Shown piece after piece: positions 1 through 64,000 of a stretch of 64,000 nt of DNA. Below the pieces are notes generated by a model. It was not told the DNA's origin. It saw only the letters and a program-made list of their open reading frames with translations, and did no database searches. Positions within the stretch are counted from its first letter, which is position 1. The number at the start of each line of letters is the position of its first letter. Both the position numbers and the translations under genes were made by a program. This DNA comes from Parcubacteria group bacterium RIFCSPLOWO2_01_FULL_48_18 (lineage in GTDB: Bacteria > Patescibacteriota > Minisyncoccia > UBA6257 > WO2-01-48-18). Location: positions 2,346-66,345 of the forward strand of contig MHXH01000013.1 of assembly GCA_001824435.1 (NCBI GenBank). The letters are read 5' to 3'.

Positions 1-470
1 GAAGATCCGCCCGGAACCCGTTCAAGGTCATGGGGATTTTTCGTCAGTTGAAACGCGGAATTCTCTGTCGAAGAACCCATTGCGAACTCGTCCAGATTGG
101 TTTTGCCCAAAAATACCGCATCTGCCCCGCGCAGCTTTTCTATGACGGTCGAATCATACGCGGCGCGATAACGTTCTAATACCTTGGATGCCGCGGTTGT
201 TGGAGTGCCGCGGATTAATATATTGTCTTTGATTGCCATGGGACAGCCGACCAGCGTGCCGGTCGGCTCGTCTTTTGCAATTTTTACATCGATTTCATGA
301 GCTTGCTGAATCGCTTCGTCGTGGAAAAGAGAAAGATAAGCGCCAATCTCTTTGTCTTTCTTCTCGACGTAGCCAAGAAACTCTTTCGTGAGCTCGAAAG
401 CGGAAATCTCTTTATTCAGAAGAGCATCGCGGACTTTTGTAATTGTAAGACCCTTTAATAAAATCAGTTT
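1..470 (-). CDS. gatA: Glu-tRNA(Gln)/Asp-tRNA(Asn) amidotransferase subunit A, N-terminal part (gene runs off the left edge of the window)
   Basis: Minus-strand translation gives ...LTITKVRDALLNKEISAFELT...AIKDNILIRGTPTTAASKVLERYRAAYDSTVIEKLRGADAVFLGKTNLDEFAMGSSTENSAF, the amidase signature of GatA. It lies directly downstream of gatC. No in-frame ATG/GTG/TTG is visible before the upstream in-frame TAA, so the start codon is unclear. Confidence 0.8.
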
Positions 471-488
471 AGAATTTAGAATTTAGAA
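468..488. repeat. tandem heptamer repeat (TTTAGAA x3) in gatA-gatC spacer
   Basis: GTTTAGAATTTAGAATTTAGAATA. Confidence 0.8.
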
Positions 489-818
489 TACCGGTGGTAC
501 CTTTAAGAACGTTCCTTTCTTTTCCGGAAACGCCTCGATTACCCTTCCTGTTTCGCCGCTTTCCTTTTTCTTGAGCTCGATGTCAATTTCGTCCTGGCGC
601 ATGACCGTTGTCAGCAATGTTCCGCCGCTCATCGGCTCCGCGCCTTCGACGCGGACTTCTTTGAGCTGTTCGAAATAATCCAAAATGGCGCTCAAATCTT
701 TGAGAAGTCTCGGTCTGTCTTTTTGTGGAACATCGAGGCGTGAAAGCTCCAGCAGATGTTTTAAAAGTTGTTTGTCAATGCGTGACATATGCGCGGTGCC
801 AACAGATCGCGAATGCAT
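483..818 (-). CDS. gatC: Glu-tRNA(Gln) amidotransferase subunit C
   Basis: 111-aa ORF with GatC-like sequence (LAHLARL-type N-terminus, ...LKDLSAILDYFEQLKEV...). It precedes gatA in the classic gatCA(B) arrangement. Confidence 0.75.
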   Translation of the reverse strand: MHSRSVGTAHMSRIDKQLLKHLLELSRLDVPQKDRPRLLKDLSAILDYFEQLKEVRVEGAEPMSGGTLLTTVMRQDEIDIELKKKESGETGRVIEAFPEKKGTFLKVPPVF

Positions 819-887
819 GCGAATTACGCGAATAAAGAACGCTTTCGTGCCATTTGCGCGTGTTCACATTCATTTTGCGTCGCGTGC

Positions 888-3675
<2,788 letters not shown>

Positions 3676-3799
3676 TGTATAGCGAGTACCGTTACAAGTT
3701 AAATCAACTATGCCGAACCACTAAAATGCTATATTACGATTGAACCTTTTGAATGATGGGCATAACAGAAATTAGCTTGTAACGGTACGAGGAATGAGG

Positions 3800-4330
3800 T
3801 TAGCCGTCTAATTCTCGGGCGCTGACAGTTGTTTGCATATTGATAATAGGCACGCTCAGCCCGACAATACCTACCGGCGTGATGCGCAGCGTTATGGTGA
3901 TTCGGGGAGGGTAGCCGTCAGTTGGATTTGTGCCGAACAGGATGAACCGGAGATCCAGTACGCCCACGTCCTCTGCGGTGATCGGAGAAAAAACCATTCC
4001 GGTTCCGGGATCAACGCCCCGTTCAATTGCCTGGTTGGCGACATCAAGTTGATAGGCGACCGTTTCTCCGGCAGAGTTGGTGAAAGCGATTGAAGTTACG
4101 CCGGGTTTGGTGGCCGGCGCAGGAAAATTTCTACCCACCCGAATTTCCCGCGCCATTTGTTCCAACGCCGCAGACGCGTTCGAATTTGCGCTGATCAGAA
4201 TGACGGTTGCGCGCTGCGTTCTTAAATTCCGGATAAACCCGTCGACCGCAATGGAAACAACGGCAATAAAAAGCGACATGGCAACCAACGTCTCGGCTAC
4301 CGTAAACCCCGCGATAAGCCTCTGTTTCAC
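3800..4330 (-). CDS. type IV pilin-like / pseudopilin (prepilin-type N-terminal cleavage/methylation domain)
   Basis: N-terminus MKQRLIAG|FTVAETLVAMSLFIAVV is a class III signal peptide (G-F-T-x-x-E). Confidence 0.7.
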   Translation of the reverse strand: MKQRLIAGFTVAETLVAMSLFIAVVSIAVDGFIRNLRTQRATVILISANSNASAALEQMAREIRVGRNFPAPATKPGVTSIAFTNSAGETVAYQLDVANQAIERGVDPGTGMVFSPITAEDVGVLDLRFILFGTNPTDGYPPRITITLRITPVGIVGLSVPIINMQTTVSARELDG

Positions 4331-4334
4331 TGTT

Positions 4335-4420
4335 TCTAGAATTTAGAATTTGGAATTTAGAATTTGGAAAATCTGACTCCTATAATTCAGATTCCAGCTT
4401 CTAGATTCCAGATTCTAGAA
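4335..4420. repeat. intergenic heptamer-repeat hairpin (GAATTTA/GAATTTG x4 ... AGATTCC/AGATTCT x4, inverted halves)
   Basis: TCTAGAATTTAGAATTTGGAATTTAGAATTTGGAA ... TTCAGATTCCAGCTTCTAGATTCCAGATTCTAGAA fills the entire spacer between two pilin genes. Confidence 0.8.
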
Positions 4421-4423
4421 ATA

Positions 4424-5035
4424 TTACGGTCTCCAATCAAAAAAATGGTCATGTACCTCAAGAGAAAATGTTGCGCCCGAACGCGTTGTCCAGTCTACGC
4501 GGGAAATAACCTGAATTTCGTCCGAAGCCGGCTGGTTTATGGTAACGCGCCGCTTAAATCTGTTATAACGAGGATCGGGCGGAGGTCCTGTAAAGATATA
4601 ATCATAGACGCCGCTGCTTGTTGTATATACTAGGTTGATGTTGGTCGTAGCGTAAGGACAGAGTCGTTTGGGTTTGGGGCTGCAAGGAGAGGGACAGGGC
4701 GATGGACACAGCGTTGTTTCAAAATCAAGGGCTTTATCTGCATTTCCCGTAGTAATGCCTTGATCCCATGGGTTGCCTTGTATTTTGTTCGCATCAATGA
4801 GATTCTTTACGACCTCGATTCCCTCGGCTGCCAGGTAACTTGCGATATACTGATCGGCGATGAGGCGGTTGGCGCTTAGCGACCTGCTGATAAGCTCCAT
4901 GGTTCCTACGAGTCCAATGACAAGAATGCCCAATGCGATCATTGATTCAATCATGGCGATTCCATCTTTGTTTTTGATGCAGATCGTTGAAAAATCGCGC
5001 GCCCGTTGATAGATTTTTTTCTCCTTCAAAATCAT
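4424..5035 (-). CDS. type IV pilin-like / pseudopilin
   Basis: Prepilin motif ...KDG|IAMIESMIALGILVIGLV (G-I-x-x-I-E). It has a low-complexity CPSPCPSPCSPKPK segment. The true start may be an internal codon that gives a shorter leader. Confidence 0.6.
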   Translation of the reverse strand: MILKEKKIYQRARDFSTICIKNKDGIAMIESMIALGILVIGLVGTMELISRSLSANRLIADQYIASYLAAEGIEVVKNLIDANKIQGNPWDQGITTGNADKALDFETTLCPSPCPSPCSPKPKRLCPYATTNINLVYTTSSGVYDYIFTGPPPDPRYNRFKRRVTINQPASDEIQVISRVDWTTRSGATFSLEVHDHFFDWRP

Positions 5036-5045
5036 TACAGTAAGA

Positions 5046-5119
5046 CCATAGAATTTAAGTTCTTTTCTTGAAATTCCAAATTCTAAATTCTATCCGCCAA
5101 CCGGCGGACCAGATTCCGA
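5046..5119. repeat. intergenic heptamer-repeat hairpin + TCCGCC..GGCGGA palindrome
   Basis: ATAGAATTTAAG...GAAATTCCAAATTCTAAATTCTAT then TCCGCCAACCGGCGGACCAGATTCC. It is related to the element at 12853..12924. Confidence 0.75.
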
Positions 5120-5659
5120 TCAAAGAGTCGTTATCTGCCCGGCATTATTCACGCGGATCGTGATTGAAGAGCCGTCGGGCGTCTCCAGCACGACGTCCGC
5201 GTTCGTAATGAGCGGATCGCCGTTGATGATGATTTGCGGTTGCGGAGGAATATAGACGATGTCAGCTAGCGTTGTTCCGGCCGCCTGAATGCTGACGCCG
5301 GTCGGAAGATCATATACTTCCGGGTAGCCGTGCTCATCTAAATCTTCCGACGTCCCGCCGTATGCCAGGTCAGCGGTGGCGCAATCCGGAGGAGCGGAAG
5401 GGTCGTCTCGAAACAGCGCGTATCTATTGTTTGCCGTATCGATGTTGATGCCGTAGCCGCATGGCCGGCTTGGCAGGAGAAATGTCTGGAGCGACTTCGC
5501 CTTCACTCTATTAAAATTCGCCACCAGCAGGGATTTTTCGCGAAACAGCGCAATTTGGCGCTCGCCAGTGCGGTTAACTCCCAGCGTAATGGCCATAAGC
5601 ATTGCCACAATGCCGATCGTCACCAGCATTTCCACAAGCGAGAATCCTCGTGCGTTCAT
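5120..5659 (-). CDS. type IV pilin-like / pseudopilin
   Basis: Canonical prepilin N-terminus MNARG|FSLVEMLVTIGIVAMLMAI. Confidence 0.75.
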   Translation of the reverse strand: MNARGFSLVEMLVTIGIVAMLMAITLGVNRTGERQIALFREKSLLVANFNRVKAKSLQTFLLPSRPCGYGINIDTANNRYALFRDDPSAPPDCATADLAYGGTSEDLDEHGYPEVYDLPTGVSIQAAGTTLADIVYIPPQPQIIINGDPLITNADVVLETPDGSSITIRVNNAGQITTL

Positions 5660-5720
5660 CCTTCTATTATAGAGGATCGGCGGTCAAAATTGAAGCGCGG
5701 AGAGATTCTAAAGGAGAAAT

Positions 5721-6557
5721 TTAATTGAAATACCCGAAGAGTTTAAGGTAGCCGCTTACAAGTTCTTCGCCGAAGAAAAATAAAGTGAACATGCCGGCAA
5801 CGATGAACGGCGCGAACGGAACCGTGTCTTTCATGGTTTTTTTCCGCGTGAATAGGAGTGGAAGAGAGAACAGGGAACCGAGAATAAATGCGAGCGCGAG
5901 AGAGAGAGCGATATCCGGCCAGCCCAAAAATATGCCGGCCGCCCCTCCCAATTTTAAATCTCCCATACCCATGGCCCGGCCGCGGCTTCCCGCAATGATG
6001 ATGCCGAAAAATGCGATTGCGGCAAAAGAGGCAAGCAGGCGGTTGATGATGATGCTTTTTTGAAAACCGAGCAGAAGAGCAAATTTTCCAATCGTAGAGC
6101 CGCCTGTGAAACCGATATCCGGTGCAGCGCTCAAGGCGGCGGCATAAATAAGCCCCACCAGAATAATCGCCACGTTGAGCTCGTCCGGCACCACGCGGTC
6201 GCGAAAATCAATGACGGCAATGAGAATCAAGATCGTGGAGAAAAGAAGCCAGCATAGGACGGAGATTTCAAAGAATGCGCTTCCTTCAAGCAGGGTCGGC
6301 GCGAGCCCGCCTATGATTTCTTTCAGACGCGATGGGACTTCAGCGAAGACGACTCCACTTATCAGTTCAACAACAGGATACTGGACTGACAATGGCCCTT
6401 TGCAGCCGCGGCACCTTCCTTTTTGGATAAGGTAGCTGACCAGGGGGATAAGTTCGTACCACCCAAGCGTTTTTCGACAGTATGGACAATGCGACCGTCC
6501 GAGCAGGCTTCTTTTATTGAAAACAAAACCGCCGACCCGATACCGAATCGACAGCAC
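5721..6557 (-). CDS. pilD: prepilin leader peptidase / N-methyltransferase (A24 family)
   Basis: N-terminal CxxC...CxxC zinc-binding region (CPYCRKTL...CRGCKG) followed by ~7 TM helices. It sits between pilin genes. Confidence 0.85.
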   Translation of the reverse strand: MLSIRYRVGGFVFNKRSLLGRSHCPYCRKTLGWYELIPLVSYLIQKGRCRGCKGPLSVQYPVVELISGVVFAEVPSRLKEIIGGLAPTLLEGSAFFEISVLCWLLFSTILILIAVIDFRDRVVPDELNVAIILVGLIYAAALSAAPDIGFTGGSTIGKFALLLGFQKSIIINRLLASFAAIAFFGIIIAGSRGRAMGMGDLKLGGAAGIFLGWPDIALSLALAFILGSLFSLPLLFTRKKTMKDTVPFAPFIVAGMFTLFFFGEELVSGYLKLFGYFN

Positions 6558-6619
6558 GTTGATGAAGCTTCCGACAGCCGTTCCCAGGATAAATAAAAAA
6601 GGGTAATAAAAAAACGGGA

Positions 6620-6700
6620 ACAGAATTTAGGATTTAGAATTTAGAATTTAGGATTTAGGCAGTTCGCTAAATGCTAAATACCAAAAGCCAAATGCTCGGC
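6620..6700. repeat. tandem heptamer repeats (GAATTTAG/GGATTTAG x5; then CTAAATG-like x3)
   Basis: AGAATTTAGGATTTAGAATTTAGAATTTAGGATTTAGG...CTAAATGCTAAATACCAAAAGCCAAATGC lies between the pilD start and the pilA stop. Confidence 0.8.
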
Positions 6701-6707
6701 GCAAAAA

Positions 6708-7190
6708 TCAGAACTGCACGCAATATACCGGCGTGTCGCAATCGATGCCATAAATGGTGCCTATCGGGCTGTTGTCGAGGGCAGGGTTCGTAGGATCTTC
6801 AAGCGTCGCCGTCATCACATAGTTTAAACAGATGGAGCCGGCGCAGTTGCCCGGAGCATAATCATATGTGGCGCCCGTTTGTACGTTCAGCGGGTCATTG
6901 GAGAGGGAAAAGACTCCGATGTTTGCGTTTATAATTGCTCCTTCCATGGCGCTCCATCCGGTTACATTCGGATAACCGCTCTTCCCCGTGAAATAAAGCT
7001 CAAGGGCAGTGCGGGCCTGATGGAGGTCGGCAAGGCGGCGCGCGTCCCTGCCGCGGCTCCTGAAGCTCCCGGAGCCAACCAAAACAACCGATGCGAGCAT
7101 GCCGATAATCGAAATGACAATAAGCATTTCGATGAGGGTAAATCCTCTTTGATCGAGTTGAGGTTGTAATGCGTCAGAATTTGCCATCAT
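6708..7190 (-). CDS. pilA: type IV pilin (major pilin paralog 2)
   Basis: ...QRG|FTLIEMLIVISIIGMLASVVLVG, a textbook T4a pilin N-terminus. The C-terminal disulfide loop is CDTPVYCVQF. Confidence 0.85.
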   Translation of the reverse strand: MMANSDALQPQLDQRGFTLIEMLIVISIIGMLASVVLVGSGSFRSRGRDARRLADLHQARTALELYFTGKSGYPNVTGWSAMEGAIINANIGVFSLSNDPLNVQTGATYDYAPGNCAGSICLNYVMTATLEDPTNPALDNSPIGTIYGIDCDTPVYCVQF

Positions 7191-7267
7191 ATGGAGTTTG
7201 AAAATTAAGATTTTTTAATCCCCGATCGAATCGAGGGGCTAAAAAATATTACGTTCACTCGTGACGC

Positions 7268-7305
7268 GCAAACGAACCTAATAAAAATCTTATTAGGTTC
7301 GTTTG
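7268..7305. other. perfect 16-bp-stem hairpin between the two tandem major-pilin genes
   Basis: CAAACGAACCTAATAA-aaatc-TTATTAGGTTCGTTTG. Confidence 0.75.
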
Positions 7306-7316
7306 TCAATGCTTTT

Positions 7317-7772
7317 CTAGAATTCAACGCAGTAAAGCGGGTCAGTGCAATTTAGGCCGTTAGAAGGATTGGCGTCAACATCGTTGTTCAACACCGGATT
7401 AGCCCCATCTTCCAAGGTCGCGCCAAGCGTATAATTTAGTCCGTTTGCAGCTACGCCGTATTGGTAATCAACGCCAGCGCCGGGGATAAGAGGATCATTC
7501 GGAACGCTCGAAACTCCTATGCTAGCTCCAGTAAGCGCCTCCGTGAGGCTACCAGCGCCAGTCCAGCCGCTTACACCGGTAGGATAGGTATTCTGTGAAG
7601 TGAAATAGAGCTCCAGCATGTTCTGGACAGCCCTAATGTCAGTTACCCTGCGCGCATCCCGGCCCCTGGACCTGAATGATCCCAAGCCCACCAATACCAC
7701 CGAAGACAGAAGACCGATAATCGAAATGACGATGAGCAATTCAATCAATGTAAAACCTTTGTTTTTCTGCAT
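7317..7772 (-). CDS. pilA: type IV pilin (major pilin paralog 1)
   Basis: MQKNKG|FTLIELLIVISIIGLLSSVVLVG with C-terminal CTDPLYCVEF. It is a close paralog of 6708..7190, with the same RSRGRDARR block after the helix. Confidence 0.9.
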   Translation of the reverse strand: MQKNKGFTLIELLIVISIIGLLSSVVLVGLGSFRSRGRDARRVTDIRAVQNMLELYFTSQNTYPTGVSGWTGAGSLTEALTGASIGVSSVPNDPLIPGAGVDYQYGVAANGLNYTLGATLEDGANPVLNNDVDANPSNGLNCTDPLYCVEF

Positions 7773-7973
7773 AGTATCAATCTACTAAATGATATATCTC
7801 GACCTTTTTCTACCAGCGCTTATTTTACCAGTAACGTCAATCAAGAATAGTATGGGAGTGTTTTGTTCAGCCCACTATTTGTGAAATGACGTGATTAGTA
7901 AAATAAGTGCTGGGTTAAGGTTTTCTAGACAAATTTTGTTCGCCTGATGGGCTCCAAAATTTGTAGAAAGTCC

Positions 7974-9182
7974 TTAAAATCCTTGCGCCAGTTTGAATAT
8001 CGGTAGGATAATGGATCCGAATAGGATTCCTACCGCGCCGCCGATAAATACAATCAGCAGCGGTTGTATTAATTCTACCAAATTCGAAACCATAGCATCA
8101 ACCTCCCTTGTGTAAAACTCGGCAACCCTGCGCAGCAACTCTTCAAGTCTTCCGGTGGTCTCTCCGACAGCCACCATTTGGAAGGTAAACGGCGGAAAGT
8201 ATTTTTCGTAGCGGGAGATAGCGGTGGAAATAAGGTCTCCTCTCCGGATTGCCTGCGCCGCCTCAATGAGGACGTCTTCATACAGGACATTGCCGATGGT
8301 TTTTCCGGAAATTTCTATTGCCTGGGCAATGGGCACCCCGCCGCGGATAAGCACGCTTGTGGATTCTGCAAAGCGGGCGACGTACAGCTGGCGGTAGAGT
8401 TTTCCCAAAACCGGGGCGCGAACGCGGAGTTCGTCCATGAGCGCTCTTCCTTCCTTGGTTCGCAAGTAATCAATGAGCAGCACTCCCGCAATGGCTATGC
8501 CAACGATAAATGCCCACCACCATTTCGCCAAAAAATCCCCTGACCCCATGAGCATTCTTGTAAACAGGGGAAGTTCAACCCCCGCTTCTTCGAAAATGGG
8601 TCGTAACTGGGGAAGAATGACGGTTACGAGAAACGCGCCGACGCCGCCAAACAGCACGATAACGAAGATTGGATAGACCATGGCGTTTCTCACCCGCGTG
8701 GCAACGCCCGCCTCTTTTTCCAGGTAGTCCGCCAAATAATTCATCACCTCTTCCATTTTGCCGGTTACCTCTGCGGATCGCACCATGTTGAGGTAAAATT
8801 CGGAGAAAATATCCGGATGCTTCGACATGCTTTGGGAGAGGGAAAAGCCGGTATCCACGTCATTGGAAATTTCATAAATGGCATCCCGCAGCATGGGACT
8901 TAGCGTTTGCCGGTGGAGCGTTTTTAAAGAATCGGTGAGCGGGATTTTGGCTCCAAGGAGCGTGGAAATCTGCCGTGTGAATATCATGAGGTCAGTCCGT
9001 TTCACCCTGCGGAATATGCCGAAAGTTTTTTTCAGCGAGATTTCTTCCGCGACCTTGTCGAGTGACAACACGAACAGGCCGTGGCCGGAAAGTATGTTCA
9101 GCGCGGCGGCCTGATTTGCGGCATTCACGACGCCGGTCTGAAGCTCTCCGGTTTTGGTTTTGGCGGTGTAACGGAACTTCAA
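7974..9182 (-). CDS. pilC: type IV pilus inner-membrane platform protein PilC (GspF family)
   Basis: 402 aa with two GspF-like repeats and three TM segments. It sits between pilT and the pilins. Confidence 0.85.
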   Translation of the reverse strand: MKFRYTAKTKTGELQTGVVNAANQAAALNILSGHGLFVLSLDKVAEEISLKKTFGIFRRVKRTDLMIFTRQISTLLGAKIPLTDSLKTLHRQTLSPMLRDAIYEISNDVDTGFSLSQSMSKHPDIFSEFYLNMVRSAEVTGKMEEVMNYLADYLEKEAGVATRVRNAMVYPIFVIVLFGGVGAFLVTVILPQLRPIFEEAGVELPLFTRMLMGSGDFLAKWWWAFIVGIAIAGVLLIDYLRTKEGRALMDELRVRAPVLGKLYRQLYVARFAESTSVLIRGGVPIAQAIEISGKTIGNVLYEDVLIEAAQAIRRGDLISTAISRYEKYFPPFTFQMVAVGETTGRLEELLRRVAEFYTREVDAMVSNLVELIQPLLIVFIGGAVGILFGSIILPIFKLAQGF

Positions 9183-9272
9183 AAGGCTTTAGGCTTTAGG
9201 CTTTAGGCTTTAGGTATCTAGGCTTTAATTCCTAATTCCTAATGCCTAGCGCCTAATGTCTAATGTCTATTT
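9183..9272. repeat. intergenic heptamer-repeat hairpin (GGCTTTA x5 then xxxCCTA/GTCTAAT x6)
   Basis: AAGGCTTTAGGCTTTAGGCTTTAGGCTTTAGGTATCTAGGCTTTAATTCCTAATTCCTAATGCCTAGCGCCTAATGTCTAATGTCTA is the entire pilC-pilT spacer. The TTAGG and CCTAA halves are complementary. Confidence 0.8.
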
Positions 9273-10373
9273 TTACGTTCTCTCCAACAATAATCTCAAT
9301 TCCGAGGGATTGAGCGAATACAACTCCGCATTTTCAAGGGAGATTTCTTTTTTCTTCACGAGATTGACGAGCGAACGATTGAGGCTGACCATGCCTTCCT
9401 GCACGCTGGTTTCGATTACCAGATCGATTTGATACGCCTTTCGTTCGCGGATGAGGTTTCGTATAGCGGAGTTTGCAAGCATAATTTCGGTGGATGGTGC
9501 GCGGCCTCCTTCAATTCGCGGGATAAGCCGTTCGGATACAATGGCGACAAGCGTTGCTGAAAGCTGGGATGTGATTTGTCCCTGCTGTTCCGGCGGGAAG
9601 CTGTCGATAATGCGGTCGATTGTTTGCGCCGCAGAGTTTGTGTGGAGCGTGGAAAATACGAGGTGGCCGGTTTCTGCGGCAGACATGGACGTTGCCATCG
9701 TTTCCGGGTCGCGCATCTCTCCGATCATGATAACGTCCGGATCCTGGCGGAGCACCGACCTTAGGGCGCGGTGGAACGAAAGCGTATCCGACTTCACCTC
9801 CCGCTGGCTGATGATAGAACGATCTTGGATGAAGACGTATTCGATCGGGTCCTCGATGGTGATGATATGCTCGGTGCGGTTGTGGTTGATTTCATCTATC
9901 ATGGCCGCGAGCGTGGTGGATTTCCCGTGTCCGGCAGGACCGACGACCAAAATGAAGCCCTGGGAAAGCTTTGTGAAATCATAGAGAATGGGCGGCAGAC
10001 GAAGGTCTTCGATGGTGCGGATGCGCATGGGAATAAGACGGAGCGCCACCGAGAGGTAGCCGCGCTGATAAAATGTATTCACTCTAAAACGGGCCTTGTC
10101 CTCAAGCGTATAGGAAAAATCAAGTTCCTTATACCGCAGCAGTTGCTGTTTTTGTTCTTCGCCGATGAGCGCAAAGGCAAGTCCTTCGGCGATCTCGGGC
10201 GTGACAATTGCTTCTTTCTGGAGCGGCACTAGAATTCCGTCGATTCTTAGCGTCGGCCTTCGCCCTACGGAGATATGCAAATCAGACGCGTTCTGCCGCG
10301 CCGTAATCATAAGCAATTCTTTTAGTTTTTCTTCATAGTCTCCCATGCGTTTGCAATATGCGATACGAAACAC
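9273..10373 (-). CDS. pilT: twitching-motility / pilus retraction ATPase PilT
   Basis: Walker A GPAGHGKSTT, Asp box, Walker B DVIMIGEMRD and His box TLHTNSAAQTIDRI. The likely true start is the internal MGDYEE... (around 10346). Confidence 0.85.
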   Translation of the reverse strand: MFRIAYCKRMGDYEEKLKELLMITARQNASDLHISVGRRPTLRIDGILVPLQKEAIVTPEIAEGLAFALIGEEQKQQLLRYKELDFSYTLEDKARFRVNTFYQRGYLSVALRLIPMRIRTIEDLRLPPILYDFTKLSQGFILVVGPAGHGKSTTLAAMIDEINHNRTEHIITIEDPIEYVFIQDRSIISQREVKSDTLSFHRALRSVLRQDPDVIMIGEMRDPETMATSMSAAETGHLVFSTLHTNSAAQTIDRIIDSFPPEQQGQITSQLSATLVAIVSERLIPRIEGGRAPSTEIMLANSAIRNLIRERKAYQIDLVIETSVQEGMVSLNRSLVNLVKKKEISLENAELYSLNPSELRLLLERT

Positions 10374-10419
10374 GGAGGCCCATCAATCTCTTGATCCTCG
10401 TCTCTTGTCGCCCGTCGCT

Positions 10420-12162
10420 TTAGTCCCCCGTTTCCCGCAGTACTTCCTCCATCGACGTGATGCCCTCAAGCGCCTTGAGGATTCCGTCTTGGCGGAGCGT
10501 AACCATGCCCTGTCTGACAGACTCTTCGATAATTCGTTTTTCGGATAGTCCCGTTCTGATGATTTCTCCGAGCTCCGGCGTCATTGTAAGAATTTCAAAC
10601 AAAGCCAATCTTCCGCTGGTGCCTTTGTGTTTGCATTTCGCGCATCCGTCTGCAGAGTAAATGGTATACGGCGCGCGGTAGCTGATTGTTTTTGCCAGAT
10701 CGGAAGGAAGTTCGGAAAGCTCCTTTTTGATGACAGCTTGGATGTCAGAGGGAGCTCCAAGGGATTTTTTACAGTCCGGGCAGAGCTTTGCCACCAGGCG
10801 CTGGGAGATCATCATGTTGAGTGCAGGAGAAATCAGAAAGGGCTGTATGTTCATATCCACAAGCCGCGGGATGACTCCGACGGCATTGTTGGTATGGAGC
10901 GTGGAGAGCACGAGGTGTCCGGTAAGAGAAGCGTGGATTGCAAGCTCTGCGGTTTCATTGTCCCGAACCTCCCCTACCATTATTATATCAGGATCTTGGC
11001 GCAAAATCTGCCGGAGGCCTGAAGCAAAGGTATAACCGATCTCCGGCATAATCTGCGATTGATTGGGACCCTCAATAGTATATTCTACAGGATCTTCAAG
11101 GCTAATGACATTCACGTCTTCCTGGTTGAGTACCTGAAGGATGGAATAGAGCGTGGTGGTTTTACCTGATCCGGTCGGGCCGGTGATGAGAATCATGCCG
11201 TACGGTTCATCGATGCCTCGTTTGAGTATGTCGAAATTTTTGCCGGTCATACCGAGATCCGTGATGCTTTTGAGTCCTGCGGCAGGATCGAGTACGCGTA
11301 AAACCGCTTTTTCACCGACCGTAGTGGGAAATGTCGAAACGCGGAAATCAATGTCTTTGTTGAAAACGCTGGTGCGGAATCGGCCGTCTTGCGGTCTTCG
11401 GTTTTCATCGATTTTTAAGTCGGCAAGTATTTTAATTCGGCTGATAATGGGCTGGTGAAGGGGGATCGGCAGCGAGAGCACCTCTTGTAGTTCTCCGTCC
11501 AGGCGGAAGCGCACTCGTAGGCGGTTGCGCTGCGGTTCGACGTGGATATCCGAAGCGTTTTCCTCAACGGCATTTTTGAAGATTGAGGCGACCAGGCGGA
11601 TAATGGGTCCGGCTTCTTCTGCGACGGTCTTTTTCTCGAGTTCCACGGTGCGATACGGCGCGGTATACGCTTTGGAGCCCTTTGCCTGTTCTTCGATGGT
11701 ACGCAGCGCCTCTTCTACCTCGGTGCGGAAGGGCGAATATTTTCGCAGCAGTATTTCAAAATCGGAGAATGCCAGGATATATACCCCGACGTTCATGTTA
11801 TTCTTCTGCGCAATAAAGCGCAGTGCGTCTTGCGCCTTGCGGTCGTCCGGGTTGAGCATGCCTACAATGAGCGTGTCCGGCGTCCGATCGATCGGAACGA
11901 AACGATAATTGGTGGCAACCTCCGGAGGAACCAGTTTTAGGAATTCATCTTTTACCTGTTCTGGCGGTACGCGCTTGAAGGGTATTTTAAGATACTCGCT
12001 TTTTAACTGGGCGAGTATTACGTCATCTACGGAATGGCCGTCATAGAGATACGTTTCAAGGTTTTTGCCAGCCAACTGCGCTTCGTGGATAAGCCGATCG
12101 GTTTTTTGCTGAGTGAGAATATCTTTTTTTACCAGTAATTCCGAAAGTATACGATCATCCAT
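10420..12162 (-). CDS. pilB: type IV pilus assembly ATPase PilB (GspE family)
   Basis: 580 aa with an N-terminal GSPII domain, Walker A GPTGSGKTTT, and the tetracysteine Zn motif CPDCKKS...CAKCKHKG that is typical of PilB/GspE. Confidence 0.9.
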   Translation of the reverse strand: MDDRILSELLVKKDILTQQKTDRLIHEAQLAGKNLETYLYDGHSVDDVILAQLKSEYLKIPFKRVPPEQVKDEFLKLVPPEVATNYRFVPIDRTPDTLIVGMLNPDDRKAQDALRFIAQKNNMNVGVYILAFSDFEILLRKYSPFRTEVEEALRTIEEQAKGSKAYTAPYRTVELEKKTVAEEAGPIIRLVASIFKNAVEENASDIHVEPQRNRLRVRFRLDGELQEVLSLPIPLHQPIISRIKILADLKIDENRRPQDGRFRTSVFNKDIDFRVSTFPTTVGEKAVLRVLDPAAGLKSITDLGMTGKNFDILKRGIDEPYGMILITGPTGSGKTTTLYSILQVLNQEDVNVISLEDPVEYTIEGPNQSQIMPEIGYTFASGLRQILRQDPDIIMVGEVRDNETAELAIHASLTGHLVLSTLHTNNAVGVIPRLVDMNIQPFLISPALNMMISQRLVAKLCPDCKKSLGAPSDIQAVIKKELSELPSDLAKTISYRAPYTIYSADGCAKCKHKGTSGRLALFEILTMTPELGEIIRTGLSEKRIIEESVRQGMVTLRQDGILKALEGITSMEEVLRETGD

Positions 12163-12175
12163 CTTTTGGTTTCCG

Positions 12176-12215
12176 GGCCCCAGATTCCAGACCCCAGATT
12201 CTAGATTCTAAACGC
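12176..12215. repeat. tandem heptamer repeats (CAGATTC x3) upstream of pilB
   Basis: CCCCCAGATTCCAGACCCCAGATTCTAGATTCTAAACG. Confidence 0.75.
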
Positions 12216-12442
12216 TCGGATGTTAAGGCCTTTTACATAATAAATTTCGTAGCGAAATTTTGAGATTTTAAGGTGAAAACCGCGAAGCGCGACGAAGAAT
12301 AGCAATAGCTATTTTGAGGAGCGATGAGCGGTTTGTGGTTCGACAGACTCACCATCCTTCGATGAACCATCCTGAGTTAGTCGAAGGACAGCCCAAATAT
12401 CAAAATTGTAGCAGAAAGATTATTATGCAAGAGGTCTTTAGT

Positions 12443-12850
12443 CTACGGCGTTGGCGGAGAGGAGGTTGCCGGAGAAACAGGAGGCGGAGGAGTGAGCGCC
12501 GGAGCCGGTTGGGAAGGGATAGGCTCCTCCTCTGGCAGGGAAATTCCTGAAAAGGTGCTTGTTGGAAAAGGAATGAATGGATTGGCCCTGCCTATTTCTT
12601 TTGGCTCGAGAAAAAGCGGCACACGGGTTAATTTTTGAAACAAAGGGTTGTTGAGCACTTTATCCGGTTCAAGCCTGATTGTCGATATTTCTCTTCTGCG
12701 TATGTCTGCGGTCGGCTGGAGAATCTCTACGAGCGGCGGCGTTTTGAAGAAAAGAAAATACGTCGACGCGCCCGCGAAGACGAGGGCGATCACCGTCAAG
12801 CTTAGCGCAAACCAATTCAGCTTCCTTTTTTCTTTTACGATAATAGCCAT
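12443..12850 (-). CDS. small single-pass membrane protein with Pro-rich C-terminus in the pilMNO operon (PilP-like by position only)
   Basis: One TM helix (WFALSLTVIALVFAGASTYFLFF) followed by a PxxP-rich tail. It lies directly downstream of the PilO-like gene. Confidence 0.4.
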   Translation of the reverse strand: MAIIVKEKRKLNWFALSLTVIALVFAGASTYFLFFKTPPLVEILQPTADIRRREISTIRLEPDKVLNNPLFQKLTRVPLFLEPKEIGRANPFIPFPTSTFSGISLPEEEPIPSQPAPALTPPPPVSPATSSPPTP

Positions 12851-12852
12851 AA

Positions 12853-12924
12853 GTTATTAGAATCTAGAATTTAGAATCTGGAATTTGGTCCGCCAGCTGG
12901 CGGACTAGATTCCAGATTCCAGGC
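12853..12924. repeat. intergenic heptamer-repeat hairpin around perfect palindrome TCCGCCAGCTGGCGGA
   Basis: TAGAATCTAGAATTTAGAATCTGGAATTTGG-TCCGCCAGCTGGCGGA-CTAGATTCCAGATTCCAGG is the entire PilP-like/PilO spacer. Confidence 0.8.
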
Positions 12925-13572
12925 CTATTGGAACTCTACCGCAGGTCGGTTGGCCTGAATCTGCTTCGAAGCCCTTGTTCTTGTTGCGGGCAATTCTTTC
13001 GCCTGATAATATACATCGAGTTCGATGTTCGCGCGCAGGATAGTTTGGTTGTTGGTGCGGCCTCGGGCGTTGTCGCTGCCGCCTTCAATTTTAACATCGT
13101 GGACATCCATGAGCCTTATATTGCTCGCAATGTCCTCGATAAGCGCGCGGAGATTTTCATACAAGCCGGCGAGTTCGAGGGAAACCCGCATCGCGGCATA
13201 ACCGTAGGTGATATCCGGTTTTGGAGGCTGGCCGACCGTCGGCGGCTCAAACGAGATGGATTCAAGCGCGACATTATTCCGCTCCGAAACAACAGAGAGG
13301 AGGGCCGCGACAGTCGGCACATCGGCTTCAAGCGGAAGGGCAAGTGCTATTTTTTCCTGAAGCGGGGTAAACCCTTCATATTTGTTCAGCAGGTCGCGGA
13401 TTTGCTTAAGCACGTTTTGTTTGTCGTTTCTTTCGGAAATCTTTAATCCAAATTTGCCGCGCAGCATGAGCATGTCCCCGTAGAGCGGCTTAACCATCAA
13501 CAGAAAAAGCGTCAGCGCTGCTATCATGAGCACAAACGATGCTAAAATAGTTGTCACGCGGGTAGTCTTCAC
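12925..13572 (-). CDS. pilO: pilus assembly protein PilO-like
   Basis: 215 aa with an N-terminal TM helix, then a coiled coil and an alpha/beta domain. It occupies the third position of the pilM-N-O string. Confidence 0.55.
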   Translation of the reverse strand: MKTTRVTTILASFVLMIAALTLFLLMVKPLYGDMLMLRGKFGLKISERNDKQNVLKQIRDLLNKYEGFTPLQEKIALALPLEADVPTVAALLSVVSERNNVALESISFEPPTVGQPPKPDITYGYAAMRVSLELAGLYENLRALIEDIASNIRLMDVHDVKIEGGSDNARGRTNNQTILRANIELDVYYQAKELPATRTRASKQIQANRPAVEFQ

Positions 13573-13584
13573 GAGGGTTGCTTA

Positions 13585-14166
13585 CTATTGATATATTATC
13601 GCTTCGGGTTTAAGCGTAAGATCCATATTGAAGACAACGAATTCCTTTTCTCGATTGGCGTCGCGCAACAGCGCCCCTGCTATTTCGTTTGTTCTGTTAA
13701 AGAGCACAAGCTGTTGCGCCACGGTATTGTAATCGAGCGCAACTCCTTCAAGTTTTATCGCGCGGTCTTCCAACGTAAAGTCCAGACTGCGATAATATAC
13801 CTGCGGCAGGGTACTGGCCTCGATGATTTCCAGAATGCCGGAGGGCCGTATGTGATTTTTAAGGAGTTTTTCGAGATTGAGAAGCTGGGAGTAGAAAATC
13901 AGAAATTCTTCTTGCTCGTCGAGCGTGACCTGCCCCTCAAGGGATTTTAACTCTGTATCCAACGCTTCAATGCTGCGCTCCAAATACGGCATATATCCAA
14001 ATTTCAACCCCGTATAACTTATAATGACAAGGCCAAGGGCAACTGCGCCAATATACATAGGCCTCCAGGAATATCCCACTTGGGTTCTGGTAATACCGAA
14101 TGCTGATGAGATGTCTTGTCTCCCGTTCATTCTTTTGGTTTTTAGCCCTTGACCTTCAACGCCCAA
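13585..14166 (-). CDS. pilN: pilus assembly protein PilN-like
   Basis: 193 aa with a single TM helix (MYIGAVALGLVIISYTGL) followed by a coiled coil (LDTELKSLEGQVTLDEQEEF). It lies immediately downstream of pilM. Confidence 0.55.
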   Translation of the reverse strand: MGVEGQGLKTKRMNGRQDISSAFGITRTQVGYSWRPMYIGAVALGLVIISYTGLKFGYMPYLERSIEALDTELKSLEGQVTLDEQEEFLIFYSQLLNLEKLLKNHIRPSGILEIIEASTLPQVYYRSLDFTLEDRAIKLEGVALDYNTVAQQLVLFNRTNEIAGALLRDANREKEFVVFNMDLTLKPEAIIYQ

Positions 14167-14220
14167 CTTCTAAACCTCCGGCTTTTACGCGTTGGTTGTT
14201 AAGTGCAGGATACTAGGGTT

Positions 14221-15321
14221 CTAGAGATTATCTTTCATTGCAAGTCCGATTGATACGGAGAGGAGGGGTCCCAATTCTTTAGTAATGGGTGCGAGCTCTG
14301 TGGGATAGGACATATGACCAAAGGGGTTTATCTTTACAACAGGGAGGCGCAGCTGCGAAGAGAAATACTCTTCGATGTTGGGCAGGTTTGCGGTGCCGCC
14401 CGCCAGCATCACGCGCTCGACCTTGGTTTTATATTTTTCCTCGTATGTTTCAATCCCTCTTCTCACCTCATTGATTATAACATCGATGAGAGGCAGCATT
14501 AAAGTTGATAGTTCTTCCTCGCCGGAGCGGTTTACCAGTCCCCTTGTCTTTTTCATTTCCTCTGATCTTCTGGGGCCGAGGGTAAGGCTGTTTGAGATGG
14601 AAGTCGTCAGGTCGCTTCCGGCGGTTTCCGAATTGAATGTCAGGCGAAGGAATCCCTGGTCGGCGACTATGACGGTGGTTGTTTGAGAGCCGATATCCGC
14701 AATAACCGTTGGGGTTGGATCGTTTTGTATCGCCGCCCGTACAAGGCTTACGCTGTCCAATTCAACCGCAATCAGCTTCAGGCCCACTTCATTGAAAATC
14801 GTTTGATAGTTATGTACTGCGTCCATGGGGACGGCAATGAGGAGTATGAGCTGTTTCGTAAGGTTGCCGTCACTGACGGTTCCGACGGAACTCCAATCGA
14901 TGAATGCCTCTTCAAGCGGAAGAGGGATATGCTCTCGTGCCTGGAAGCCGATCGCTTGCGTCAGCTCATCGGGGTGCATCTCCGGAAGCTCGAGGAGCGT
15001 CATGAAGCCGGAAAAATTCGGCAATGACGCGATGGCAATTTTCGATGAGGGTTTCACGCGCTTGAGAAGCACGCGGAGCAACTCAACGGTTTCTGTGTCA
15101 ACCAGTTTCATGGAGGCGCTCTGTATGACGCCGCTCATGCGGGATAAGTGGCCGAACGACTCCAGCATACCGTAATTTCTCAGCCGGAATTGGTTGCCTT
15201 CGCGCAGCATTTCCACCATCTTGATGGTTGTGGTGCCGATGTCGACCCCTACATAGCTTGTGGGAAGCAGACGCCGGACAAATTTTGATGTCCGGAGAGA
15301 TTGTAAAAGCGGTAATGGCAT
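14221..15321 (-). CDS. pilM: type IV pilus assembly ATPase-fold protein PilM (actin-like)
   Basis: VGVDIGTTTIKMVEM... actin/FtsA-like fold, 366 aa. It is the first gene of pilMNO. Confidence 0.8.
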   Translation of the reverse strand: MPLPLLQSLRTSKFVRRLLPTSYVGVDIGTTTIKMVEMLREGNQFRLRNYGMLESFGHLSRMSGVIQSASMKLVDTETVELLRVLLKRVKPSSKIAIASLPNFSGFMTLLELPEMHPDELTQAIGFQAREHIPLPLEEAFIDWSSVGTVSDGNLTKQLILLIAVPMDAVHNYQTIFNEVGLKLIAVELDSVSLVRAAIQNDPTPTVIADIGSQTTTVIVADQGFLRLTFNSETAGSDLTTSISNSLTLGPRRSEEMKKTRGLVNRSGEEELSTLMLPLIDVIINEVRRGIETYEEKYKTKVERVMLAGGTANLPNIEEYFSSQLRLPVVKINPFGHMSYPTELAPITKELGPLLSVSIGLAMKDNL

Positions 15322-15324
15322 AGT

Positions 15325-16140
15325 ATGCTCTGGTGTGTCGGGAGTTTTTCATGGTTCACCGACGACCCCATAAATTATCATATCATAGCGAATAGAGTCG
15401 GTAAACAATTCAAAAGTTTCGCGCAGCATCTTGAGGAATTATTCTTTCCGCCCCGTTGTATCGGCTGTGCCCGCATAACAAAAGTTGAACAGTATGACTG
15501 GCGCTTTCTCTGTCGTGCCTGCTTTGCGTCTATTCCGCTTCAATCGGGCGCGATATGTTCCGTATGCGGGCGGCGGTTTTTATTCGGAAAAAAAGGAGGG
15601 TTTGGCATCCATAGCGCCTGTAAAAAGGAATGTTTCTATGTGTTGGCCGCCGCTGCCCCGTATCGGTTTCCGCTCGTACGAGAAATAATCAGTCGCTATA
15701 AATACAACGGCGTCAAGGAACTTGCTCTGCCGCTCTCTGAACTGTTGCGCGCGCATCTTGTTGGGGTCGGCATTCCCGATCTGTCCATTTATTCTATAGC
15801 GCCGGTGCCGCTCTACGAAAAGAGGCTTCGCATGCGCGGATTTAATCAATCGCTTTTTCTTGCCGAAGCGGTCGCTACTGCCCTGCGGCTCAAGGTTATT
15901 GGCGGCAATTTGGTTAGAATAAGAAATAATAAGCCGCAAATCACCATGCGTGATTGGGACATGCGGCGCAAAAACGTTATTGAGTGCTTCAGAACACGGG
16001 ACGCTTCAGAAATTGCCGGGAGAAATATGATTATCGTGGATGACGTGAGCACGTCCGGAGCAACAATGAGCGAGGCCGCCAAGGCGCTCAAGCGGGCCGG
16101 TGCGCGAAGGATTATCGGTTTGGTTGTCGCGCGCGGCTAG
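15325..16140 (+). CDS. comFC: competence protein ComFC (double zinc-ribbon + phosphoribosyltransferase domain)
   Basis: FFPPRCIGCA...CRAC...CSVCG Zn-ribbons and a C-terminal PRTase motif MIIVDDVSTSGATMSEAAKALKRAGA. It is divergent from pilM. The real start is probably downstream of 15325. Confidence 0.8.
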   Translation: MLWCVGSFSWFTDDPINYHIIANRVGKQFKSFAQHLEELFFPPRCIGCARITKVEQYDWRFLCRACFASIPLQSGAICSVCGRRFLFGKKGGFGIHSACKKECFYVLAAAAPYRFPLVREIISRYKYNGVKELALPLSELLRAHLVGVGIPDLSIYSIAPVPLYEKRLRMRGFNQSLFLAEAVATALRLKVIGGNLVRIRNNKPQITMRDWDMRRKNVIECFRTRDASEIAGRNMIIVDDVSTSGATMSEAAKALKRAGARRIIGLVVARG

Positions 16141-18832
16141 AGACACGCCCAAAGCTTCTTTCCTCTTTTGCGAACGCGTATTTTACGATTTCAATCAGCA
16201 CGATATCGATGAGGCCGAGCGAGATGATGAAGGGCCAGTACATGAGCGGCAATGGAATAATATGTAGAACAGCATTGAGGAAAGGAGTGTAGATGGCGGC
16301 AATCATCATGAGAAGACCGATTAAAACGCCGATGTTCAAATAAGCGTTGGAAAATGGGTTCGTTTTTAGAATACTCTGTCCGAGGCTCCGTATGGGAAAG
16401 ATATACATGATCGAGACGGTGCCCAAGGTCGTAAAAATGAGGGTCATGAGAAGATCGGTTGGGACCCCCGCGCGAGCAAGCAGTGCCACGCCGAGAAAAA
16501 TCATGCAATCGGTTAGGAGGCCCACGATGAAAATGATGATTTTCATTTCTTTGTCCAGCAGTTTTCTGCCGCGGCCGCTCGGCGGCCGGCGCATGATATT
16601 CTCTCTTTCCTTTTCAAACGCCAGAGAAACAGCGGGTACGCTGTCCGCGAATATATTGATCCAGAGGATTTGAATGGCGAGTGCGTCGAGCGCAAGCGGG
16701 ATGCCGGCGAATAATGAGCCGGCCACAAGGATCAATTCGGTAAAGCTGCTCACCAGAAGATAGGCGATGCTTTTGCGAACGTTTTCGAATATTTTTCTTC
16801 CTTCCTCGATGGCCGCTACAATGGTGGAAAAATTGTCGTCGAGCAATATCAGGTCTGAAACGTCTTTCGCAACGTCGGTTCCCGAACCGAGCGCGATTCC
16901 GATATCCGCTTTTTTAAGCGTTGGAGCATCATTGATGCCGTCTCCGGTCATAGCTACTACCTCGCCGCGCGCCTGATACGCATTGAGAACCTTTAGCTTT
17001 GCGTCCGGAGACGCGCGTGCATATAGATACGTCGTGTCCAGTTTTGCATCAAGCGCCTCCGGGGACATCATCTCTAATTCCTCGCCTTCTATAACCTCTC
17101 CGCCGTGGTCAAATCCGAGTTCTTTGGCAACGGATTCGGCAGTGCCGCGGTGGTCGCCGGTTATCATTACCACGCGCACGCCGGCGTCTTGCATTTTCCG
17201 TACGGATTCTTTCGCGCTGGCCCGAACCGGATCGCTAAGCGTAATCAGGCCCAAGAATATGAGGTCACGAGAGAGTTTGTCCGTATTTTTGAGGCCCGCA
17301 TCAAGCGATTCAAGCTCTTTGATTGCAACGCCCAAAATCCGTTTGCCGGAATGCGCTAATTGGTCAATTTCTTCCGATATGTCTTCTCTTTGTTCTTTGG
17401 AGAGGGCGATTGCCTTGTTGTTCTCCATCACCGAGCGTGATCCGAAGAGCAAAACCTCGGGGGCCCCCATTAGGCCGACAATTGGTTTTTGACGAAGCGT
17501 CATGAATGCGGCAGAGAATTTTCTGCGCGAGTTAAATGGCTGTACGTCAACCGGTTTCAGCTCTTCGTGCGCTTTAGGTTTGAACACCCCCAGTTTGGCT
17601 GCGGCCATTACCAATGAAGTTTCCAGCGGACGCGTACCGACGATTTCCCATTTGGTGAAGTCGTCTTGGGGATTTTCTATGATGACATCCGTATTGACAA
17701 CGGCGATTTTTAAAATGAGGTCATCCGATGCGCCGTAATTAATAATTCCCGTAACGTCCATTTTTGCTTCAGTCAGGGTGCCGGTTTTATCGGTTAACAC
17801 GACCGATGCGCTGCCGAGCGTTTCCGCGGCCAAGAGTCTACGAATGATGCCGCGGCGTCCCGCAAGTCTCTGGACGCCGACCGCAAGCACTACGGTCAGC
17901 GCCACGGGTAATCCCTCGGGGACTGCGGAAACCGCGACTGCTACCGTGACGAGAAACATATCATGCGCCGAATAACCGGAAAATAATCCGAAGACGAACA
18001 ACAGGGTTGCGGCGGAAAAGACGAATATTCCAAAAGTCCTGCTGAATTTTTCAATTGTGCGCTGTAGCGGCGTTTTTTCCCGTTCTTTTTTGGCGACCGC
18101 AGAAGCGATTTTTCCGATTTCGGTCAGGGCGCCTGTGGCAGTAACTGCGGCTTGGCAGAACCCCTCAGTAACCAAACTTCCCGAATAGATCATCGAAGTC
18201 CTGTCTGCGAGCGTTGTTCCGTATGCGACCGCCGGTTCGCGTTTTCCTTCGGGCAGCGATTCGCCCGTCAAGATCGATTCGTCGACATAGAGGTTGTTGG
18301 CAAAGATTACCCGCGCGTCTGCCGGTACGCGCGAGCCCTGCCGGAGTCTTAAGATGTCTCCGGGCACGAGTTCTTGGGTGTCGATTTCCTGTTCTTTGCC
18401 TTGCCGGATGACAACCGTTCGTTCAACCAAATATGTTTTCAGCTTGCGCAGGGCCTCTTCTGCTTTGTTTTCTTGGTAAAAACCTAAGAGCGTATTGACT
18501 GCGGTAGCGGCAAAAATAGCGGCTGCATTCCCGAATTCATTCAAAAATAGAGTAATGAAGCCGGCGCCCAGCAAAATGAGGATAAGCGGGTTTTTGAATT
18601 GATTCAAGAAGATGGAGGCGCTTGTAAGTCTTTGTTTTTCCGGAAGGACATTGAGACCGAAAAGACCCTTTCGTTTTCGAATCTCTTCTTCTTTGAGCCC
18701 CTCGTGGTCCGTTTCGAGAGTTTCAAATACCGCCTCTTTCGCCAATGCGTACAGTTCTTTATTGAGAATCTCCTTGGTTATTGCCATGGTATTCTCAGTA
18801 TAACAAAATCGGCGCGTGAGCGCCGATGACAT
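16112..18832 (-). CDS. P-type cation-transporting ATPase (type IIA/Ca2+-ATPase-like)
   Basis: DKTGTLT phosphorylation motif, MITGDH, GDGINDAPTLKKADIGIA hinge, and about 10 TM helices. The probable start is the internal MAITKEIL. Confidence 0.9.
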   Translation of the reverse strand: MSSALTRRFCYTENTMAITKEILNKELYALAKEAVFETLETDHEGLKEEEIRKRKGLFGLNVLPEKQRLTSASIFLNQFKNPLILILLGAGFITLFLNEFGNAAAIFAATAVNTLLGFYQENKAEEALRKLKTYLVERTVVIRQGKEQEIDTQELVPGDILRLRQGSRVPADARVIFANNLYVDESILTGESLPEGKREPAVAYGTTLADRTSMIYSGSLVTEGFCQAAVTATGALTEIGKIASAVAKKEREKTPLQRTIEKFSRTFGIFVFSAATLLFVFGLFSGYSAHDMFLVTVAVAVSAVPEGLPVALTVVLAVGVQRLAGRRGIIRRLLAAETLGSASVVLTDKTGTLTEAKMDVTGIINYGASDDLILKIAVVNTDVIIENPQDDFTKWEIVGTRPLETSLVMAAAKLGVFKPKAHEELKPVDVQPFNSRRKFSAAFMTLRQKPIVGLMGAPEVLLFGSRSVMENNKAIALSKEQREDISEEIDQLAHSGKRILGVAIKELESLDAGLKNTDKLSRDLIFLGLITLSDPVRASAKESVRKMQDAGVRVVMITGDHRGTAESVAKELGFDHGGEVIEGEELEMMSPEALDAKLDTTYLYARASPDAKLKVLNAYQARGEVVAMTGDGINDAPTLKKADIGIALGSGTDVAKDVSDLILLDDNFSTIVAAIEEGRKIFENVRKSIAYLLVSSFTELILVAGSLFAGIPLALDALAIQILWINIFADSVPAVSLAFEKERENIMRRPPSGRGRKLLDKEMKIIIFIVGLLTDCMIFLGVALLARAGVPTDLLMTLIFTTLGTVSIMYIFPIRSLGQSILKTNPFSNAYLNIGVLIGLLMMIAAIYTPFLNAVLHIIPLPLMYWPFIISLGLIDIVLIEIVKYAFAKEERSFGRVSSRARQPNR

Positions 18833-18865
18833 TCCGTTAGCAATTCAAGGTGGGCGACGAAATTT

Positions 18866-19561
18866 TTACGTCCATTCCCGTATTGCTTTTTCCCATCGTT
18901 CGAATGTTCCGCAGTCATACCACTGGCCCTCAAACTTGTGGCCGCCGAGCGCGCCTTCTTTTGCAAGGGCCGGAAATAAATCTCTTTCCACCATTGCAAA
19001 TTTAATTTCTTGGTGCGGGTAGTATGCGAATACGCCCGGCTCAAAGAGATATATGCCGGCATTGATGTATGACGTGGGAGGATGTTTCGGTTTTTCGATG
19101 AACGTTTCTATTTTACTTCCGTTGCATATTGCAACCCCGTAGTGTTGGGGATCGTTTACTCGTACTAAGCCGACCGTGGCCGTGGCGCCGCTTTCAGCGT
19201 GGGCCGACCTCATTTTGTCTAAATCAAATTTTTTCAGCTCGTCGCCGTTTGTCATGAAGAACGGCTCATCGGCAAAACGGTCTTTCACGAGCATAAGCGA
19301 ACCGAATGTGCCGAGCGGTTCGCGTTCTACGGAAAAATCAATGCGTTCGTCCGCGTAATGCTCTTTTTTCCATTTCATAAAATCTTCTTGATGCTTTTCG
19401 CTGATGGAAACTACAAATTCCAAAACGCCATGCCGTGCGAATAGGTCAACGAGGTAGTTTATAATCGGTTTTTTCTTAACCGGCAGCAGAGGCTTGGGAA
19501 TTTCATATGTTACCGGCCTCAATCGGCTTCCTTCCCCTCCCGCCAAGATGAATGCCTTCAT
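18866..19561 (-). CDS. sugar-phosphate nucleotidyltransferase (mannose-1-P guanylyltransferase/glucose-1-P nucleotidyltransferase-like)
   Basis: MKAFILAGGEGSRLRPVT..PKPLLPV is the NTP_transferase G-x-G-x-R-L signature. Confidence 0.75.
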   Translation of the reverse strand: MKAFILAGGEGSRLRPVTYEIPKPLLPVKKKPIINYLVDLFARHGVLEFVVSISEKHQEDFMKWKKEHYADERIDFSVEREPLGTFGSLMLVKDRFADEPFFMTNGDELKKFDLDKMRSAHAESGATATVGLVRVNDPQHYGVAICNGSKIETFIEKPKHPPTSYINAGIYLFEPGVFAYYPHQEIKFAMVERDLFPALAKEGALGGHKFEGQWYDCGTFERWEKAIREWT

Positions 19562-19673
19562 TTTTTCTCATTTGTATCACAGCTGCGGACAAAAAGCCAA
19601 TAGGTTTGCCAGGGGTTCGTCAGAGTAGGCCCGCCTACTACACGTGTTGACCCCCGGGACATGAAGAGCTATA

Positions 19674-20756
19674 ATGGCCGTAGTCGTTATCCGTTTCTTC
19701 CGGCAGGAGGATAGTATGCACGTTGAAAACATCGAATACGGACAGGATCAGGGAGTCGTGGTTATAAGTTCGCGAAGCATCGAAAATGTTGCTTTCGTGG
19801 AGCGATTTATTGCCGACACGATTGATCCATGTTATGGCGACACGCTTAAATTGATTCGCAGGGTATATGTTCAGTGGAAAAATAAGAAAGACGGGATGTT
19901 GGAGCCTAATCTTTTTCTGTTTAAATGGAGTCTTCCTCTGGCCGCGCTTTCAATATTCGGAGTGGGCGGATTTATCGGCGCAACAGCCACTTTCGGCCTG
20001 GGAGTATCTACGCTATGTTTGTTGGCTTGGATTTTCAAGATTCGAAATTTTCGTCGCCGCGAACAGAGGGCAATAAAGAAAATTCAGTGCGCGGCGCGCG
20101 AGGGCTCTGTAAGTCTTAGCAAGATTGTTGTGGGACATTATGAAGGCATATTGAAGGAACAGCGGAAGAAAATTCTCGGCGAGGGGTCGATAATATATAA
20201 ACGGAGAGCCGAATATCATGAGAGGGCCCATGCCGTAGTTCGTTCGTTAAGATATTTCCATCGCCGAGCTTGTCAAACCGACGATCCAAACGTGCATCAA
20301 ATGGTAGCGCGGCTTCGCCAGAGCTTGAGGGAGTTAAAAGCCGCCAAGAAACTTCTCGGTAAGTTGGAAAGCGAAGCCCATCGGATGTTTGTGCGTAGTG
20401 ATGCAGAGTTAGATCGATTCAGGACATTGATGGGGGATTATGACCATTATATGATCGCCCAAAATATTTGCGAAGGCGCCGAAAAGTTTGCTCAAGATGT
20501 TTTCTTCGACGTTCGTTCGATTGTTGTTGCGCTTGAATCAACCGCAGAGGAATTGCGAGAGTTGTGTGTCAGCATAGAGAGTCAAGCGCTTAATTTTGTG
20601 TCCGGAAGAAGCGAGTATGAGAAAATTGATCGGCTCGGCGCAGAAAGCGCCGATCGCCAGCTTTTCCTGGAAGCCGAATTAAATGGAGAGCTGCAAGCCG
20701 TCAGTCAACTACCCGAACATGCAGAAAGTCTAACCCAGAGAGGAGAAGGACAATGA
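19674..20756 (+). CDS. hypothetical membrane protein with coiled-coil region
   Basis: Two TM helices (LPLAALSIFGVGGFIGATATFGLGVSTLCLLAWIF) followed by a long predicted helical/coiled-coil region. The likely start is the internal MHVENIEY. Its end overlaps the next gene by ATGA. Confidence 0.45.
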   Translation: MAVVVIRFFRQEDSMHVENIEYGQDQGVVVISSRSIENVAFVERFIADTIDPCYGDTLKLIRRVYVQWKNKKDGMLEPNLFLFKWSLPLAALSIFGVGGFIGATATFGLGVSTLCLLAWIFKIRNFRRREQRAIKKIQCAAREGSVSLSKIVVGHYEGILKEQRKKILGEGSIIYKRRAEYHERAHAVVRSLRYFHRRACQTDDPNVHQMVARLRQSLRELKAAKKLLGKLESEAHRMFVRSDAELDRFRTLMGDYDHYMIAQNICEGAEKFAQDVFFDVRSIVVALESTAEELRELCVSIESQALNFVSGRSEYEKIDRLGAESADRQLFLEAELNGELQAVSQLPEHAESLTQRGEGQ

Positions 20757-21430
20757 AGGTGCGCAACTATCTTGGAATCATTGCCGTGTTTGCCGTCATC
20801 GGCGCCGGACTCGCGCGGTGCGCCAACTGGGCTTCGGGCGAGGCGCTTGCAACCCTCGAGCACCTACAACAAGAAAACGACGCCGAGAGACAACTTCGAG
20901 GCATTACCGCTATTGCCGGCAAGGGCTTTCAGCTAAGCAGGGAAGCCGGAAACAGCTGGCAAGAAATACTCACTCGCGTGGACGAGGCAGAATATTTTGA
21001 ATCGGAGATATTCCGATATGCAAACAGAAGGAGTGATCGCATAACAATTGTGCGTAATGAAGCGGGCGCGTGGATTAAATTAAGCTGGAAAGACCGTCCG
21101 TTTAAGATCCTTTCAGAAGACATACCTGCAATACTTACCCTTGTGAACGGGATACGCCCGGCGCTTCTGATTACACACTATCCCGTGCACGAATTTGAAT
21201 CTCCTATCCGCGAAGATGACGGCGGAATAGTAAAATTGAAACTGAGTCTAAAAACAGACGCGATCGAATTCATATATGGGAGCACCACCGGCGGGCATGG
21301 AGTAACTTTCGTTAGGGGCTCGTCCGCAGCCAAACCCGTAGTTGATAAATTGAGATTCGCCTTTGAGAAGCTGGCTGAAATTGAAGACAGAGAGTCGAGT
21401 CAGACGGACGCAAGCGCGTCTGCCCGCTGA
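20753..21430 (+). CDS. hypothetical secreted/lipoprotein-like protein
   Basis: N-terminal signal peptide MKVRNYLGIIAVFAVIGAGLARC. It is translationally coupled to the upstream ORF. Confidence 0.45.
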   Translation: MKVRNYLGIIAVFAVIGAGLARCANWASGEALATLEHLQQENDAERQLRGITAIAGKGFQLSREAGNSWQEILTRVDEAEYFESEIFRYANRRSDRITIVRNEAGAWIKLSWKDRPFKILSEDIPAILTLVNGIRPALLITHYPVHEFESPIREDDGGIVKLKLSLKTDAIEFIYGSTTGGHGVTFVRGSSAAKPVVDKLRFAFEKLAEIEDRESSQTDASASAR

Positions 21431-21538
21431 AATAGCGGACGCGAACGCGGTCATATAAATGGCCGCTTTTTTACCCTCTTCGTGAATGTAGCGGAGCTGT
21501 AGGACCCTGTATTAAGTCATGGAAAAACCGTATACGCG

Positions 21539-23524
21539 ATGACGCCTTCTCTGCTCCTCTTACGATATCTTGTCGGAAGAAGTATAATTATGGAGAATCG
21601 CGAGAAAATGAAAATTAAAACAATATTACAATTAAGCAGCGCCCTTATTGCGGTTACGATATTGGTAACAGGAGCGGTGTTTGGTTTAAGCATGCAGGCG
21701 TCTGACCGCGCCTCCCGGAAGACGAATCTTTCCAATGAAATATCAAGGGCGGTTTTCGAGATTAACGCACTTATTCGTGATTATGCGGCGTCCCGTCAAG
21801 AATATACCGGGAGACAAATACTTACTGCATTGGGGTCTTTGGGCGCTACGCTCAGAACTTACGAAGTAGACAACTCCGAAGAAACGATCGCCCTAGAAGA
21901 AATACGTAAAACCCGTAGGAAGATGGAAAATGACTTTATCAAAATCGCCGGTAATTTTGTACGGAAAATTGAGCATGAGCCGGAAGAACAATTAGGCATC
22001 GAGTCTTTGCCCGATTTTACAAACCAATTACTTATTGATTCGGAGAGCCTCGCGTCTTTTGCGACGAAGCTGCATAAAATGAATCAGGAGGAAGCTGCGG
22101 CAAGCCGCCTGACTACGATATTTTTACCTCTTGTCGTTATTGTCATTCTTTTAACGGCAACAGTGTTCGGTTCAAACGTTGTCAACAGATATATAGTAAC
22201 GCTTCTATCCCGTCTCGAAGAAGGAACGAAGATTATTTCGAAGGGAAACTTAGACTATAGGATTATGATTCGGGGAAATAATGAATTTTCTGAACTCTCC
22301 GGCGCGTTTAATAGCATGGCGGCTGCATTAAAAGAATCGTACTCGGGCCTGGAAAAAAAGGTGGAAGAGAAAACCCACGAGCTTAAGCAAAAAATGGAAG
22401 AGCTGGACCATGACAGGGCAAAGGACGAGGCGCTTCTCTCAAGCATTGGAGAGGGGATGGTTGCGACAGACAAGGAAGGCGCGGTGATAAAGGTAAGTAA
22501 ATCGCTAGAAACCATGTTCGGATGGAAGTCAGAAGATTTATTGGGGAAAAGCGTTTTTGAGTGTATACGTTTGGCGGATGAAAAAAACGATGCAGTGCCA
22601 AAAGATAATAATCCGCTACAACGCGCTTTAACCGCCGGCGCTGCGACGAGCGACCCCGACATTTTTTGTATTCGGAAAGACGGCACAAGGTTTCCTTCCT
22701 CGATTACCGTTTCGCCGGTTATTCTTGGAGGAAAAACGATTGGGGCAATCGCGCTCATTCGGGATATAACTCAAGAAAAAGAACTTGACCGCGCGAAAAG
22801 CGAATTTGTTTCCCTCGCCTCTCATCAGCTACGGACGCCGATTACCGGCATCAAATGGGCCGTAGAATATTTATTGGACGTAAAGGGGGTCAGCGAACAG
22901 GAAAGCAGGACATACCTTGATCGCATCGAGCGTACCACAAAGAATCTTTCTAACCTCGTTGAGGCCATGCTTGACGTTTCCCGTATCGAAACGGGGAGAA
23001 TGGCTGTTATTCCGACTCCTTTTGACGCAATAGAATTTATTAGGGAATACGTTAACGAGTACGGCGTGATTGCCGCGAAAAAGAACGTATCGCTCGGATT
23101 TACAAAACATCCTGAAGCGCTCCCCGTTGTTACCGATCGTATTGCGCTTCAGAATGTAGTTCAGTCGCTGGTATCGAATGCTTTGGAATATACGCCGGAA
23201 AATGGGAGGGTCGAACTATCGTTAGAAAAGCGCGACCATACGTTTCTCGTTACCGTTGCCGATACGGGCATCGGAATTCCACGAGAAGAGCAAGAAAAAA
23301 TTTTTAAAAAATTCGGGAGAGCAAGTAACGCCGCTCGGATGAAAGCGAGCGGTACGGGCCTCGGCCTTTATCTTGTCGCCCAAGTCGTCAAGCTTCTGGA
23401 CGGAAAAGTCTGGTTTAAAAGCGGGGAACACGATGGTACAACCTTCTTTGTTGAACTTCCTCTGCGATCGGAACCGCGTGCCGGAGAGTTACAGTTCGCC
23501 AAACGGGAAGGCCCGGAGATATAA
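21539..23524 (+). CDS. sensor histidine kinase (TM-HAMP-PAS-HisKA-HATPase_c)
   Basis: Two TM helices flank a periplasmic domain. H-box EFVSLASHQLRTPITGI, N-box LVSNALEYT, G-boxes DTGIGIP and GTGLGL. The probable start is MENREK or MKIKTIL. Confidence 0.85.
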   Translation: MTPSLLLLRYLVGRSIIMENREKMKIKTILQLSSALIAVTILVTGAVFGLSMQASDRASRKTNLSNEISRAVFEINALIRDYAASRQEYTGRQILTALGSLGATLRTYEVDNSEETIALEEIRKTRRKMENDFIKIAGNFVRKIEHEPEEQLGIESLPDFTNQLLIDSESLASFATKLHKMNQEEAAASRLTTIFLPLVVIVILLTATVFGSNVVNRYIVTLLSRLEEGTKIISKGNLDYRIMIRGNNEFSELSGAFNSMAAALKESYSGLEKKVEEKTHELKQKMEELDHDRAKDEALLSSIGEGMVATDKEGAVIKVSKSLETMFGWKSEDLLGKSVFECIRLADEKNDAVPKDNNPLQRALTAGAATSDPDIFCIRKDGTRFPSSITVSPVILGGKTIGAIALIRDITQEKELDRAKSEFVSLASHQLRTPITGIKWAVEYLLDVKGVSEQESRTYLDRIERTTKNLSNLVEAMLDVSRIETGRMAVIPTPFDAIEFIREYVNEYGVIAAKKNVSLGFTKHPEALPVVTDRIALQNVVQSLVSNALEYTPENGRVELSLEKRDHTFLVTVADTGIGIPREEQEKIFKKFGRASNAARMKASGTGLGLYLVAQVVKLLDGKVWFKSGEHDGTTFFVELPLRSEPRAGELQFAKREGPEI

Positions 23525-23557
23525 AGAAACTAGGCGGAGCACGGCTTTATACCTTAT

Positions 23558-23953
23558 ATGAATAAGCTTAAAATAGCACTAATCGAAGACGACGAAGTGT
23601 TATCAGCTGTTCTGCGTGACGGACTTGAGAGGGCCGGTTTTGAAGTGGCGCAAGCGTTTGATGGCGAAGAAGGCCTGGGGCTCGTAAGGTCATGGCGGCC
23701 CGATCTTATATTGCTTGACATCGTTATGCCAAAAATGGACGGTTTTGAATTTTTGGACGCGTTAAAGGCGTCTCCGGATAGTAACCAAACGAGCCGCCCC
23801 CCGGTAATTATCATTTCGATGAGCGGAAAAGACGAGGGAATAAAGAGGGCCCTAGAGGTTGGCGTGGATGATTATATCTTGAAGTCACAGCATACCGTCG
23901 CTGAAGTTATCGAGAAAGTAAAGGAATTTTTCTCTAAAGAACGGCGTCCATAG
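23558..23953 (+). CDS. single-domain response regulator (CheY-like receiver)
   Basis: IALIEDDE...DLILLDIVMPKMDG...ILKS carries the receiver Asp/Lys signature. It has no output domain. Confidence 0.85.
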   Translation: MNKLKIALIEDDEVLSAVLRDGLERAGFEVAQAFDGEEGLGLVRSWRPDLILLDIVMPKMDGFEFLDALKASPDSNQTSRPPVIIISMSGKDEGIKRALEVGVDDYILKSQHTVAEVIEKVKEFFSKERRP

Positions 23954-23977
23954 AAACTCTTCTACATATATGTATAT

Positions 23978-24520
23978 ATGCGATCAAAGCATTATCGTAC
24001 AAAGTTATTGATAGCATTTGCGATGCTTTTGGGAGTTGTTGCCGGCCTCTATTCGCAATTTTTTGTTTCGCTGGGAATTTTTAATTTTACCGCCAATAGG
24101 CCCGAAAGAATTGAGCTTGATGCGCTTGGCCTCTCGCAGTTCGGAGTCGACGTGGATACGGTTGAAAACGATATCAACCGTTTTGTCGCGAGCGCGAACA
24201 ATGCGCAGCAGGGGACCCATTTTCTTCTTGGCGCGATCTCGGGCTTGATCTTTTCCCGCGCTACAGCCGGTTTTAGCGTGGGCATCATCAAAGAACTCTA
24301 TGATTTCATACAGAACTATCGAGGAAACCATATTAATTACGGCTATTTTATCGATGCCGCGATCGATATTAGTTTCTGGTTTGCGGGCGGTTTCGTCGGG
24401 TTCTATTTTTTAAGCGCCCTCTATGACGTGTTTCATCATTACGGTATTCACAACCCAAAGGGCTTGCTGGTTTTTTTGGGCAAAAAGGTGCTGGGAAAGA
24501 ATATTGAAATTAGCTCGTAG
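23978..24520 (+). CDS. hypothetical multi-pass membrane protein
   Basis: 180 aa with 3-4 hydrophobic helices. It is co-directional with and immediately downstream of the two-component pair. Confidence 0.4.
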   Translation: MRSKHYRTKLLIAFAMLLGVVAGLYSQFFVSLGIFNFTANRPERIELDALGLSQFGVDVDTVENDINRFVASANNAQQGTHFLLGAISGLIFSRATAGFSVGIIKELYDFIQNYRGNHINYGYFIDAAIDISFWFAGGFVGFYFLSALYDVFHHYGIHNPKGLLVFLGKKVLGKNIEISS

Positions 24521-24578
24521 CCCCCGCCGTATCATCTATCTGATCGGCATCGCAAGTCCCTCGGCTTCTATAAAAATA

Positions 24579-25985
24579 CTACCAACCGAATGTATAAGGA
24601 GAGATCAGGATAAATCCGCCGACTGCCAGCGCGATGACGGACAGTAATAATTGAAAGCGGCGGCGCGGCGATTGAGCTTCGATGCTTTTACCGACCAAGA
24701 AGGAAGTAAGCAGTATTGAAAAGATGAGCCCCGGAAAATAATGATAAAGGAATGCAACCCGTTTCACTACCGTCATAAATGGAAGAAGAGAAAGGGCATA
24801 GCCGCCTAGAAGCAACAGGGGAATTCTGTATTTTTCCAAAATAATTTGCTTACCGCGGCGCAGTATATCCACGAATATCCATATAACCGCCGCTGTGCCG
24901 CCAAACCATACGACGGGGTTGCCCATCAGTACGATAATGCCGGCCGCACCGTTCATGACGGCGGCCAGAGCATCCTGCAGCGCATCGGGGAAATACAAAA
25001 TCGGCCCTACCATGAACGGCCACAAATACCAGTTGCTTTGCGCAGGATGTGAGTCGACGCCGACCGTATAACCGCTCAATATGGTATTGAGTTCGACGAG
25101 AGTTGCTTTTGCGTGCGGTAAAACTGTGCGAAACATGGCCGGCGCATTGGGGAAAGCGTCTTCGGGCGCGCTGCGGGATATCCAGGGGATGAGCGTTTGA
25201 TAGTAGGAAATTCGTTCGTCAACCGGAACGAAGAACGAATTGAGCGCGGCAAGCAAAATCAAAAACACGCCGATACCCGCAAAGAAGAATGCGGCTGCAT
25301 TGCGAATCCTGGTTGCAAGAGGAATGTCGCGATCAACCAGAAGGGAGATGATCACCGGCCCCGAGAATCCCAGCGCCAGTAACTTAACGTTCAACGCAAA
25401 TCCCCAGAGTATTCCTCCCAGGAGTGGCTTCCGGCGCTGCCGATGAAAAAAACAGGTAAGCGCGGCAAGTCCAAACGCAAGATACATGCCGTTTAAAAGA
25501 ATGAGCCGCGTTTCCACGAGCAAGGAATTTTCAACAAGGATAAAAAACGCAGCCAGAAGGGGAATAAGGGTTCCCGAAACAATCTGCCGCAGGAAGAGAT
25601 AAGCGAAGACAGGCAGCAATATGCCGAAAACCGCGTTCGTGAGCCGCAGAGCGATATACGGAAAGCCGCCGTATGGACGATCCAGCACTTCATAGAGGAT
25701 GTTGGTGGAGCGGGAATCTTTTTCTATTTTGACAAACCTGCTTTCATCCGGCGGGTTTTGGTCAAACAGCAAAATGGCCGCAGCGTATATTGTTTTTCCC
25801 AAGGGCGGATGGATGTCGAGATGCGGTCGGCGGTACGCGTAATCGGCAGCGTACGTGGCAAAATGCGCCTCGTCAAAAACAGGCCGATCCGGATAATCGA
25901 CGTTGATCACATGGAGCAGTACGCCGAGAGCGACAATTGCGGCAAGCGTAAACGAATGACGATTCATCCCGTTAGAAACAGACAT
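24579..25985 (-). CDS. GT39/PMT-like phospholipid-carrier-dependent glycosyltransferase (dolichyl-phosphate-mannose protein mannosyltransferase family)
   Basis: Multi-TM protein with the N-terminal loop motif VFDEAHF (DE motif), characteristic of GT-C PMT/ArnT-like enzymes. Confidence 0.7.
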   Translation of the reverse strand: MSVSNGMNRHSFTLAAIVALGVLLHVINVDYPDRPVFDEAHFATYAADYAYRRPHLDIHPPLGKTIYAAAILLFDQNPPDESRFVKIEKDSRSTNILYEVLDRPYGGFPYIALRLTNAVFGILLPVFAYLFLRQIVSGTLIPLLAAFFILVENSLLVETRLILLNGMYLAFGLAALTCFFHRQRRKPLLGGILWGFALNVKLLALGFSGPVIISLLVDRDIPLATRIRNAAAFFFAGIGVFLILLAALNSFFVPVDERISYYQTLIPWISRSAPEDAFPNAPAMFRTVLPHAKATLVELNTILSGYTVGVDSHPAQSNWYLWPFMVGPILYFPDALQDALAAVMNGAAGIIVLMGNPVVWFGGTAAVIWIFVDILRRGKQIILEKYRIPLLLLGGYALSLLPFMTVVKRVAFLYHYFPGLIFSILLTSFLVGKSIEAQSPRRRFQLLLSVIALAVGGFILISPYTFGW

Positions 25986-26148
25986 TCGTCCCGAGGTCTT
26001 CGACCTTGAGGTCTCAGACCGAAGGGACTCAGTCCCGAGGGATCGCGATCGGCGATCCGTAAAAGACTTGACTTGTTATACAAACGACTTTCATAGTGCT
26101 GAGACGTCGCGTGACGCAACAGGCGATCGCGGTTTCTAACGGGACTTA

Positions 26149-26586
26149 TCATTTTGAGAGACTCCGCATTTTTTCTATCAACGGGAGGTCGGCTTCGGCA
26201 AAATCAAAATTGCCCATTTCGTCCATACGAACCCATTTAATCTCATCATGGGAATCCAGGCGAAATTCTCCCGATATATATTTTGCACGATATCCGAGCA
26301 GTCTAACCTTGCTATCGTTGTAACTAAAAACGCTTTCCGCAATAAAGTCGCCTATCTCTGTCACAACGCCAAACTCTTCTTTTAATTCTCTGGCAAGACA
26401 TTCTTCCGGCGTTTCTCCCGGTTCTATTTTACCTCCCGGAAATTCCCACTTATGTTCAAGGCGCTTTCCCCCTTTCCGCTTCGCAATAAGAAAATAGCCG
26501 TTGCTTTCAATGATCGCAGCAGTCACATCGATGATGGCCGCAGAATTTGTTGAAACCCGCTTCTCATTCCGAAAACGCATAAGCAA
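26149..26586 (-). CDS. NUDIX hydrolase (MutT-like)
   Basis: Nudix box GGKIEPGETPEECLARELKEEFG. Confidence 0.85.
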   Translation of the reverse strand: MLMRFRNEKRVSTNSAAIIDVTAAIIESNGYFLIAKRKGGKRLEHKWEFPGGKIEPGETPEECLARELKEEFGVVTEIGDFIAESVFSYNDSKVRLLGYRAKYISGEFRLDSHDEIKWVRMDEMGNFDFAEADLPLIEKMRSLSK

Positions 26587-26608
26587 AAAATAGATAGCAA
26601 AGATTTGA

Positions 26609-26680
26609 TGGGCGATGTAGGGATTGAACCTACGGCCTCTTCGGTGTAAACGAAGCGCTCTACCACTGAGCTAATCGCCC
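26609..26680 (-). tRNA. tRNA-Val (anticodon TAC)
   Basis: Reverse complement GGGCGATTAGCTCAGTGGTAGAGCGCTTCGTTTACACCGAAGAGGCCGTAGGTTCAATCCCTACATCGCCCA folds as a cloverleaf. It has a 7-bp acceptor GGGCGAT/ATCGCCC, D-loop AGTGGTAG, anticodon loop TTTACAC and T-loop TTCAATC. Confidence 0.85.
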
Positions 26681-26739
26681 GAATTATTGTAATCTTAAAC
26701 GCAAAATTCGTAAAAAGCAACGAATCTGATACAATAAAT

Positions 26740-28245
26740 TTGATGAAATTTTCTGTTCCGGGAGAAGTCTTGACCGCATTGCATACACTCAATGATGCCG
26801 GCTTCGAAGCGTATATTGTCGGCGGCTGCGTGCGGGATTTATTGCTCGGTAAAGAACCGAAAGATTGGGATATTACCACGAACGCAAAACCCGAAGAAAT
26901 TCAGAAGCTCTTTTCGGAAAGCGTGTATGAAAATACATTCGGCACGGTGGGCGTAAAGACCGGATCGGAAAATCCGCGCCTTGCCATTGTCGAAATTACT
27001 ACGTACCGCAAAGAAGAAAAATACAGCGATAAGCGCCATCCGGATAAACTCGAATTTACCGACTCGATTGAAGAAGACCTCAAACGACGAGATTTCACCA
27101 TTAATGCTATTGCCATGAAATTAACCAGCTACCAGCTACCTCTCGAAACTGCTCGGGGCAAGCAAGCTACAAGCTACAAGCTCATCGATCCTTTTGGTGG
27201 TCAGGGAGACCTTGAAAAAAAACTTGTTCGAACAGTGGGTAATCCCGAGAATCGATTTTCCGAAGACGCCCTGCGCCTCCTGCGCGCTCCGCGCTTCGCG
27301 ACAGCGCTTGGTTTCTCAACTGAAGAAGAAACCGCCCGAGCGATTAAAGCAAACGCTTCATGGCTCGCGGCGATTTCAAAAGAACGGATACGAGACGAAT
27401 TCGTTCACATTATCATGGCTGAACAGGCAGCCGAAGGGATTTGGCTTCTTGAAGAACTACGTCTGTTAGAACACATCATTCCCGAACTTCGCGAGGGCAT
27501 CGGCGTAGGACAGAACAAACACCATGTGTATACGGTTTTCGAACATAACCTGAAATCCCTTGCATATGCGGCTCTAAACGATTTTTCTCTGGATGTGCGG
27601 CTCGCATCTCTCTTGCATGATGTCGGAAAACCGCGGACGAAGCGCGGCGAGGGGCCTGATTGCACGTTTTATGGCCACCAAGTCGTCGGAGAAAGAATGG
27701 CGCTTGAAGTGTTTGACCGCCTCCGATTTTCCAGAAAAACCGTCGAGCGCGTCGCGCTTCTCATCCGCGAGCATATGTTTGTCTATGACGTCGGCACGGT
27801 AACTCCTGCCGGCGTTCGGCGTCTCATTCGCCGCGTCAGTATGGAAAATATCGATGATCTTTTTCAACTCCGCGAAGCGGACAGGATCGGTTCCGGTGTC
27901 CCCAAAGCGCAGCCGTACCGCTTGCGGCATTTGAAATTCATGGTTGAAAAAGTTTCCCGCGATCCGATTTCCGTAAAAATGCTTGCAGTCCGCGGCGACG
28001 ACGTGATGAAAATTTTAAACATCGAGCCAGGGCCGAAAATCGGGCTCATTCTTAATGCGCTGTTGGGCGAGGCGCTGGAAAATCCAAACATCAATACAAA
28101 AACGATTCTCTCAAAACGGGTTGCAGAATTAGGAACAATGAGCGATGATGATCTGAAGAAACTTGCCGAGAAAGGCTTGGGAACAAAAGAAGGGCTGGAA
28201 ACCGAAGCCGAAGAAGAAATAAAGAAAAAACATTATGTAAAATGA
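26740..28245 (+). CDS. cca: CCA-adding tRNA nucleotidyltransferase with HD domain
   Basis: GGCVRDLLLGKEPKDWDITT polymerase-beta head motif, RRDFTINA, and an HD domain (HDVGK...). 501 aa. Confidence 0.85.
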   Translation: MMKFSVPGEVLTALHTLNDAGFEAYIVGGCVRDLLLGKEPKDWDITTNAKPEEIQKLFSESVYENTFGTVGVKTGSENPRLAIVEITTYRKEEKYSDKRHPDKLEFTDSIEEDLKRRDFTINAIAMKLTSYQLPLETARGKQATSYKLIDPFGGQGDLEKKLVRTVGNPENRFSEDALRLLRAPRFATALGFSTEEETARAIKANASWLAAISKERIRDEFVHIIMAEQAAEGIWLLEELRLLEHIIPELREGIGVGQNKHHVYTVFEHNLKSLAYAALNDFSLDVRLASLLHDVGKPRTKRGEGPDCTFYGHQVVGERMALEVFDRLRFSRKTVERVALLIREHMFVYDVGTVTPAGVRRLIRRVSMENIDDLFQLREADRIGSGVPKAQPYRLRHLKFMVEKVSRDPISVKMLAVRGDDVMKILNIEPGPKIGLILNALLGEALENPNINTKTILSKRVAELGTMSDDDLKKLAEKGLGTKEGLETEAEEEIKKKHYVK

Positions 28246-28378
28246 AGCTCCACGGGCTCACGCCCGCGGTATCCTTTCCGAATTGAGGGTGGAGCGAAAT
28301 CCGCCGAAGCAGAAGATTGGCTCGCATTCAGCCGCGGGCTTACGCCCACGGTCTTCTGCGAAGGCGGATAAATCTTCG
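28243..28378. repeat. ~135-bp structured intergenic repeat, copy 1 (second copy at 52210..52345)
   Basis: About 90% identical to 52210..52345. It begins at the TGA stop of cca and contains an inverted repeat (ATCCGCCGAAGCAGAAG ... CTTCTGCGAAGGCGGAT) and a direct repeat CGGGCT(C/T)ACGCCC. Confidence 0.8.
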
Positions 28379-28454
28379 GACAATCGGAAAACCTTTCATT
28401 TTCGGAATAAACAGCCCGACGAGTAAAAACGCGCGTTCGTCCCGTTAGAGAATT

Positions 28455-28506
28455 ACCGGGCTGCAGTATAGTAGTATACCGGTAGTACGGGAGACCAGCC
28501 CCGCAC
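28455..28506 (+). pseudogene. degenerate partial tRNA copy (pseudo-tRNA, ends ...GCACCA)
   Basis: GGGCTGCAGTATAGTAGTATACCGGTAGTACGGGAGACCAGCCCCGCACCA resembles the 5' half of the adjacent tRNA-Pro (GTATAGTA..GGTAGTACG) but lacks a full anticodon arm and T-arm. Confidence 0.35.
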
Positions 28507-28515
28507 CAGAATTAT

Positions 28516-28586
28516 CGGGGTATAGTATAGTGGTAGTACGCTGGCTTCGGGAGTCAGTAGCCCCGGTTCGAATCCGGGTACCCCGA
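28516..28586 (+). tRNA. tRNA-Pro (anticodon CGG)
   Basis: CGGGGTATAGTATAGTGGTAGTACGCTGGCTTCGGGAGTCAGTAGCCCCGGTTCGAATCCGGGTACCCCGA. It has a 7-bp acceptor CGGGGTA/TACCCCG, anticodon stem CTGGC/GTCAG with loop TTCGGGA, and T-arm CCCGG-TTCGAAT-CCGGG. Confidence 0.8.
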
Positions 28587-28599
28587 CAGAGAATTTTTG

Positions 28600-28682
28600 G
28601 TGCGTAGTTCGGGTGCCCCGTACCAGGGCGAAGCTCGGTGCGGGATAAACTCCAAGACCGGGTTTGATTCCCGGCACCCCGA
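28600..28682 (+). ncRNA. tRNA-like element (intact T-arm + acceptor 3' strand, 5' half not foldable by eye); possible second tRNA or pseudo-tRNA
   Basis: Ends ...GACCGGGTTTGATTCCCGGCACCCCGA, giving T-arm CCGGG-TTTGATT-CCCGG and an acceptor 3' strand plus discriminator A. I could not find a complementary 5' acceptor strand. Confidence 0.3.
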
Positions 28683-28840
28683 ATGAAAAAGGTGGGAGGG
28701 CAAGGGTGCGCAAAGACTGGGTTTTTTCTTCAGCTCCTGATTCAAGAAGAATTCCTGACCGCTCCGTTTAGGCGCGGCGGCAACGGTGGTGCCCATATTG
28801 TAAATAACAAAAAGACTGTTACGAAGACGAGAAACAAGCA

Positions 28841-29011
28841 ATGAAAATGCAAAAAATTAAGAAACCCATCGGCGTTGTTTTGGTACTGGTAGGACTTGTT
28901 GCTCTTTTAACACCTTTCACGCCCGGCTCGTGGTTGATTTTTGTTGGTTTGGAATTTCTTGGACTTAGAATGGTGTTTTGGGATAAAATAAAAACTGGTT
29001 TAAAAAAATGA
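28841..29011 (+). CDS. small membrane protein (56 aa, PGPGW-like motif)
   Basis: MKMQKIKKPIGVVLVLVGLVALLTPFTPGSWLIFVGLEFLGLRMVFWDKIKTGLKK: two short hydrophobic helices around a TPFTPGSW turn. It falls below the 60-aa cutoff of the ORF track. Confidence 0.4.
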   Translation: MKMQKIKKPIGVVLVLVGLVALLTPFTPGSWLIFVGLEFLGLRMVFWDKIKTGLKK

Positions 29012-29059
29012 TTCCCGATAGACAAAATAAAAGTTTATTGTGGCCGCGCCGTAACCAGC

Positions 29060-29641
29060 GTGGCATTATTTTTTTGGTACATTGACAAGATTGCGGCTTT
29101 GGACGTATCATACAATAATCTTAGGGATTGCGCTGACGTTTTTATGAATACCTTTTTCAACAGCTCATACGGATTTCAGATGTCGCTTGAACAAGTGGTA
29201 CAGGAGGTTGTACGTTTTATGGAAGCGGATCGCCAGAGGCGGTATAAGCTGATTATTGGAACCGATTCTGACGTGGTGCATGAAAATGGGGAAAAACAGC
29301 GCGGGAAGGCGGATTTTGTAACTGCGATTGTGATTCACCGCGTAGGCAACGGCGGCAGGTATTTCTGGCGGCGCATTCCGTATCAGCCCATGGCTTCGCT
29401 GCGCCAGCGGATGTATCAGGAAGTGATGTATTCTCTGGAGATCGCAAAAACCCTCTTTGGATATTTTCGGCAGGCGTCGTTTCCTTTCTTGGATTTTGAG
29501 ATCCATGTTGATGTCGGAGAAAACGGAGAAACGAAGACGATGATTCAGGAATTGGTATCAATGATCCGCGCGAATAATTTCGAGGCAAAGACAAAACCGG
29601 AGAGTTACGCGGCAACAAAGGTGGCAGACCGGCATGTGTAG
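29060..29641 (+). CDS. hypothetical protein, possible RNase H-fold YkuK/DUF458-like
   Basis: The central motif LIIGTDSDVV...ADFVTAIVIHRVGNGGRYF resembles the GTDS acidic-residue core of RNase H-like DUF458 proteins. The true start is probably an internal Met (MNTFF... or MSLEQ...). Confidence 0.4.
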   Translation: MALFFWYIDKIAALDVSYNNLRDCADVFMNTFFNSSYGFQMSLEQVVQEVVRFMEADRQRRYKLIIGTDSDVVHENGEKQRGKADFVTAIVIHRVGNGGRYFWRRIPYQPMASLRQRMYQEVMYSLEIAKTLFGYFRQASFPFLDFEIHVDVGENGETKTMIQELVSMIRANNFEAKTKPESYAATKVADRHV

Positions 29642-29753
29642 GGCTTACTCAAAATTTTCAAGCTGGAGGCGCAGAAAATTTTGTTTGTAAACCTACATCC
29701 CGAACGAATGTGAGGGATTTCTCAGTCTTTAATTTCTAAACATTATTCTGGAG

Positions 29754-30323
29754 ATGGATAAAATTGTTTTAGACATTGAAACTAAAAATTCGTTTGCGGA
29801 TGTGGGCGGCAGGGAATATGTCAGCGCGCTTGAGGTGTCGCTCGTTGGCGCATACTCGTACAATCGCGATGAGTATTTTTGTTTCGGCGAAACCCAACTG
29901 AACGATTTGGCCGAGGTGCTGCGCGGCGCGGGGCTTGTCGTGGGATTTGCGCTTCAGCGGTTCGATTTCCCGGTGTTGGCGAAGTATATGCCGTTTGATA
30001 TTTTCAAACTTAAGCACTTGGACATCTTAGAAGAGATTGAAGGAGGAATGGGAAGGCGTATCGGGCTTGGCGTGCTCGCCGAAGCCAATTTGGGAATGAA
30101 GAAAACGGGCCACGGCCTCGAATCGATAGAGCTGTATAAACAGGGAAAACTAGAAGAGCTGAAAGATTACTGCCTTAACGACGTAAAGCTTACAAAAGAA
30201 TTGTATGATTTGGCTCTCAAGCAGGGTTATTTGCTCATTCCGTCAAGAAACGATGGGGGCGTGGCGCAGAAGGTGAATTTCGACTGGAGCGAGGAAATAC
30301 TTCCGCAGGCAACGTTATTTTGA
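29754..30323 (+). CDS. DEDD-family 3'-5' exonuclease (DnaQ/RNase H-like fold)
   Basis: Exo I motif VLDIETKN (D-x-E) and Exo III motif YCLNDVKLTKELY (Y-x3-D). 189 aa. Confidence 0.6.
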   Translation: MDKIVLDIETKNSFADVGGREYVSALEVSLVGAYSYNRDEYFCFGETQLNDLAEVLRGAGLVVGFALQRFDFPVLAKYMPFDIFKLKHLDILEEIEGGMGRRIGLGVLAEANLGMKKTGHGLESIELYKQGKLEELKDYCLNDVKLTKELYDLALKQGYLLIPSRNDGGVAQKVNFDWSEEILPQATLF

Positions 30324-30366
30324 CCGCCCGCAATGAAGCTTGATGCGCCAAAGCCGCCTGCCGCGG

Positions 30367-31488
30367 CTATTTCTTTTTTGAAAAGATCTTTTTGTATTCT
30401 TCAAACAGCGTTTCCATTACGTGATTCCATGATTGCGTGCGTGCGTAGGCTAGGGCGCTTGCGCCCATCTGCGCGGTAAGCTTTGGGCGTTCAAGAAGAC
30501 GTCCAATTTTCGCAATGAAATCTTCCGCGTCATTCGGTTTCGCGAGAAATCCGGTTACGCCGTCTTCAATTATCTCTTTTACTCCGCCGGCGCCCGCCCC
30601 TACCGCAGGAAGCCTTGAGGCCATTGCTTCAAGGACCACAAGGCCGAATGTTTCGGTTGTTGATGGGAAGACGAATATGTCCGAAGAAGCGTAAACAGTT
30701 GAAAGTTCATTGCGGTCAAGCTGGCCGAAAAATTTTGCATCCGGCATGCGCTTTTTGAGCTGTTCTTTCGCCGGCCCTTCTCCGGCGACAACGAATGCGG
30801 CCCCCTTTTTGCCTTTCAGGCGGCGGTATGCTTCAACGAGGATGTCCAGATTTTTTTCCCATACCAGCCGACCGACAAACAAGAGGACGGTTTTTTGCCC
30901 CAATCCGTTCGCTGTGCGCCACGCCCGGGATTTAAATGACGGGTTGAACAATGCCGTATCAACTCCATGCGGCCAGAAGAACGTGTTGCGGATGCCGTGA
31001 GATTTCAGTTCTTTTACCATGACCTTTGAGGGAGCAAAAACCCGCTCGCAATTGTTGTAAAGTTTGCGGTAGCGCGCCCAGAAAAAGGGCTCGGTAGCCC
31101 CAAGGTGGTAGTATTTGAGATAATCGGTAAAGCTGGTGTGGTAGGTGGCGACTGCGGGCATGCCGCGTTCTTTTGCGTAGAGGACCGCGGCATAACCGAG
31201 CGCATCCGGAGCGGTAATGTGTATGATGTCCGGCGCGAACGCATCAAGATGGGGATAGAGCGTGGATTTGGGGAGGACGGACATCGGATATTCGGGACGG
31301 ACGGGGAAGCGGATTGACGGTACGCGTATCATCGGAAACGGCTGTTCCTTTTTTGGCGGTACCAGCTGTGAAAAAAAGATGGCGCTTTCGCCGCGCTTTT
31401 TGAGCGCCTTGATGATCTCGTACACTACTCTGACAACGCCATTGTGTTCTTTTTGTAACGATCCGGCGGTGTAGGCGATCTTCATCAC
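30367..31488 (-). CDS. GT4-family glycosyltransferase (GT-B)
   Basis: C-terminal E-x7-E motif FVFPSTTETFGLVVLEAMASRLPAV. 373 aa. Confidence 0.8.
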   Translation of the reverse strand: MMKIAYTAGSLQKEHNGVVRVVYEIIKALKKRGESAIFFSQLVPPKKEQPFPMIRVPSIRFPVRPEYPMSVLPKSTLYPHLDAFAPDIIHITAPDALGYAAVLYAKERGMPAVATYHTSFTDYLKYYHLGATEPFFWARYRKLYNNCERVFAPSKVMVKELKSHGIRNTFFWPHGVDTALFNPSFKSRAWRTANGLGQKTVLLFVGRLVWEKNLDILVEAYRRLKGKKGAAFVVAGEGPAKEQLKKRMPDAKFFGQLDRNELSTVYASSDIFVFPSTTETFGLVVLEAMASRLPAVGAGAGGVKEIIEDGVTGFLAKPNDAEDFIAKIGRLLERPKLTAQMGASALAYARTQSWNHVMETLFEEYKKIFSKKK

Positions 31489-31551
31489 GTTTATTATAAC
31501 ATTGTTAGTTAAGCTATCGGCTTGAGGAGTTAGCGTGTTTGATTTCTCTAG

Positions 31552-31560
31552 TTATCCACA
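31552..31560 (+). promoter_or_regulatory. perfect DnaA box TTATCCACA
   Basis: Exact 9-mer consensus in intergenic DNA. It is preceded by AG, as at 39010 and 43336. Confidence 0.4.
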
Positions 31561-31746
31561 ATTGAGGCATTGCAGCATATGGGATGATCGAATAAAATTT
31601 TTACATTGGACTGCAGACTCATAATTATTGACCTTTGCCAAGTTTGACTTGGCGCCGACCTTAGCTCTTCTTTGCTCTTTGATCGCCTTATGGCCTTGTT
31701 GTTCTTTTACATATCGCTCTTTGTTTTTAGTTGTGTGAGGAAAAAA

Positions 31747-31777
31747 CTGTCCCGGCTTTGCTCGGGACTTTTTTTGA
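31747..31777. terminator. bidirectional intrinsic terminator
   Basis: AAAAAACT-GTCCCGG-CTTTGCT-CGGGAC-TTTTTTTG, with an A-run before and a T-run after the hairpin. Confidence 0.6.
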
Positions 31778-31977
31778 TGCTGCGGGTTGCGCGTCTGAGG
31801 ATACGCTTCGGCACTGTGAACAGTGTTACTTGTGGTGAGCGAAGTTGAACCAGAACCATTTTGAGAGTTAAAGTGGGTATATTTATATTCCTGACCCGCG
31901 TCCAGAAACAGTTGGTTTTTGGAAAAAATAAACAAGGCGACCTCCCGAAGGAAAACCGCTTGAAGAAATGAGATAGG

Positions 31978-32013
31978 GTGTGCGGAGAGGTTCCCTCGCA
32001 CACGCACTTTTTG
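31978..32013 (+). terminator. intrinsic terminator-like hairpin + T-run on plus strand
   Basis: GTGTGCGG-agaggttccct-CGCACAC followed by GCACTTTTTG. No plus-strand CDS lies upstream, so it may terminate a small RNA. Confidence 0.4.
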
Positions 32014-32424
32014 TTACCGAATAGGCGCTGGTGTCGGTGTCACGACCTCGATCTTCTCAAGTGCCTGAAGAAGCCGCCCCCCGAACCATTCGAGCTGTTT
32101 CCAAAATTTAGGGAGAAGCTCGACGACGACCACTCGGTTGGAGTCGCAACCCCAACTCTGAGATTGCATGATCGCGAGAAGCACGGCATGAGTCATCCGC
32201 TCAACCTTCACGATTCTACCCACCATACCGACGAGGTACATCACGTCTTGGACAGTGTCCTTCTGGAACGTGAGCCGGAGCTTCGCATCAGGTGTCAGAG
32301 CGCTGAGAACCTTCTTCCACTCATCTCTGGTCACCATCTTGGTTACCCCCTCCTTTAGTTGAGTCGAAACTACTCGGGAAAACAACCCCATGCCACCTTC
32401 CCGAAACTGTCTATAGTTTATCAC
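32014..32424 (-). CDS. hypothetical protein
   Basis: 136-aa ORF, divergent from clpB. The start could be an internal Met (MGLFSRV or MVTRDEW). No recognisable motifs. Confidence 0.35.
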   Translation of the reverse strand: MINYRQFREGGMGLFSRVVSTQLKEGVTKMVTRDEWKKVLSALTPDAKLRLTFQKDTVQDVMYLVGMVGRIVKVERMTHAVLLAIMQSQSWGCDSNRVVVVELLPKFWKQLEWFGGRLLQALEKIEVVTPTPAPIR

Positions 32425-32444
32425 AGCTTCAAGAGAAGGTCAAG

Positions 32445-32473
32445 TTGACACATGGCTGTAATCGTGCTATAAT
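32445..32473 (+). promoter_or_regulatory. sigma-70 consensus promoter of clpB
   Basis: TTGACA (32445-32450), a 17-nt spacer, then TATAAT (32468-32473), about 55 nt upstream of the clpB ATG. Confidence 0.65.
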
Positions 32474-32526
32474 TCCCTTAACAGATATATTGCAACCATC
32501 ACGCGTTTTGTATATAGTAAAAATTA

Positions 32527-35160
32527 ATGAAACCGTTTCAGCGATTTACCATAAAAGCACAGGAAGCGCTCCAGGGGGCGCAGGACTTGGCCGCCGAGAA
32601 AAACCACGGAGATCTTAAGGCAATCCACCTTTTGCATGCATTGTTGGGTCAGGAGGAGTCGTTGGTGCGGCCCGCGCTTTTGCGGACGGGCGTCAATATC
32701 GGCGCGCTTCAGCAGGAGGTGGAAGCTGAAGTGAGTAAGCTTCCGAAGATTTATAACAGCTCCACCGTCGGACAACTGTACCTTTCTCAGGAGTTGATGC
32801 AGGTGCTTGATCGAGCCGCAAAAGAAGCGGCGATGATTAAAGATGAGTTTGTTTCCTGCGAGCATCTTTTGTTGGGACTCGTGGGCGGCGCGTCGGCGGC
32901 GAGCGAAATACTGCATCGTTTTGGCGTCAGGCGCGAAGGCATTTTGCGGTCGCTTGCAGAGCTGCGGGGCTCGGTGCGTATTACCGATGAGGCGCCGGAG
33001 TCCAAATTTCAGGTGCTCGAGAAATACGCAATTAACCTGACTGCGATGGCGCGAGAGGGAAAGTTGGATCCGGTGATCGGCAGGGAAAATGAACTGCGCC
33101 GCCTGATGCAGGTATTGAGCCGCAGGACGAAAAACAATCCGGTGCTTATTGGCGAGTCGGGCGTCGGTAAAACCGCGATTGTCGAAGGGCTCGCGCAGCG
33201 GATCGTGAGCGGCGACGTGCCGGAAACGCTCAAGGGCAAAGAAATCGTAATGCTGGATTTGGGATCCTTGATTGCCGGCACGAAATTCCGCGGCGAATTC
33301 GAAGATCGCCTAAAAGCCTTTGTTAAAGAAATTAAAAGCGCCGCGGGCCGGCTTATATTGTTCATAGATGAGATTCATATGATTGTGGGCGCGGGCGCTG
33401 CCGAAGGAGCTGTTGACGCCTCCAATTTGCTCAAGCCGCCGCTTGCGCGCGGAGAACTTCACGCGATCGGCGCAACCACCATACGGGAATACCAGCGGCA
33501 TATTGAAAAGGATCCTGCGCTCGAGCGGAGATTTCAGCCGGTCGTCGTGGACGAGCCCTCTCTTGAAGACAGTATGGCGATTTTGCGCGGTCTCAAAGAA
33601 AAGTATGAAATTCATCACGGTGTGCGGATTAACGATTCGGCTATAGTCGCGGCGGTGAATTTATCCGCCCGGTATATCACCGACCGTTTTTTGCCCGACA
33701 AGGCAATCGACCTCATTGATGAGGCGGGTGCGGCGCTCCGCCTTTCTACCGAAAGCTTGCCGCAGGAAATTGATGTGGCCCGCCGAAATATTTTGCGGTT
33801 GGAAATTGAAAAAGAGGCGCTCAAAAAAGAAAGTTCTCAGGAAGCGAAGACGCGCCTCCGGGCAATCGACAGGGAATTGAACAAATTGAAAAAAAAGAAC
33901 GACGAGCTTTCGGCAAAATGGCACGCGGAGAAAATGTTTATGGAAGATCTCCACAATTTGCGCAAGCGCGTCGAAGATTTTCGGCGCGAAGCCGAAATTG
34001 CCGAGCGGGATTCGAATCTGGAACGCGTTGCCCAGATCCGCTACGGAGAATTGCCGAAAGCGGAAAAGGAATTGGGGGCGTTTGAAGATAAATATCTCAA
34101 CCGTAACAAACAGGAGGACCAGTTTATTCGGGAGGCGGTTGATGAAGAGGATATTGCCGCGGTGGTTTCGCGATGGACCGGCATTCAGGTTTCCAAGATG
34201 CTTGAATCGGAATCCGAAAAATTGTCGCGCGCCGAAAAAGAGCTGGAAAAGCGCGTGGTCGGCCAAGAAGAGGCGATCTCCGCAGTGGCGAATGCTCTGC
34301 GAAGAGCGCGCGCCGGTCTTTCCGATGAAAACAAGCCGCTCGCGAGCTTTATGTTTTTGGGGCCGACCGGCGTGGGGAAAACCGAGCTTGCGCGCGCGCT
34401 GGGGGAATTTATGTTCAACGACGAGAAAGCCATCGTGCGCATCGATATGAGCGAATACATGGAACGGCACGCGGTGGCCCGTCTTATCGGTTCTCCTCCC
34501 GGCTATGTGGGATTTGAAGAAGGCGGGCAGCTTACCGAGGTGGTCAGGCACCGTCCGTACAGTTTGATCTTGTTTGATGAGATTGAGAAGGCACACCCTG
34601 AGGCGTTTAATATTCTTTTGCAAGTGCTGGATAATGGCAGACTTACCGACGGCAAGGGGAGGGTCGTCAATTTCAAAAACTCGGTCATCATCATGACGTC
34701 GAACGTAGGAAGCGAATTCATTCAGCAGATGTCCCGGCTCGGTTTTTCGGAGAACGAAAAACCCGAGAAAGACATCGTCGATTCTTTTGAGGATTTCAAA
34801 GAAAAGATTAAAGAGGCCCTGCGCGACACCTTTAAGCCTGAATTCCTTAACCGCATCGACGAGATTATCATCTTCCGTCCGCTAACCACGAAAGATATGG
34901 AGAAAATTATCGATATTCAAATTGAGCGCCTCCAAGAGAGGCTTGCATCGAGGAGCATTAGAGTCGAAGTGGACCCTTCGGCCAGAAAATATTTGATCGC
35001 GCATGGATATGAACCGGAATTCGGCGCACGTCCGGTGAAACGGCTGATTCAAAAAGTTATTCTTGATCCGTTGGCAGACCAGATGGTGCGGCGGAAGATT
35101 AAAGAAGGAGCAAGGGTGACGGTGAAATCGGAAAACGAGATGGTGTACATTGAGCAATAG
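32527..35160 (+). CDS. clpB: ATP-dependent chaperone ClpB (Hsp100)
   Basis: 877 aa: Clp_N repeats, NBD1 Walker [16 protein letters not shown], a long middle coiled-coil, NBD2 Walker [16 protein letters not shown], and sensor-2 [10 protein letters not shown]. Confidence 0.95.
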
Positions 35161-35203
35161 CGACAAGTGACCAGTGACAAGTGGCCGGTGATTAAAGAAT
35201 CAC

Positions 35204-35938
35204 ATGTCGCATGTGACCTGTTACCAATTTTTGATTGTTCGTTCTTTCTTCTTTTTCGTATTGTTGGTGATTGTTGCCCTAACTGAATTCCACCCGATTG
35301 CGGTGATTGTTTTTTTATTTGCGTGCGCGTATTTTCTCGTGAGTCCTCTGTCGTCTCCGTTTCTCCCGGTTACTTTTGTTCTGGTTGTTGCTCTTTCGCT
35401 CAAGGTTCTTTCCCAAGCGGATCATGATATGTTGCGGGTGGCGTTTGCGGGAGCGTTTACCGCGCTGTATGTTTTATGGCAGTTTGCGCGGATTGATTTT
35501 CCCGCGCGTCACCGTTTTTATTTTCTGGTCGTGGGGATTTCTCTTGCCGTCTTTTTTTCGCAACTGTTTGCGATTGAGCCGGCCGATTTTGGAGCAGTAC
35601 ATGGATTTACTACGGCGCTCGTCGTATTTCTTTTGTTCATGGAATTTGTGAATTCGTGGCGTCTTCTGTATCCGCAATTCGATCTTACGCTTCGACGAAG
35701 AACGCTTTTTTCTTTCATGTTTGCCTTTTTGTTTACGCAGATGCTGTGGGCTTTGTCGTTGCTACCGATCGGTTTTTTAAACCTCTCGGCCATAGCCGGC
35801 CTGCTGTTTTTTATTTCATGCAATTGCTTATGGCACTTTTTGGATCATTCGCTTTCCCGGCATATTCTGTTTAGAAGCCTTACGCTTTTCGTAACGGCAT
35901 TTGGGGCGATTCTGTGGTTTTCAAAATGGAGCATTTAA
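35204..35938 (+). CDS. hypothetical polytopic membrane protein
   Basis: 244 aa with 6-7 hydrophobic helices and no recognisable motifs. Confidence 0.4.
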   Translation: MSHVTCYQFLIVRSFFFFVLLVIVALTEFHPIAVIVFLFACAYFLVSPLSSPFLPVTFVLVVALSLKVLSQADHDMLRVAFAGAFTALYVLWQFARIDFPARHRFYFLVVGISLAVFFSQLFAIEPADFGAVHGFTTALVVFLLFMEFVNSWRLLYPQFDLTLRRRTLFSFMFAFLFTQMLWALSLLPIGFLNLSAIAGLLFFISCNCLWHFLDHSLSRHILFRSLTLFVTAFGAILWFSKWSI

Positions 35939-35989
35939 GTTCTTCAGAACGCTTGATTTGGCGCCTCTTTTAGATTATTCTTTCATGTA

Positions 35990-36853
35990 ATGAAAGCAAT
36001 TGTTCCGGTCGCGGGGCTCGGCACCCGATTTTTACCCGCAACAAAAACGCAGCCGAAAGAAATGTTGCCGCTTGTGGATACGCCGGTGATCCAGTATGTC
36101 GTGGAAGAGATAGTGCGTTCCGGCATCAAGAACATTATCTTCGTCACCACAAGGCATAAGAAATGCCTGGAGGATTATTTTGACAGTCATTTTGAGTTGG
36201 AATCCGCCCTTGAAATGAGCGGCAAGTCGGAAACGGTACGCGAGCTTCGCCGCATTGTAAAACTTGCTCATTTTTCATTTGTGCGGCAGCATGCTCCTCT
36301 CGGAAACGGAGACGCCATTGTCAGCGCCGCGCATTTGTTGCACGACGAACCCGTTGTCGTCGCGTTTGGCGATGATATTTTTGTCGGCCGCGAGCTGGTG
36401 ACGAAAAAGCTTATCGAAGTATATCGCGCCTATCATGCGCCGGTATGCGTGCTGAAAAAGGTTCCGCGCAGTAAGGTGCATCAGTACGGCATCGTGCGCG
36501 CCAAAAAGATCGGCGCGGCAACCTATCAGATTTTTGATATCGTTGAAAAGCCAAGCGCAAAGAATGCGCCGTCGAATCTGGCGGTGTTCGGCAGATACGT
36601 CCTAACTCCGCAGATTATTGATTACTTGAGGGAGTTGCACCCCCCCTCGCGCAATAAGGAATTAGGCCTCACCGAGGCGTTGCGCTTGAACCTTCGGCGC
36701 GGCGGTTCTTTTTATGGTTGGGAGGTTTCTCCTCAAGCTCACTTCGATTGCGGCTCGAAGATAGATTTTTTAAAGGCCACGGTGTATTTCGGCCTCAAGC
36801 ATAGGGAATTGAAACATGAGTTTCGCTCGCATCTTCGCTCTCTCGAGTTATAA
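35990..36853 (+). CDS. galU: UTP--glucose-1-phosphate uridylyltransferase
   Basis: MKAIVPVAGLGTRFLPATKTQPKEMLPLVDTPVIQYVVEE is the GalU N-terminal signature. Confidence 0.85.
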   Translation: MKAIVPVAGLGTRFLPATKTQPKEMLPLVDTPVIQYVVEEIVRSGIKNIIFVTTRHKKCLEDYFDSHFELESALEMSGKSETVRELRRIVKLAHFSFVRQHAPLGNGDAIVSAAHLLHDEPVVVAFGDDIFVGRELVTKKLIEVYRAYHAPVCVLKKVPRSKVHQYGIVRAKKIGAATYQIFDIVEKPSAKNAPSNLAVFGRYVLTPQIIDYLRELHPPSRNKELGLTEALRLNLRRGGSFYGWEVSPQAHFDCGSKIDFLKATVYFGLKHRELKHEFRSHLRSLEL

Positions 36854-38891
36854 CATCTCCAAGTTTTTCATCTATGCGGCGCTGATAACCCCTGCGTTGG
36901 TTTCGACGACGATGTTTTTCCCCTTTATTTCTGGAAAGGTGCTGTATTTCCGTGTAGTCATCGAGTTGGCCCTGCTGTTTTTCATGTTCTATTTTTTGAG
37001 TGCGCCGCGTGATGTTTCCGAGTCTTTGAAAAAGATTTTCCGTCAGCCGCTGTTTATAGCGGCGAGTATCTTCGTCGCCGCCTTTTTGCTTACCTCGATT
37101 ACCGGCGTGAACTTTTACAACAGTTTTCTCTCTAACTTTGAGCGGGGCGATGGCGCGTTCCAGTTGCTGCATCTGTATATTTTCTTTTTTCTGCTGCTGG
37201 CGTATTTTCCCGCCAAAAAAGATTGGTTGAAGCTTTTGAAGTTCAGCCTGCTGGTAAGTCTTTTCATCGCGCTGTACGCCATAGCGCAGCAACTCCGGTC
37301 GCCGTATGTGATCGGCGATTATAGCCGCCCACCTGGCCCCCTGGGAAATCCGTCATATCTCTCCGTCTACGCGATGTTCCACTTATTATTTGCCCTTTTT
37401 GTGATCTATGGGACAAAACCGCTGGCAGGAAAGTTGGTTTGGCTTTCCATCGCGCTTTTAAACCTGTACGCTCTTTTGAAAGCTCAAACCAGGGGAACGA
37501 TTATAGGTTTGGCAGTTGCCGTTTTCATAGCATTTTTGATTTTGTCGTTTCGGTCTCGGCTACCGACGTTTTTAGATCGAAAAAGAAATTTAAAAGAAAA
37601 CCACAAGGGCTCCGGTTCGCATTTTTTGGGCAGCGCATGGCCTTATCGGAGCATATTGGCGGCGCTTATATTGTTCGGTGCCGTCTTCTACTTTACAAGG
37701 GCGTCGTGGCCAGTATGGGAGAAAGTTCCGGGCCTCAACCGTTTTGCCAGCGAAGATGCTTTTAAACCGTTTAAGACCGACTCTCTCGTAAGCCGCTATT
37801 TAACGTGGACTTCTGCCATACAAGGATTTAAAGAAAGACCGATTTTTGGGTGGGGGGCAGAGAATTTTCCCTACGTATTTGATAAATATTACAATCCGAA
37901 GCGGTACGGGTCAGAAAGCTGGTTTGATAGGTCCCACAATTGGATTTTGGATTATTTGATCAACGGAGGAGCTGTGCTTCTGGCCGCGTATGTGGGAATG
38001 TTCGTAGTATATTACTACGGCATCGTGAAAAAATCTAAAGTGGTTGCGGGCAAAAAAGATGTTGAAGTTCCTCCGATGAAAAAACCGTACGCTCTGTACG
38101 TCGGTTTTCTGACCCTGCCGATCGCGTATCTCATTCAGAATTTGTTTCTTTTCGACGTGCTATCGATTTATTTGGTGTTGTTCACGTTCTTCGCGTTTGC
38201 GATACATCTCTTGGAGAAATTCGAATTGACTGTACCGCAGATTGGCGACGCCGAGACCGCCTTTGTGATCCGGCCGTTTAGCGCAGTTGCGGGCCTGCTA
38301 CTCGTATTGTTCACCGGTACGCTCCTGTATCTCACCGCATATCTTCCCTATAAGAAGAACCTGTTTATTCGGGAAGGACTTGCGGTTTCGTCGACCGACC
38401 CCTTCAAGGGCATATCGGTTTATGACAAGGCGCTAAAATTTTACTCTCCCATAGGCCAATACGAGACAATCGAGCAAGTGGGTGGCGGCATGGCAAACCT
38501 GTTCTCGGCGCTTATCAGGAACCGTGCGGTGCTTAAACCGGAAGTGGCTCCGCTGACGATTGGCTTTGCCAATGAGGTGTTGGATTACGCCAAGCGGAAC
38601 AATCAGGTGGTAAGCGTAAAACCATTATATATGTTTGGAATCGCCAATCTGGAGGCCGGAGTCGTGTTTCAGGATCCGAAGTATTTTCAGATTGCGCGAG
38701 AGATTATGGATGAGGGATATCGTGCTGCGCCTTCGCGATTCGAGTTTATCTTTGGCCTGCTTGATGTTGCCTTGGAGCAGCGGGATAAAGTTCTCGCGGA
38801 GCAAATGCTTAAGCGGGGGCGAGAACTACGGCCTGATTTGGAGGAGCGTTATAAAAAATATGAGGAGGTTCTTGGCAGCTTTGATTCTTGA
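36816..38891 (+). CDS. O-antigen ligase-like (Wzy_C/PglL-like) polytopic membrane protein with C-terminal TPR-like tail, paralog 1
   Basis: Many TM helices, the periplasmic-loop motif GWGAENFPYVFDKYYNP and the motif RSHNWILDYLINGG, the latter shared with the paralogs at 49882 and 52354. Its start overlaps the end of galU. Confidence 0.7.
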   Translation: MSFARIFALSSYNISKFFIYAALITPALVSTTMFFPFISGKVLYFRVVIELALLFFMFYFLSAPRDVSESLKKIFRQPLFIAASIFVAAFLLTSITGVNFYNSFLSNFERGDGAFQLLHLYIFFFLLLAYFPAKKDWLKLLKFSLLVSLFIALYAIAQQLRSPYVIGDYSRPPGPLGNPSYLSVYAMFHLLFALFVIYGTKPLAGKLVWLSIALLNLYALLKAQTRGTIIGLAVAVFIAFLILSFRSRLPTFLDRKRNLKENHKGSGSHFLGSAWPYRSILAALILFGAVFYFTRASWPVWEKVPGLNRFASEDAFKPFKTDSLVSRYLTWTSAIQGFKERPIFGWGAENFPYVFDKYYNPKRYGSESWFDRSHNWILDYLINGGAVLLAAYVGMFVVYYYGIVKKSKVVAGKKDVEVPPMKKPYALYVGFLTLPIAYLIQNLFLFDVLSIYLVLFTFFAFAIHLLEKFELTVPQIGDAETAFVIRPFSAVAGLLLVLFTGTLLYLTAYLPYKKNLFIREGLAVSSTDPFKGISVYDKALKFYSPIGQYETIEQVGGGMANLFSALIRNRAVLKPEVAPLTIGFANEVLDYAKRNNQVVSVKPLYMFGIANLEAGVVFQDPKYFQIAREIMDEGYRAAPSRFEFIFGLLDVALEQRDKVLAEQMLKRGRELRPDLEERYKKYEEVLGSFDS

Positions 38892-38927
38892 CTCTTGGCC
38901 CTCGGCCCCCCTGGCATTAATAATGGG

Positions 38928-38966
38928 CTTACAATCCTGCCGCAGGCGGGATTGTAACTTTTTTTC
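38928..38966 (+). terminator. intrinsic terminator
   Basis: TTACAATCCTGCC-GCAG-GCGGGATTGTAA followed by CTTTTTTT. Confidence 0.7.
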
Positions 38967-39009
38967 GGGGCGCTCGTTATATGTATAACAGGAATGTAAA
39001 GGGCATGAG

Positions 39010-39018
39010 TTATCCACA
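39010..39018 (+). promoter_or_regulatory. perfect DnaA box TTATCCACA
   Basis: Exact consensus 9-mer in the long leader upstream of the 1167-aa surface protein gene. TCTATAAT follows at about 39044. Confidence 0.4.
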
Positions 39019-39557
39019 GAAATTTTTGCTGATCTGCCCGCAGCTCATCTATAATTTATCAAATATGGGCTTAGATCTTAAGGGTGAGGCTTAAGGTCTA
39101 TTTGTGTCCTAGAACCATTTGGTTCCGGACTGGGGCGTACCGGATGGTACTGCCCCGTTGGCGGCTGGACCGGGTTTTTCGCAGATGAGCGTACGTCTTT
39201 TCTGCGCAGGCTCCGTGTTCACCTTGTCCGATTTTATTGAAAAAGAGGCCTCACCATTCGGAGGGGCTCTTTTGTTTAATTGGCGCCTCGCTGCGTCAGA
39301 TAATCATTGCCTGTTCGCACGATTTGATTGTATACAGTCGTTGTCTGTCGCAGTAAGTTGCCAATCTTATCCAGGAGCTAAGGTCGACCCGTTTCTTTAA
39401 ATATCAAAAGGAGATGGGGCTCTCGACGGACGGATGGGCCAACTTATCCCGTTCAAACGGGAAGAAACGAGATAATATAAAGGTCAATTCTGATTGAGCC
39501 GATTGAATACCTTAAATGATATTCATGAAGCGATAATCGGATTAAATAAATACATAT

Positions 39558-42500
39558 ATGAGTAAGTTGTCCAATAAGATTACTTCAGTAACTCTTTCGC
39601 TGACAACTGCGGTATGGCTTTCCGGAGCTGCTATGTTGGTGCCGGTTGCGCACGGACAATCTGTTGATGAGTTGCAGGCTCAAATTTCGGCCTTGCTGGC
39701 TCAAATTCAGACGCTCCAGTCGCAGCTTACCACTCTTCAGGGCGACAGTCCTGCTCCTTCTCTGCCTTCGTTTACCAGCGACCTCACCGTTGGTTCGAAA
39801 GGCGATGCAGTGAGCAATCTGCAAACATTCTTGAAGAATGAAGGCGCCGACGTGTATCCGGAAGGATTGGTGACCGGCTACTTTGGTTCTTTGACCAAGG
39901 CCGCTGTCATGCGCTACCAAGACAAGTACGCTGACGCGGTTTTGGCTCCATTGGGCCTTTCGAGCGGAACCGGTTACTTTGGCGCAGGAACGCGGGCGCA
40001 TGTCAACTCTCGGTTAGCGGTGGCAACGCCGCCTCCGTCGGTGACTCCGCCTCCGTCAACGACGCCTCCTCCTTCCGTAACGCCGCCTCCAGAAGTTACA
40101 CCGCCTCCGTCAGTTACACCGCCTCCGGCTGCGGCTGCAGGATTAACGGTTGCGCTCGATTCGGGAAATCCTTCGGGCTCAACCCTTGTGGCTGATTTAA
40201 CCAGCGGGCAAGGTGCGCAGGTGTTGGCAGAAGTATTGCGGCTTAAACTCACGAATGGCGATGCGTCTGATGCGAAAGTCACCTCGCTTAAACTCCATCG
40301 GATCGGCGTAAGCGCGGACAGCGATTTCGCCAACGCCTATCTCTATGATGGCGCGACGCGGCTTTCTGACAGCGCGTCCGTTACGAGCGCGTACTTCACC
40401 TTCTCCAACGCGAACGGTCTTTTCACCGTTCCTGCGGGAGGATCAAAGTCTGTCAGTTTGAAAGTTGATTTGGCCAACGGCGCTACGTCCGGCAAGACAT
40501 TCCAGTTCGGCCTTATGGCCGCCGGAGATGTCACTGCCAATGCCACGGTTAATCTCGCTGCCTCATTCCATGGCAATGAGTTTAGAACCGCGCAGGCGTC
40601 TGACCTCGGCCAGATTACGCTTACCAACCAGAATCCGAGCGGCGCAACCAATGTGGATGCCGGCACGACCAACTATGAAGCCTGGAGATTTAGCGCGCAG
40701 GCAACCGACCAGAAAGTGGAGCTTTCTTACTTTAAGTTCACCTTGGTCGGCACAGCCGATTATGACGCGCTTCAGAACTTTAAGCTTCATCTCGATGGCG
40801 TACAGGTTGGTTCTTCAGCGGCCCTCATGAACAGCGACAAAACGCTTGTCTTTGATCTGTCTGGCGCCCCGGTTACAATAAACGCCGGAGTAACCAAACA
40901 GGTATCACTTCGGGCGGATGTCATGAAGGGGTCTGGAAGAACGTTCCGCTTCAGACTCGCGGAAGCAGTTGACGTGGTAGCCAAAGACCTTGGCTATGGC
41001 GTGAACATTAAGGCTAACCAAGCAGATGTGTACACGCTTATTCAGGGCGGCGGAGATACGACGATCAATTCCGGCAGCCTTACGATCACCAAGTCGTCTG
41101 ATTCGCAGTCATCGAACATTGCTTTAACCGCTACTGGCGTGAAACTGGCGACGTTTGATTGGAAAGCGGTCGGCGAAGACATAAAAGTTTCGACCGTTAC
41201 GCTCCAGATCGTTGACGGCGCCAACTCCTTCACCAACATCAGAAACGTGAAGCTGTTGGCTGACGGATTGCAGGTGGGTACGACCGCGGCAACCGTTGCG
41301 GTTGACACCAACCAAGCGTTCAGCGCAGGAAGCTCGTTCGTCATTAAGGCCGGTACCACGAAGAAATTGGATGTCTATGCAGACGTTCAGTCTGCCTCTG
41401 GCGCAGCCGATGCAATGGCTGGCAGCGATACCTTTACGGTTCGCTTGATAGCAGGCTCGGCAAATGCCTTACGGCAGAGCGCAGGTACTACCCTTGATGC
41501 CCCGGGCTCCAATGCTGATGGCAATTCATTAACGGTATCTGCCGGCACTGTTTCAGGCACGCTCAACAGCTCGATTGCAAATATGACCGTTGTTGAGAAT
41601 GCGCAGAATCAGCTTGTCGGTTCGTGGCTTTTGACAGCTCCAACCGAGCAGGCAGTTGATGTTACGTCGCTCACGCTTATCGACCGAAATAACGGCGACA
41701 GCGCCAATGCGGCGTATGGCCTTGGCGGTCCGTTGGATGCCCTCGTTCTCAAGAGCGGAGGCACGCAGTACGGCCAGACCATCAATTCGCCCTCTACTGT
41801 TTCGGGCACAACGCAAGTGTTTAACCTGTCCACTCCTTTGAGGGTGAACGCCGGCCAGTCGATTCAGATAGATTTGTATGCCAACATTTTGAGCAATGCA
41901 AACGCTCGCTGGACCGACACTGACCGCGTACGGGTAAGCACGCTTACTGCGACGGGCATTGTGACCAACAGCTCCGTGTCATTAGCCGCTGCCGTAAACG
42001 GTCAAGCAGTGACTGTTTCAACCGGCGCGGTATTGACCATGGCGAACGAAGTATCGCCGACCATGCCTACTGCAGGCTGGCTGGTTTCCGGAGATACGGG
42101 AGTCACGCTGGCTGCTTGGAAGTTCTCTGCCGACAATACGGAAGATGTTAAAGTTACCAGAGTCCAGGTTCTTGAAGATGGAACCGACGACTTGCCCGGT
42201 AATGCCAAGAACATCAAGCTGTATGTCGACGGAGTCCAGGTGGGCTCGACCGTGCCTGCGGTTACCAATGGCTCTAGCAACACCGCTTTGTTTGAGAACA
42301 CCACCGCAGGTCTCTTCACTGTTCCTCGTAACAGCAACAAGACCCTCGTGTTGAAGGTAGACCTTACTGACAATACGAACGCGACGTTCTCAGCCGACGG
42401 CTCAGACTTGAGGGGCAACCTCAATGTGACGAGCGGTGCAGCAACAGCTACGACCAATGTTTCCGCAAAAGGCGCAACCTCCGGTGCGTTTGCAACCCTG

Positions 42501-43061
42501 GCTGCCGGCGTAGGAGCCGACCATCAGGGGAACAACTTCAAGGTTGTAAAGACCCGACCGGTCTTCGCGCTGTGCGAGACAGAAGGTTCTGGCTGCGCTG
42601 CGGTAACCTCGGGTGAAACCCTGGTTCCTGGTACTGTGGAAGTATTCAGGTTTAGCGTCACTGCCCACTCGGCAGAAGATGTCGTCTTTAACGGCACGAA
42701 CCACAACTTGCGGCTCACCGTCACCGGTGCTCCGTCTGCGGCGACTGCCTACAACTTCGACCTCTATGATGCTTCTACCAACACCACGGTAGCGACCCAG
42801 GTTGCTACGGCGACTGCCTCGGGCGGTTTCGTGGACTTCTCTACGGTGAACACCACGGTTCCGAAAGGCACGACCAAGACGTACTATGTCAAGGCTGCAC
42901 TCAATAACTTCAGCGCGATAGGTAACTCCTTCCAGCTGTCGCTTAAGAATGCGGCTGCAGACGTGTCGTTTAGCGATGGCACCGCAAGCGCTGATCTCTC
43001 GGCTGCCAACTTTGTCGGCTGGGGTCTGCCGCTCGATGGTGAAACGCTGGTCAAGCCATAA
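39558..43061 (+). CDS. giant secreted surface protein: signal peptide, peptidoglycan-binding domain, Pro-rich linker, ~5 tandem beta-rich repeat domains
   Basis: SP MSKLSNKITSVTLSLTTAVWLSGAAMLVPVAHG. PG_binding_1-like segment (GSKGDAVSNLQTFLKNEGADVYPEGLVTGYFGSLTKAAVMRYQ). (T/V)PPPS x5 linker. Recurring ~190-aa units each containing xKLxxDG(V/L)QVG(S/T). Confidence 0.7.
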   Translation: MSKLSNKITSVTLSLTTAVWLSGAAMLVPVAHGQSVDELQAQISALLAQIQTLQSQLTTLQGDSPAPSLPSFTSDLTVGSKGDAVSNLQTFLKNEGADVYPEGLVTGYFGSLTKAAVMRYQDKYADAVLAPLGLSSGTGYFGAGTRAHVNSRLAVATPPPSVTPPPSTTPPPSVTPPPEVTPPPSVTPPPAAAAGLTVALDSGNPSGSTLVADLTSGQGAQVLAEVLRLKLTNGDASDAKVTSLKLHRIGVSADSDFANAYLYDGATRLSDSASVTSAYFTFSNANGLFTVPAGGSKSVSLKVDLANGATSGKTFQFGLMAAGDVTANATVNLAASFHGNEFRTAQASDLGQITLTNQNPSGATNVDAGTTNYEAWRFSAQATDQKVELSYFKFTLVGTADYDALQNFKLHLDGVQVGSSAALMNSDKTLVFDLSGAPVTINAGVTKQVSLRADVMKGSGRTFRFRLAEAVDVVAKDLGYGVNIKANQADVYTLIQGGGDTTINSGSLTITKSSDSQSSNIALTATGVKLATFDWKAVGEDIKVSTVTLQIVDGANSFTNIRNVKLLADGLQVGTTAATVAVDTNQAFSAGSSFVIKAGTTKKLDVYADVQSASGAADAMAGSDTFTVRLIAGSANALRQSAGTTLDAPGSNADGNSLTVSAGTVSGTLNSSIANMTVVENAQNQLVGSWLLTAPTEQAVDVTSLTLIDRNNGDSANAAYGLGGPLDALVLKSGGTQYGQTINSPSTVSGTTQVFNLSTPLRVNAGQSIQIDLYANILSNANARWTDTDRVRVSTLTATGIVTNSSVSLAAAVNGQAVTVSTGAVLTMANEVSPTMPTAGWLVSGDTGVTLAAWKFSADNTEDVKVTRVQVLEDGTDDLPGNAKNIKLYVDGVQVGSTVPAVTNGSSNTALFENTTAGLFTVPRNSNKTLVLKVDLTDNTNATFSADGSDLRGNLNVTSGAATATTNVSAKGATSGAFATLAAGVGADHQGNNFKVVKTRPVFALCETEGSGCAAVTSGETLVPGTVEVFRFSVTAHSAEDVVFNGTNHNLRLTVTGAPSAATAYNFDLYDASTNTTVATQVATATASGGFVDFSTVNTTVPKGTTKTYYVKAALNNFSAIGNSFQLSLKNAAADVSFSDGTASADLSAANFVGWGLPLDGETLVKP

Positions 43062-43120
43062 GGCACTTTGGTTCTGAATCGATCCCGGTTGTTCTGATTC
43101 TTGTCGGAACTGAACCGGAA

Positions 43121-43156
43121 AAACAGAAAAACCCGCATTCGCGGGTTTTTCTGTTT
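43121..43156. terminator. bidirectional intrinsic terminator (16-bp stem)
   Basis: AAACAGAAAAACCCGC-attc-GCGGGTTTTTCTGTTT is a perfect inverted repeat containing A/T runs. Confidence 0.7.
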
Positions 43157-43335
43157 CAGGACTTACGCAGCTGGGCTTGAAAATCGTGTCCTTCAATTCA
43201 AATCAAAAATCCAGATTTTGAGTCATTCCCTGATTTCAACTGCGTAAGTCCTGTGTTTGAAGAGCCATTCACTCGGAGGGTCATCGATGAAGGGGCACCG
43301 ACGAGAGGCTATCGATTGAAAACCGACTTGAAAAG

Positions 43336-43357
43336 TTATCCACAAAAGTTGTCCACA
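43336..43357 (+). promoter_or_regulatory. two tandem DnaA boxes (TTATCCACA perfect; TTGTCCACA one mismatch)
   Basis: AGTTATCCACAAAAGTTGTCCACA lies immediately upstream of palindrome P1. Confidence 0.45.
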
Positions 43358-43361
43358 TTCT

Positions 43362-43397
43362 ATGCACTAAATTATGCTATAGCATAATTTAGTGCAT
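43362..43397. promoter_or_regulatory. 36-bp perfect palindrome P1 (core ATGCTATAGCAT), putative operator
   Basis: ATGCACTAAATTATGCTATAGCATAATTTAGTGCAT equals its own reverse complement. It is followed by two TATAAT hexamers and then the PaaX-like gene. Confidence 0.6.
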
Positions 43398-43453
43398 TCG
43401 CTATAATAACCGTATCTGTATAATAATCTGTATAGTACCCACAGTTTTTTGTC

Positions 43454-44053
43454 ATGAGACACAAGCCCAGGAAAAATACCAATACCGGAAAAGGCGCGAA
43501 GGGCGTGAAGGTTGTGAGGGAAATTCTCGAAGCGTTGGCTGGCGGCACGGTGATAGGGCTTGTCGCGGCCACTTCGCCTTTTTTTGTGCGCGAGCTTGTG
43601 AAAGGATTTTTAGAGCAGAGGCATTATCAAAAAATGCGCGATGAACAAAAGTATATGTGGGGTTTCCGCTATATCATTTCTCGGGAACTTATTGAGATGA
43701 AAGAAGCAGATGGCATGGTAACAGTGGTATTAACTGCAAAGGGAGAAAAGCGTGTTCTCCGTTACAACCTTGAAGAAATGAAATTGAAAAAATCCGCCAG
43801 TTGGGATCACAAATGGCGCATTGTTATTTATGACGTTCCCAGCGATAAACGGACTGCCCGAAACGCGCTGAATGAATATATGAAGCGCTTGGGATTTTAT
43901 CGCCTGCAAAAAAGCGTTTGGATATATCCTTATGAATGTCGGGATGAAATTGATTTTGTTTCCTCTGTTTTTGAGGTAAGAGAATACTGTCTTTATATCA
44001 CCGCCAACCGCTTTGAATACGATAAGGTCCTTACCGTGTTTTTTAAACTGTAG
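43454..44053 (+). CDS. PaaX-family-like putative transcriptional regulator (N-terminal wHTH + C-terminal PaaX_C/Cas2-like domain)
   Basis: 199 aa. The N-terminus FRYIISRELIEMKEADGMVTVVLTAKGEKRV looks like a wHTH wing. Then WDHKWRIVIYDVPSDKRTARNALNEYMKRLGFYRLQKSVWIYP matches the PaaX WDGKW...GFG..S pattern and the Cas2 [VI]YDV..KR..(17)..R.Q.SV(F/W) pattern. Confidence 0.55.
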   Translation: MRHKPRKNTNTGKGAKGVKVVREILEALAGGTVIGLVAATSPFFVRELVKGFLEQRHYQKMRDEQKYMWGFRYIISRELIEMKEADGMVTVVLTAKGEKRVLRYNLEEMKLKKSASWDHKWRIVIYDVPSDKRTARNALNEYMKRLGFYRLQKSVWIYPYECRDEIDFVSSVFEVREYCLYITANRFEYDKVLTVFFKL

Positions 44054-44195
44054 GAAGCCCCAGCTCCTTAAAATTATTTGTTTCTCCGCGCGAATACCCC
44101 GCGGCTTGCCGCGGGGATGAGCGCGGCTAAGAAACAAATAAAATAAAATACCACGCCGTGAACAGCTGTGGTCACAATAGACTTTTATTTCACCC

Positions 44196-44258
44196 TCTCT
44201 TGTATATTCTTCCTTTCTTGTATTCTTCTCTTGTATTCTTTCTGTATTTGTTTGTATA
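44196..44258 (+). repeat. iteron-like direct repeats (TCTTGTATTCTTC x3, degenerate 4th)
   Basis: CTCTTGTATATTCTTCCTTTCTTGTATTCTTCTCTTGTATTCTTTCTGTATTTGTTTGTATA lies immediately upstream of palindrome P2. Confidence 0.55.
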
Positions 44259-44288
44259 CACCAAATTATGCTATAGCATAATTTGGTG
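44259..44288. promoter_or_regulatory. 30-bp perfect palindrome P2 (core ATGCTATAGCAT)
   Basis: CACCAAATTATGCTATAGCATAATTTGGTG. Confidence 0.6.
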
Positions 44289-44295
44289 CGTAGGT

Positions 44296-44304
44296 TGTGG
44301 ATAA
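44296..44304 (-). promoter_or_regulatory. perfect DnaA box (TGTGGATAA = reverse complement of TTATCCACA) followed by GGATAAT repeats
   Basis: TTGTGGATAATGCGGATAATTTGGACGATTAGGATAATTTTAGG contains three GGATAAT units. ATGGATAAA lies near 44402. Confidence 0.45.
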
Positions 44305-44568
44305 TGCGGATAATTTGGACGATTAGGATAATTTTAGGAGTGATTTCTGGAAAAGAAATTTGGCAGAAATATGCCAGGAATATTCAGGTTTACCAACCGC
44401 ATGGATAAATTTTTTACCCGCGCATTAAAAAACTCCTGCCGGAATGTGGAAGGATGAATGGTTAAGTATGGCAAGGCTTTTGCTGCGGGATTTCGCCCCA
44501 CGAAAATTTACCAGAGATAAGAGGGTTATGGCTGTGGGGTCGTGGAGTTTTATTTTACGCACTAAATT

Positions 44569-44600
44569 ATGCTATAGCATAGTTTAGTGTATAAACGTGG
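44569..44600. promoter_or_regulatory. 32-bp near-palindrome P3 (core ATGCTATAGCAT, 2 mismatches to P1)
   Basis: GCACTAAATTATGCTATAGCATAGTTTAGTGT lies about 160 bp upstream of the 44760 gene. Confidence 0.55.
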
Positions 44601-44759
44601 GGGTAACGTGGGAGGGGTCATTGACAAAAAATTGTTGCTCGATTACAATGGGAGCATTGTTGATTGTCCTTGATTTTGAGATAAACGCAATCGAAAAATC
44701 TTAGAAAAATTTTATAGAAATTTCATCTCGGTTTAGCTACAATATCACCATTCTTCATT

Positions 44760-45350
44760 ATGGAAGGCGGAGCAAATAAAAACCCCGAACCAACAGAGAT
44801 TTCGCAACCTCCGCGCGAAAAACAATACAAGAGCCATATGGTAAAGTTTATGGCTGTTTTTTTGGCCGTTCTTGTCGGCGGTTTTGGCCTCGTGGGGTTG
44901 TATTCGGGATATATGAAGTATCGTGATCAACAACGTGCTGACGAGCAGTCCCAGCGGTACAGGGACGTGGAACAACGTTATATCGAGGCCATGACCGCTG
45001 ACACGCATGGCGGCAAAACCCCGGAGGAAACTTTGAAAATGTTTATTGACGCCTTACGCCGAGAAGATGTTGATTTGGCGAGTAAGTATTTTGCGCTAGA
45101 AACGAGCGAAAAGAACCTTGATGAATATTTAACCAGAAAGAAATGGGAAGTTGCCTTATTACAAGCAAAAAACGAGGGGCGACTAGAGGAGGTTATTAGT
45201 GTTGTTACACGTGCCGTGCCATACACGAGTGGTCAGGCTTACAAAAAAGACTACAAGTTTGCAACATATAAAGAAAATGGCGACCTAGAAGGTTATATAA
45301 ATATGGAGCTTAATACTTTTTCTCAAGTTTGGAAGATAGAAAGTCTATGA
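44760..45350 (+). CDS. hypothetical single-pass membrane-anchored protein with extracytoplasmic domain
   Basis: 196 aa with TM helix FMAVFLAVLVGGFGLVGLY followed by a charged helical domain. It lies immediately upstream of the giant PLC/LTD gene. Confidence 0.45.
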   Translation: MEGGANKNPEPTEISQPPREKQYKSHMVKFMAVFLAVLVGGFGLVGLYSGYMKYRDQQRADEQSQRYRDVEQRYIEAMTADTHGGKTPEETLKMFIDALRREDVDLASKYFALETSEKNLDEYLTRKKWEVALLQAKNEGRLEEVISVVTRAVPYTSGQAYKKDYKFATYKENGDLEGYINMELNTFSQVWKIESL

Positions 45351-45357
45351 CTATTTA

Positions 45358-48300
45358 GTGGTTAGGGGTAGTGGGTTTGAGATTAGAGATTTCATGACTA
45401 TTATTTACAGAAAATTTTTTGTACCCACCGCAGTTATTTTTTTATTTGCAGCCGCAATGCCGGGCACTGCGTTTGCTTATGGAATTGAAACGCATGCGGG
45501 ATTAACGAAAGAAATTATTGGGTTTTACAACAAACATTTTCCCGGAAATCCAATATCCGAAAACTTAAACGATTATCTCATTGACGGCAGTCGGCGCGAA
45601 GACGACCCGCCGCGCTGGTACAATCATTTTTACGATCCAGTGTACAGTCGCGGTCTTGAAAGCAACGTCTATGGCAACGGCCTTGCTTCTAAAAATTGGG
45701 CCCAGAGCGATGAAGAGCAAACAAGGATAAAATACGAACCATTTTTTGCCTCAATTCTTTCTGCGGTTCAGCAATGGAAAATTCAGAAATATCTCCCTGC
45801 TTCGAACTTCAGCTGGAACGAAGCAATCAGATATTGGCTTAACGGAGATAAAGAAATGGCCATGTTTTCGCTCGGCCACGTACTCCATCTTATTGAGGAT
45901 GCGTCAGTGCCGGATCATACGAGAAACGATCCTCACCCGCCGCTTGAAGGAGGAAGTCCGTATGAGGATTGGGCAGAACAATTTAACGCTAGCAATATTG
46001 ATTTAAGAATCTTGCTGAAGGATAGAAAACCGGTGACCGTTGATGTTTTAGATACTTACTTTGAGGAGGTTGCGAAATATTCGAATAACAACTTCTATAG
46101 CGATGACACGATTGGAATTCAAAGCGGATACGAAAAACCAACACCAGTCGATTATAGAAAAGAGAGGCTATTTATTCTTGCCCTTGGTCAGGATGAAGAC
46201 GGCTATATTATATTATTCAAGCAACCGGATACATCAAGCGTACTATTAAAATCACGAAGTGAAATAATTTTTGATGATCCAGAGGTGTTGTTGGCTTACT
46301 GGTCCCGCCTCTCGGTCAAGTCTGTCCAATACGGCTCCGGCGTTATCAATCTTTTCTTTCAGGAAGTTGAGCGTCTCAAAAACGATCCTAATTTCTCGAG
46401 AAAACAAAAACCATCGGCAATCGCAGTTGCGGTAGATACAATAGGCAATGCGGTTGCGGCCGCAGTAGGGGCGGTGGGCGATTTTTTCAGCGGTATTTTT
46501 GAAGACGCTGAGCAAAAAGCTGAACAAGTTTTGTCTCCGAGCGTTGATGTCGGAAATGCCTCATTGGAATCTGTGCAGGTGGACGCTGATGAAGTTGCCG
46601 CAAGCGTACAAGTAATTTCCCAGAATACCAATGAGGAAAATATCGCTGATAGCGCTAACAAGAATACTGGCAGCGATGCAGTTGTTGATGTGTCTTCTGA
46701 TCGGATCGGTGATACCAGCGGCGGTTTTACGCTGATCGATCAAATTCCGCTCGATGATCTTGACGAGAGTGGATTGGCTGACCGCGGTCCTCCTGTTTCC
46801 GGCGCAGTCGATCAAACAACCGGCGTAGCCGATCAAACAACCGATGAAGAATATGCGGGGGACGCCCCTGCCGATCCGATTCAGCTTTGCGGGTTTAACA
46901 CCCGGCAGACGCCGCCTCCAAATCCGAAGATTATCGTCAATGAAGTCGCATGGATGGGAACGTTGACAGCCGCAACTGACGAATGGATCGAGCTTTCTTT
47001 AAGAGCCGGCGAACCAATAGATATTAGCGGCTGGCAGCTTATTGATCAAGGTGAGCAGATCAAGATTTTTATCGAGGCCCCCGTTCTGCTTACTCCGACG
47101 CAAGCGTTTTACCTGCTTGAACGCACTGATGACGACACAGTGCCTAAGATTTCTGCTGATCAGATTTATAGCGGTGCTCTTTCTAATACCAACGAAGCCC
47201 TTCGGCTTTTTGACGCCGATTGTAATTTGGTTGATGAAGTGTTTGCGGCGTCCAATTGGCCTGCCGGAGACGTGAAAGAGCGCAGGACAATGGAGAGGAC
47301 GAGAAACAGTCTTCTCTGGCAGACATACTACGACGAAGAAAATGACAGCAATATACTCGGGACCCCGAGAGCGGTCAATAGCATGCCGCCCAATAGTGGA
47401 GGTTCAAACGGGTCTCAATCGGCTTTGACAAACAATCCACCGTCTCCTCCGCCTCCGCCGAGCGGGTCGTCTCCGCCGCCACCTCCGACTGAAGTTCCGC
47501 CACCCCCACCTCCGCCACCCCCGCCAGCGCCGCAGCAAAATCCTTCATCAAACGTCAGCCACATCGTTATCAGCGAAATCTATGTTGATCGCACTGGCGC
47601 GAACGGAGATTTTGTCGAGCTGTACAATCCAACAGATGCGGCAGTCGATATTTCCGCTTGGTCATTGCAGACGCTTTCCGGCGCTGCCGCCGATTTTTCG
47701 AGTATCAAGAAGAAGAATTTCGAAGCAGGGGATAATATTCCAGCGCTAGGATTTTTACTCGTCGGCATTGATCAATACAGCGGACCGATTACTGCAGACA
47801 TGGCATGGCTCTCCGGCTCGCTGAATAATACCGGCGCCACTGTTTTTTTGGTGAGCGGTACCGGAGTCCTTACATCATCGCAAGACTCAACAATTGTGGA
47901 TATGGTTGGTTATGGTAGCGGCGATGGATTGCATCCGAAAGAAACCGCTCCGGCTGCACTTCCGGCAGTAGGCGAGAGCATCGAACGAAAGGCGTGGAAC
48001 GACATGTGCGTTTCTCCGCAGAACGAAAATGAATACAAGGGCAACGGCTGCGATACCGATAATAACGCAAACGACTTTATAAGCCGGTCAGCGCCAACCC
48101 CTCAGAATACATCCAGCTTGCCGGAGCCGCGCGACGCGCCTGCTGCCGTGAATGATTTTAATGTCACCTTTGATTCCAGCAGCCTCGTGCTGCTTTTTGA
48201 TTGGGGAGATGTTCAAGGTGGCAGTGGTTCGACTACGTTCACCACAGGCGGTCCGCTTACCTACCGTCTTTATTCAGTCAATAGTCCGCCAGTCCTCGTG

Positions 48301-56724: not shown

Positions 56725-57714
56725 ATGACAATGTTGTTGCAGAGTGGTCTTATTATGAAAAAGCGCGTAGCCGTCACAAAAGTCTTAGTTACCGGAGGGG
56801 CGGGATATGTCGGTTCGGTTTTGGCTCCGATGCTCCTTAAACAGGGATATAGCGTTCGGGTATTAGATAATCTTTTGTGTCAGCGCAGTAATCTGCTTAC
56901 AGATTTTGTCTATGGAGGCCTCGAGTTTATCAAAGGAGATATACGGGATGCACAGGTAGTGCGGCGGGCGCTTGAGGGAGTTGAGTATATTGTTCATCTT
57001 GCCGCGATTGTGGGAGAGCCGGCGTGCCGGAAAAATGTTACATTGTGCCGTGATGTTAACACGGGAGGCAGCCGGCTTATCAATAAGCTTCGCAGGCCCG
57101 AACAAAAACTCATCTTTGTTTCAACAACGAGCATCTACGGGGACGCTGACGGCGCGCTTTGCGCCGAAGACGCTCCTCTTAAAACAGATACCGATTACGC
57201 AGTAAGCAAGTTTGAAGCGGAAAAAGATATACAGATAAAAGGCAATTACGTTATTTTTCGATTCGCAACTGCATTCGGCATCTCTCCTCGGCTTCGGCTC
57301 GATCTACTCCCGAACGATCTTACCTACCAAGCCGTTCACATGAAACGGATAATGATCCACGAACCGCAGTTTAAGCGTACCTTCATTCATGTGCGCGACA
57401 TGGCGAGGAGTTTTGTCTTTGCGATTGAAAACTTTTATCGCCTGAAGGATGGTACGTATAACGTTGGATCGGAAGAGATGAATCTTTCAAAAGTAGAAGT
57501 TGCGCTCCGGATTAAAAACAAGATTCCCTACGAACTGCAGTTTGTTGATACACAAGACATCGACCGCAGGAATTTCGAAGTTTCGTACGCGAAATTACGC
57601 GATAAGGGTTTTGAGTCTCGCATTGGATTGGAAGAAGGAATTGAAGAGGTTGCCCGCGGATGCCGGGACATCCGCAACCAGCGCCCTTTTTTAAACGAAG
57701 AATTTGTTTCTTAG
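56725..57714 (+). CDS. NAD-dependent epimerase/dehydratase (extended SDR)
   Basis: VLVTGGAGYVGS Rossmann motif, with YxxxK context later. The likely start is MKKRVAV. Confidence 0.7.
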   Translation: MTMLLQSGLIMKKRVAVTKVLVTGGAGYVGSVLAPMLLKQGYSVRVLDNLLCQRSNLLTDFVYGGLEFIKGDIRDAQVVRRALEGVEYIVHLAAIVGEPACRKNVTLCRDVNTGGSRLINKLRRPEQKLIFVSTTSIYGDADGALCAEDAPLKTDTDYAVSKFEAEKDIQIKGNYVIFRFATAFGISPRLRLDLLPNDLTYQAVHMKRIMIHEPQFKRTFIHVRDMARSFVFAIENFYRLKDGTYNVGSEEMNLSKVEVALRIKNKIPYELQFVDTQDIDRRNFEVSYAKLRDKGFESRIGLEEGIEEVARGCRDIRNQRPFLNEEFVS

Positions 57715-57786
57715 CGGTAGCTGTTGCATTTTTAAAGTAATGATGATAGCATGGTTTTAACGCTTAGGGGATTTTGAAGAACTATT

Positions 57787-58824
57787 ATGCAGCAAGAAAA
57801 AAAGAGTGTGCCAGAATTAAAACATAAAATCGCGCTTCTTACGGGAGTGACCGGACAGGATGGTTCGTACCTCTCGGAATTTCTATTGAAGAAAGGATAT
57901 GAAGTACACGGCGTTATCCGCCGCGCATCGGTGTTTAATACCGCTCGTATTGATCATCTTTTCCAAGATCCTCATGAAGAAAATAAACGATTCATTCTGC
58001 ACTACGGAGATTTGGCGGACGCAAACACCGTGCGAAAGCTTGTTTACCAAGTACAGCCAGATGAAGTTTATAATTTGGGTGCCCAGTCGCACGTGCGTGT
58101 GAGTTTCGATATACCAGAATATACCGCAAATATTACAGGTGTCGGGACGCTTCGGATTCTCGAAGCGATCAAAGACTTTCAAGAGCATACCGGAAAACTG
58201 GCGAAATTTTACCAGGCATCGAGTTCTGAAATGTTCGGATCCTCGCCTCCTCCGCAGAACGAACTTACATCCTTTCGTCCCCGGAGTCCCTATGGGATCG
58301 CAAAGGCTTTTTCATACTATACGACGGTAAATTATCGGGAGGCATACGGTCTTTTTGCATGCAATGGCATTTTATTTAATCACGAGTCAGAACGACGAGG
58401 AGAGACGTTCGTAACGAGAAAGATAGCTCGTGGCGTTGCGCGTATCAAAGCGGGGCTTGATAAAAAGATTTACCTCGGCAACTTGGATGCACGGCGTGAT
58501 TGGGGGTATGCACCGGAGTACGTTGAGGCGATGTGGCTTATGCTGCAACAAAGAGAACCGGAAGATTATGTGATCGGGACCGGTGAGTCGCATTCGGTGC
58601 GTGAACTTGTCGAGTTAGCATTTTCACGCGCCAGTATCCGCGCATGGCAGGATTACATAGGAATTGATCCGCGCTACTATCGACCTGCGGAGGTCGAGCA
58701 TTTAATAGCAGATCCCTCGAAAGCGCGGGTAAAGCTTGGATGGACACCAAAAACAAAGTTTCATGAGCTGGTAGAAAGAATGGTAGATGCGAGCCTCAAA
58801 GAGTATAATGTGTATGAGGCATAA
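57787..58824 (+). CDS. gmd: GDP-mannose 4,6-dehydratase
   Basis: [45 protein letters not shown]...[34 protein letters not shown] is a very typical GMD sequence. Confidence 0.9.
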
Positions 58825-58900
58825 CGAAGTCGTAGCCGCTGGTTAAACCAAACAGCATTAAGGGTGGTTGGTAGGATAAACCGGCTCGCGGTTATTTTTT

Positions 58901-59998
58901 ATGATATCGCTTGCGGCAGTTAATATAACCGAAAAAACGAAAGAGTTAATGAATACGGCTCTCCGCGACGGAGAGATTGGACAGGGCCGGTATATTGCAG
59001 AATTTGAAGATGCGATTAAAAATTTCGTAGGAATAAAATACGCAGTTGCCGTCGCGTCCGGCACCGTTGCCGATGCGATTATCCTTGCGGCTTTAAAGTA
59101 TCTGCGGCCAGAAAAAAACGAGGTTATCCTGCCTGCCCTTACCTTTATCGCGCATGTAAATGCAACGTATTACAATCAGCTCACGCCCGTATTTGTTGAC
59201 GCGACGGCCGATTTACAAATCGACGCGTCGCAGATTGAGAGGAAAATAACAAAGAACACGCTTGCCATTATGCCGGTTGATCTCCTCGGGAATCCTGCCC
59301 CGATGGACGAGATCCTTTTTTTTGCGCAAAAACATGACCTCTTTGTTGTTACCGATTCCTGTGAGGCATTCGGCGCGAAGTATAAAGGGGGAATGGCGGG
59401 CGCCATATCGCATGCCGGGACATATTCGTTTTTTCCATCGCATACGATTACATGCGGCGAGGGCGGAATGATCGTGACAAACGATGAGAAAATAGCCGGA
59501 CTTGCCGTTCAGCTCCGAAATCACGGACGGAAAAGCAATGCCATCGAGGACAAATTTACTTTTCCGATGATCGGTTTTAATGGAAAAATGAATTGCTTGG
59601 AAGCCATTATCGGTCTCGGCGCCGTTGAGTCTTTGCCTAAATACATCAAGGCACGGCACGAGGCCTACCTATATCTGAAGAATGGATTGGGCGTTGATAT
59701 TTTGCGCGATTCAAAGGATAAGTATATCGTTCCGCACGGATTTCCTCTATTGTTCAAAAACCGAGCGGAACGGGACGCGATGCTGAAGAAGATATTCAGA
59801 GCGGGCATTGAATGCAGGAAGATTTTCAGTTCGATACCGACGCAAGAAGAATCATACCTGTTTTTAGGATATAAAAAGGGAAAGTTTCCGGTTGCGGAAG
59901 ATATTGCGAACCGCGGCTTGTATCTGCCGGCGCATCAGAACTTGAGTGAAGATGATTTGGAAGAAATCGTCCGCGTCGTAAAGCCACTTCTTTCATAA
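58901..59998 (+). CDS. DegT/DnrJ/EryC1/StrS-family PLP-dependent sugar aminotransferase (GDP-perosamine synthase-like by context)
   Basis: 365-aa aspartate-aminotransferase-fold enzyme. It sits between gmd and fcl. Confidence 0.7.
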   Translation: MISLAAVNITEKTKELMNTALRDGEIGQGRYIAEFEDAIKNFVGIKYAVAVASGTVADAIILAALKYLRPEKNEVILPALTFIAHVNATYYNQLTPVFVDATADLQIDASQIERKITKNTLAIMPVDLLGNPAPMDEILFFAQKHDLFVVTDSCEAFGAKYKGGMAGAISHAGTYSFFPSHTITCGEGGMIVTNDEKIAGLAVQLRNHGRKSNAIEDKFTFPMIGFNGKMNCLEAIIGLGAVESLPKYIKARHEAYLYLKNGLGVDILRDSKDKYIVPHGFPLLFKNRAERDAMLKKIFRAGIECRKIFSSIPTQEESYLFLGYKKGKFPVAEDIANRGLYLPAHQNLSEDDLEEIVRVVKPLLS

Positions 59999-60049
59999 AA
60001 ATTTCACGACGAGCAGATTGTATAAAACTAATAAGGTTCAAAAACGGAT

Positions 60050-60988
60050 TTGAAAAATAAAAAAATTCTTATTACTGGAGGGGGCGGTTTTCTTGGTTCG
60101 TTTCTTATCGAGAAACTTAAGGGCCGGGGTGTTCCCGCGGAGAACATTTTTGTTCCCGAACTTCCTGAATATGATTTTCGGAAACCCGATGATATTACTC
60201 GTGCCCTTGCGGCGCGGGGCACGCCCGATATTGTGATTCATCTGGCGGCTCGCGTAGGAGGTATCGGTTTCAATCAAAGGTTCCCCGGAGAGATCTTTTA
60301 CGATAATCTTATTATGGGAACCCAGCTTATGGATCTCGCCTACCGATTGGGTGTCGAAAAGTTTGTGGGCATCGGGACGATCTGCGCCTATCCGAAATTT
60401 ACGCCCGTGCCGTTTAAAGAAGAAGATTTGTGGAACGGCTACCCCGAAGAAACGAACGCTCCTTACGGCCTTTCAAAAAAAATGATGCTTGTTCAAGGAC
60501 AGGCATACCGTGCCCAGTATGGATGGAATTCGATACATCTTCTACCGGTGAATCTTTACGGACCCCGTGATCATTTTGATCCCGAGCGGTCGCACGTGAT
60601 CCCGGCGCTCATACGAAAGGTTGATGAGGCGAAAAAGGCAGGAAAGGATCATATTGAAGTATGGGGAACGGGTAAGGCGACGCGCGAGTTTTTATATGTC
60701 GATGATGCCGCCGAAGGAATTACTCTTGCAGCCGAGCGATACGACGGTGGAGAGCCGGTGAATTTGGGATCGGGAATGGAGATTTCAGTTAAGGACCTTA
60801 CGGAGATGATCTGTCGTCTTATGGATTTTAGGGGCGAGATCAAGTGGGATTCGTCTAAACCCGACGGTCAGCCGAAACGGAGACTCGACGTTTCGCGCGC
60901 AGAGAAATACTTCGGTTTTAAAGCGAAAGTCTCTTTCGAAGAGGGACTTCGAAGGACCATCGACTGGTATTTAAAGAGTAAGAAATAA
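60050..60988 (+). CDS. fcl: GDP-L-fucose synthase (GDP-4-keto-6-deoxymannose 3,5-epimerase/4-reductase)
   Basis: [12 protein letters not shown]...[31 protein letters not shown]...[10 protein letters not shown] matches the Fcl/WcaG pattern. Confidence 0.75.
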
Positions 60989-60999
60989 ACCAATTTACT

Positions 61000-61398
61000 A
61001 TGAATTTCGTAACCGGATTGCTTGTGGTGTTGGCGGCGTTCATTACGGCGAGCGGACAGCTCTTAATGAAAAAAGGCTCACAGGTTTTGCACGAGGTTTT
61101 GAGTCTTGGAGGCGACTATAGCGTGGGTCATAAGCTGTTTAAAAAGATGCTCGTGATACTTCTTGAGCCTCATATTGTGATCGCGCTCATCCTGTATTTT
61201 TCTGGGCTTTTTCTGTGGCTTAAGATTCTTACGCGAGCGGAGTTGAGTCATGTGTACCCCGTCCTTATCAGCCTCGTCATCGTTGTTACAAGCATACTTT
61301 CATTTTTTCTTTTTAAGGAATCCGTGACCGGATTTAAAATTGCTGGCGTCATTTTTATTATTGTAGGGATTTTTCTTATAACACAGGGGGCGAAGTAG
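61000..61398 (+). CDS. small multidrug-resistance/EamA-like 4-TM transporter (ArnE/ArnF-like undecaprenyl-sugar flippase subunit)
   Basis: 132 aa with four hydrophobic helices. Confidence 0.5.
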   Translation: MNFVTGLLVVLAAFITASGQLLMKKGSQVLHEVLSLGGDYSVGHKLFKKMLVILLEPHIVIALILYFSGLFLWLKILTRAELSHVYPVLISLVIVVTSILSFFLFKESVTGFKIAGVIFIIVGIFLITQGAK

Positions 61399-61464
61399 GA
61401 TGTTTAAATACTGATAGGGACTTGCCATTGTGTACGCTAATAACCGAACCATAGCTCAATTTAC

Positions 61465-62454
61465 ATGAAAACCCTTGTTACCGGCGGAGCAGGTTTTATA
61501 GGATCTCATCTGGTGGAGCGTTTGCTTGTTGACGGCCACGAAGTTGTCGTCGTCGACAACTTTTGTACGGGCCTCGAAGCCAACCTCGCTGCGGTTAAAA
61601 ACAATTCACGGCTCAAGATTTGTAATGAAGACGTCGCCGATTTTAATGGTATTAAAAACTATTTTGGCGATATTGATTGGGTATTCCATCTTGCGGCGTT
61701 GACCTCGCTTGTGCCGTCCGTTGAGAAGCCGCTTGATTATTTTCGCAGCAACGTTCTCGGAACCGCGTCGGTACTTGAAGCGAGTAGAAAAGCAGGAGTA
61801 AAACGTTTTGTCTATACTGCTTCAAGCAGCTGTTATGGTATTCCTGACAAGCATCCGACGGAAGAGGCCGCGCCTATCAGGAACGAGTATCCTTACGCGG
61901 CGACAAAGTATATGGGTGAACTTTTTTCGCTTCACTACTCGCGAGTATATAAATTACCCGTTGTTTCACTGCGTCTTTTTAATGTATATGGCCTCCGCGT
62001 CCGTACTGATTCAGGATACGGGGCTGCGCTCGGGGTTTTCCTCGCGCAGAAAGCAAACTATAAGCCCTTTACCGTCGTTGGCGACGGTACCCAGACGCGA
62101 GATTTTGTGTTCGTGACGGATGTGGTAGATGCATTTGTAAGGGCGGCGGCGTCGGATTGTGCGGGAGAGGTTTTTAATGTAGGTTCTGGTAATCCTCAAA
62201 GCGTAAACAGGATGATAGAATTATTAGGACCGAACGATATCGTGTATGTTCCTAAAAGGCCCGGCGAACCCGACCAAACCTTCGCAGATGTCGGTAAAAT
62301 AAAAAAGGCATTGGGATGGGAACCGTGCGTGTCTTTTGATGAGGGGCTTGGTATTATTATGAAGCACGCCGGTGACTGGAAGGATGCTCAGGTATGGACG
62401 CCGGAGAAAATTCAAGAAGCAACGGCATCGTGGTTCCAGCATCTTAAGAAATAA
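61465..62454 (+). CDS. NAD-dependent epimerase/dehydratase (UDP-glucuronate decarboxylase/UDP-glucose 4-epimerase-like SDR)
   Basis: MKTLVTGGAGFIGSHLVERLL...VVVDNF. Confidence 0.75.
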   Translation: MKTLVTGGAGFIGSHLVERLLVDGHEVVVVDNFCTGLEANLAAVKNNSRLKICNEDVADFNGIKNYFGDIDWVFHLAALTSLVPSVEKPLDYFRSNVLGTASVLEASRKAGVKRFVYTASSSCYGIPDKHPTEEAAPIRNEYPYAATKYMGELFSLHYSRVYKLPVVSLRLFNVYGLRVRTDSGYGAALGVFLAQKANYKPFTVVGDGTQTRDFVFVTDVVDAFVRAAASDCAGEVFNVGSGNPQSVNRMIELLGPNDIVYVPKRPGEPDQTFADVGKIKKALGWEPCVSFDEGLGIIMKHAGDWKDAQVWTPEKIQEATASWFQHLKK

Positions 62455-62457
62455 AAG

Positions 62458-63558
62458 ATGATTATTAGTTTTTCTATGGGAGTTTTTTCTCGAAAAAGTT
62501 CTACAGATGAAGCCGTATCGTTTCCCCCAGAGACAGAAAGTTTTCTTAACGATTTCAAGGGGCGGCATTCTTTTGATAGCGTAATGGATTTTCTCAATGC
62601 ATTAAAGAATCAAAAGGTGCTGGTGATAGGAGATACCATCATTGACGAATATCATTACTGCAAGCCGCTTGGCATGTCCGCCAAAGAAAATCTTATCTCC
62701 GTTAATTACGAAAGCGAAGAAAGTTTCGCGGGCGGCGCAGTCGCGACCGTAAGTCATGTTGCAGGATTCGTAAAAGAGGTTGGACTGTTCAGTCTGTTGG
62801 GGAAGGATAATTCCCGTGAAGATTTTATCCGCGAGCGGCTCGGAAATAACGTTCGGCCGCATTTTGTCTATCGCGACGATGGCCCCACCGTTACAATACG
62901 GCGATATATTGAGAAAATTTTTCTGAAGAAATACTTCCAGCTGTATTTTCATAATCCGTTCATACCAGAGGCGCTCGATAAACACATCGCACAGAAACTC
63001 GAGCCGCTGCTTGATGAATACAAAACCGTTTTAGTAAACGATTTCGGGCTTGGTTTTTTGGGAACACACGCCATTAACGTAATTTGCCGGAAGGCGAGGT
63101 TTTTGGCGGTAAATACTCAAACCAACAGTTCTAACCGTGGATTTAATTTTATTACGAAATATCCGCGCATGGATTACGGATGTATTGATCATGTCGAAAT
63201 ACGTTTAGCGACTCAAAACCGGCATGCCTCTATCAGCGATTTGGTGCAAGAAATTTCTCGGGCTGTAGCGGCGCGGTATTTTTCGGTTACGATGGGACAT
63301 CTGGGGGCGATTACTTACGATGCGGAGAAGAAAGAGGTTTTTGAAATCCCGGTTTTCTCCCAAAAAGTTATAGACCGCGTGGGTGCGGGTGATGCGTTTT
63401 TCTCGATTACCGCGCCGCTTGTCGCGATGGGCGTGCCGATGGATGCCGTGGGATTCATCGGAAACACCATGGGCGCAATCGCGGTTACGATTGTGGGCAA
63501 TGAACGCTCCATCGGGCGTAATGAGCTTTCGAGGTGGATGAGCACGCTTTTGAAATGA
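62458..63558 (+). CDS. PfkB-family carbohydrate kinase (RfaE domain I / sugar-phosphate kinase-like)
   Basis: VLVIGDTIIDEY...GGAVA and C-terminal DRVGAGDAFFS (the PfkB DTxGAGD signature). Confidence 0.7.
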   Translation: MIISFSMGVFSRKSSTDEAVSFPPETESFLNDFKGRHSFDSVMDFLNALKNQKVLVIGDTIIDEYHYCKPLGMSAKENLISVNYESEESFAGGAVATVSHVAGFVKEVGLFSLLGKDNSREDFIRERLGNNVRPHFVYRDDGPTVTIRRYIEKIFLKKYFQLYFHNPFIPEALDKHIAQKLEPLLDEYKTVLVNDFGLGFLGTHAINVICRKARFLAVNTQTNSSNRGFNFITKYPRMDYGCIDHVEIRLATQNRHASISDLVQEISRAVAARYFSVTMGHLGAITYDAEKKEVFEIPVFSQKVIDRVGAGDAFFSITAPLVAMGVPMDAVGFIGNTMGAIAVTIVGNERSIGRNELSRWMSTLLK

Positions 63559-64000
63559 GATATATTTTCCCGACAACGCTCTTTTTCTTTACACGGATAG
63601 TTTTTATTGGCGTTTTTTTCGGCGCCCTGTTTTTGTTTTTTCTTACTGTTTCTCCCGCTCACGCCGCCAACACCCATTCCATTTCTTTTGATGGCGTCGA
63701 CGACGAGGTGATGTATGGAACCAACACCTTTAACTTTGTAAGCTCAACAACTCCTTTCACTTTCGAATTCTGGCAGAAAAGCACGACAACGGCCACGAAT
63801 GCGACGATATTCTCGAAACGGATAAACCCGCCCGGAGGCGCCGGGTATACATTCTACGCGACTGAAAACGGCGATGTCCGGGCCTTTTCCTATGATTGCC
63901 GTCATGATGGAGGCGCTGAAGTCCAGCAATACACTCTCCATGTAAGTTCAAGCGACAATCTCTGGCGCCACTATGCGGCTGTCAAAGATATGGGTACCGC
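63555..64000 (+). CDS. secreted LamG/concanavalin-like domain protein, N-terminal part (continues past window end)
   Basis: MRYIFPTTLFFFTRIVFIGVFFGALFLFFLTVSPAHA signal peptide, then SFDGVDDEVMYGTNTFNF...TFEFWQKS, a LamG_3-like motif. The frame stays open to the edge. Confidence 0.55.
   Translation, partial: MRYIFPTTLFFFTRIVFIGVFFGALFLFFLTVSPAHAANTHSISFDGVDDEVMYGTNTFNFVSSTTPFTFEFWQKSTTTATNATIFSKRINPPGGAGYTFYATENGDVRAFSYDCRHDGGAEVQQYTLHVSSSDNLWRHYAAVKDMGT

Follow-up and report, generated by a model that had tools for sequence, protein, structure and literature searches.

Two copies of a gene-less, hairpin-ended repeat in a Parcubacteria-like genome belong to a widespread family that is probably a PATE-like mobile element

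Several described kinds of bacterial repeat share features with the element reported here. Classical MITEs (Correia/NEMIS, Nezha and Chunjie) carry terminal inverted repeats and are flanked by target-site duplications; our element resembles them as a short, non-coding sequence that recurs in many copies and is tolerated in operons or intergenic positions, but it has neither of these hallmarks. The BIMEs of E. coli and the BOX elements of S. pneumoniae are similar in their optional modules, strong predicted structure and intergenic placement, in many cases directly after a gene. They are limited to narrow taxa and lack a defined target pentanucleotide, whereas our element has fixed asymmetric termini and crosses phyla. 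REP/REPIN sequences are comparable in their abundant extragenic hairpins, their species-specific variants and the HUH tyrosine enzyme presumed to act on them in trans. However, a REPIN consists of two inverted REPs with a GTAG-type head, while the hairpins of our element are in direct orientation, lack such a head and belong to a much longer, modular sequence.

The closest comparison is with the PATEs, whose defining features, along with those of IS200/IS605 elements, have been set out (PMC7290912), and of which examples are found in Geobacillus stearothermophilus (with ISGst ends and the ISGst2 TAM TTTAT), Haloquadratum and Halanaerobium. PATEs and our element both fall at 100-300 nt, contain no ORF, lack terminal inverted repeats and target duplications, have a hairpin near each end and the pentanucleotide TTTAT at one end, and show a replication-biased orientation; trans mobilization is presumed for both. 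TTTAT is the documented target/TAM of ISGst2, an IS605-family element (PMC10055086). In IS608 the same hairpin sequence is present at both ends for TnpA binding, and the two hairpins of our element are nearly identical. There are also differences from the PATEs: the analysis turned up no parent IS or TnpA that has these ends, the family spans at least ten phyla with a mosaic interior, and its ATGA end, on the coding strand, would regenerate a stop codon.

The window, which is the whole 64-kb stretch of DNA analyzed, is from a Parcubacteria-like (Patescibacteria) genome carrying two family members. The two near-identical repeats reported in the original prediction are real, with slightly shifted coordinates: copy A (28242-28372) and copy B (52209-52339), both given on the + strand, are identical at 123 of 131 positions (93.9%), with eight substitutions and no indels. 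The identity continues just 1 base further left and is not meaningful on the right past ATAAA, and the flanks are unrelated. Probes of 24 and 35 nt, allowing up to 3 mismatches, matched the 64-kb window at copies A and B only (0 of 100 shuffles gave any match), and a covariance-model search of the entire window with filters off recovered the same two copies alone. Model R1, built from 34 members with the window copies left out, matched both over their full length (28242-28372, 79 bits, E 9e-19 for copy A; 69 bits, E 4e-16 for copy B). The features of the two copies are the following.

28242..28367, minus strand: copy A, element proper, 126 nt (from the sequence, A/B identity, the model R1 match and the family boundary logos)
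28368..28372, minus strand: ATAAA on + (TTTAT on -), proposed TAM-like target adjoining the proposed left end of copy A (from the family flank count and frame logic)
28243..28245, plus strand: TGA stop of a cca-like gene, from element positions 2-4 (ORF 26743-28245)
28250..28269, no strand assigned: hairpin 1 of copy A, CCACGGGC-TCAC-GCCCGCGG, 8 nt from the element end (fold, family covariation)
28332..28351, no strand assigned: hairpin 2 of copy A, CCGCGGGC-TTAC-GCCCACGG, 16 nt from the other element end (fold, family covariation)
28299..28369, no strand assigned: predicted long-range helix around hairpin 2, ATCCGCC-GAA-GCAGAAG (28299-28315) with CTTCTGC-GAA-GGCGGAT (28353-28369) (fold)
52209..52334, minus strand: copy B, element proper, 126 nt (from the sequence, A/B identity and the model R1 match)
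52335..52339, minus strand: ATAAA (TTTAT on -), proposed target pentanucleotide of copy B (frame logic, family flank count)
52210..52212, plus strand: TGA of element origin that ends the Wzy_C/TPR gene 49882-52212 (ORF end, frame logic)
52217..52236, no strand assigned: hairpin 1 of copy B, TCGTGGGC-CCAC-GCTTGCGG (A/B comparison)
52299..52318, no strand assigned: hairpin 2 of copy B, identical to that of copy A (A/B comparison)

Read on the + strand, copy A runs 5'-ATGAAGCTCC ... GAAGGCGG-3'. The internal inverted repeat noted earlier is present as ATCCGCCGAAGCAGAAG and CTTCTGCGAAGGCGGAT, the two arms of the long-range helix, and the direct repeat CGGGCT(C/T)ACGCCC corresponds to two copies of one hairpin, hairpins 1 and 2, which have nearly the same sequence in direct orientation. 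The first bases of hairpin 1 in copy A can also pair otherwise, in a helix of 28247-28253 with 28289-28295. Compared with shuffles, RNA folding gave z = -3.8 for copy A on each strand and z = -2.5 for copy B, and folding of the minus strand with DNA parameters gave z = -4.4. Both copies are spanned by antisense ORFs (28091-28327 and 51965-52294, both on the minus strand), and the peptide reported as common to them would be a consequence of the identity at the DNA level.

Each copy had been described as starting exactly at a gene's stop codon. The + strand ORFs 26743-28245 and 49882-52212 do end on the TGA at element positions 2-4, but this TGA is part of the element terminus, ATGAAGC, and appears to substitute for a native TAA inside the target ATAAA. 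When the element is deleted in silico, cca ends in ...AAA TAA and the ligase gene in ...GAA TAA, which suggests that the insertions hit an ATAAA overlapping the native stop; the native TAA of cca and that of the upstream ligase paralogue presumably lay inside this proposed target. In both window insertions the target TTTAT, complement ATAAA, would have overlapped the TAA (xxA TAA A), and the element right end, which is ATGA on the coding strand, would leave the gene ending xxA TGA at the same codon with the protein unchanged. Because the ATGA end re-creates an in-frame TGA, both copies seem to start at a stop codon, and in the predicted reading frames the element end restores the stop. Family-wide, the element TGA terminates an ORF of at least 80 codons in 12 of 53 ATGA-type copies, and in only 9 of 116 ATGG-type copies does an ORF read into the element. 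Replacement of TAA by ATGA within ATAAA may thus represent a route by which a single-strand transposon enters gene ends in compact genomes while the protein stays unchanged. Copy B is located between the tandem Wzy_C/TPR paralogues 49882-52212 and 52354-54585, with a spacing of 141 nt that is constant in 10 of 10 places looked up.

The copy-number check called for by the original prediction revealed a large family. Two pattern scans, one of metagenome contigs (at least 120 matches) and one of genomes (at least 117 matches in at least 65 species-level MAGs), together listed more than 230 related copies. The MAGs represent at least ten phyla and are labeled Desulfobacterota, Omnitrophota, Patescibacteria, Planctomycetota, Chloroflexota, Acidobacteriota, Fibrobacterota, Binatia, Bacteroidota, Firestonebacteria and FCPU426. 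Among the matches listed, the median identity of copies is 91% within a MAG and 65% between MAGs. The element is 126-290 nt long and is a mosaic of optional hairpin modules, with size classes from 46 to about 290 nt, and sister families have one end module in common with it and different sequences at the other end. Some 21-mers are identical across phyla, which is unusual for a non-autonomous element. A window-specific 22-mer had no match in GTDB genomes, and BLAST of the element against plasmids and phages gave no match. In viral contigs, three patterns (two of window type, one of the 5' module) were unmatched and the general 21-mer occurred only in one contig (L271), indicating that the element is not phage-borne as a rule. 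Literature searches by sequence strings returned no relevant paper, and searches by phyla with repeat keywords returned none; we could not find a published description of the family, which is previously unnamed.

If our reading is right, the family is a hairpin-ended mobile one with a very wide spread among uncultured bacteria of anaerobic sediment and groundwater, including Patescibacteria with reduced genomes, and it would be usable as a marker of horizontal transfer and strain variation. Assemblies are interrupted or N-gapped within the element. Annotation and population-genomic pipelines should mask it, because it causes assembly breaks, gives rise to spurious ORFs and provides real genes with stop codons.

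The ends of the family, 5'-ATGRAGCC ... GGCGG-3', are sharp. One end has A at position 0 in 98% of copies, followed by TGRAGCC; at the other, conservation falls to background directly past GGCGGATAAA. Terminal inverted repeats are absent, as ATGRAGCC... and ...GGCGG(ATAAA) are not mutually complementary, and flank logos of 154 and 239 copies contain no repeated flank, that is, no target duplication. The junction includes an ambiguous 2-nt AT, possibly a microhomology. In a set of 115 copies that was not ascertained on these flanking bases, ATAAA lies directly 3' of GGCGG in 93 and ATAAN in 108.

A comparison of a filled site (L115:2212-2361) with an empty orthologous site (L238), the sole such pair found, gave a gapless alignment, read by eye, after removal of the element; the flanks are only 82% identical, so the exact junction rests on this gapless reading. 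The empty site reads AAAAT/ATTTT, which is ATAAA-like without being identical and approximately confirms the pre-insertion target. Further shared sites hold a 183-nt or 110-nt form in one case and a 46-nt form in the other, and in-situ deletion forms are seen. For copies A and B every strain found has the element, leaving no empty site, and the nearest cca homologues, at most 67% identical, are too distant for an empty-site comparison at the DNA level.

Several other identities for these ends were considered and rejected. A SINE-like poly-A tail is at odds with conservation that ends after exactly ATAAA. A tRNA-like 3' end, seen in the reverse complement of the 5' end (...GGGGCTCCAT), is not accompanied by a T-arm-like hairpin. 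Guide/target pairing at the left end, of an AAGA by the hairpin with TTAT (compare AAAG/TTAC in IS608), covaries inconsistently in a sister family. An integron attC site would have complementary R''/R' cores (RYYYAAC ... GTTRRRY) and co-oriented cassette arrays, whereas on inspection the termini are not complementary, GTTRRRY is absent and the copies are solitary and occur in both orientations.

The two 8-bp hairpins are almost the same in sequence, are set in from their respective ends by 8 nt and 16 nt, and are both maintained by compensatory changes. Covariance modeling, also suggested in the original prediction, recovered both window copies with the non-window model. In the family hairpins pairing is kept in 94.5% of cells, compared with 90.2% in shuffles (0 of 500 shuffles as high) and 32-49% in slid controls. 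Eleven hairpin pairs have changed on both sides, with five of 8 in hairpin 2, where A-U, C-G and U-A all occur at a single position. Covariation also links the terminal hexamer to a second one on the far side of hairpin 1 (ATGGAG/CTCCAT versus ATGAAG/CTTCAT). Wobble-type mismatches in both hairpins, counted family-wide, if anything favor the strand opposite to the window + strand by 78 to 41. In the window, by contrast, hairpin 1 of copy B has four C-to-T differences from copy A that leave the + strand fully paired with G-T and place four A-C mismatches on the - strand; these C/U differences are G-U-preserving on +, and leading-strand C-to-T mutation explains them equally well. We therefore rejected the G-U versus A-C asymmetry as a test of the folded strand, as the window pair contradicts the family and strand-biased C-to-T change confounds it. 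The interior of the element is more conserved and structured than a transposase would need.

Orientation relative to neighboring genes is random (<E< 36, >E> 29, >E< 15, <E> 13). Relative to GC skew, it is biased at 69 of 98 loci (p = 7e-5), and at 37 of 47 loci (p = 1e-4) when the coding-strand effect is cancelled, with local GC skew serving only as a proxy for the replication strand. Both 5' types, ATGA and ATGG, point the same way. The proposed top strand is on the G-rich strand, as would be expected if the active strand lies on the lagging-strand template, where that of IS200/IS605 elements is expected (PMC5027513). Copies A and B are both in the minority orientation, as are about 25-30% of all copies.

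Taken with the PATE comparison, we consider the repeats probably to be a non-autonomous, gene-less mobile element derived from an IS200/IS605-type single-strand transposon. We infer that the element would move as single-stranded DNA in the manner of IS200/IS605, mobilized in trans by an HUH/Y1-type transposase. Counting against this reading are the failure to find a cognate transposase among the copies and flanks searched, the minority orientation of copies A and B, the single filled/empty pair, the unusually conserved interior and the 21-mers identical across phyla. The proposed top strand is the window minus strand, so that the left end of copy A would be 28367 and its right end 28242, and the layout would be 5'-(TTTAT)/CCGCCTTCGCAGAAGA-hairpin ... 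hairpin-GGCTTCAT/-3'. The left end would insert after the target TTTAT, giving ends of the form TTTAT/CCGCC...hairpin and hairpin...GGCTCCAT, with nearly the same hairpin set in by 16 nt from the left end and by 8 nt from the right.

Another mobile mechanism, whether rolling-circle (IS91/Helitron-like), copying of RNA by a reverse transcriptase or a new hairpin-recognizing recombinase, is possible but unlikely. In its favor, the element could not be linked to any kind of transposase: no gene lies inside any of about 250 copies, an approximate probe sequence for IS200-type TnpA had no match in 1.74 Mb around copies, and neither a Y1 TnpA nor an autonomous relative with the same ends was found among the copies or in these flanks. 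Clustering of neighbors gave no recurrent protein family, only the housekeeping families ABC-F, TPR, PilZ, radical SAM and DprA, in addition to spurious ORFs across the element itself. The asymmetric ends, the subterminal hairpin near one end, the A/T-rich insertion site and the sister families that keep one end module and differ at the other would also suit such a mechanism. However, there is no variable A-tail, and two matching hairpins, a fixed pentanucleotide and a replication-strand bias together constitute an IS200/IS605-type signature.

Slightly less likely is a REP/REPIN-like repeat served by a domesticated single-copy RAYT tyrosine transposase, which would also be an HUH enzyme but one maintained by the host. 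High copy number, extragenic location, hairpins and genome-specific subfamilies speak for it, and RayT-like Y1_Tnp genes occur at 4 of about 240 loci, in one case at a distance of 87 nt from the element. The RayT-like family is abundant in the same kinds of metagenome, several members being named 'REP element-mobilizing transposase RayT' at JGI. Yet the inverted repeat on either side of these genes (L244-L260, L049) is another one, GGGGTCAGACTTAA / TTAAGTCTGACCCC, and no such gene is present in the 117 genome loci listed or in the window. As candidate mobilizers they were rejected, given their own flanking repeats, single-copy state and conserved neighborhood. Further, a 126-290-nt modular sequence with direct hairpins and no GTAG-type motif does not resemble a 20-40-nt palindrome.

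The near-identical termini in so many phyla point to a shared mobilizing enzyme and possibly to an RNA scaffold, either of which would be of interest for HUH-transposase and guide-RNA biology. PATEs are reported to encode omega-type guide RNAs often (PMC10055086). The omega RNA scaffolds of TnpB/IscB are similar to the element in having a conserved, covarying segment of ~100-150 nt that ends at the transposon right end, but no tnpB or iscB was found near any copy, and Rfam gave no match on either strand. It is tentatively conceivable, at low probability, that the interior is an omega-type guide-RNA scaffold for a TnpB/IscB-like or other nuclease, or that the family is moved by a new hairpin-recognizing enzyme. 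In the former case the RNA could end at the right end (...GGCTCCAU), read into the flank and act in trans. An RNA scaffold or a new broad enzyme would explain the identical 21-mers and hairpins in at least ten phyla, including the tiny genomes of Patescibacteria.

Three candidates had been offered for the repeats, namely a MITE/REP-like element, a 3'-UTR structured RNA or terminator module, and an sRNA gene. The mobile-element candidate is borne out by the dispersed copies, sharp ends, genome-specific subfamilies and filled/empty pair; the RNA candidates fared poorly, and a function at the transcript level, as a 3'-UTR stabilizer, terminator module or multi-copy sRNA, is improbable. The strong predicted fold (z about -3.8) and covarying helices would fit an RNA, copies A and B run in the same direction as the gene upstream, the eight differences between them all preserve pairing on + or fall in a loop, and several family members are followed by terminator-like hairpins. 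Against this, gene orientation is random family-wide, there is no conserved upstream promoter or T-tract, and promoter and terminator scans are at chance (shuffle) level. The Watson-Crick covariation is strand-symmetric and the wobble-type mismatches favor the opposite strand. The Rfam check for an RNA family was negative: Rfam 15 at gathering thresholds gave no match in the window plus 20 loci, and with E up to 10 the window copy had no match, two other element forms matching at chance level only. The presence/absence polymorphism, the in-situ deletion forms and the position of copy B, which lies within a tandem gene pair and is separated by 14 nt (52340-52353) from the start codon that follows, also argue against it. 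A remnant of local segmental duplication, for which the presence of only two copies in the window would speak, is refuted by flanks that are unrelated up to the element ends, by the hundreds of dispersed copies in unrelated genomes and by the full-length matches to a model built without the window.

The two copies of the element, a 126-nt repeat with its adjoining ATAAA target, are identical at 123 of 131 positions, with eight substitutions and no indels. The copies and the ORFs that precede them are arranged as follows.

26743-28245, + strand: ORF of a cca-type nucleotidyltransferase with PolyA_pol, PolyA_pol_RNAbd and HD domains
28242-28372, + strand: copy A of the element
49882-52212, + strand: ORF of a Wzy_C/TPR protein, upstream of copy B
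52209-52339, + strand: copy B of the element

The shared sequence extends from one base before ATGAAGC to the end of GGCGGATAAA, and the flanks of the two copies are unrelated to each other. As originally predicted, both upstream ORFs end on a TGA, at element positions 2-4, and the element harbors an inverted repeat (28299-28315 with 28353-28369) and a direct repeat, the latter being a GC-rich hairpin that occurs twice in direct orientation (28250-28269 and 28332-28351). Folding is well above that of shuffled sequence on both strands. No further copy was found in the window, either with long probes allowing up to three mismatches, which matched only these two places (shuffles, 0), or with a covariance model run over the entire window with filters switched off. 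Several metagenome assemblies contain the same strain; in these, one contig stops within the element and one scaffold is interrupted there by an N-gap, the usual mark of a multi-copy repeat. The nearest homologues of the cca gene, from Parcubacteria-type MAGs, show at most 67% identity.

A JGI metagenome scan using a degenerate 20-mer based on the long helix matched at least 120 contigs, and a scan of GTDB species representatives using the 3'-terminal 21-mer matched at least 117 contigs from at least 65 MAGs. These numbers and the unrelated flanks dispose of a simple duplication remnant, the reading that had been proposed should only two copies exist. The MAGs among the matches listed are labeled Desulfobacterota (many), Omnitrophota, Planctomycetota (including Scalindua), Chloroflexota, Acidobacteriota, Fibrobacterota, Binatia, Bacteroidota, Firestonebacteria and FCPU426, together with the Patescibacteria Kerfeldbacteria, "Saccharibacteria" and others, with up to 11 matches per MAG among those listed. 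Several matches sit on contigs 50 kb to 2.2 Mb long, which makes mis-binning an unlikely explanation. The median identity of copies is 91% inside one MAG versus 65% between MAGs, a pattern typical of amplification within individual genomes. A covariance model built from 34 members, excluding the window copies, matches copies A and B end to end (79 and 69 bits). A typical 146-nt copy is also present in a 41.8-kb contig classed as viral (IMGVR_UViG_3300031576_000136, L271:7821-7966), the sole match among 2.9 million viral contigs.

Family members fall into size classes of about 46, 82, 110-130, 150-167, 184, 219 and 258 nt, which differ by optional internal hairpin modules, while two ends are common to all copies. 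One end begins ATG(G/A)AGCC, with the hairpin CCACGGGC-NNN(N)-GCCCGTGG after 8 nt; the opposite end carries an almost identical hairpin, then TCTTCTGCG(A/T)AGGCGG and then ATAAA. In flank logos, conservation falls to background within one to two bases of either end, and neither an inverted terminal repeat nor a repeated flank is seen. ATAAA directly follows GGCGG in 93 of 115 copies that were not ascertained on those bases. Among the 34 members, 94.5% of cells are paired, compared with 90.2% in shuffles (0 of 500 reaching 94.5%) and 32-49% in slid controls, and 11 base pairs show changes on both sides; at one position of hairpin 2, A-U, C-G and U-A are all used. The terminal hexamer likewise pairs and covaries with the hexamer just past hairpin 1 (ATGGAG/CTCCAT versus ATGAAG/CTTCAT). 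The helices are thus kept by compensatory change. Some sister families have the RTGGAGCCCCACGGG module in common but differ in sequence at the other end: repeats in L047 (minus strand, ~2030-2150 from the end), L099, L018, L052, L139 and L038 contain the 5' module RTGGAGCCCCACGGG..CCCGTGG and end in ...GGCTTTCTGCTGCCGGGGTAAAA or ...GGCCCGAGTCGAAGGGTCGA, which suggests a superfamily assembled from exchangeable end modules. Some copies (L090, L120, L068, L065, L155, L042, L232 and L176) contain, nested in hairpin 2, a distinct hairpin module of 40-110 nt, CCTGCACGCCGAAGTGC...GGCACGCAGGCGTGG. L070:650-819 is probably another copy, from the sample that also yielded the window's strain; the loop of its hairpin 2 carries a different insert, of 40 nt. 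L193:1582-1616 is a solitary perfect palindrome, ATGGAGCCCCACGGGTGTACCCGTGGGGCTCCAT, built of the end module alone; a full copy, 167 nt long, lies ~1 kb away.

Collectively, we regard the element as very probably a non-autonomous mobile repeat. The MITE/REP-like candidate of the original prediction fits the many dispersed copies and one pair of orthologous loci in which the site is filled in one (L115) and empty in the other (L238); re-read by eye, the two align without a gap once the element is defined as TTTAT-bounded. Two further shared sites hold a longer form (183 nt or 110 nt) in one genome and a 46-nt form in another; the missing part is exactly the interval that separates the two direct hairpins, which indicates deletion on site as the origin of the short forms. 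The competing proposal of a gene-linked structured RNA, terminator or sRNA is opposed by the random orientation relative to neighboring genes (<E< 36, >E> 29, >E< 15, <E> 13), by family flank logos with no conserved promoter upstream and no T-tract after the element, and by the lack of an Rfam match for three element forms on either strand. Promoter and terminator scans of copies A and B were at chance level, and no recurrent protein family adjoins the element.

IS200/IS605 elements and their gene-less derivatives, PATEs, have a published definition (PMC7290912; PMC5027513). The family fits it in its asymmetric ends, in having neither inverted repeats nor a target duplication, in the hairpin that recurs close to each end and in the fixed pentanucleotide abutting one end, and we place it as PATE-like. 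An IS200/IS605-type single-strand mechanism is moderately likely. On the reverse strand, the proposed transposon top strand, the element reads 5'-(TTTAT)/CCGCCTTCGCAGAAGA-hairpin ... hairpin-GGCT(C/T)CAT/-3' (slashes, element ends), and TTTAT is exactly the target/TAM given for the IS605-family element ISGst2 (PMC10055086). The active strand of IS200/IS605 elements inserts on the lagging-strand template (PMC5027513). Consistent with this, at 69 of 98 loci the strand proposed as top is the one locally richer in G, and the same bias holds at 37 of 47 after the coding-strand share of skew is cancelled; its direction is alike in both 5' subtypes. Both window copies, which are on the + strand (balanced window skew, +0.059), are in the minority orientation. 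The eight differences between them are mostly C/T on the + strand, which keeps G-U pairing there but is also expected from C-to-T mutation on the leading strand, and family-wide A-C (G-T on the other strand) exceeds G-T, 78 versus 41. Thus, the folding strand is not readable from wobble pairs.

None of about 250 copies encloses a gene, and the 1.74 Mb surrounding the copies showed neither an IS200-type TnpA nor TnpB, the TnpA probe being approximate. Four RayT-like Y1_Tnp genes near copies are single-copy, have their own flanking inverted repeat, GGGGTCAGACTTAA, and are not evident mobilisers. Such 314-aa proteins (PF01797) form a large family (L244-L260, gene at 2501-3445 in most; L049:2716-3669) with conserved neighborhoods, the inverted repeat being GGGGTCAGACTTAA ... 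TTAAGTCTGACCCC, and several contigs end straight after the gene. Among known kinds, PATEs are the closest; for REP/REPIN-RAYT, classical MITEs, integron attC sites, intrinsic terminators and curated RNA families, one or more of the defining features tested is lacking in each case. No description of the sequence family was found in Rfam, plasmid or phage collections or the searchable literature. It is unusual in its cross-phylum spread with identical 21-mers, in its mosaic interior and stop-restoring end, and in that no partner was found for it. Two further readings, an omega-RNA-like scaffold in the conserved interior and mobilisation by a new enzyme, are unlikely.

The TGA is part of the conserved terminus ATGAAGC and is present with or without an upstream gene. 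Excising the 126-nt element yields ...CAT TAT GTA AAA TAA A... after cca and ...CCA ATG GAA TAA A... after the ligase paralogue, indicating that the target ATAAA overlapped a native TAA stop in the frame xxA/TAA. The ATGA of the element would give back a stop (xxA/TGA) at the same codon, in all three equivalent junction registers, because element and target both begin with AT. The arrangement recurs in the family: an ORF of at least 80 codons ends on this TGA in 12 of 53 ATGA-type copies, whereas an ORF runs into only 9 of 116 ATGG-type copies, where translation would go on for up to 30 codons. Most Patescibacteria-type copies, from genomes with little intergenic space, are of the ATGA subtype.

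The tandem Wzy_C/TPR paralogues (776 and 743 aa; 49882-54585) are 141 nt apart, 131 of which are element plus target pentanucleotide. Between ATAAA and the start codon of the second paralogue (52354) lies a 14-nt spacer (52340-52353), so a transcript of the pair as an operon has to traverse copy B. In a public MAG with this locus (GCA_001824395.1, MHXF01000057.1; L261), the 2 kb after the second paralogue (5232-7203) has no called genes; in other assemblies of this strain the same stretch includes two, a 271-aa ORF and a DAO-family oxidase. Finally, tRNA-Pro (28516-28587) has tRNA-like fragments on either side, neither called by ARAGORN or Rfam: GTATAGTAGTATACCGGTAGTACGG (28457-28510) is similar to the 5' half of tRNA-Pro itself, and an 84-nt fragment (28598-28681), which begins GGTGC and ends GGGTTTGATTCCCGGCACCCC, has the appearance of a T-arm plus acceptor.

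What the first reader, a model, noticed from the sequence alone, without database searches (positions are those of the whole stretch)
31552..44304. Four perfect DnaA boxes (TTATCCACA), all intergenic
Exact consensus 9-mers occur at 31552, 39010, 43336 and 44296 (reverse strand). There are also one-mismatch boxes at 43349 and about 44402, and GGATAAT repeats nearby.

About 0.5 perfect boxes would be expected by chance in 64 kb on both strands. All four are non-coding, and three share the extended context AGTTATCCACA.

This suggests either DnaA acting as a transcription factor on surface-protein and regulator genes, or a cluster (43.3–44.4 kb) that is a replication origin.
Basis: seen in the sequence. 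Interest (0 to 1): 0.55.

Follow-up and report, generated by a model that had tools for sequence, protein, structure and literature searches.

The report
DnaA boxes at promoters, not origin
Four perfect binding sites for the replication initiator DnaA sit in non-coding DNA of an uncultured Parcubacteria (CPR) genome; they most likely control nearby promoters rather than mark the replication origin, and the same layout recurs across CPR genomes.

Summary
TTATCCACA occurs four times, all intergenic, against 0.05 expected in intergenic DNA (P about 3e-7).

The origin reading fails. GC skew stays positive on both sides of 43-44 kb. No dnaA or dnaN lies within -9 to +70 kb. The region has 4 boxes in about 1 kb, whereas real dnaA-linked origins in my comparison set have 6-11 in 160-500 bp.

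The transcription-factor reading is supported by comparison only; binding was not shown. Boxes 31552 and 39010 lie 32 and 31 nt upstream of a predicted -10 hexamer, 7-9 nt upstream of a -35, so the box is centred near -48. In 80 other CPR loci the 9-mer is about 16-fold enriched in intergenic DNA only, and it shows the same orientation-specific spacing. A metagenome scan repeats the spacing peak. The genes downstream there include dnaA, dnaN, lexA, mraZ, rsmH, pilins and homologues of the window's 1167-aa surface protein.

Boxes 43336 and 44296 are different. Each is paired with a one-mismatch box and abuts a 36-nt palindrome. Together they form inverted arms around a PaaX/Cas2-like regulator gene. 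The palindrome flanking is CPR-wide; the attached boxes are not, and their role is unresolved.

This is a new member of a known kind.

The parts
31552..31560 (+). Perfect DnaA box (AGTTATCCACA with flank), site 1
31570..31598 (+). Predicted sigma-70-type promoter TTGCAG-17-TAAAAT. The box ends 9 nt before the -35 and 32 nt before the -10.
   Evidence: Read from the sequence; spacing class. Prediction only.
31749..31775 (+). Terminator-like hairpin plus T-run. It would end a roughly 170-nt transcript from the site-1 promoter. No convincing ORF lies in between.
   Evidence: fold z = -2.1
39010..39018 (+). Perfect DnaA box (GAGTTATCCACAG), site 2
39026..39055 (+). Predicted promoter TTGCTG-18-TATAAT. 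The box ends 7 nt before the -35 and 31 nt before the -10.
   Evidence: Read from the sequence; spacing class
39062..39285 (+). Highly structured 5' leader with a terminator-like hairpin (about 39240-39278), upstream of the surface-protein gene
   Evidence: z = -4.1, 0 of 200 shuffles as stable
39558..43061 (+). 1167-aa secreted protein (signal peptide, coiled coil, PG_binding_1). Its homologues in other CPR genomes also carry an upstream perfect box.
43336..43357 (+). Tandem pair of boxes: TTATCCACA at 43336 and TTGTCCACA at 43349, with a 13-nt period
43362..43397 (.). Palindrome P1, 36 nt, perfect, centre TGCTATAGCA
43454..44053 (+). 199-aa PaaX_M/Cas2-like protein with a weak winged-helix-like N-terminal half; a presumed DNA-binding regulator
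44074..44141 (.). Long G+C-rich hairpin with outer arms 44074-44085 and 44130-44141; read as a possible bidirectional terminator after the regulator gene
   Evidence: pair I21
44213..44248 (+). T-rich repeat, period 13 nt, three copies (consensus CTTTCTTGTATT), 31-37% G+C, next to P2 and the boxes
44256..44291 (.). Palindrome P2 (perfect over 44259-44288). It forms an inverted arm with P1 plus a box.
44296..44313 (-). Abutting pair of boxes: TTATCCACA at 44296 and TTATCCGCA at 44305. Two-mismatch sites follow at 44323-44331 and 44400-44408.
44556..44593 (.). Palindrome P3, a third copy with no box, 28 nt upstream of the next promoter
44621..44649 (+). Predicted promoter TTGACA-17-TACAAT for the operon of the 196-aa gene and the 1487-aa LTD-domain gene

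Best explanation
The four 9-mers are selected, high-affinity DnaA-box-type sites that act on transcription. They are not an origin.

The organism is an uncultured member of the Parcubacteria group (CPR/Patescibacteria).

Sites 31552 and 39010 belong to a promoter class found across CPR genomes. The layout is AGTTATCCACA, then 7-11 nt, a -35 hexamer, 17-18 nt, and a -10 hexamer. This puts the box at about -52 to -44. The proposed mechanism is that DnaA bound there contacts or stabilises RNA polymerase, as described for the upstream high-affinity boxes of E. coli nrdAB. Output would then follow the level and nucleotide state of the initiator. Site 39010 would drive a long structured leader and then the gene for a large peptidoglycan-binding surface protein. 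Site 31552 would drive a short transcript of about 170 nt.

Sites 43336/43349 and 44296/44305 are closely spaced pairs, the arrangement that favours cooperative DnaA binding. They sit on the outer side of two copies of a 36-nt palindrome that flank a PaaX/Cas2-like winged-helix regulator gene. I propose the palindromes are that regulator's operators, and that the box pairs add DnaA input to the weak promoter-like sequences inside the palindromes.

Shown: the sequences, their statistics, the spacing, the comparative recurrence, and the absence of origin signatures. Inferred: the promoters, DnaA as the binding protein, the direction of regulation, and the role of the palindromes.
For: In the window:
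- There are 4 intergenic boxes against 0.052 expected.
- The box-to-(-10) gaps are 32 and 31 nt at sites 1 and 2.

In 80 independent CPR loci (1.16 Mb):
- 19 boxes are intergenic. 400 composition-matched permuted 9-mers gave a mean of 1.18 and a maximum of 6. Coding DNA is not enriched (10 against 7.1).
- Gaps of 30-34 nt to a -10-like hexamer account for 8 of 24 hits (binomial p = 7e-5). The opposite orientation gives 2 of 22.
- Downstream genes are a pilin, PilM, RpoB and PG_binding_1 surface proteins. The L075 protein is a collinear homologue of the window's 1167-aa protein (E = 6e-43).

In the metagenome scan for AGTTATCCACA-N15-45-TATAAT:
- 36 of 127 non-redundant matches have gaps of 30-32 (p = 2e-9), with a second spike at 28. 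A -35-like hexamer is present in 41% of the peak class against 21% elsewhere.
- Downstream genes are DnaA x3, DnaN, LexA x4, MraZ, RsmH, MscS-like x4, PG_binding_1 x3 and pilins x2.
- Several are named by their sources as Falkowbacteria, Nomurabacteria, Yonathbacteria or Patescibacteria.
- 12 of the 120 hit loci carry dnaA, so the pattern does pick out classical DnaA-controlled regions.

From the literature:
- DnaA bound at upstream high-affinity boxes can activate nrdAB by stabilising RNA polymerase (PMC8203912).
- E. coli DnaA prefers pairs of closely spaced sites in vivo (PMC11317965, title and abstract).
Against: - No binding or expression data exist for this organism.
- All promoters and start sites are consensus predictions.
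- This genome's own dnaA gene, origin and genome-wide box count could not be retrieved.
- No close relative exists (next ClpB 78% identical), so site-by-site footprinting was impossible.
- Sites 3 and 4 do not have the 30-34 nt spacing.
- In 80 other CPR loci the palindromes flanking PaaX-like genes carry no adjacent perfect box; two have a single one-mismatch site nearby. The box-palindrome link is therefore specific to this genome.
- Gene calls for the comparison loci were crude (longest ORFs).
- Surface proteins and pilins are unusual DnaA targets.
Confidence: 0.55

Rival explanations
1. The 43.3-44.4 kb cluster is the chromosomal origin. It would be bipartite, with box clusters on both sides of a gene and a T-rich unwinding element.
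For: - Two strong pairs of boxes flank a gene.
- A T-rich repeat of three 13-nt units lies 47 nt before TGTGGATAA. By my recollection, not checked here, this is the polarity of the E. coli 13-mers and box R1.
- 44176-44275 is nominally the least stable 100-bp duplex in the window, but only by about 1 kcal/mol.
Against: - GC skew is positive on both sides: about +0.07 for 28-43 kb and +0.10 for 44-63 kb. Cumulative skew rises monotonically through the region.
- An additive model of replication and coding bias cannot fit an origin at 43.5 kb, because the minus-strand genes at 3-19.5 kb also give positive skew.
- No dnaA or dnaN lies within -9 to +70 kb.
- There are only 4 boxes of one mismatch or fewer in about 980 bp. 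dnaA-linked origins have 6-11 in 160-500 bp.
Confidence: 0.03
2. The boxes, above all the paired ones at 43.3 and 44.3 kb, are DnaA titration or DnaA-cycle sites (datA-, DARS- or Bacillus DBC-like). They would tune initiation rather than transcription.
For: - Closely spaced same-orientation boxes of graded quality suit DnaA oligomer growth: perfect, one-mismatch, then two-mismatch at 44296-44331.
- The only skew sign change in the 79 kb available is weak and lies at about 0-3 kb. If that is the origin, the boxes are origin-proximal, as reported for E. coli (PMC12371093).
Against: - Sites 1 and 2 are single boxes with exact promoter phasing, which titration does not require.
- The window's intergenic box density is only about 3.6 times the CPR average (4 in 9.1 kb against 19 in 154 kb).
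- IHF sites were not assessed.
- The origin position is not established.
Confidence: 0.12
3. The motif is bound by another CPR protein, not by DnaA, and only coincides with the DnaA-box consensus.
For: - No experimental link to DnaA exists.
- The apparent regulon (pilins, surface proteins, MscS-like proteins) is atypical for DnaA.
- I found no paper on DnaA boxes in CPR.
Against: - The match is exact over 9 nt, and mostly 11 nt (AGTTATCCACA).
- The same box-to-promoter spacing occurs upstream of dnaA and dnaN in non-CPR bacteria in the same scan.
- lexA and mraZ/rsmH fit a replication and cell-cycle regulon.
Confidence: 0.15
4. 43336-44313 is a mobile or plasmid-derived cassette. The box-plus-palindrome arms would be its terminal inverted repeats or a cryptic plasmid-type origin (DnaA boxes, A+T-rich repeats, winged-helix gene).
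For: - 49-nt inverted arms flank a single gene.
- G+C is about 42% locally against about 49% in the window.
- Further palindrome copies lie at 44556 and 49843.
- PaaX-like genes flanked by twin palindromes recur in many CPR genomes, often several per genome.
- From my own knowledge: the IS50 outside end contains a DnaA box, and iteron plasmids combine DnaA boxes, A+T-rich repeats and a winged-helix Rep protein.
Against: - No transposase or Rep domain is present (Pfam gives only PaaX_M and Cas2).
- No target-site duplication is evident by eye.
- There is no similarity to plasmids or phages.
- The arrangement is identical in all 10 strain-level contigs.
- Boxes are absent from the palindromes of other CPR cassettes.
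Confidence: 0.07

Closest known systems
DnaA-regulated promoters of model bacteria (E. coli nrdAB and dnaA; B. subtilis dnaA-dnaN, sda, yydA and others; Caulobacter gcrA, ftsZ, podJ)
   Same: Consensus 9-mer in a promoter region. Upstream high-affinity boxes are proposed to stabilise RNA polymerase (PMC8203912). dnaA and dnaN promoters share the same spacing in my scan.
   Different: The organism belongs to the CPR. The target genes are a surface protein and a short RNA here, and elsewhere in CPR pilins, lexA, mraZ/rsmH and MscS-like genes. A single box lies at one fixed, orientation-specific position (centre about -48), recurring across many genomes. Nothing has been tested experimentally.
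E. coli datA/DARS and B. subtilis DnaA-box clusters
   Same: Non-origin intergenic sites made of closely spaced boxes of graded quality, as at 43336/43349 and 44296/44305/44323.
   Different: There are only 2-3 boxes per site. IHF sites were not assessed. The sites are embedded in a palindrome-flanked regulator cassette. An effect on initiation is unknown.
Bacterial oriC
   Same: DnaA boxes lie next to a T-rich tandem repeat of 13-nt units.
   Different: No skew inversion, no dnaA/dnaN neighbourhood, and box density several-fold lower than in real origins.
REP elements flanking RAYT genes (for the palindromes only)
   Same: A gene is flanked on both sides by copies of the same palindrome, with further copies nearby.
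   Different: The enclosed protein is PaaX_M/Cas2-like with a winged-helix-like half, not a Y1 transposase. The palindromes are zero-loop and 26-54 nt long, with a conserved 8-bp centre. This is a resemblance from memory and was not tested.

Membership tests
Chromosomal replication origin (oriC) | Dense cluster of DnaA boxes (typically 5 or more within a few hundred bp) | tested here: not met
   4 boxes with one mismatch or fewer are spread over 43336-44313, with a gene in between. dnaA-linked origins have 6-11 in 160-500 bp.
Chromosomal replication origin (oriC) | Coincides with the cumulative GC-skew minimum | tested here: not met
   Skew is positive on both sides of the region. The only weak minimum in -9 to +70 kb lies at about 1-2 kb.
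Chromosomal replication origin (oriC) | Usual neighbourhood of dnaA/dnaN | tested here: not met
   Pfam on 40 of the roughly 47 called window ORFs, the called genes of the flanks, and tblastn with E. coli DnaA all found none.
Chromosomal replication origin (oriC) | A+T-rich unwinding element next to the boxes | tested here: inconclusive
   A T-rich repeat of three 13-nt units lies at 44213-44248 (31-37% G+C). Its duplex stability is lowest in the window only by about 1 kcal/mol.
Chromosomal replication origin (oriC) | Supports initiation in vivo | not testable with these tools
   Needs marker-frequency analysis or an autonomous-replication assay.
DnaA-controlled promoter (DnaA as transcription factor) | Match to the DnaA-box consensus | tested here: met
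   Four exact TTATCCACA; three with the AG flank.
DnaA-controlled promoter (DnaA as transcription factor) | Box placed in or next to a promoter | tested here: met
   Met for sites 1 and 2: predicted promoters with gaps of 32 and 31 nt to the -10, the class that is enriched. At sites 3 and 4 only weak promoter-like sequences inside the palindromes were found.
DnaA-controlled promoter (DnaA as transcription factor) | Box conserved upstream of homologous genes | tested here: met
   Tested for site 2 only. Boxes lie upstream of PG_binding_1 surface-protein genes in L075, L041, L179, L204 and L134.
DnaA-controlled promoter (DnaA as transcription factor) | DnaA binds the site and transcription depends on DnaA | not testable with these tools
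   No binding or expression data are available.
DnaA titration or DnaA-cycle locus (datA / DARS / DBC) | Several closely spaced boxes outside oriC | tested here: inconclusive
   Pairs or triplets only.
DnaA titration or DnaA-cycle locus (datA / DARS / DBC) | IHF or Fis site, and an effect on the DnaA-ATP/ADP cycle | not tested
   No reliable consensus scan was run. The function needs experiments.
Insertion sequence or transposon | Terminal inverted repeats plus an encoded transposase and target-site duplication | tested here: not met
   Inverted arms are present, but there is no transposase domain and no evident duplication.

The most novel reading that the evidence does not exclude
In CPR/Patescibacteria, which have very few regulators, the replication initiator DnaA may serve as a global transcription activator. 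It would act through one high-affinity box at a fixed position (about -48). The regulon would include pili, peptidoglycan-anchored surface proteins, an MscS-like channel, the division-cluster head genes mraZ/rsmH, and lexA. This would tie surface remodelling, division and the SOS response to initiation status. In this genome the same input would also have been wired to a palindrome-flanked PaaX/Cas2-like regulator cassette.
Probability: 0.35. Interest if true: 0.7.

Novelty: new member of a known kind. Interest (0 to 1): 0.5.

Why it matters
CPR bacteria are uncultured and have tiny genomes, and almost nothing is known about their transcription control. Here a universal motif is enriched about 16-fold in their intergenic DNA. 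It sits at one fixed promoter position, upstream of recurring gene classes: surface proteins, pilins, lexA, mraZ/rsmH and MscS-like genes. This gives a concrete, testable regulon and a candidate master regulator. It is also a caution for origin prediction: isolated perfect DnaA boxes in CPR contigs do not mark oriC.

Tried and rejected
- **Origin at 43-44 kb.** Rejected on skew, neighbourhood and box density.
- **Extending the contig to find dnaA.** I gained 9.1 kb on the left and 5.9 kb on the right. There was no dnaA and no further perfect box.
- **Genome-wide count for this genome.** Not possible. The genome did not appear among the genome-contig hits, and contig walking is restricted.
- **Footprinting with close relatives.** All 10 contigs carrying the regulator are at least 99.8% identical, the next ClpB is 78% identical, and the intergenic DNA has no alignable homologues.
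- **Rfam.** Only two tRNAs passed threshold. Sub-threshold hits in 31.4-45 kb look like terminators.
- **Small ORFs downstream of the boxes.** None was convincing.
- **Plasmid or phage similarity of 43.1-44.8 kb.** None.
- **De novo 7-mer enrichment upstream of predicted promoters.** Noisy; AGTTATC reached only about 4-fold.
- **One-mismatch boxes.** No spacing peak and no enrichment.
- **Boxes beside PaaX-cassette palindromes in other CPR genomes.** No perfect box in any; two palindromes have a single one-mismatch site nearby.
- **Literature on DnaA boxes in CPR.** Nothing found.
Full report
**1. Observation.** TTATCCACA occurs exactly four times in the window: 31552+, 39010+, 43336+ and 44296-. 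The expectation is 0.43, and none of 100 dinucleotide-preserving shuffles reached four.

I built a gene map from long ORFs, Pfam hits and two tRNAs. On this map 14% of the window is intergenic, and all four boxes lie there. A first-order Markov model expects 0.052 intergenic boxes, giving P(>=4) = 3e-7. Counting the inverted duplicate once gives P(>=3) = 2e-5. Three sites share the flank AG.

Some details of the finding need correction.
- One-mismatch boxes are not enriched overall (16 against 11 expected).
- The true one-mismatch neighbours are 43349+ (TTGTCCACA) and 44305- (TTATCCGCA).
- The site 'about 44402' has two mismatches (TTATCCATG, 44400-44408).

**2. Source and context.** The window matches contigs of 'Parcubacteria group bacterium RIFCSPLOWO2_01_FULL_48_18' (GCA_001824395.1) and near-identical metagenome contigs.

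The gene content is typical of the CPR: a type IV pilus cluster, a PMT-type and a GT4 glycosyltransferase, three Wzy_C (two with TPR repeats) proteins, a Lamin-tail-domain giant protein, ClpB, and a PaaX_M/Cas2-like protein. The nearest ClpB in the protein collection is 78% identical and the rest are about 70%. No relative is therefore close enough for intergenic alignment.

**3. Origin hypothesis.** GC skew is positive across 3-64 kb. I extended the sequence 9.1 kb to the left and 5.9 kb to the right using contigs that encode the terminal genes.

- Cumulative skew rises monotonically through 28-63 kb. Its only minimum is weak and lies at about 1-2 kb.
- The minus-strand genes at 3-19.5 kb also give positive plus-strand skew. 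An additive model of replication bias and coding bias fits only if the plus strand is the leading strand throughout. An origin at 43.5 kb would predict about -0.10 at 3-19.5 kb, but about +0.045 is observed.
- No dnaA or dnaN lies anywhere in -9 to +70 kb, and there are no further perfect boxes.
- Real dnaA-linked origins picked up incidentally by my metagenome scan carry 6-11 boxes (one mismatch or fewer) in 160-500 bp. Here there are four in 980 bp, with a gene between them.
- One formal resemblance remains. A T-rich repeat of three 13-nt units (44213-44248) lies upstream of TGTGGATAA. Its duplex stability is not distinctive.

I put the origin reading at about 3%.

**4. Sites 31552 and 39010.** Both are followed by a plausible sigma-70-type promoter.
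- Site 1: box, 9 nt, TTGCAG, 17 nt, TAAAAT.
- Site 2: box, 7 nt, TTGCTG, 18 nt, TATAAT.

The gaps from the box to the -10 are 32 and 31 nt. Assuming a transcription start about 7 nt after the -10, the box spans about -53 to -44.

Site 2 leads into a strongly structured leader (z = -4.1) that contains a terminator-like hairpin. About 500 nt downstream lies the gene for a 1167-aa protein with a signal peptide, a coiled coil and a PG_binding_1 domain. Site 1 leads to a stretch of about 170 nt with no convincing ORF, ending at a terminator-like hairpin.

**5. Generality in CPR genomes.** I fetched 80 loci (1.16 Mb) from CPR genomes, anchored on PaaX-like genes.
- They hold 29 perfect boxes against 12.4 expected from base composition.
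- 19 of the 29 are intergenic, although only 13% of the DNA is.
- Against 400 composition-matched permuted 9-mers, the intergenic count is 19 compared with a mean of 1.18 and a maximum of 6. The coding count is unremarkable, 10 compared with 7.1.
- For box followed by a -10-like hexamer, 8 of 24 hits (7 boxes) fall at gaps of 30-34 nt (p = 7e-5). The opposite orientation gives 2 of 22. One-mismatch boxes show no peak.
- Downstream genes include a pilin, PilM, RpoB and two PG_binding_1 surface proteins. One of these is a collinear homologue of the window's 1167-aa protein (E = 6e-43).

**6. Metagenome scan.** I searched for AGTTATCCACA-N{15,45}-TATAAT.
- Of 127 non-redundant matches, 36 have gaps of 30-32 nt, where 12 are expected if gaps were uniform (p = 2e-9). 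There is a further spike at 28 nt.
- A -35-like hexamer at the correct spacing is twice as frequent in the peak class, 41% against 21%.
- Downstream genes in the peak class are DnaA (3), DnaN, LexA (4), MraZ, RsmH, MscS-like TM-helix proteins (4), PG_binding_1 surface proteins (3) with long leaders, and pilins (2).
- Exact-sequence look-ups assign the LexA, MraZ, MscS-like and surface proteins to Falkowbacteria, Nomurabacteria, Yonathbacteria and 'Patescibacteria group'.
- 12 of the 120 loci contain dnaA.

The scan therefore recovers classical DnaA-controlled regions as well as a recurring set of CPR genes with the same architecture. This is the main argument that the binding protein is DnaA. 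Upstream high-affinity boxes that stabilise RNA polymerase are described for E. coli nrdAB (PMC8203912).

**7. Sites 43336 and 44296.** These differ from sites 1 and 2.
- Each perfect box has a one-mismatch partner. The spacing is a 13-nt period at 43336/43349, and the boxes abut at 44305/44296.
- Each pair abuts a 36-nt palindrome with centre TGCTATAGCA (P1 at 43362-43397, P2 at 44256-44291).
- The two units are inverted 49-nt arms, 86% complementary. They flank a 199-aa gene whose product has a PaaX_M/Cas2-like domain and a weak winged-helix-like N-terminal half.
- A third copy, P3, lacks boxes and lies 28 nt upstream of the strong promoter of the next operon.

Twin palindromes around PaaX-like genes turn out to be general in the CPR. 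At least 13 of the 80 loci have near-identical, zero-loop perfect palindromes (26-54 nt) on both sides of the gene, and about 32 have one on at least one side. The arms vary between genomes, but the 8-bp centre is conserved in type: GCGATCGC, ACGATCGT, GCTATAGC, GCCATGGC, GCGGCCGC. 27.5% of upstream regions have arms of 12 nt or more, against 4% of random windows.

None of these other palindromes carries a perfect DnaA box, and only two have a single one-mismatch site nearby. The association is therefore specific to this genome.

My reading is that the palindromes are operators or structural elements of the PaaX-like regulator, and that the paired boxes add DnaA input. Closely spaced pairs are the preferred in vivo DnaA targets in E. 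coli (PMC11317965). A datA- or DARS-like role, or a role as ends of a mobile or plasmid-derived cassette, cannot be excluded. However, there is no transposase or Rep domain and no plasmid or phage similarity.

**8. Comparison with what is known, and verdict.** DnaA acting as a transcription factor through promoter-proximal boxes is well established in model bacteria. I found nothing on DnaA boxes in CPR/Patescibacteria in the searchable literature.

The window's feature is therefore a new member of a known kind. The wider pattern is what makes it moderately interesting: a fixed-position box, about 16-fold intergenic enrichment, and a recurring CPR gene set.

**9. Limits.**
- Promoters are predictions.
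- Gene calls for the comparison loci are crude.
- The metagenome sample is truncated.
- This genome's dnaA, origin and genome-wide box count were out of reach.
- The window's intergenic box density is only about 3.6 times the CPR average.

Noticed in passing
window 43362-43397 and 44256-44291 (also 44556-44593); loci such as L022 9879-9932 and 10632-10671, L046 9662-9709 and 10438-10481, L033, L039, L057, L070, L085, L086, L094: Across CPR genomes, PaaX_M/Cas2-like genes are flanked on both sides by near-identical, zero-loop perfect palindromes of 26-54 nt. The arms vary between genomes, but the 8-bp centre is conserved in type (GCGATCGC, ACGATCGT, GCTATAGC, GCCATGGC, GCGGCCGC). At least 13 of 80 loci have them on both sides and about 32 of 80 on at least one side; 27.5% of upstream regions against 4% of random windows have arms of 12 nt or more. 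No literature was found. The layout resembles REP elements around RAYT genes, but with a different protein.
   Followed up: partly
window 49843-49888: A 46-nt perfect palindrome has the same centre TGCTATAGCA as P1-P3 but different arms. It lies between the LTD-domain gene and the next Wzy_C-TPR gene and overlaps that gene's ATG at 49882.
   Followed up: partly
window 39062-39557; L075, L179, L204, L134, L198 leaders: Genes for the PG_binding_1 surface proteins have long leaders: 147-540 nt lie between the box and the start codon, 277 nt or more in all but L041. In five non-window loci a hairpin with the loop sequence GTCGAA lies about 40-90 nt before the ATG. The window's leader is strongly structured (z = -4.1) but has no clear copy of that hairpin.
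   Followed up: partly
window 460-490, 4330-4365, 5045-5090, 6618-6650, 12855-12880; 9180-9225: Tandem 7-nt repeats occur in the spacers of the minus-strand type IV pilus gene cluster: TAGAATT/AGAATTT in 3-5 copies, and AGGCTTT in 4 copies at 9180. Most sit just upstream of gene starts.
   Followed up: no
window 28241-28376 and 52208-52343: A 136-nt G+C-rich repeat, 93% identical, overlaps or directly follows the stop codon of an unrelated gene at each site (the CCA-adding enzyme gene and a Wzy_C-TPR gene). It contains hairpin-forming segments.
   Followed up: no
window about 1-3000 and 19562-19673, with the left extension L011: The only sign change of GC skew in the 79 kb available is weak. 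It lies near the left end of the window, with gyrB about 7 kb further left. Gene orientation switches from minus to plus at 19.6 kb. Neither place has DnaA boxes.
   Followed up: partly
L166 1409-3337, L177 1-1185, L205 782-2287: In three contigs whose LexA N-termini resemble the Falkowbacteria LexA of L214 (their own taxonomy was not checked), the ORF downstream of the box-promoter combines the LexA DNA-binding domain, Peptidase_S24 and an N6_N4 DNA-methylase domain in one reading frame. The ORFs were called mechanically, so the fusion needs checking.
   Followed up: no
window 44213-44248: A T-rich tandem repeat of three 13-nt units lies 47 nt before TGTGGATAA. It formally resembles the E. 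coli 13-mer and R1 layout, although the locus is not an origin by skew.
   Followed up: partly

Follow-up and report, generated by a model that had tools for sequence, protein, structure and literature searches.

We found that the genes of one protein family, almost confined to Patescibacteria, are tightly bracketed, upstream and downstream, by locus-specific palindromes of 30-50 bp with conserved 8-bp cores (GCTATAGC, GCGATCGC, GCCATGGC, and ACGATCGT). This bracketing was seen across 81 loci, comprising 80 loci from GTDB and the window, by which we mean the whole 64-kb stretch of DNA that was analyzed, and it is this comparative result that is new; a literature search found no paper on the family or its palindromes. 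The family member in the window is a 199-aa protein of a candidate-phyla-radiation (CPR) bacterium, in which a DNA-binding winged helix is joined to a Cas2-like domain. We consider it probable that this protein is a minimal PaaX-like dimeric autoregulator, with the palindromes (at 43362, 44259, 44556, and 49845 in the window) as its putative operators.

The open reading frame is real, and its translation is exactly the one given in an earlier, sequence-only reading of this DNA, which had proposed a PaaX-like winged helix-turn-helix (wHTH) followed by a Cas2-like part and had cited the C-terminal segment WDHKWRIVIYDVPSDKRTARNALNEYMKRLGFYRLQKSVWIYP (residues 117-159). The gene and its domains are placed as follows:

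43454 to 44053, plus strand: coding sequence of 199 aa with an ATG start, comprising a wHTH, a linker helix, and a Cas2-like (PaaX_M) domain.
43484 to 43732, plus strand: wHTH domain (aa ~11-93), from the AlphaFold secondary structure and profile matches.
43796 to 44014, plus strand: Cas2-like ferredoxin-fold domain (aa 115-187; beta-alpha-beta-beta-alpha-beta), from PF20803, the fold, and Foldseek.

The profile matches of the protein are well beyond chance. PF20803 PaaX_M ('PaaX protein central Cas2-like domain') matches aa 115-187 with an E-value of 4.9e-21 and ~75 bits (75.1) against a cut-off of 24 (Pfam). The pattern WDxxW...GF...S..P, which the sequence-only reading had assigned to PaaX_C (PF08223), in fact belongs to PaaX_M; PaaX_C, the effector domain of PaaX, is absent, and the protein ends 12 residues past the Cas2-like domain. 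As a control, E. coli PaaX matches all three Pfam domains (PF07848, PF20803, and PF08223), while aa 1-115 of the 199-aa protein matched no Pfam family, PF07848 included, and the PaaX model TIGR02277 gave 21.8 bits against a cut-off of 264.55. The N-terminal fold is instead seen in the AlphaFold model (mean pLDDT 84), which places a basic disordered tail (aa 1-10) ahead of a wHTH (helix 11-29, strand 35-37, helices 44-55 and 61-76, wing 80-93), then a linker helix leading into a ferredoxin fold of the Cas2 type, with its strands and helices at 121-184. A hydrophobic stretch at aa 24-45 was considered as a membrane anchor and discarded, as the model folds these residues into the first two helices and the first strand of the wHTH. 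The family profile also weakly matches the wHTH proteins AspA, MarR, ArsR, TubR, and PadR in the PDB. The best fold match found by Foldseek in the PDB was PaaX of E. coli W (8a39, 188 columns), followed by Rv0674 (3kfw, 180 columns) and then by Cas2 chains (6jhz, 8ia4, 3exc, and 5zyf), and hhalign aligned the family with E. coli PaaX at 90% probability over 122 columns, including helix 3 and the wing. Together, these matches bear out the two-domain architecture first read from the sequence.

This exact protein carries the NCBI name "Cas2", and we asked whether it might be a genuine but orphaned CRISPR Cas2. The matches that speak for this are TIGR01573 (30.4 bits, cut-off 24.5), PF09827 CRISPR_Cas2, which passes its Pfam cut-off only narrowly (24.1 vs 23.8 bits, aa 121-157 only), and the PADLOC Cas2 models, which also match aa 121-157 only, with E-values down to 9e-8. 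However, all of these align to no more than the initial ~35 residues of the Cas2 models (model positions 2-39), PaaX_M fits far better, and the protein is double the length of Cas2 and has an N-terminal wHTH. Moreover, no CRISPR array was found in the 64-kb window and no cas gene, cas1 included, among the ~50 window ORFs scanned against Pfam, and the commonest neighbors in the 80 other loci are the housekeeping genes dnaE, dnaB, tRNA synthetases, and recR, with no conserved operon partner (the biggest neighbor cluster covers 7 of 80 loci). The gene thus stands outside any CRISPR context, as had been noted from the sequence, an orphaned Cas2 is scarcely credible, and the NCBI name is a misannotation.

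The palindromes and the features around them are located in the window as follows, the sites themselves having no strand:

43336 to 43357, plus strand: pair of DnaA-box-like 9-mers (TTATCCACA and TTGTCCACA) on the outer side of site 1, specific to the window.
43362 to 43397: site 1, a perfect 36-bp palindrome with halves ATGCACTAAATTATGCTA/TAGCATAATTTAGTGCAT and core GCTATAGC; proposed autoregulatory operator over the -35 region.
43402 to 43407, plus strand: predicted -10 hexamer (TATAAT) in the promoter of the gene itself, a consensus prediction, 22 nt past the dyad of site 1.
44259 to 44288: site 2, a perfect 30-bp palindrome with the core of site 1.
44296 to 44313, minus strand: mirror pair of DnaA-box-like 9-mers (TTATCCACA and TTATCCGCA) on the outer side of site 2.
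44556 to 44593: site 3, an imperfect copy of the palindrome of sites 1 and 2; the -35 of a sigma70-like promoter follows 27 nt downstream.
44621 to 44649, plus strand: that predicted promoter, TTGACA-N17-TACAAT (11/12 matches), for the ORF at 44760-45350 and, behind this ORF, the gene of an LTD surface protein.
44760 to 45350, plus strand: 196-aa membrane-anchored protein of no known family, a candidate regulon member.
49843 to 49888: site 4, a 46-bp perfect palindrome with the 12-nt center ATGCTATAGCAT and differing arms, overlapping the ATG (49882) of a Wzy_C gene.

Sites 1 and 2 differ by a single change that is mirrored on both arms (CACCAAATT/AATTTGGTG). In the window, the 20-mer AATTATGCTATAGCATAATT occurs in 3 copies against 0 expected, and the 12-mer core ATGCTATAGCAT in 4 copies against 0.06 expected. 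The earlier suggestion, in which the palindromes and DnaA boxes around the gene are bound by its product, needs to be divided. Comparative genomics strongly backs the palindromes as putative cognate sites, as homologues in other genomes are flanked by their own, differing palindromes that have a core in common and the upstream palindrome overlaps the predicted promoter, but the DnaA-box-like 9-mers are not enriched at the sites of other loci and hence are no feature of the family. We also considered a replication origin here and rejected it: the GC skew is positive throughout the window with no switch, neither dnaA nor dnaN is in the window, and the DnaA-box-like 9-mers are not over-represented in it (16 found vs 11 expected). 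A scan of 42900-45000 against Rfam gave nothing at or near the gathering score, and the whole window yielded two tRNAs only.

We next turn to the statistics of the bracketing. Within 150 bp of the family genes, long palindromes reach 2.4 per kb upstream and 2.0 per kb downstream, compared with ~0.1 per kb beyond 1 kb, and core 8-mers at 3.5 and 2.9 per kb in the two flanks, compared with 0.28 in other intergenic DNA and 0.14 in coding DNA. A core was present in a flank at 68 of 80 loci and in both flanks at 57 of 80, with most core centers 20-60 nt away from the start codon or the stop codon. The upstream and downstream flanks of the same gene matched over at least 18 nt for 49 of the 82 genes tested and for none of 246 mismatched control pairs. 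The likeness between the two copies ends at the arms, with nothing similar beyond the site, and paralogues of one genome have differing sites. We observed that zero-loop palindromes of a similar sort, with cores of the same kinds, also occur sparsely elsewhere in the loci. These would fit a reading in which the palindromes are generic genome elements (terminators, or repeats like REP or HIP) near the gene by chance, leaving the function of the protein unrelated; the core GCGATCGC, which is the cyanobacterial HIP1 octamer, counts in the same direction. Such a coincidence is nevertheless highly improbable, given that cores are 10-25 times denser at family genes than elsewhere, across more than 60 independent loci, and given the locus-specific matching of flanks. 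The gene upstream in the window also has an ordinary terminator of its own (GC stem and T-run, 43121-43156). Only 10 of 51 downstream stems are followed by a T-run, and we rejected intrinsic terminators as a general explanation of the downstream site. We therefore regard the palindromes as most likely the putative binding sites of the protein itself.

The geometry of these sites is fixed, with a median span of 40 bp: the 8-bp core lies on the dyad, an A/T-only zone follows 8-11 bp out, and locus-specific arms lie about 9-20 bp out. Many loci have an interior that lacks self-complementarity and yet retain the core and the arm spacing, as expected for a site that would be bound by protein as duplex DNA. 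The upstream copy lies over the gene's own predicted promoter in a fixed register. Specifically, 36 of 80 upstream sites have a strong -10 element on the gene strand at a distance of 15-39 nt from the dyad; the count on the mirror strand is 8 of 80, and downstream sites give 5-6 of 83. The gene-strand elements cluster at +22 to +28 from the dyad with the -35 abutting the core; the window fits this register at +22.

We propose that the N-terminal winged helix would read DNA and that the Cas2-like ferredoxin domain would form the dimer, as in PaaX, so that the dimer would target composite palindromes of ~40 bp made up of core, A/T-only zone, and arms. Since the upstream site and the -35 region of the gene's predicted promoter overlap, the protein most likely represses its own gene. 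The matching site just behind the gene may be a co-operator, acting for example by looping, and the further copies would be other targets, at the promoter of the operon for the 196-aa membrane protein and the LTD surface protein and at the start of the Wzy_C gene, which is O-antigen-ligase-like. At one other locus (L059), a homologue of the 196-aa protein has that locus's own palindrome just upstream of its promoter; palindromes upstream of the promoters of ~190-aa membrane proteins both in the window and at L059 hint at a regulon. The observed sites lie for the most part beside the gene that encodes the protein itself, an unusual pattern for a regulator. The two domains might divide the labor, with a conserved Cas2-like dimer on the conserved core and variable wHTHs on the variable arms. 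It counts against our reading that arm identity follows protein identity with a rho of 0.08-0.11 only, the arms diverging faster than the wHTH; the correlations between the arms and the wHTH rather than the Cas2-like domain are tiny (partial correlation ~0.02).

The downstream site is harder to place. It has no adjoining promoter, and the next gene is on the plus strand in 40 instances and on the minus strand in 39, and is thus convergent in half of the loci, so a simple operator role fails to explain this copy. We also considered that the palindromes act as hairpins in the transcript, with a Cas2/VapD-like RNase fold that binds or cleaves its own and a few other mRNAs. Such a module would account for the position of the downstream site within the 3' UTR at every locus, for mirrored changes that keep pairing, for the orientation of the asymmetric core GCTATCGC, which lies on the gene strand in 25 instances and is reversed in 4, and for site 4, where a hairpin would sequester the Wzy_C start codon. 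The strand bias of this core is not predicted by a symmetric dimer. Mismatches in the sense-strand stems are likewise skewed (25 G.T vs 7 A.C); however, the ratio of G.T to A.C at unpaired positions is already ~1.6, making the excess mostly compositional, and we downgraded G.U wobble to a weak sign of RNA hairpins. Since the predicted promoters put the transcription start downstream of the upstream site, this copy would lie outside the gene's own mRNA. The often non-complementary interior beside the core with its core-arm spacing still held, the A/T-only zone at a fixed distance from the dyad, which is typical of DNA sites, and the rarity of T-runs after the downstream stems also argue against the RNA module. 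Overall, we judge it improbable.

Differences between copies are almost always mirrored on the opposite arm. Such mirroring points to selection for self-complementarity, or to a mechanism that maintains it, to a degree that the binding of a dimer would not need, and correction of quasipalindromes by template switching could be the source of the mirrored changes. The perfect mirrored palindromes form stable single-strand folds (z = -6 to -10). These folds, together with the tight bracketing of the coding sequence, would also suit a site-specific nuclease or recombinase with a metal site (the paired D127) on the two-fold axis, which would nick or cut the core, possibly as a hairpin or cruciform; palindrome, gene, and palindrome would then be a present or former selfish cassette, like REPtrons or the ends of IS200/IS605. 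Several features of the family are in line with this. In 351 family sequences, D127 and S154 are invariant (351/351 each) and Q152 (348) and R136 (346) nearly so; D127, the Asp of IYDV at the end of strand 1, aligns with the catalytic Asp of Cas2, the residue whose conservation had been left to be checked. The family (IVIFDIP, LQKSV) fits the Cas2 motifs better than E. coli PaaX does (LLLSEGL, LAPSL), there are several paralogues per genome, no partner is conserved, and the orientation relative to the downstream neighbor is random. The invariance of these four residues exceeds what a dimerization scaffold obviously needs. However, the conserved Asp of bona fide Cas2 is not known to be required for the established role of that protein, and the invariance of D127 is therefore no proof of catalysis.

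The genomic distribution of the family, which comprises ~1,400 clusters of 50% identity at E<=1e-30, also goes against a mobile cassette. Paralogues within a genome are only 32-66% identical, orthologues with 70% identity or more mostly keep their synteny and diverge at the rate of their neighbors, and no relatives were found on viral contigs, from which we conclude that the gene is probably resident and not an active element. We saw no near-identical copies within a genome and no repeats extending beyond the palindrome, nor a target-site duplication in the window. The identical protein on ten other contigs has the same context, with at most one SNP in 1.4 kb, and is uninformative on mobility. 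The sequence-only reading had raised a possible nuclease or toxin; across the 80 loci, no conserved small neighboring gene suggested an antitoxin and hence a toxin-antitoxin pair, and the model NF041506 for VapD, a toxin related to Cas2, gave 12.5 bits against a cut-off of 100. Finally, the fixed promoter register of the upstream site is a regulatory signature. A nuclease or recombinase is thus unlikely, and the more specific proposal that D127, S154, Q152, and R136 form a working metal site over the core, with the enzyme nicking or cleaving its own bracketing palindromes as DNA or hairpins, is somewhat less likely again.

An autoregulator of the kind we favor would be of wider interest. To our knowledge, transcriptional regulation is almost unexplored in CPR bacteria, which are mostly uncultured, and the family offers a predicted locus-specific site of set anatomy (core, A/T zone, arms, and promoter register) that can be tested in vitro. 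In public records, the name "CRISPR-associated endonuclease Cas2" is attached to this exact protein and to many relatives, and counts of Cas2 in Patescibacteria will include them wherever that name is used. The family may also show a role of the Cas2 fold outside CRISPR. Were the nuclease reading true, the family would be a free-living Cas2 relative that recognizes palindromic repeats without Cas1, with consequences for how Cas2 and the recognition of repeats came into CRISPR and for the origin of PaaX-type regulators.

Several known systems resemble this arrangement in part. In REPtrons (RAYT genes flanked by REP palindromes) and at the ends of IS200/IS605, the product is thought to recognize the hairpin-forming palindromes that bracket it. 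The likeness, which is one of analogy, is a gene between matching hairpin-forming palindromes; in contrast to these systems, the present protein is not an HUH/Y1 transposase, the sites are few per genome, the copies are old and syntenic, and the upstream site is built into a predicted promoter. Regulators of the Lrp/AsnC type combine an HTH with a beta-alpha-beta-beta-alpha-beta RAM domain, that is, a small DNA-binding part with a ferredoxin-like oligomerization part, and are often autoregulatory. The design logic is similar, again by analogy, but the RAM domain is a different family and no sequence or fold match was obtained here. Rv0674 of M. tuberculosis (PDB 3kfw), an uncharacterized PaaX-like protein, matches weakly in sequence over the segment from WxxxW to P; it is longer (234-247 aa) and has IVTSIG, with no Asp, where the 199-aa protein has VIYDVP. 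Cas2 shares the ferredoxin fold, with ~75 residues aligned to its chains, as well as the Asp closing strand 1 and the Q-x-S-V motif, but it is a stand-alone protein of about 90-100 aa beside cas1 and an array, whereas the present one is fused to a wHTH and has neither Cas1, array, nor conserved neighbor. Because the Cas2 sequence signature is kept in the family and lost in PaaX, the family sits between the two. The closest counterpart is PaaX of E. coli (PDB 8a39, 3l09), the phenylacetyl-CoA-responsive repressor of the paa operon, with which it has a wHTH (predicted, in the present protein) at the N-terminus followed by PF20803 in common. No paa genes were found among the window ORFs, and an exact search for TGATTC-N25-29-GAATCA in the upstream region of E. 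coli paaX found none. PaaX differs in having the PaaX_C effector domain, and the sites of the family differ from its operator in their conserved central core and in flanking the gene both upstream and downstream. PaaX is autoregulatory, and the palindromic operator that it binds, TGATTC-N27-GAATCA, spans 39 bp (PMC9493321), a length much like the median span of the family's sites.

The sequence-only reading had described a PaaX-like protein with a Cas2-like C-terminal signature outside any CRISPR context, and this proved essentially right: the finding is real, and the open reading frame is present as stated.

43454-44053, + strand: open reading frame of 199 aa with an ATG start

The motif match was borne out by profile searches (PF20803, PF09827 and TIGR01573), with one correction of label. 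The motif in the C-terminal segment quoted in that reading (residues 117-159) had been called PaaX_C; today it belongs to PaaX_M, which matches aa 115-187 (PF20803, E 4.9e-21) and which Pfam itself describes as "PaaX protein central Cas2-like domain". The true PaaX_C (PF08223) gave no match in the 199-aa protein in Pfam, and E. coli PaaX, run as a positive control, matched all three PaaX domains in the same search. Cas2 models scored above their cut-offs (Pfam PF09827 CRISPR_Cas2, 24.1 bits, cut-off 23.8; NCBIfam TIGR01573 cas2, 30.4, cut-off 24.5), and the Cas2 alignments (Pfam, NCBIfam, PADLOC) are all confined to aa 121-157, which corresponds to the first third of a Cas2. In NCBIfam, the protein scored only 21.8 with the PaaX equivalog TIGR02277 (cut-off 264.55) and 12.5 with the VapD model (cut-off 100).

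An identical protein at NCBI, from a Parcubacteria-group MAG of the Rifle aquifer, is named "CRISPR-associated endonuclease Cas2". The roughly 50 window ORFs scanned with Pfam include LigA, a type IV pilus cluster, a two-component pair, ClpB, three Wzy_C proteins, large surface proteins and sugar-nucleotide enzymes; none of them is a cas or paa gene, dnaA or dnaN. A search of the window found no CRISPR array either, in agreement with the sequence-only reading. No neighbour of the family gene is conserved in 80 other GTDB loci (the largest neighbour cluster, Pol III alpha, covers 7/80), and a search of viral contigs returned no relatives. We therefore reject the Cas2 name as a misannotation. 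GC skew shows no sign switch along the window. Replication and repair genes come up most often as neighbours (Pol III alpha 7/80, DnaB 5, RecR 4; dnaE in L018, L043, L047, L062, L071, L072 and L075, dnaB or recR in L019, L020, L028, L035 and L036). The Pol III alpha gene lies on the opposite strand, that is, divergent, in 6/7 loci, and the family proteins of the dnaE, dnaB and recR loci are only 35-74% identical to one another. These neighbours are possibly old synteny or a hint of a regulon.

The nearest relative of the 199-aa protein is only 45% identical, and an exhaustive HMM search recovered 1,377 representatives of 50%-identity clusters at E<=1e-30 and 3,913 at E<=1e-10, with lengths of 170-241 aa among the best 150 matches listed. 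With one genome per GTDB species we count at least 583 family loci; among those listed, nearly all are titled Patescibacteria/CPR, and several genomes carry two copies. Paralogues inside one genome are 32-66% identical, orthologue pairs at >=70% identity mostly have common neighbours that have diverged about as much as the gene, and ten further contigs with the identical protein show an unchanged context. The gene is therefore probably not mobile now.

An AlphaFold model built with 40 homologues as input (mean pLDDT 84, pTM 0.66) predicts a basic disordered N-terminal tail and a canonical winged helix (H11-29, strand 35-37, H44-55, H61-76, wing 80-93), joined by a linker helix (95-107) to a ferredoxin domain of beta-alpha-beta-beta-alpha-beta type (121-184) and a terminal helix. 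In a Foldseek search of the PDB, the only full-length fold matches were E. coli W PaaX (8a39; E 4e-4, 188 columns), Rv0674 (3kfw) and a Jannaschia PaaX-like protein (3l09); the C-terminal domain matched Cas2 chains (6jhz, 8ia4, 3exc, 5zyf) and the N-terminal domain LmrR/PadR-type proteins.

The gene is bracketed by palindromes, which we consider as candidate binding sites:

43362-43397: site 1, perfect 36-mer palindrome
44259-44288: site 2, copy of the site 1 palindrome
44556-44593: site 3, imperfect copy of the site 1 palindrome
49843-49888: site 4, 46-bp perfect palindrome with the 12-nt centre ATGCTATAGCAT of sites 1-3 and other arms

This arrangement is not specific to the window, since long palindromes flank homologous genes upstream and downstream in the 80 GTDB loci, where each locus has its own palindrome sequence, nearly the same in its two copies. 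Palindromes with arms >=13 nt occur at 2.4/kb in the 150 bp before the gene, 2.0/kb in the 150 bp after it and about 0.1/kb farther away. When the upstream 250 nt were compared without gaps with the downstream 300 nt, a match of >=18 nt was found for 49/82 genes versus 0/246 mismatched locus pairs. The common segments nearly always hold one of a few 8-mer cores on the dyad (GCGATCGC, GCTATCGC, GCTATAGC, GCCATGGC, ACGATCGT, CCGATCGG, GCATATGC or GCGGTCGC), whose density is 3.5 and 2.9/kb in the flanks, 0.28/kb in other intergenic DNA and 0.14/kb in coding DNA; a core lies in a flank at 68/80 loci and in both at 57/80. Where no zero-loop palindrome is present, the locus mostly shows inverted arms of 10-19 nt on either side of a 10-28-nt spacer containing the core. 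Beyond the arms the two copies are unrelated (about 25% identity), so the repeated unit is the site itself. With the sites centred on the core, the two sides are 74-84% complementary 9-17 nt from the dyad, only 55-66% at 5-8 nt, and no more than background past 21 nt. Hardly any base other than A or T occurs at positions 8-11, and the 5' arm is enriched in C at positions 12-15.

Several further repeats lie near the sites or elsewhere in the window:

43336-43357: DnaA-box-like 9-mer pair TTATCCACA/TTGTCCACA, gene-distal side of site 1
44296-44313, - strand: DnaA-box-like 9-mer pair TTATCCACA/TTATCCGCA, gene-distal side of site 2
464-491, 4337-4419, 6622-6663, 12180-12219 and 12857-12929: intergenic heptamer/14-mer repeats

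With the DnaA-box-like pairs included, the inverted repeat that surrounds the gene runs from 43336 to 44313, and such 9-mers are not enriched at the sites of other loci (0.41 vs 0.26 per kb). A 17-nt inverted repeat (CAGGACTTACGCAGCTG / CAACTGCGTAAGTCCTG, 43157-43173 / 43237-43253, 63-nt loop) sits between the terminator of the upstream gene (43121-43156) and site 1, and about three tandem copies of a 13-nt TTCCTTTCTTGTA-like repeat (44210-44248) directly precede site 2. Between the stop codon and site 2 lies a GC-rich, imperfect long hairpin (44074-44141; DNA fold -28.9 kcal/mol, z = -7.6), which may be an insertion or a terminator, given that in most other loci the downstream site directly follows the stop codon. 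The 267 nt from site 2 to site 3 (44289-44555) hold no ORF >=60 aa and match nothing in Rfam. Two copies of a GC-rich element, about 135 nt long and containing internal inverted repeats, are 93% identical and have no Rfam match; one (28241-28376) lies just past the end of the CCA-adding enzyme gene and the other (52208-52343) just past that of a Wzy_C gene. The heptamer/14-mer repeats (AGAATTT/TAGAATT; complementary CCAGATTCTAGA type) recur between genes of the type IV pilus cluster.

The upstream sites stand in a fixed register with predicted promoters. A strong -10 (TATAAT or TG-extended) lies 15-39 nt from the dyad on the gene strand at 36/80 upstream sites, compared with 8/80 on the mirror strand and 5-6/83 downstream sites. 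The best promoters, which are consensus predictions rather than mapped starts, are concentrated at +22 to +28, their -35 adjoining or overlapping the core (e.g. GCTATCGC-TTGCAC, TTG-ACGATCGT). In the window:

43402-43407: predicted -10 TATAAT of the gene's own promoter, +22 from the site 1 dyad
44621-44649: predicted near-consensus promoter TTGACA-N17-TACAAT, -35 lying 27 nt downstream of site 3

By this register, the upstream site covers the stretch from about -57 to -17 in the predicted promoter of the gene itself. This is a repressor-type position, and the transcript should begin downstream of it. Most simply, the protein would be an autoregulator, a minimal PaaX-type dimer that binds DNA at a composite palindromic operator. 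Plausibly, the Cas2-like domain would face the conserved core and the wHTH would read the variable arms; the mean majority-residue frequency per alignment column is 0.62 in the former and 0.43 in the latter. The promoter at 44621-44649 serves a 196-aa membrane protein and then an LTD surface-protein gene. The L059 homologue of the 196-aa protein has its own locus palindrome 18 nt upstream of TTGACG-N16-TATAAT, making two concordant cases only (window and L059), and the L018 homologue directly follows the family gene with no detectable site. The ATG (49882) overlapped by site 4 belongs to a Wzy_C gene; folded as a hairpin, the site would sequester this start codon. Relative to the site 4 dyad, a TATACT is placed at +22.

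Autoregulation leaves unexplained why a matching site lies behind the gene, where as a rule there is no promoter and no T-run and the neighbour is randomly oriented. Nor does it account for the mirrored substitutions: in an ungapped alignment of 40 sites, chosen as palindromes so that their pairing level is not evidence in itself, 17/18 stem columns have changed on both sides and are still complementary, and where two copies in the same genome differ, the change on one arm usually has its mirror image on the other (window, L003, L060, L075, L076, L077). In the flanks of the 80 loci, at upstream and downstream sites alike, the gene sense strand carries the asymmetric core GCTATCGC 25 times and its reverse complement GCGATAGC only 4 times, and the second position from the dyad is T in 30% on the 5' side and A in only 14% on the 3' side. 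The autoregulator model leaves this bias unaccounted for, and it is not expected of a symmetric dimer site. Equally unaccounted for is the absolute invariance of the Cas2-type Asp: D127 of IYDV, the residue that the sequence-only reading had matched with the Cas2 catalytic Asp, is present in 351/351 family sequences examined, as is S154, with Q152 in 348/351 and R136 in 346/351. Together, these four observations keep alive two alternatives, a nuclease or recombinase acting on the palindromes and an RNA-hairpin module, although for the latter an excess of G.T over A.C, first thought favourable, is mostly compositional.

Taken alone, the 199-aa protein adds a new member to a known domain family; Pfam already has it as Cas2-like, and NCBI mislabels it Cas2. 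The conserved palindrome-gene-palindrome architecture with a common 8-bp core and fixed promoter register appears to be undescribed, as we found no prior description in the searchable literature, and with it the family becomes a tractable target of moderate interest. Compared with E. coli PaaX (90% probability over 122 columns with the family profile), the family has IVIFDIP and LQKSV where PaaX has LLLSEGL and LAPSL, and thus retains a Cas2 signature no longer present in PaaX. The family sites, with a median span of 40 bp, match in size the operator of E. coli PaaX, TGATTC-N27-GAATCA (PMC9493321).
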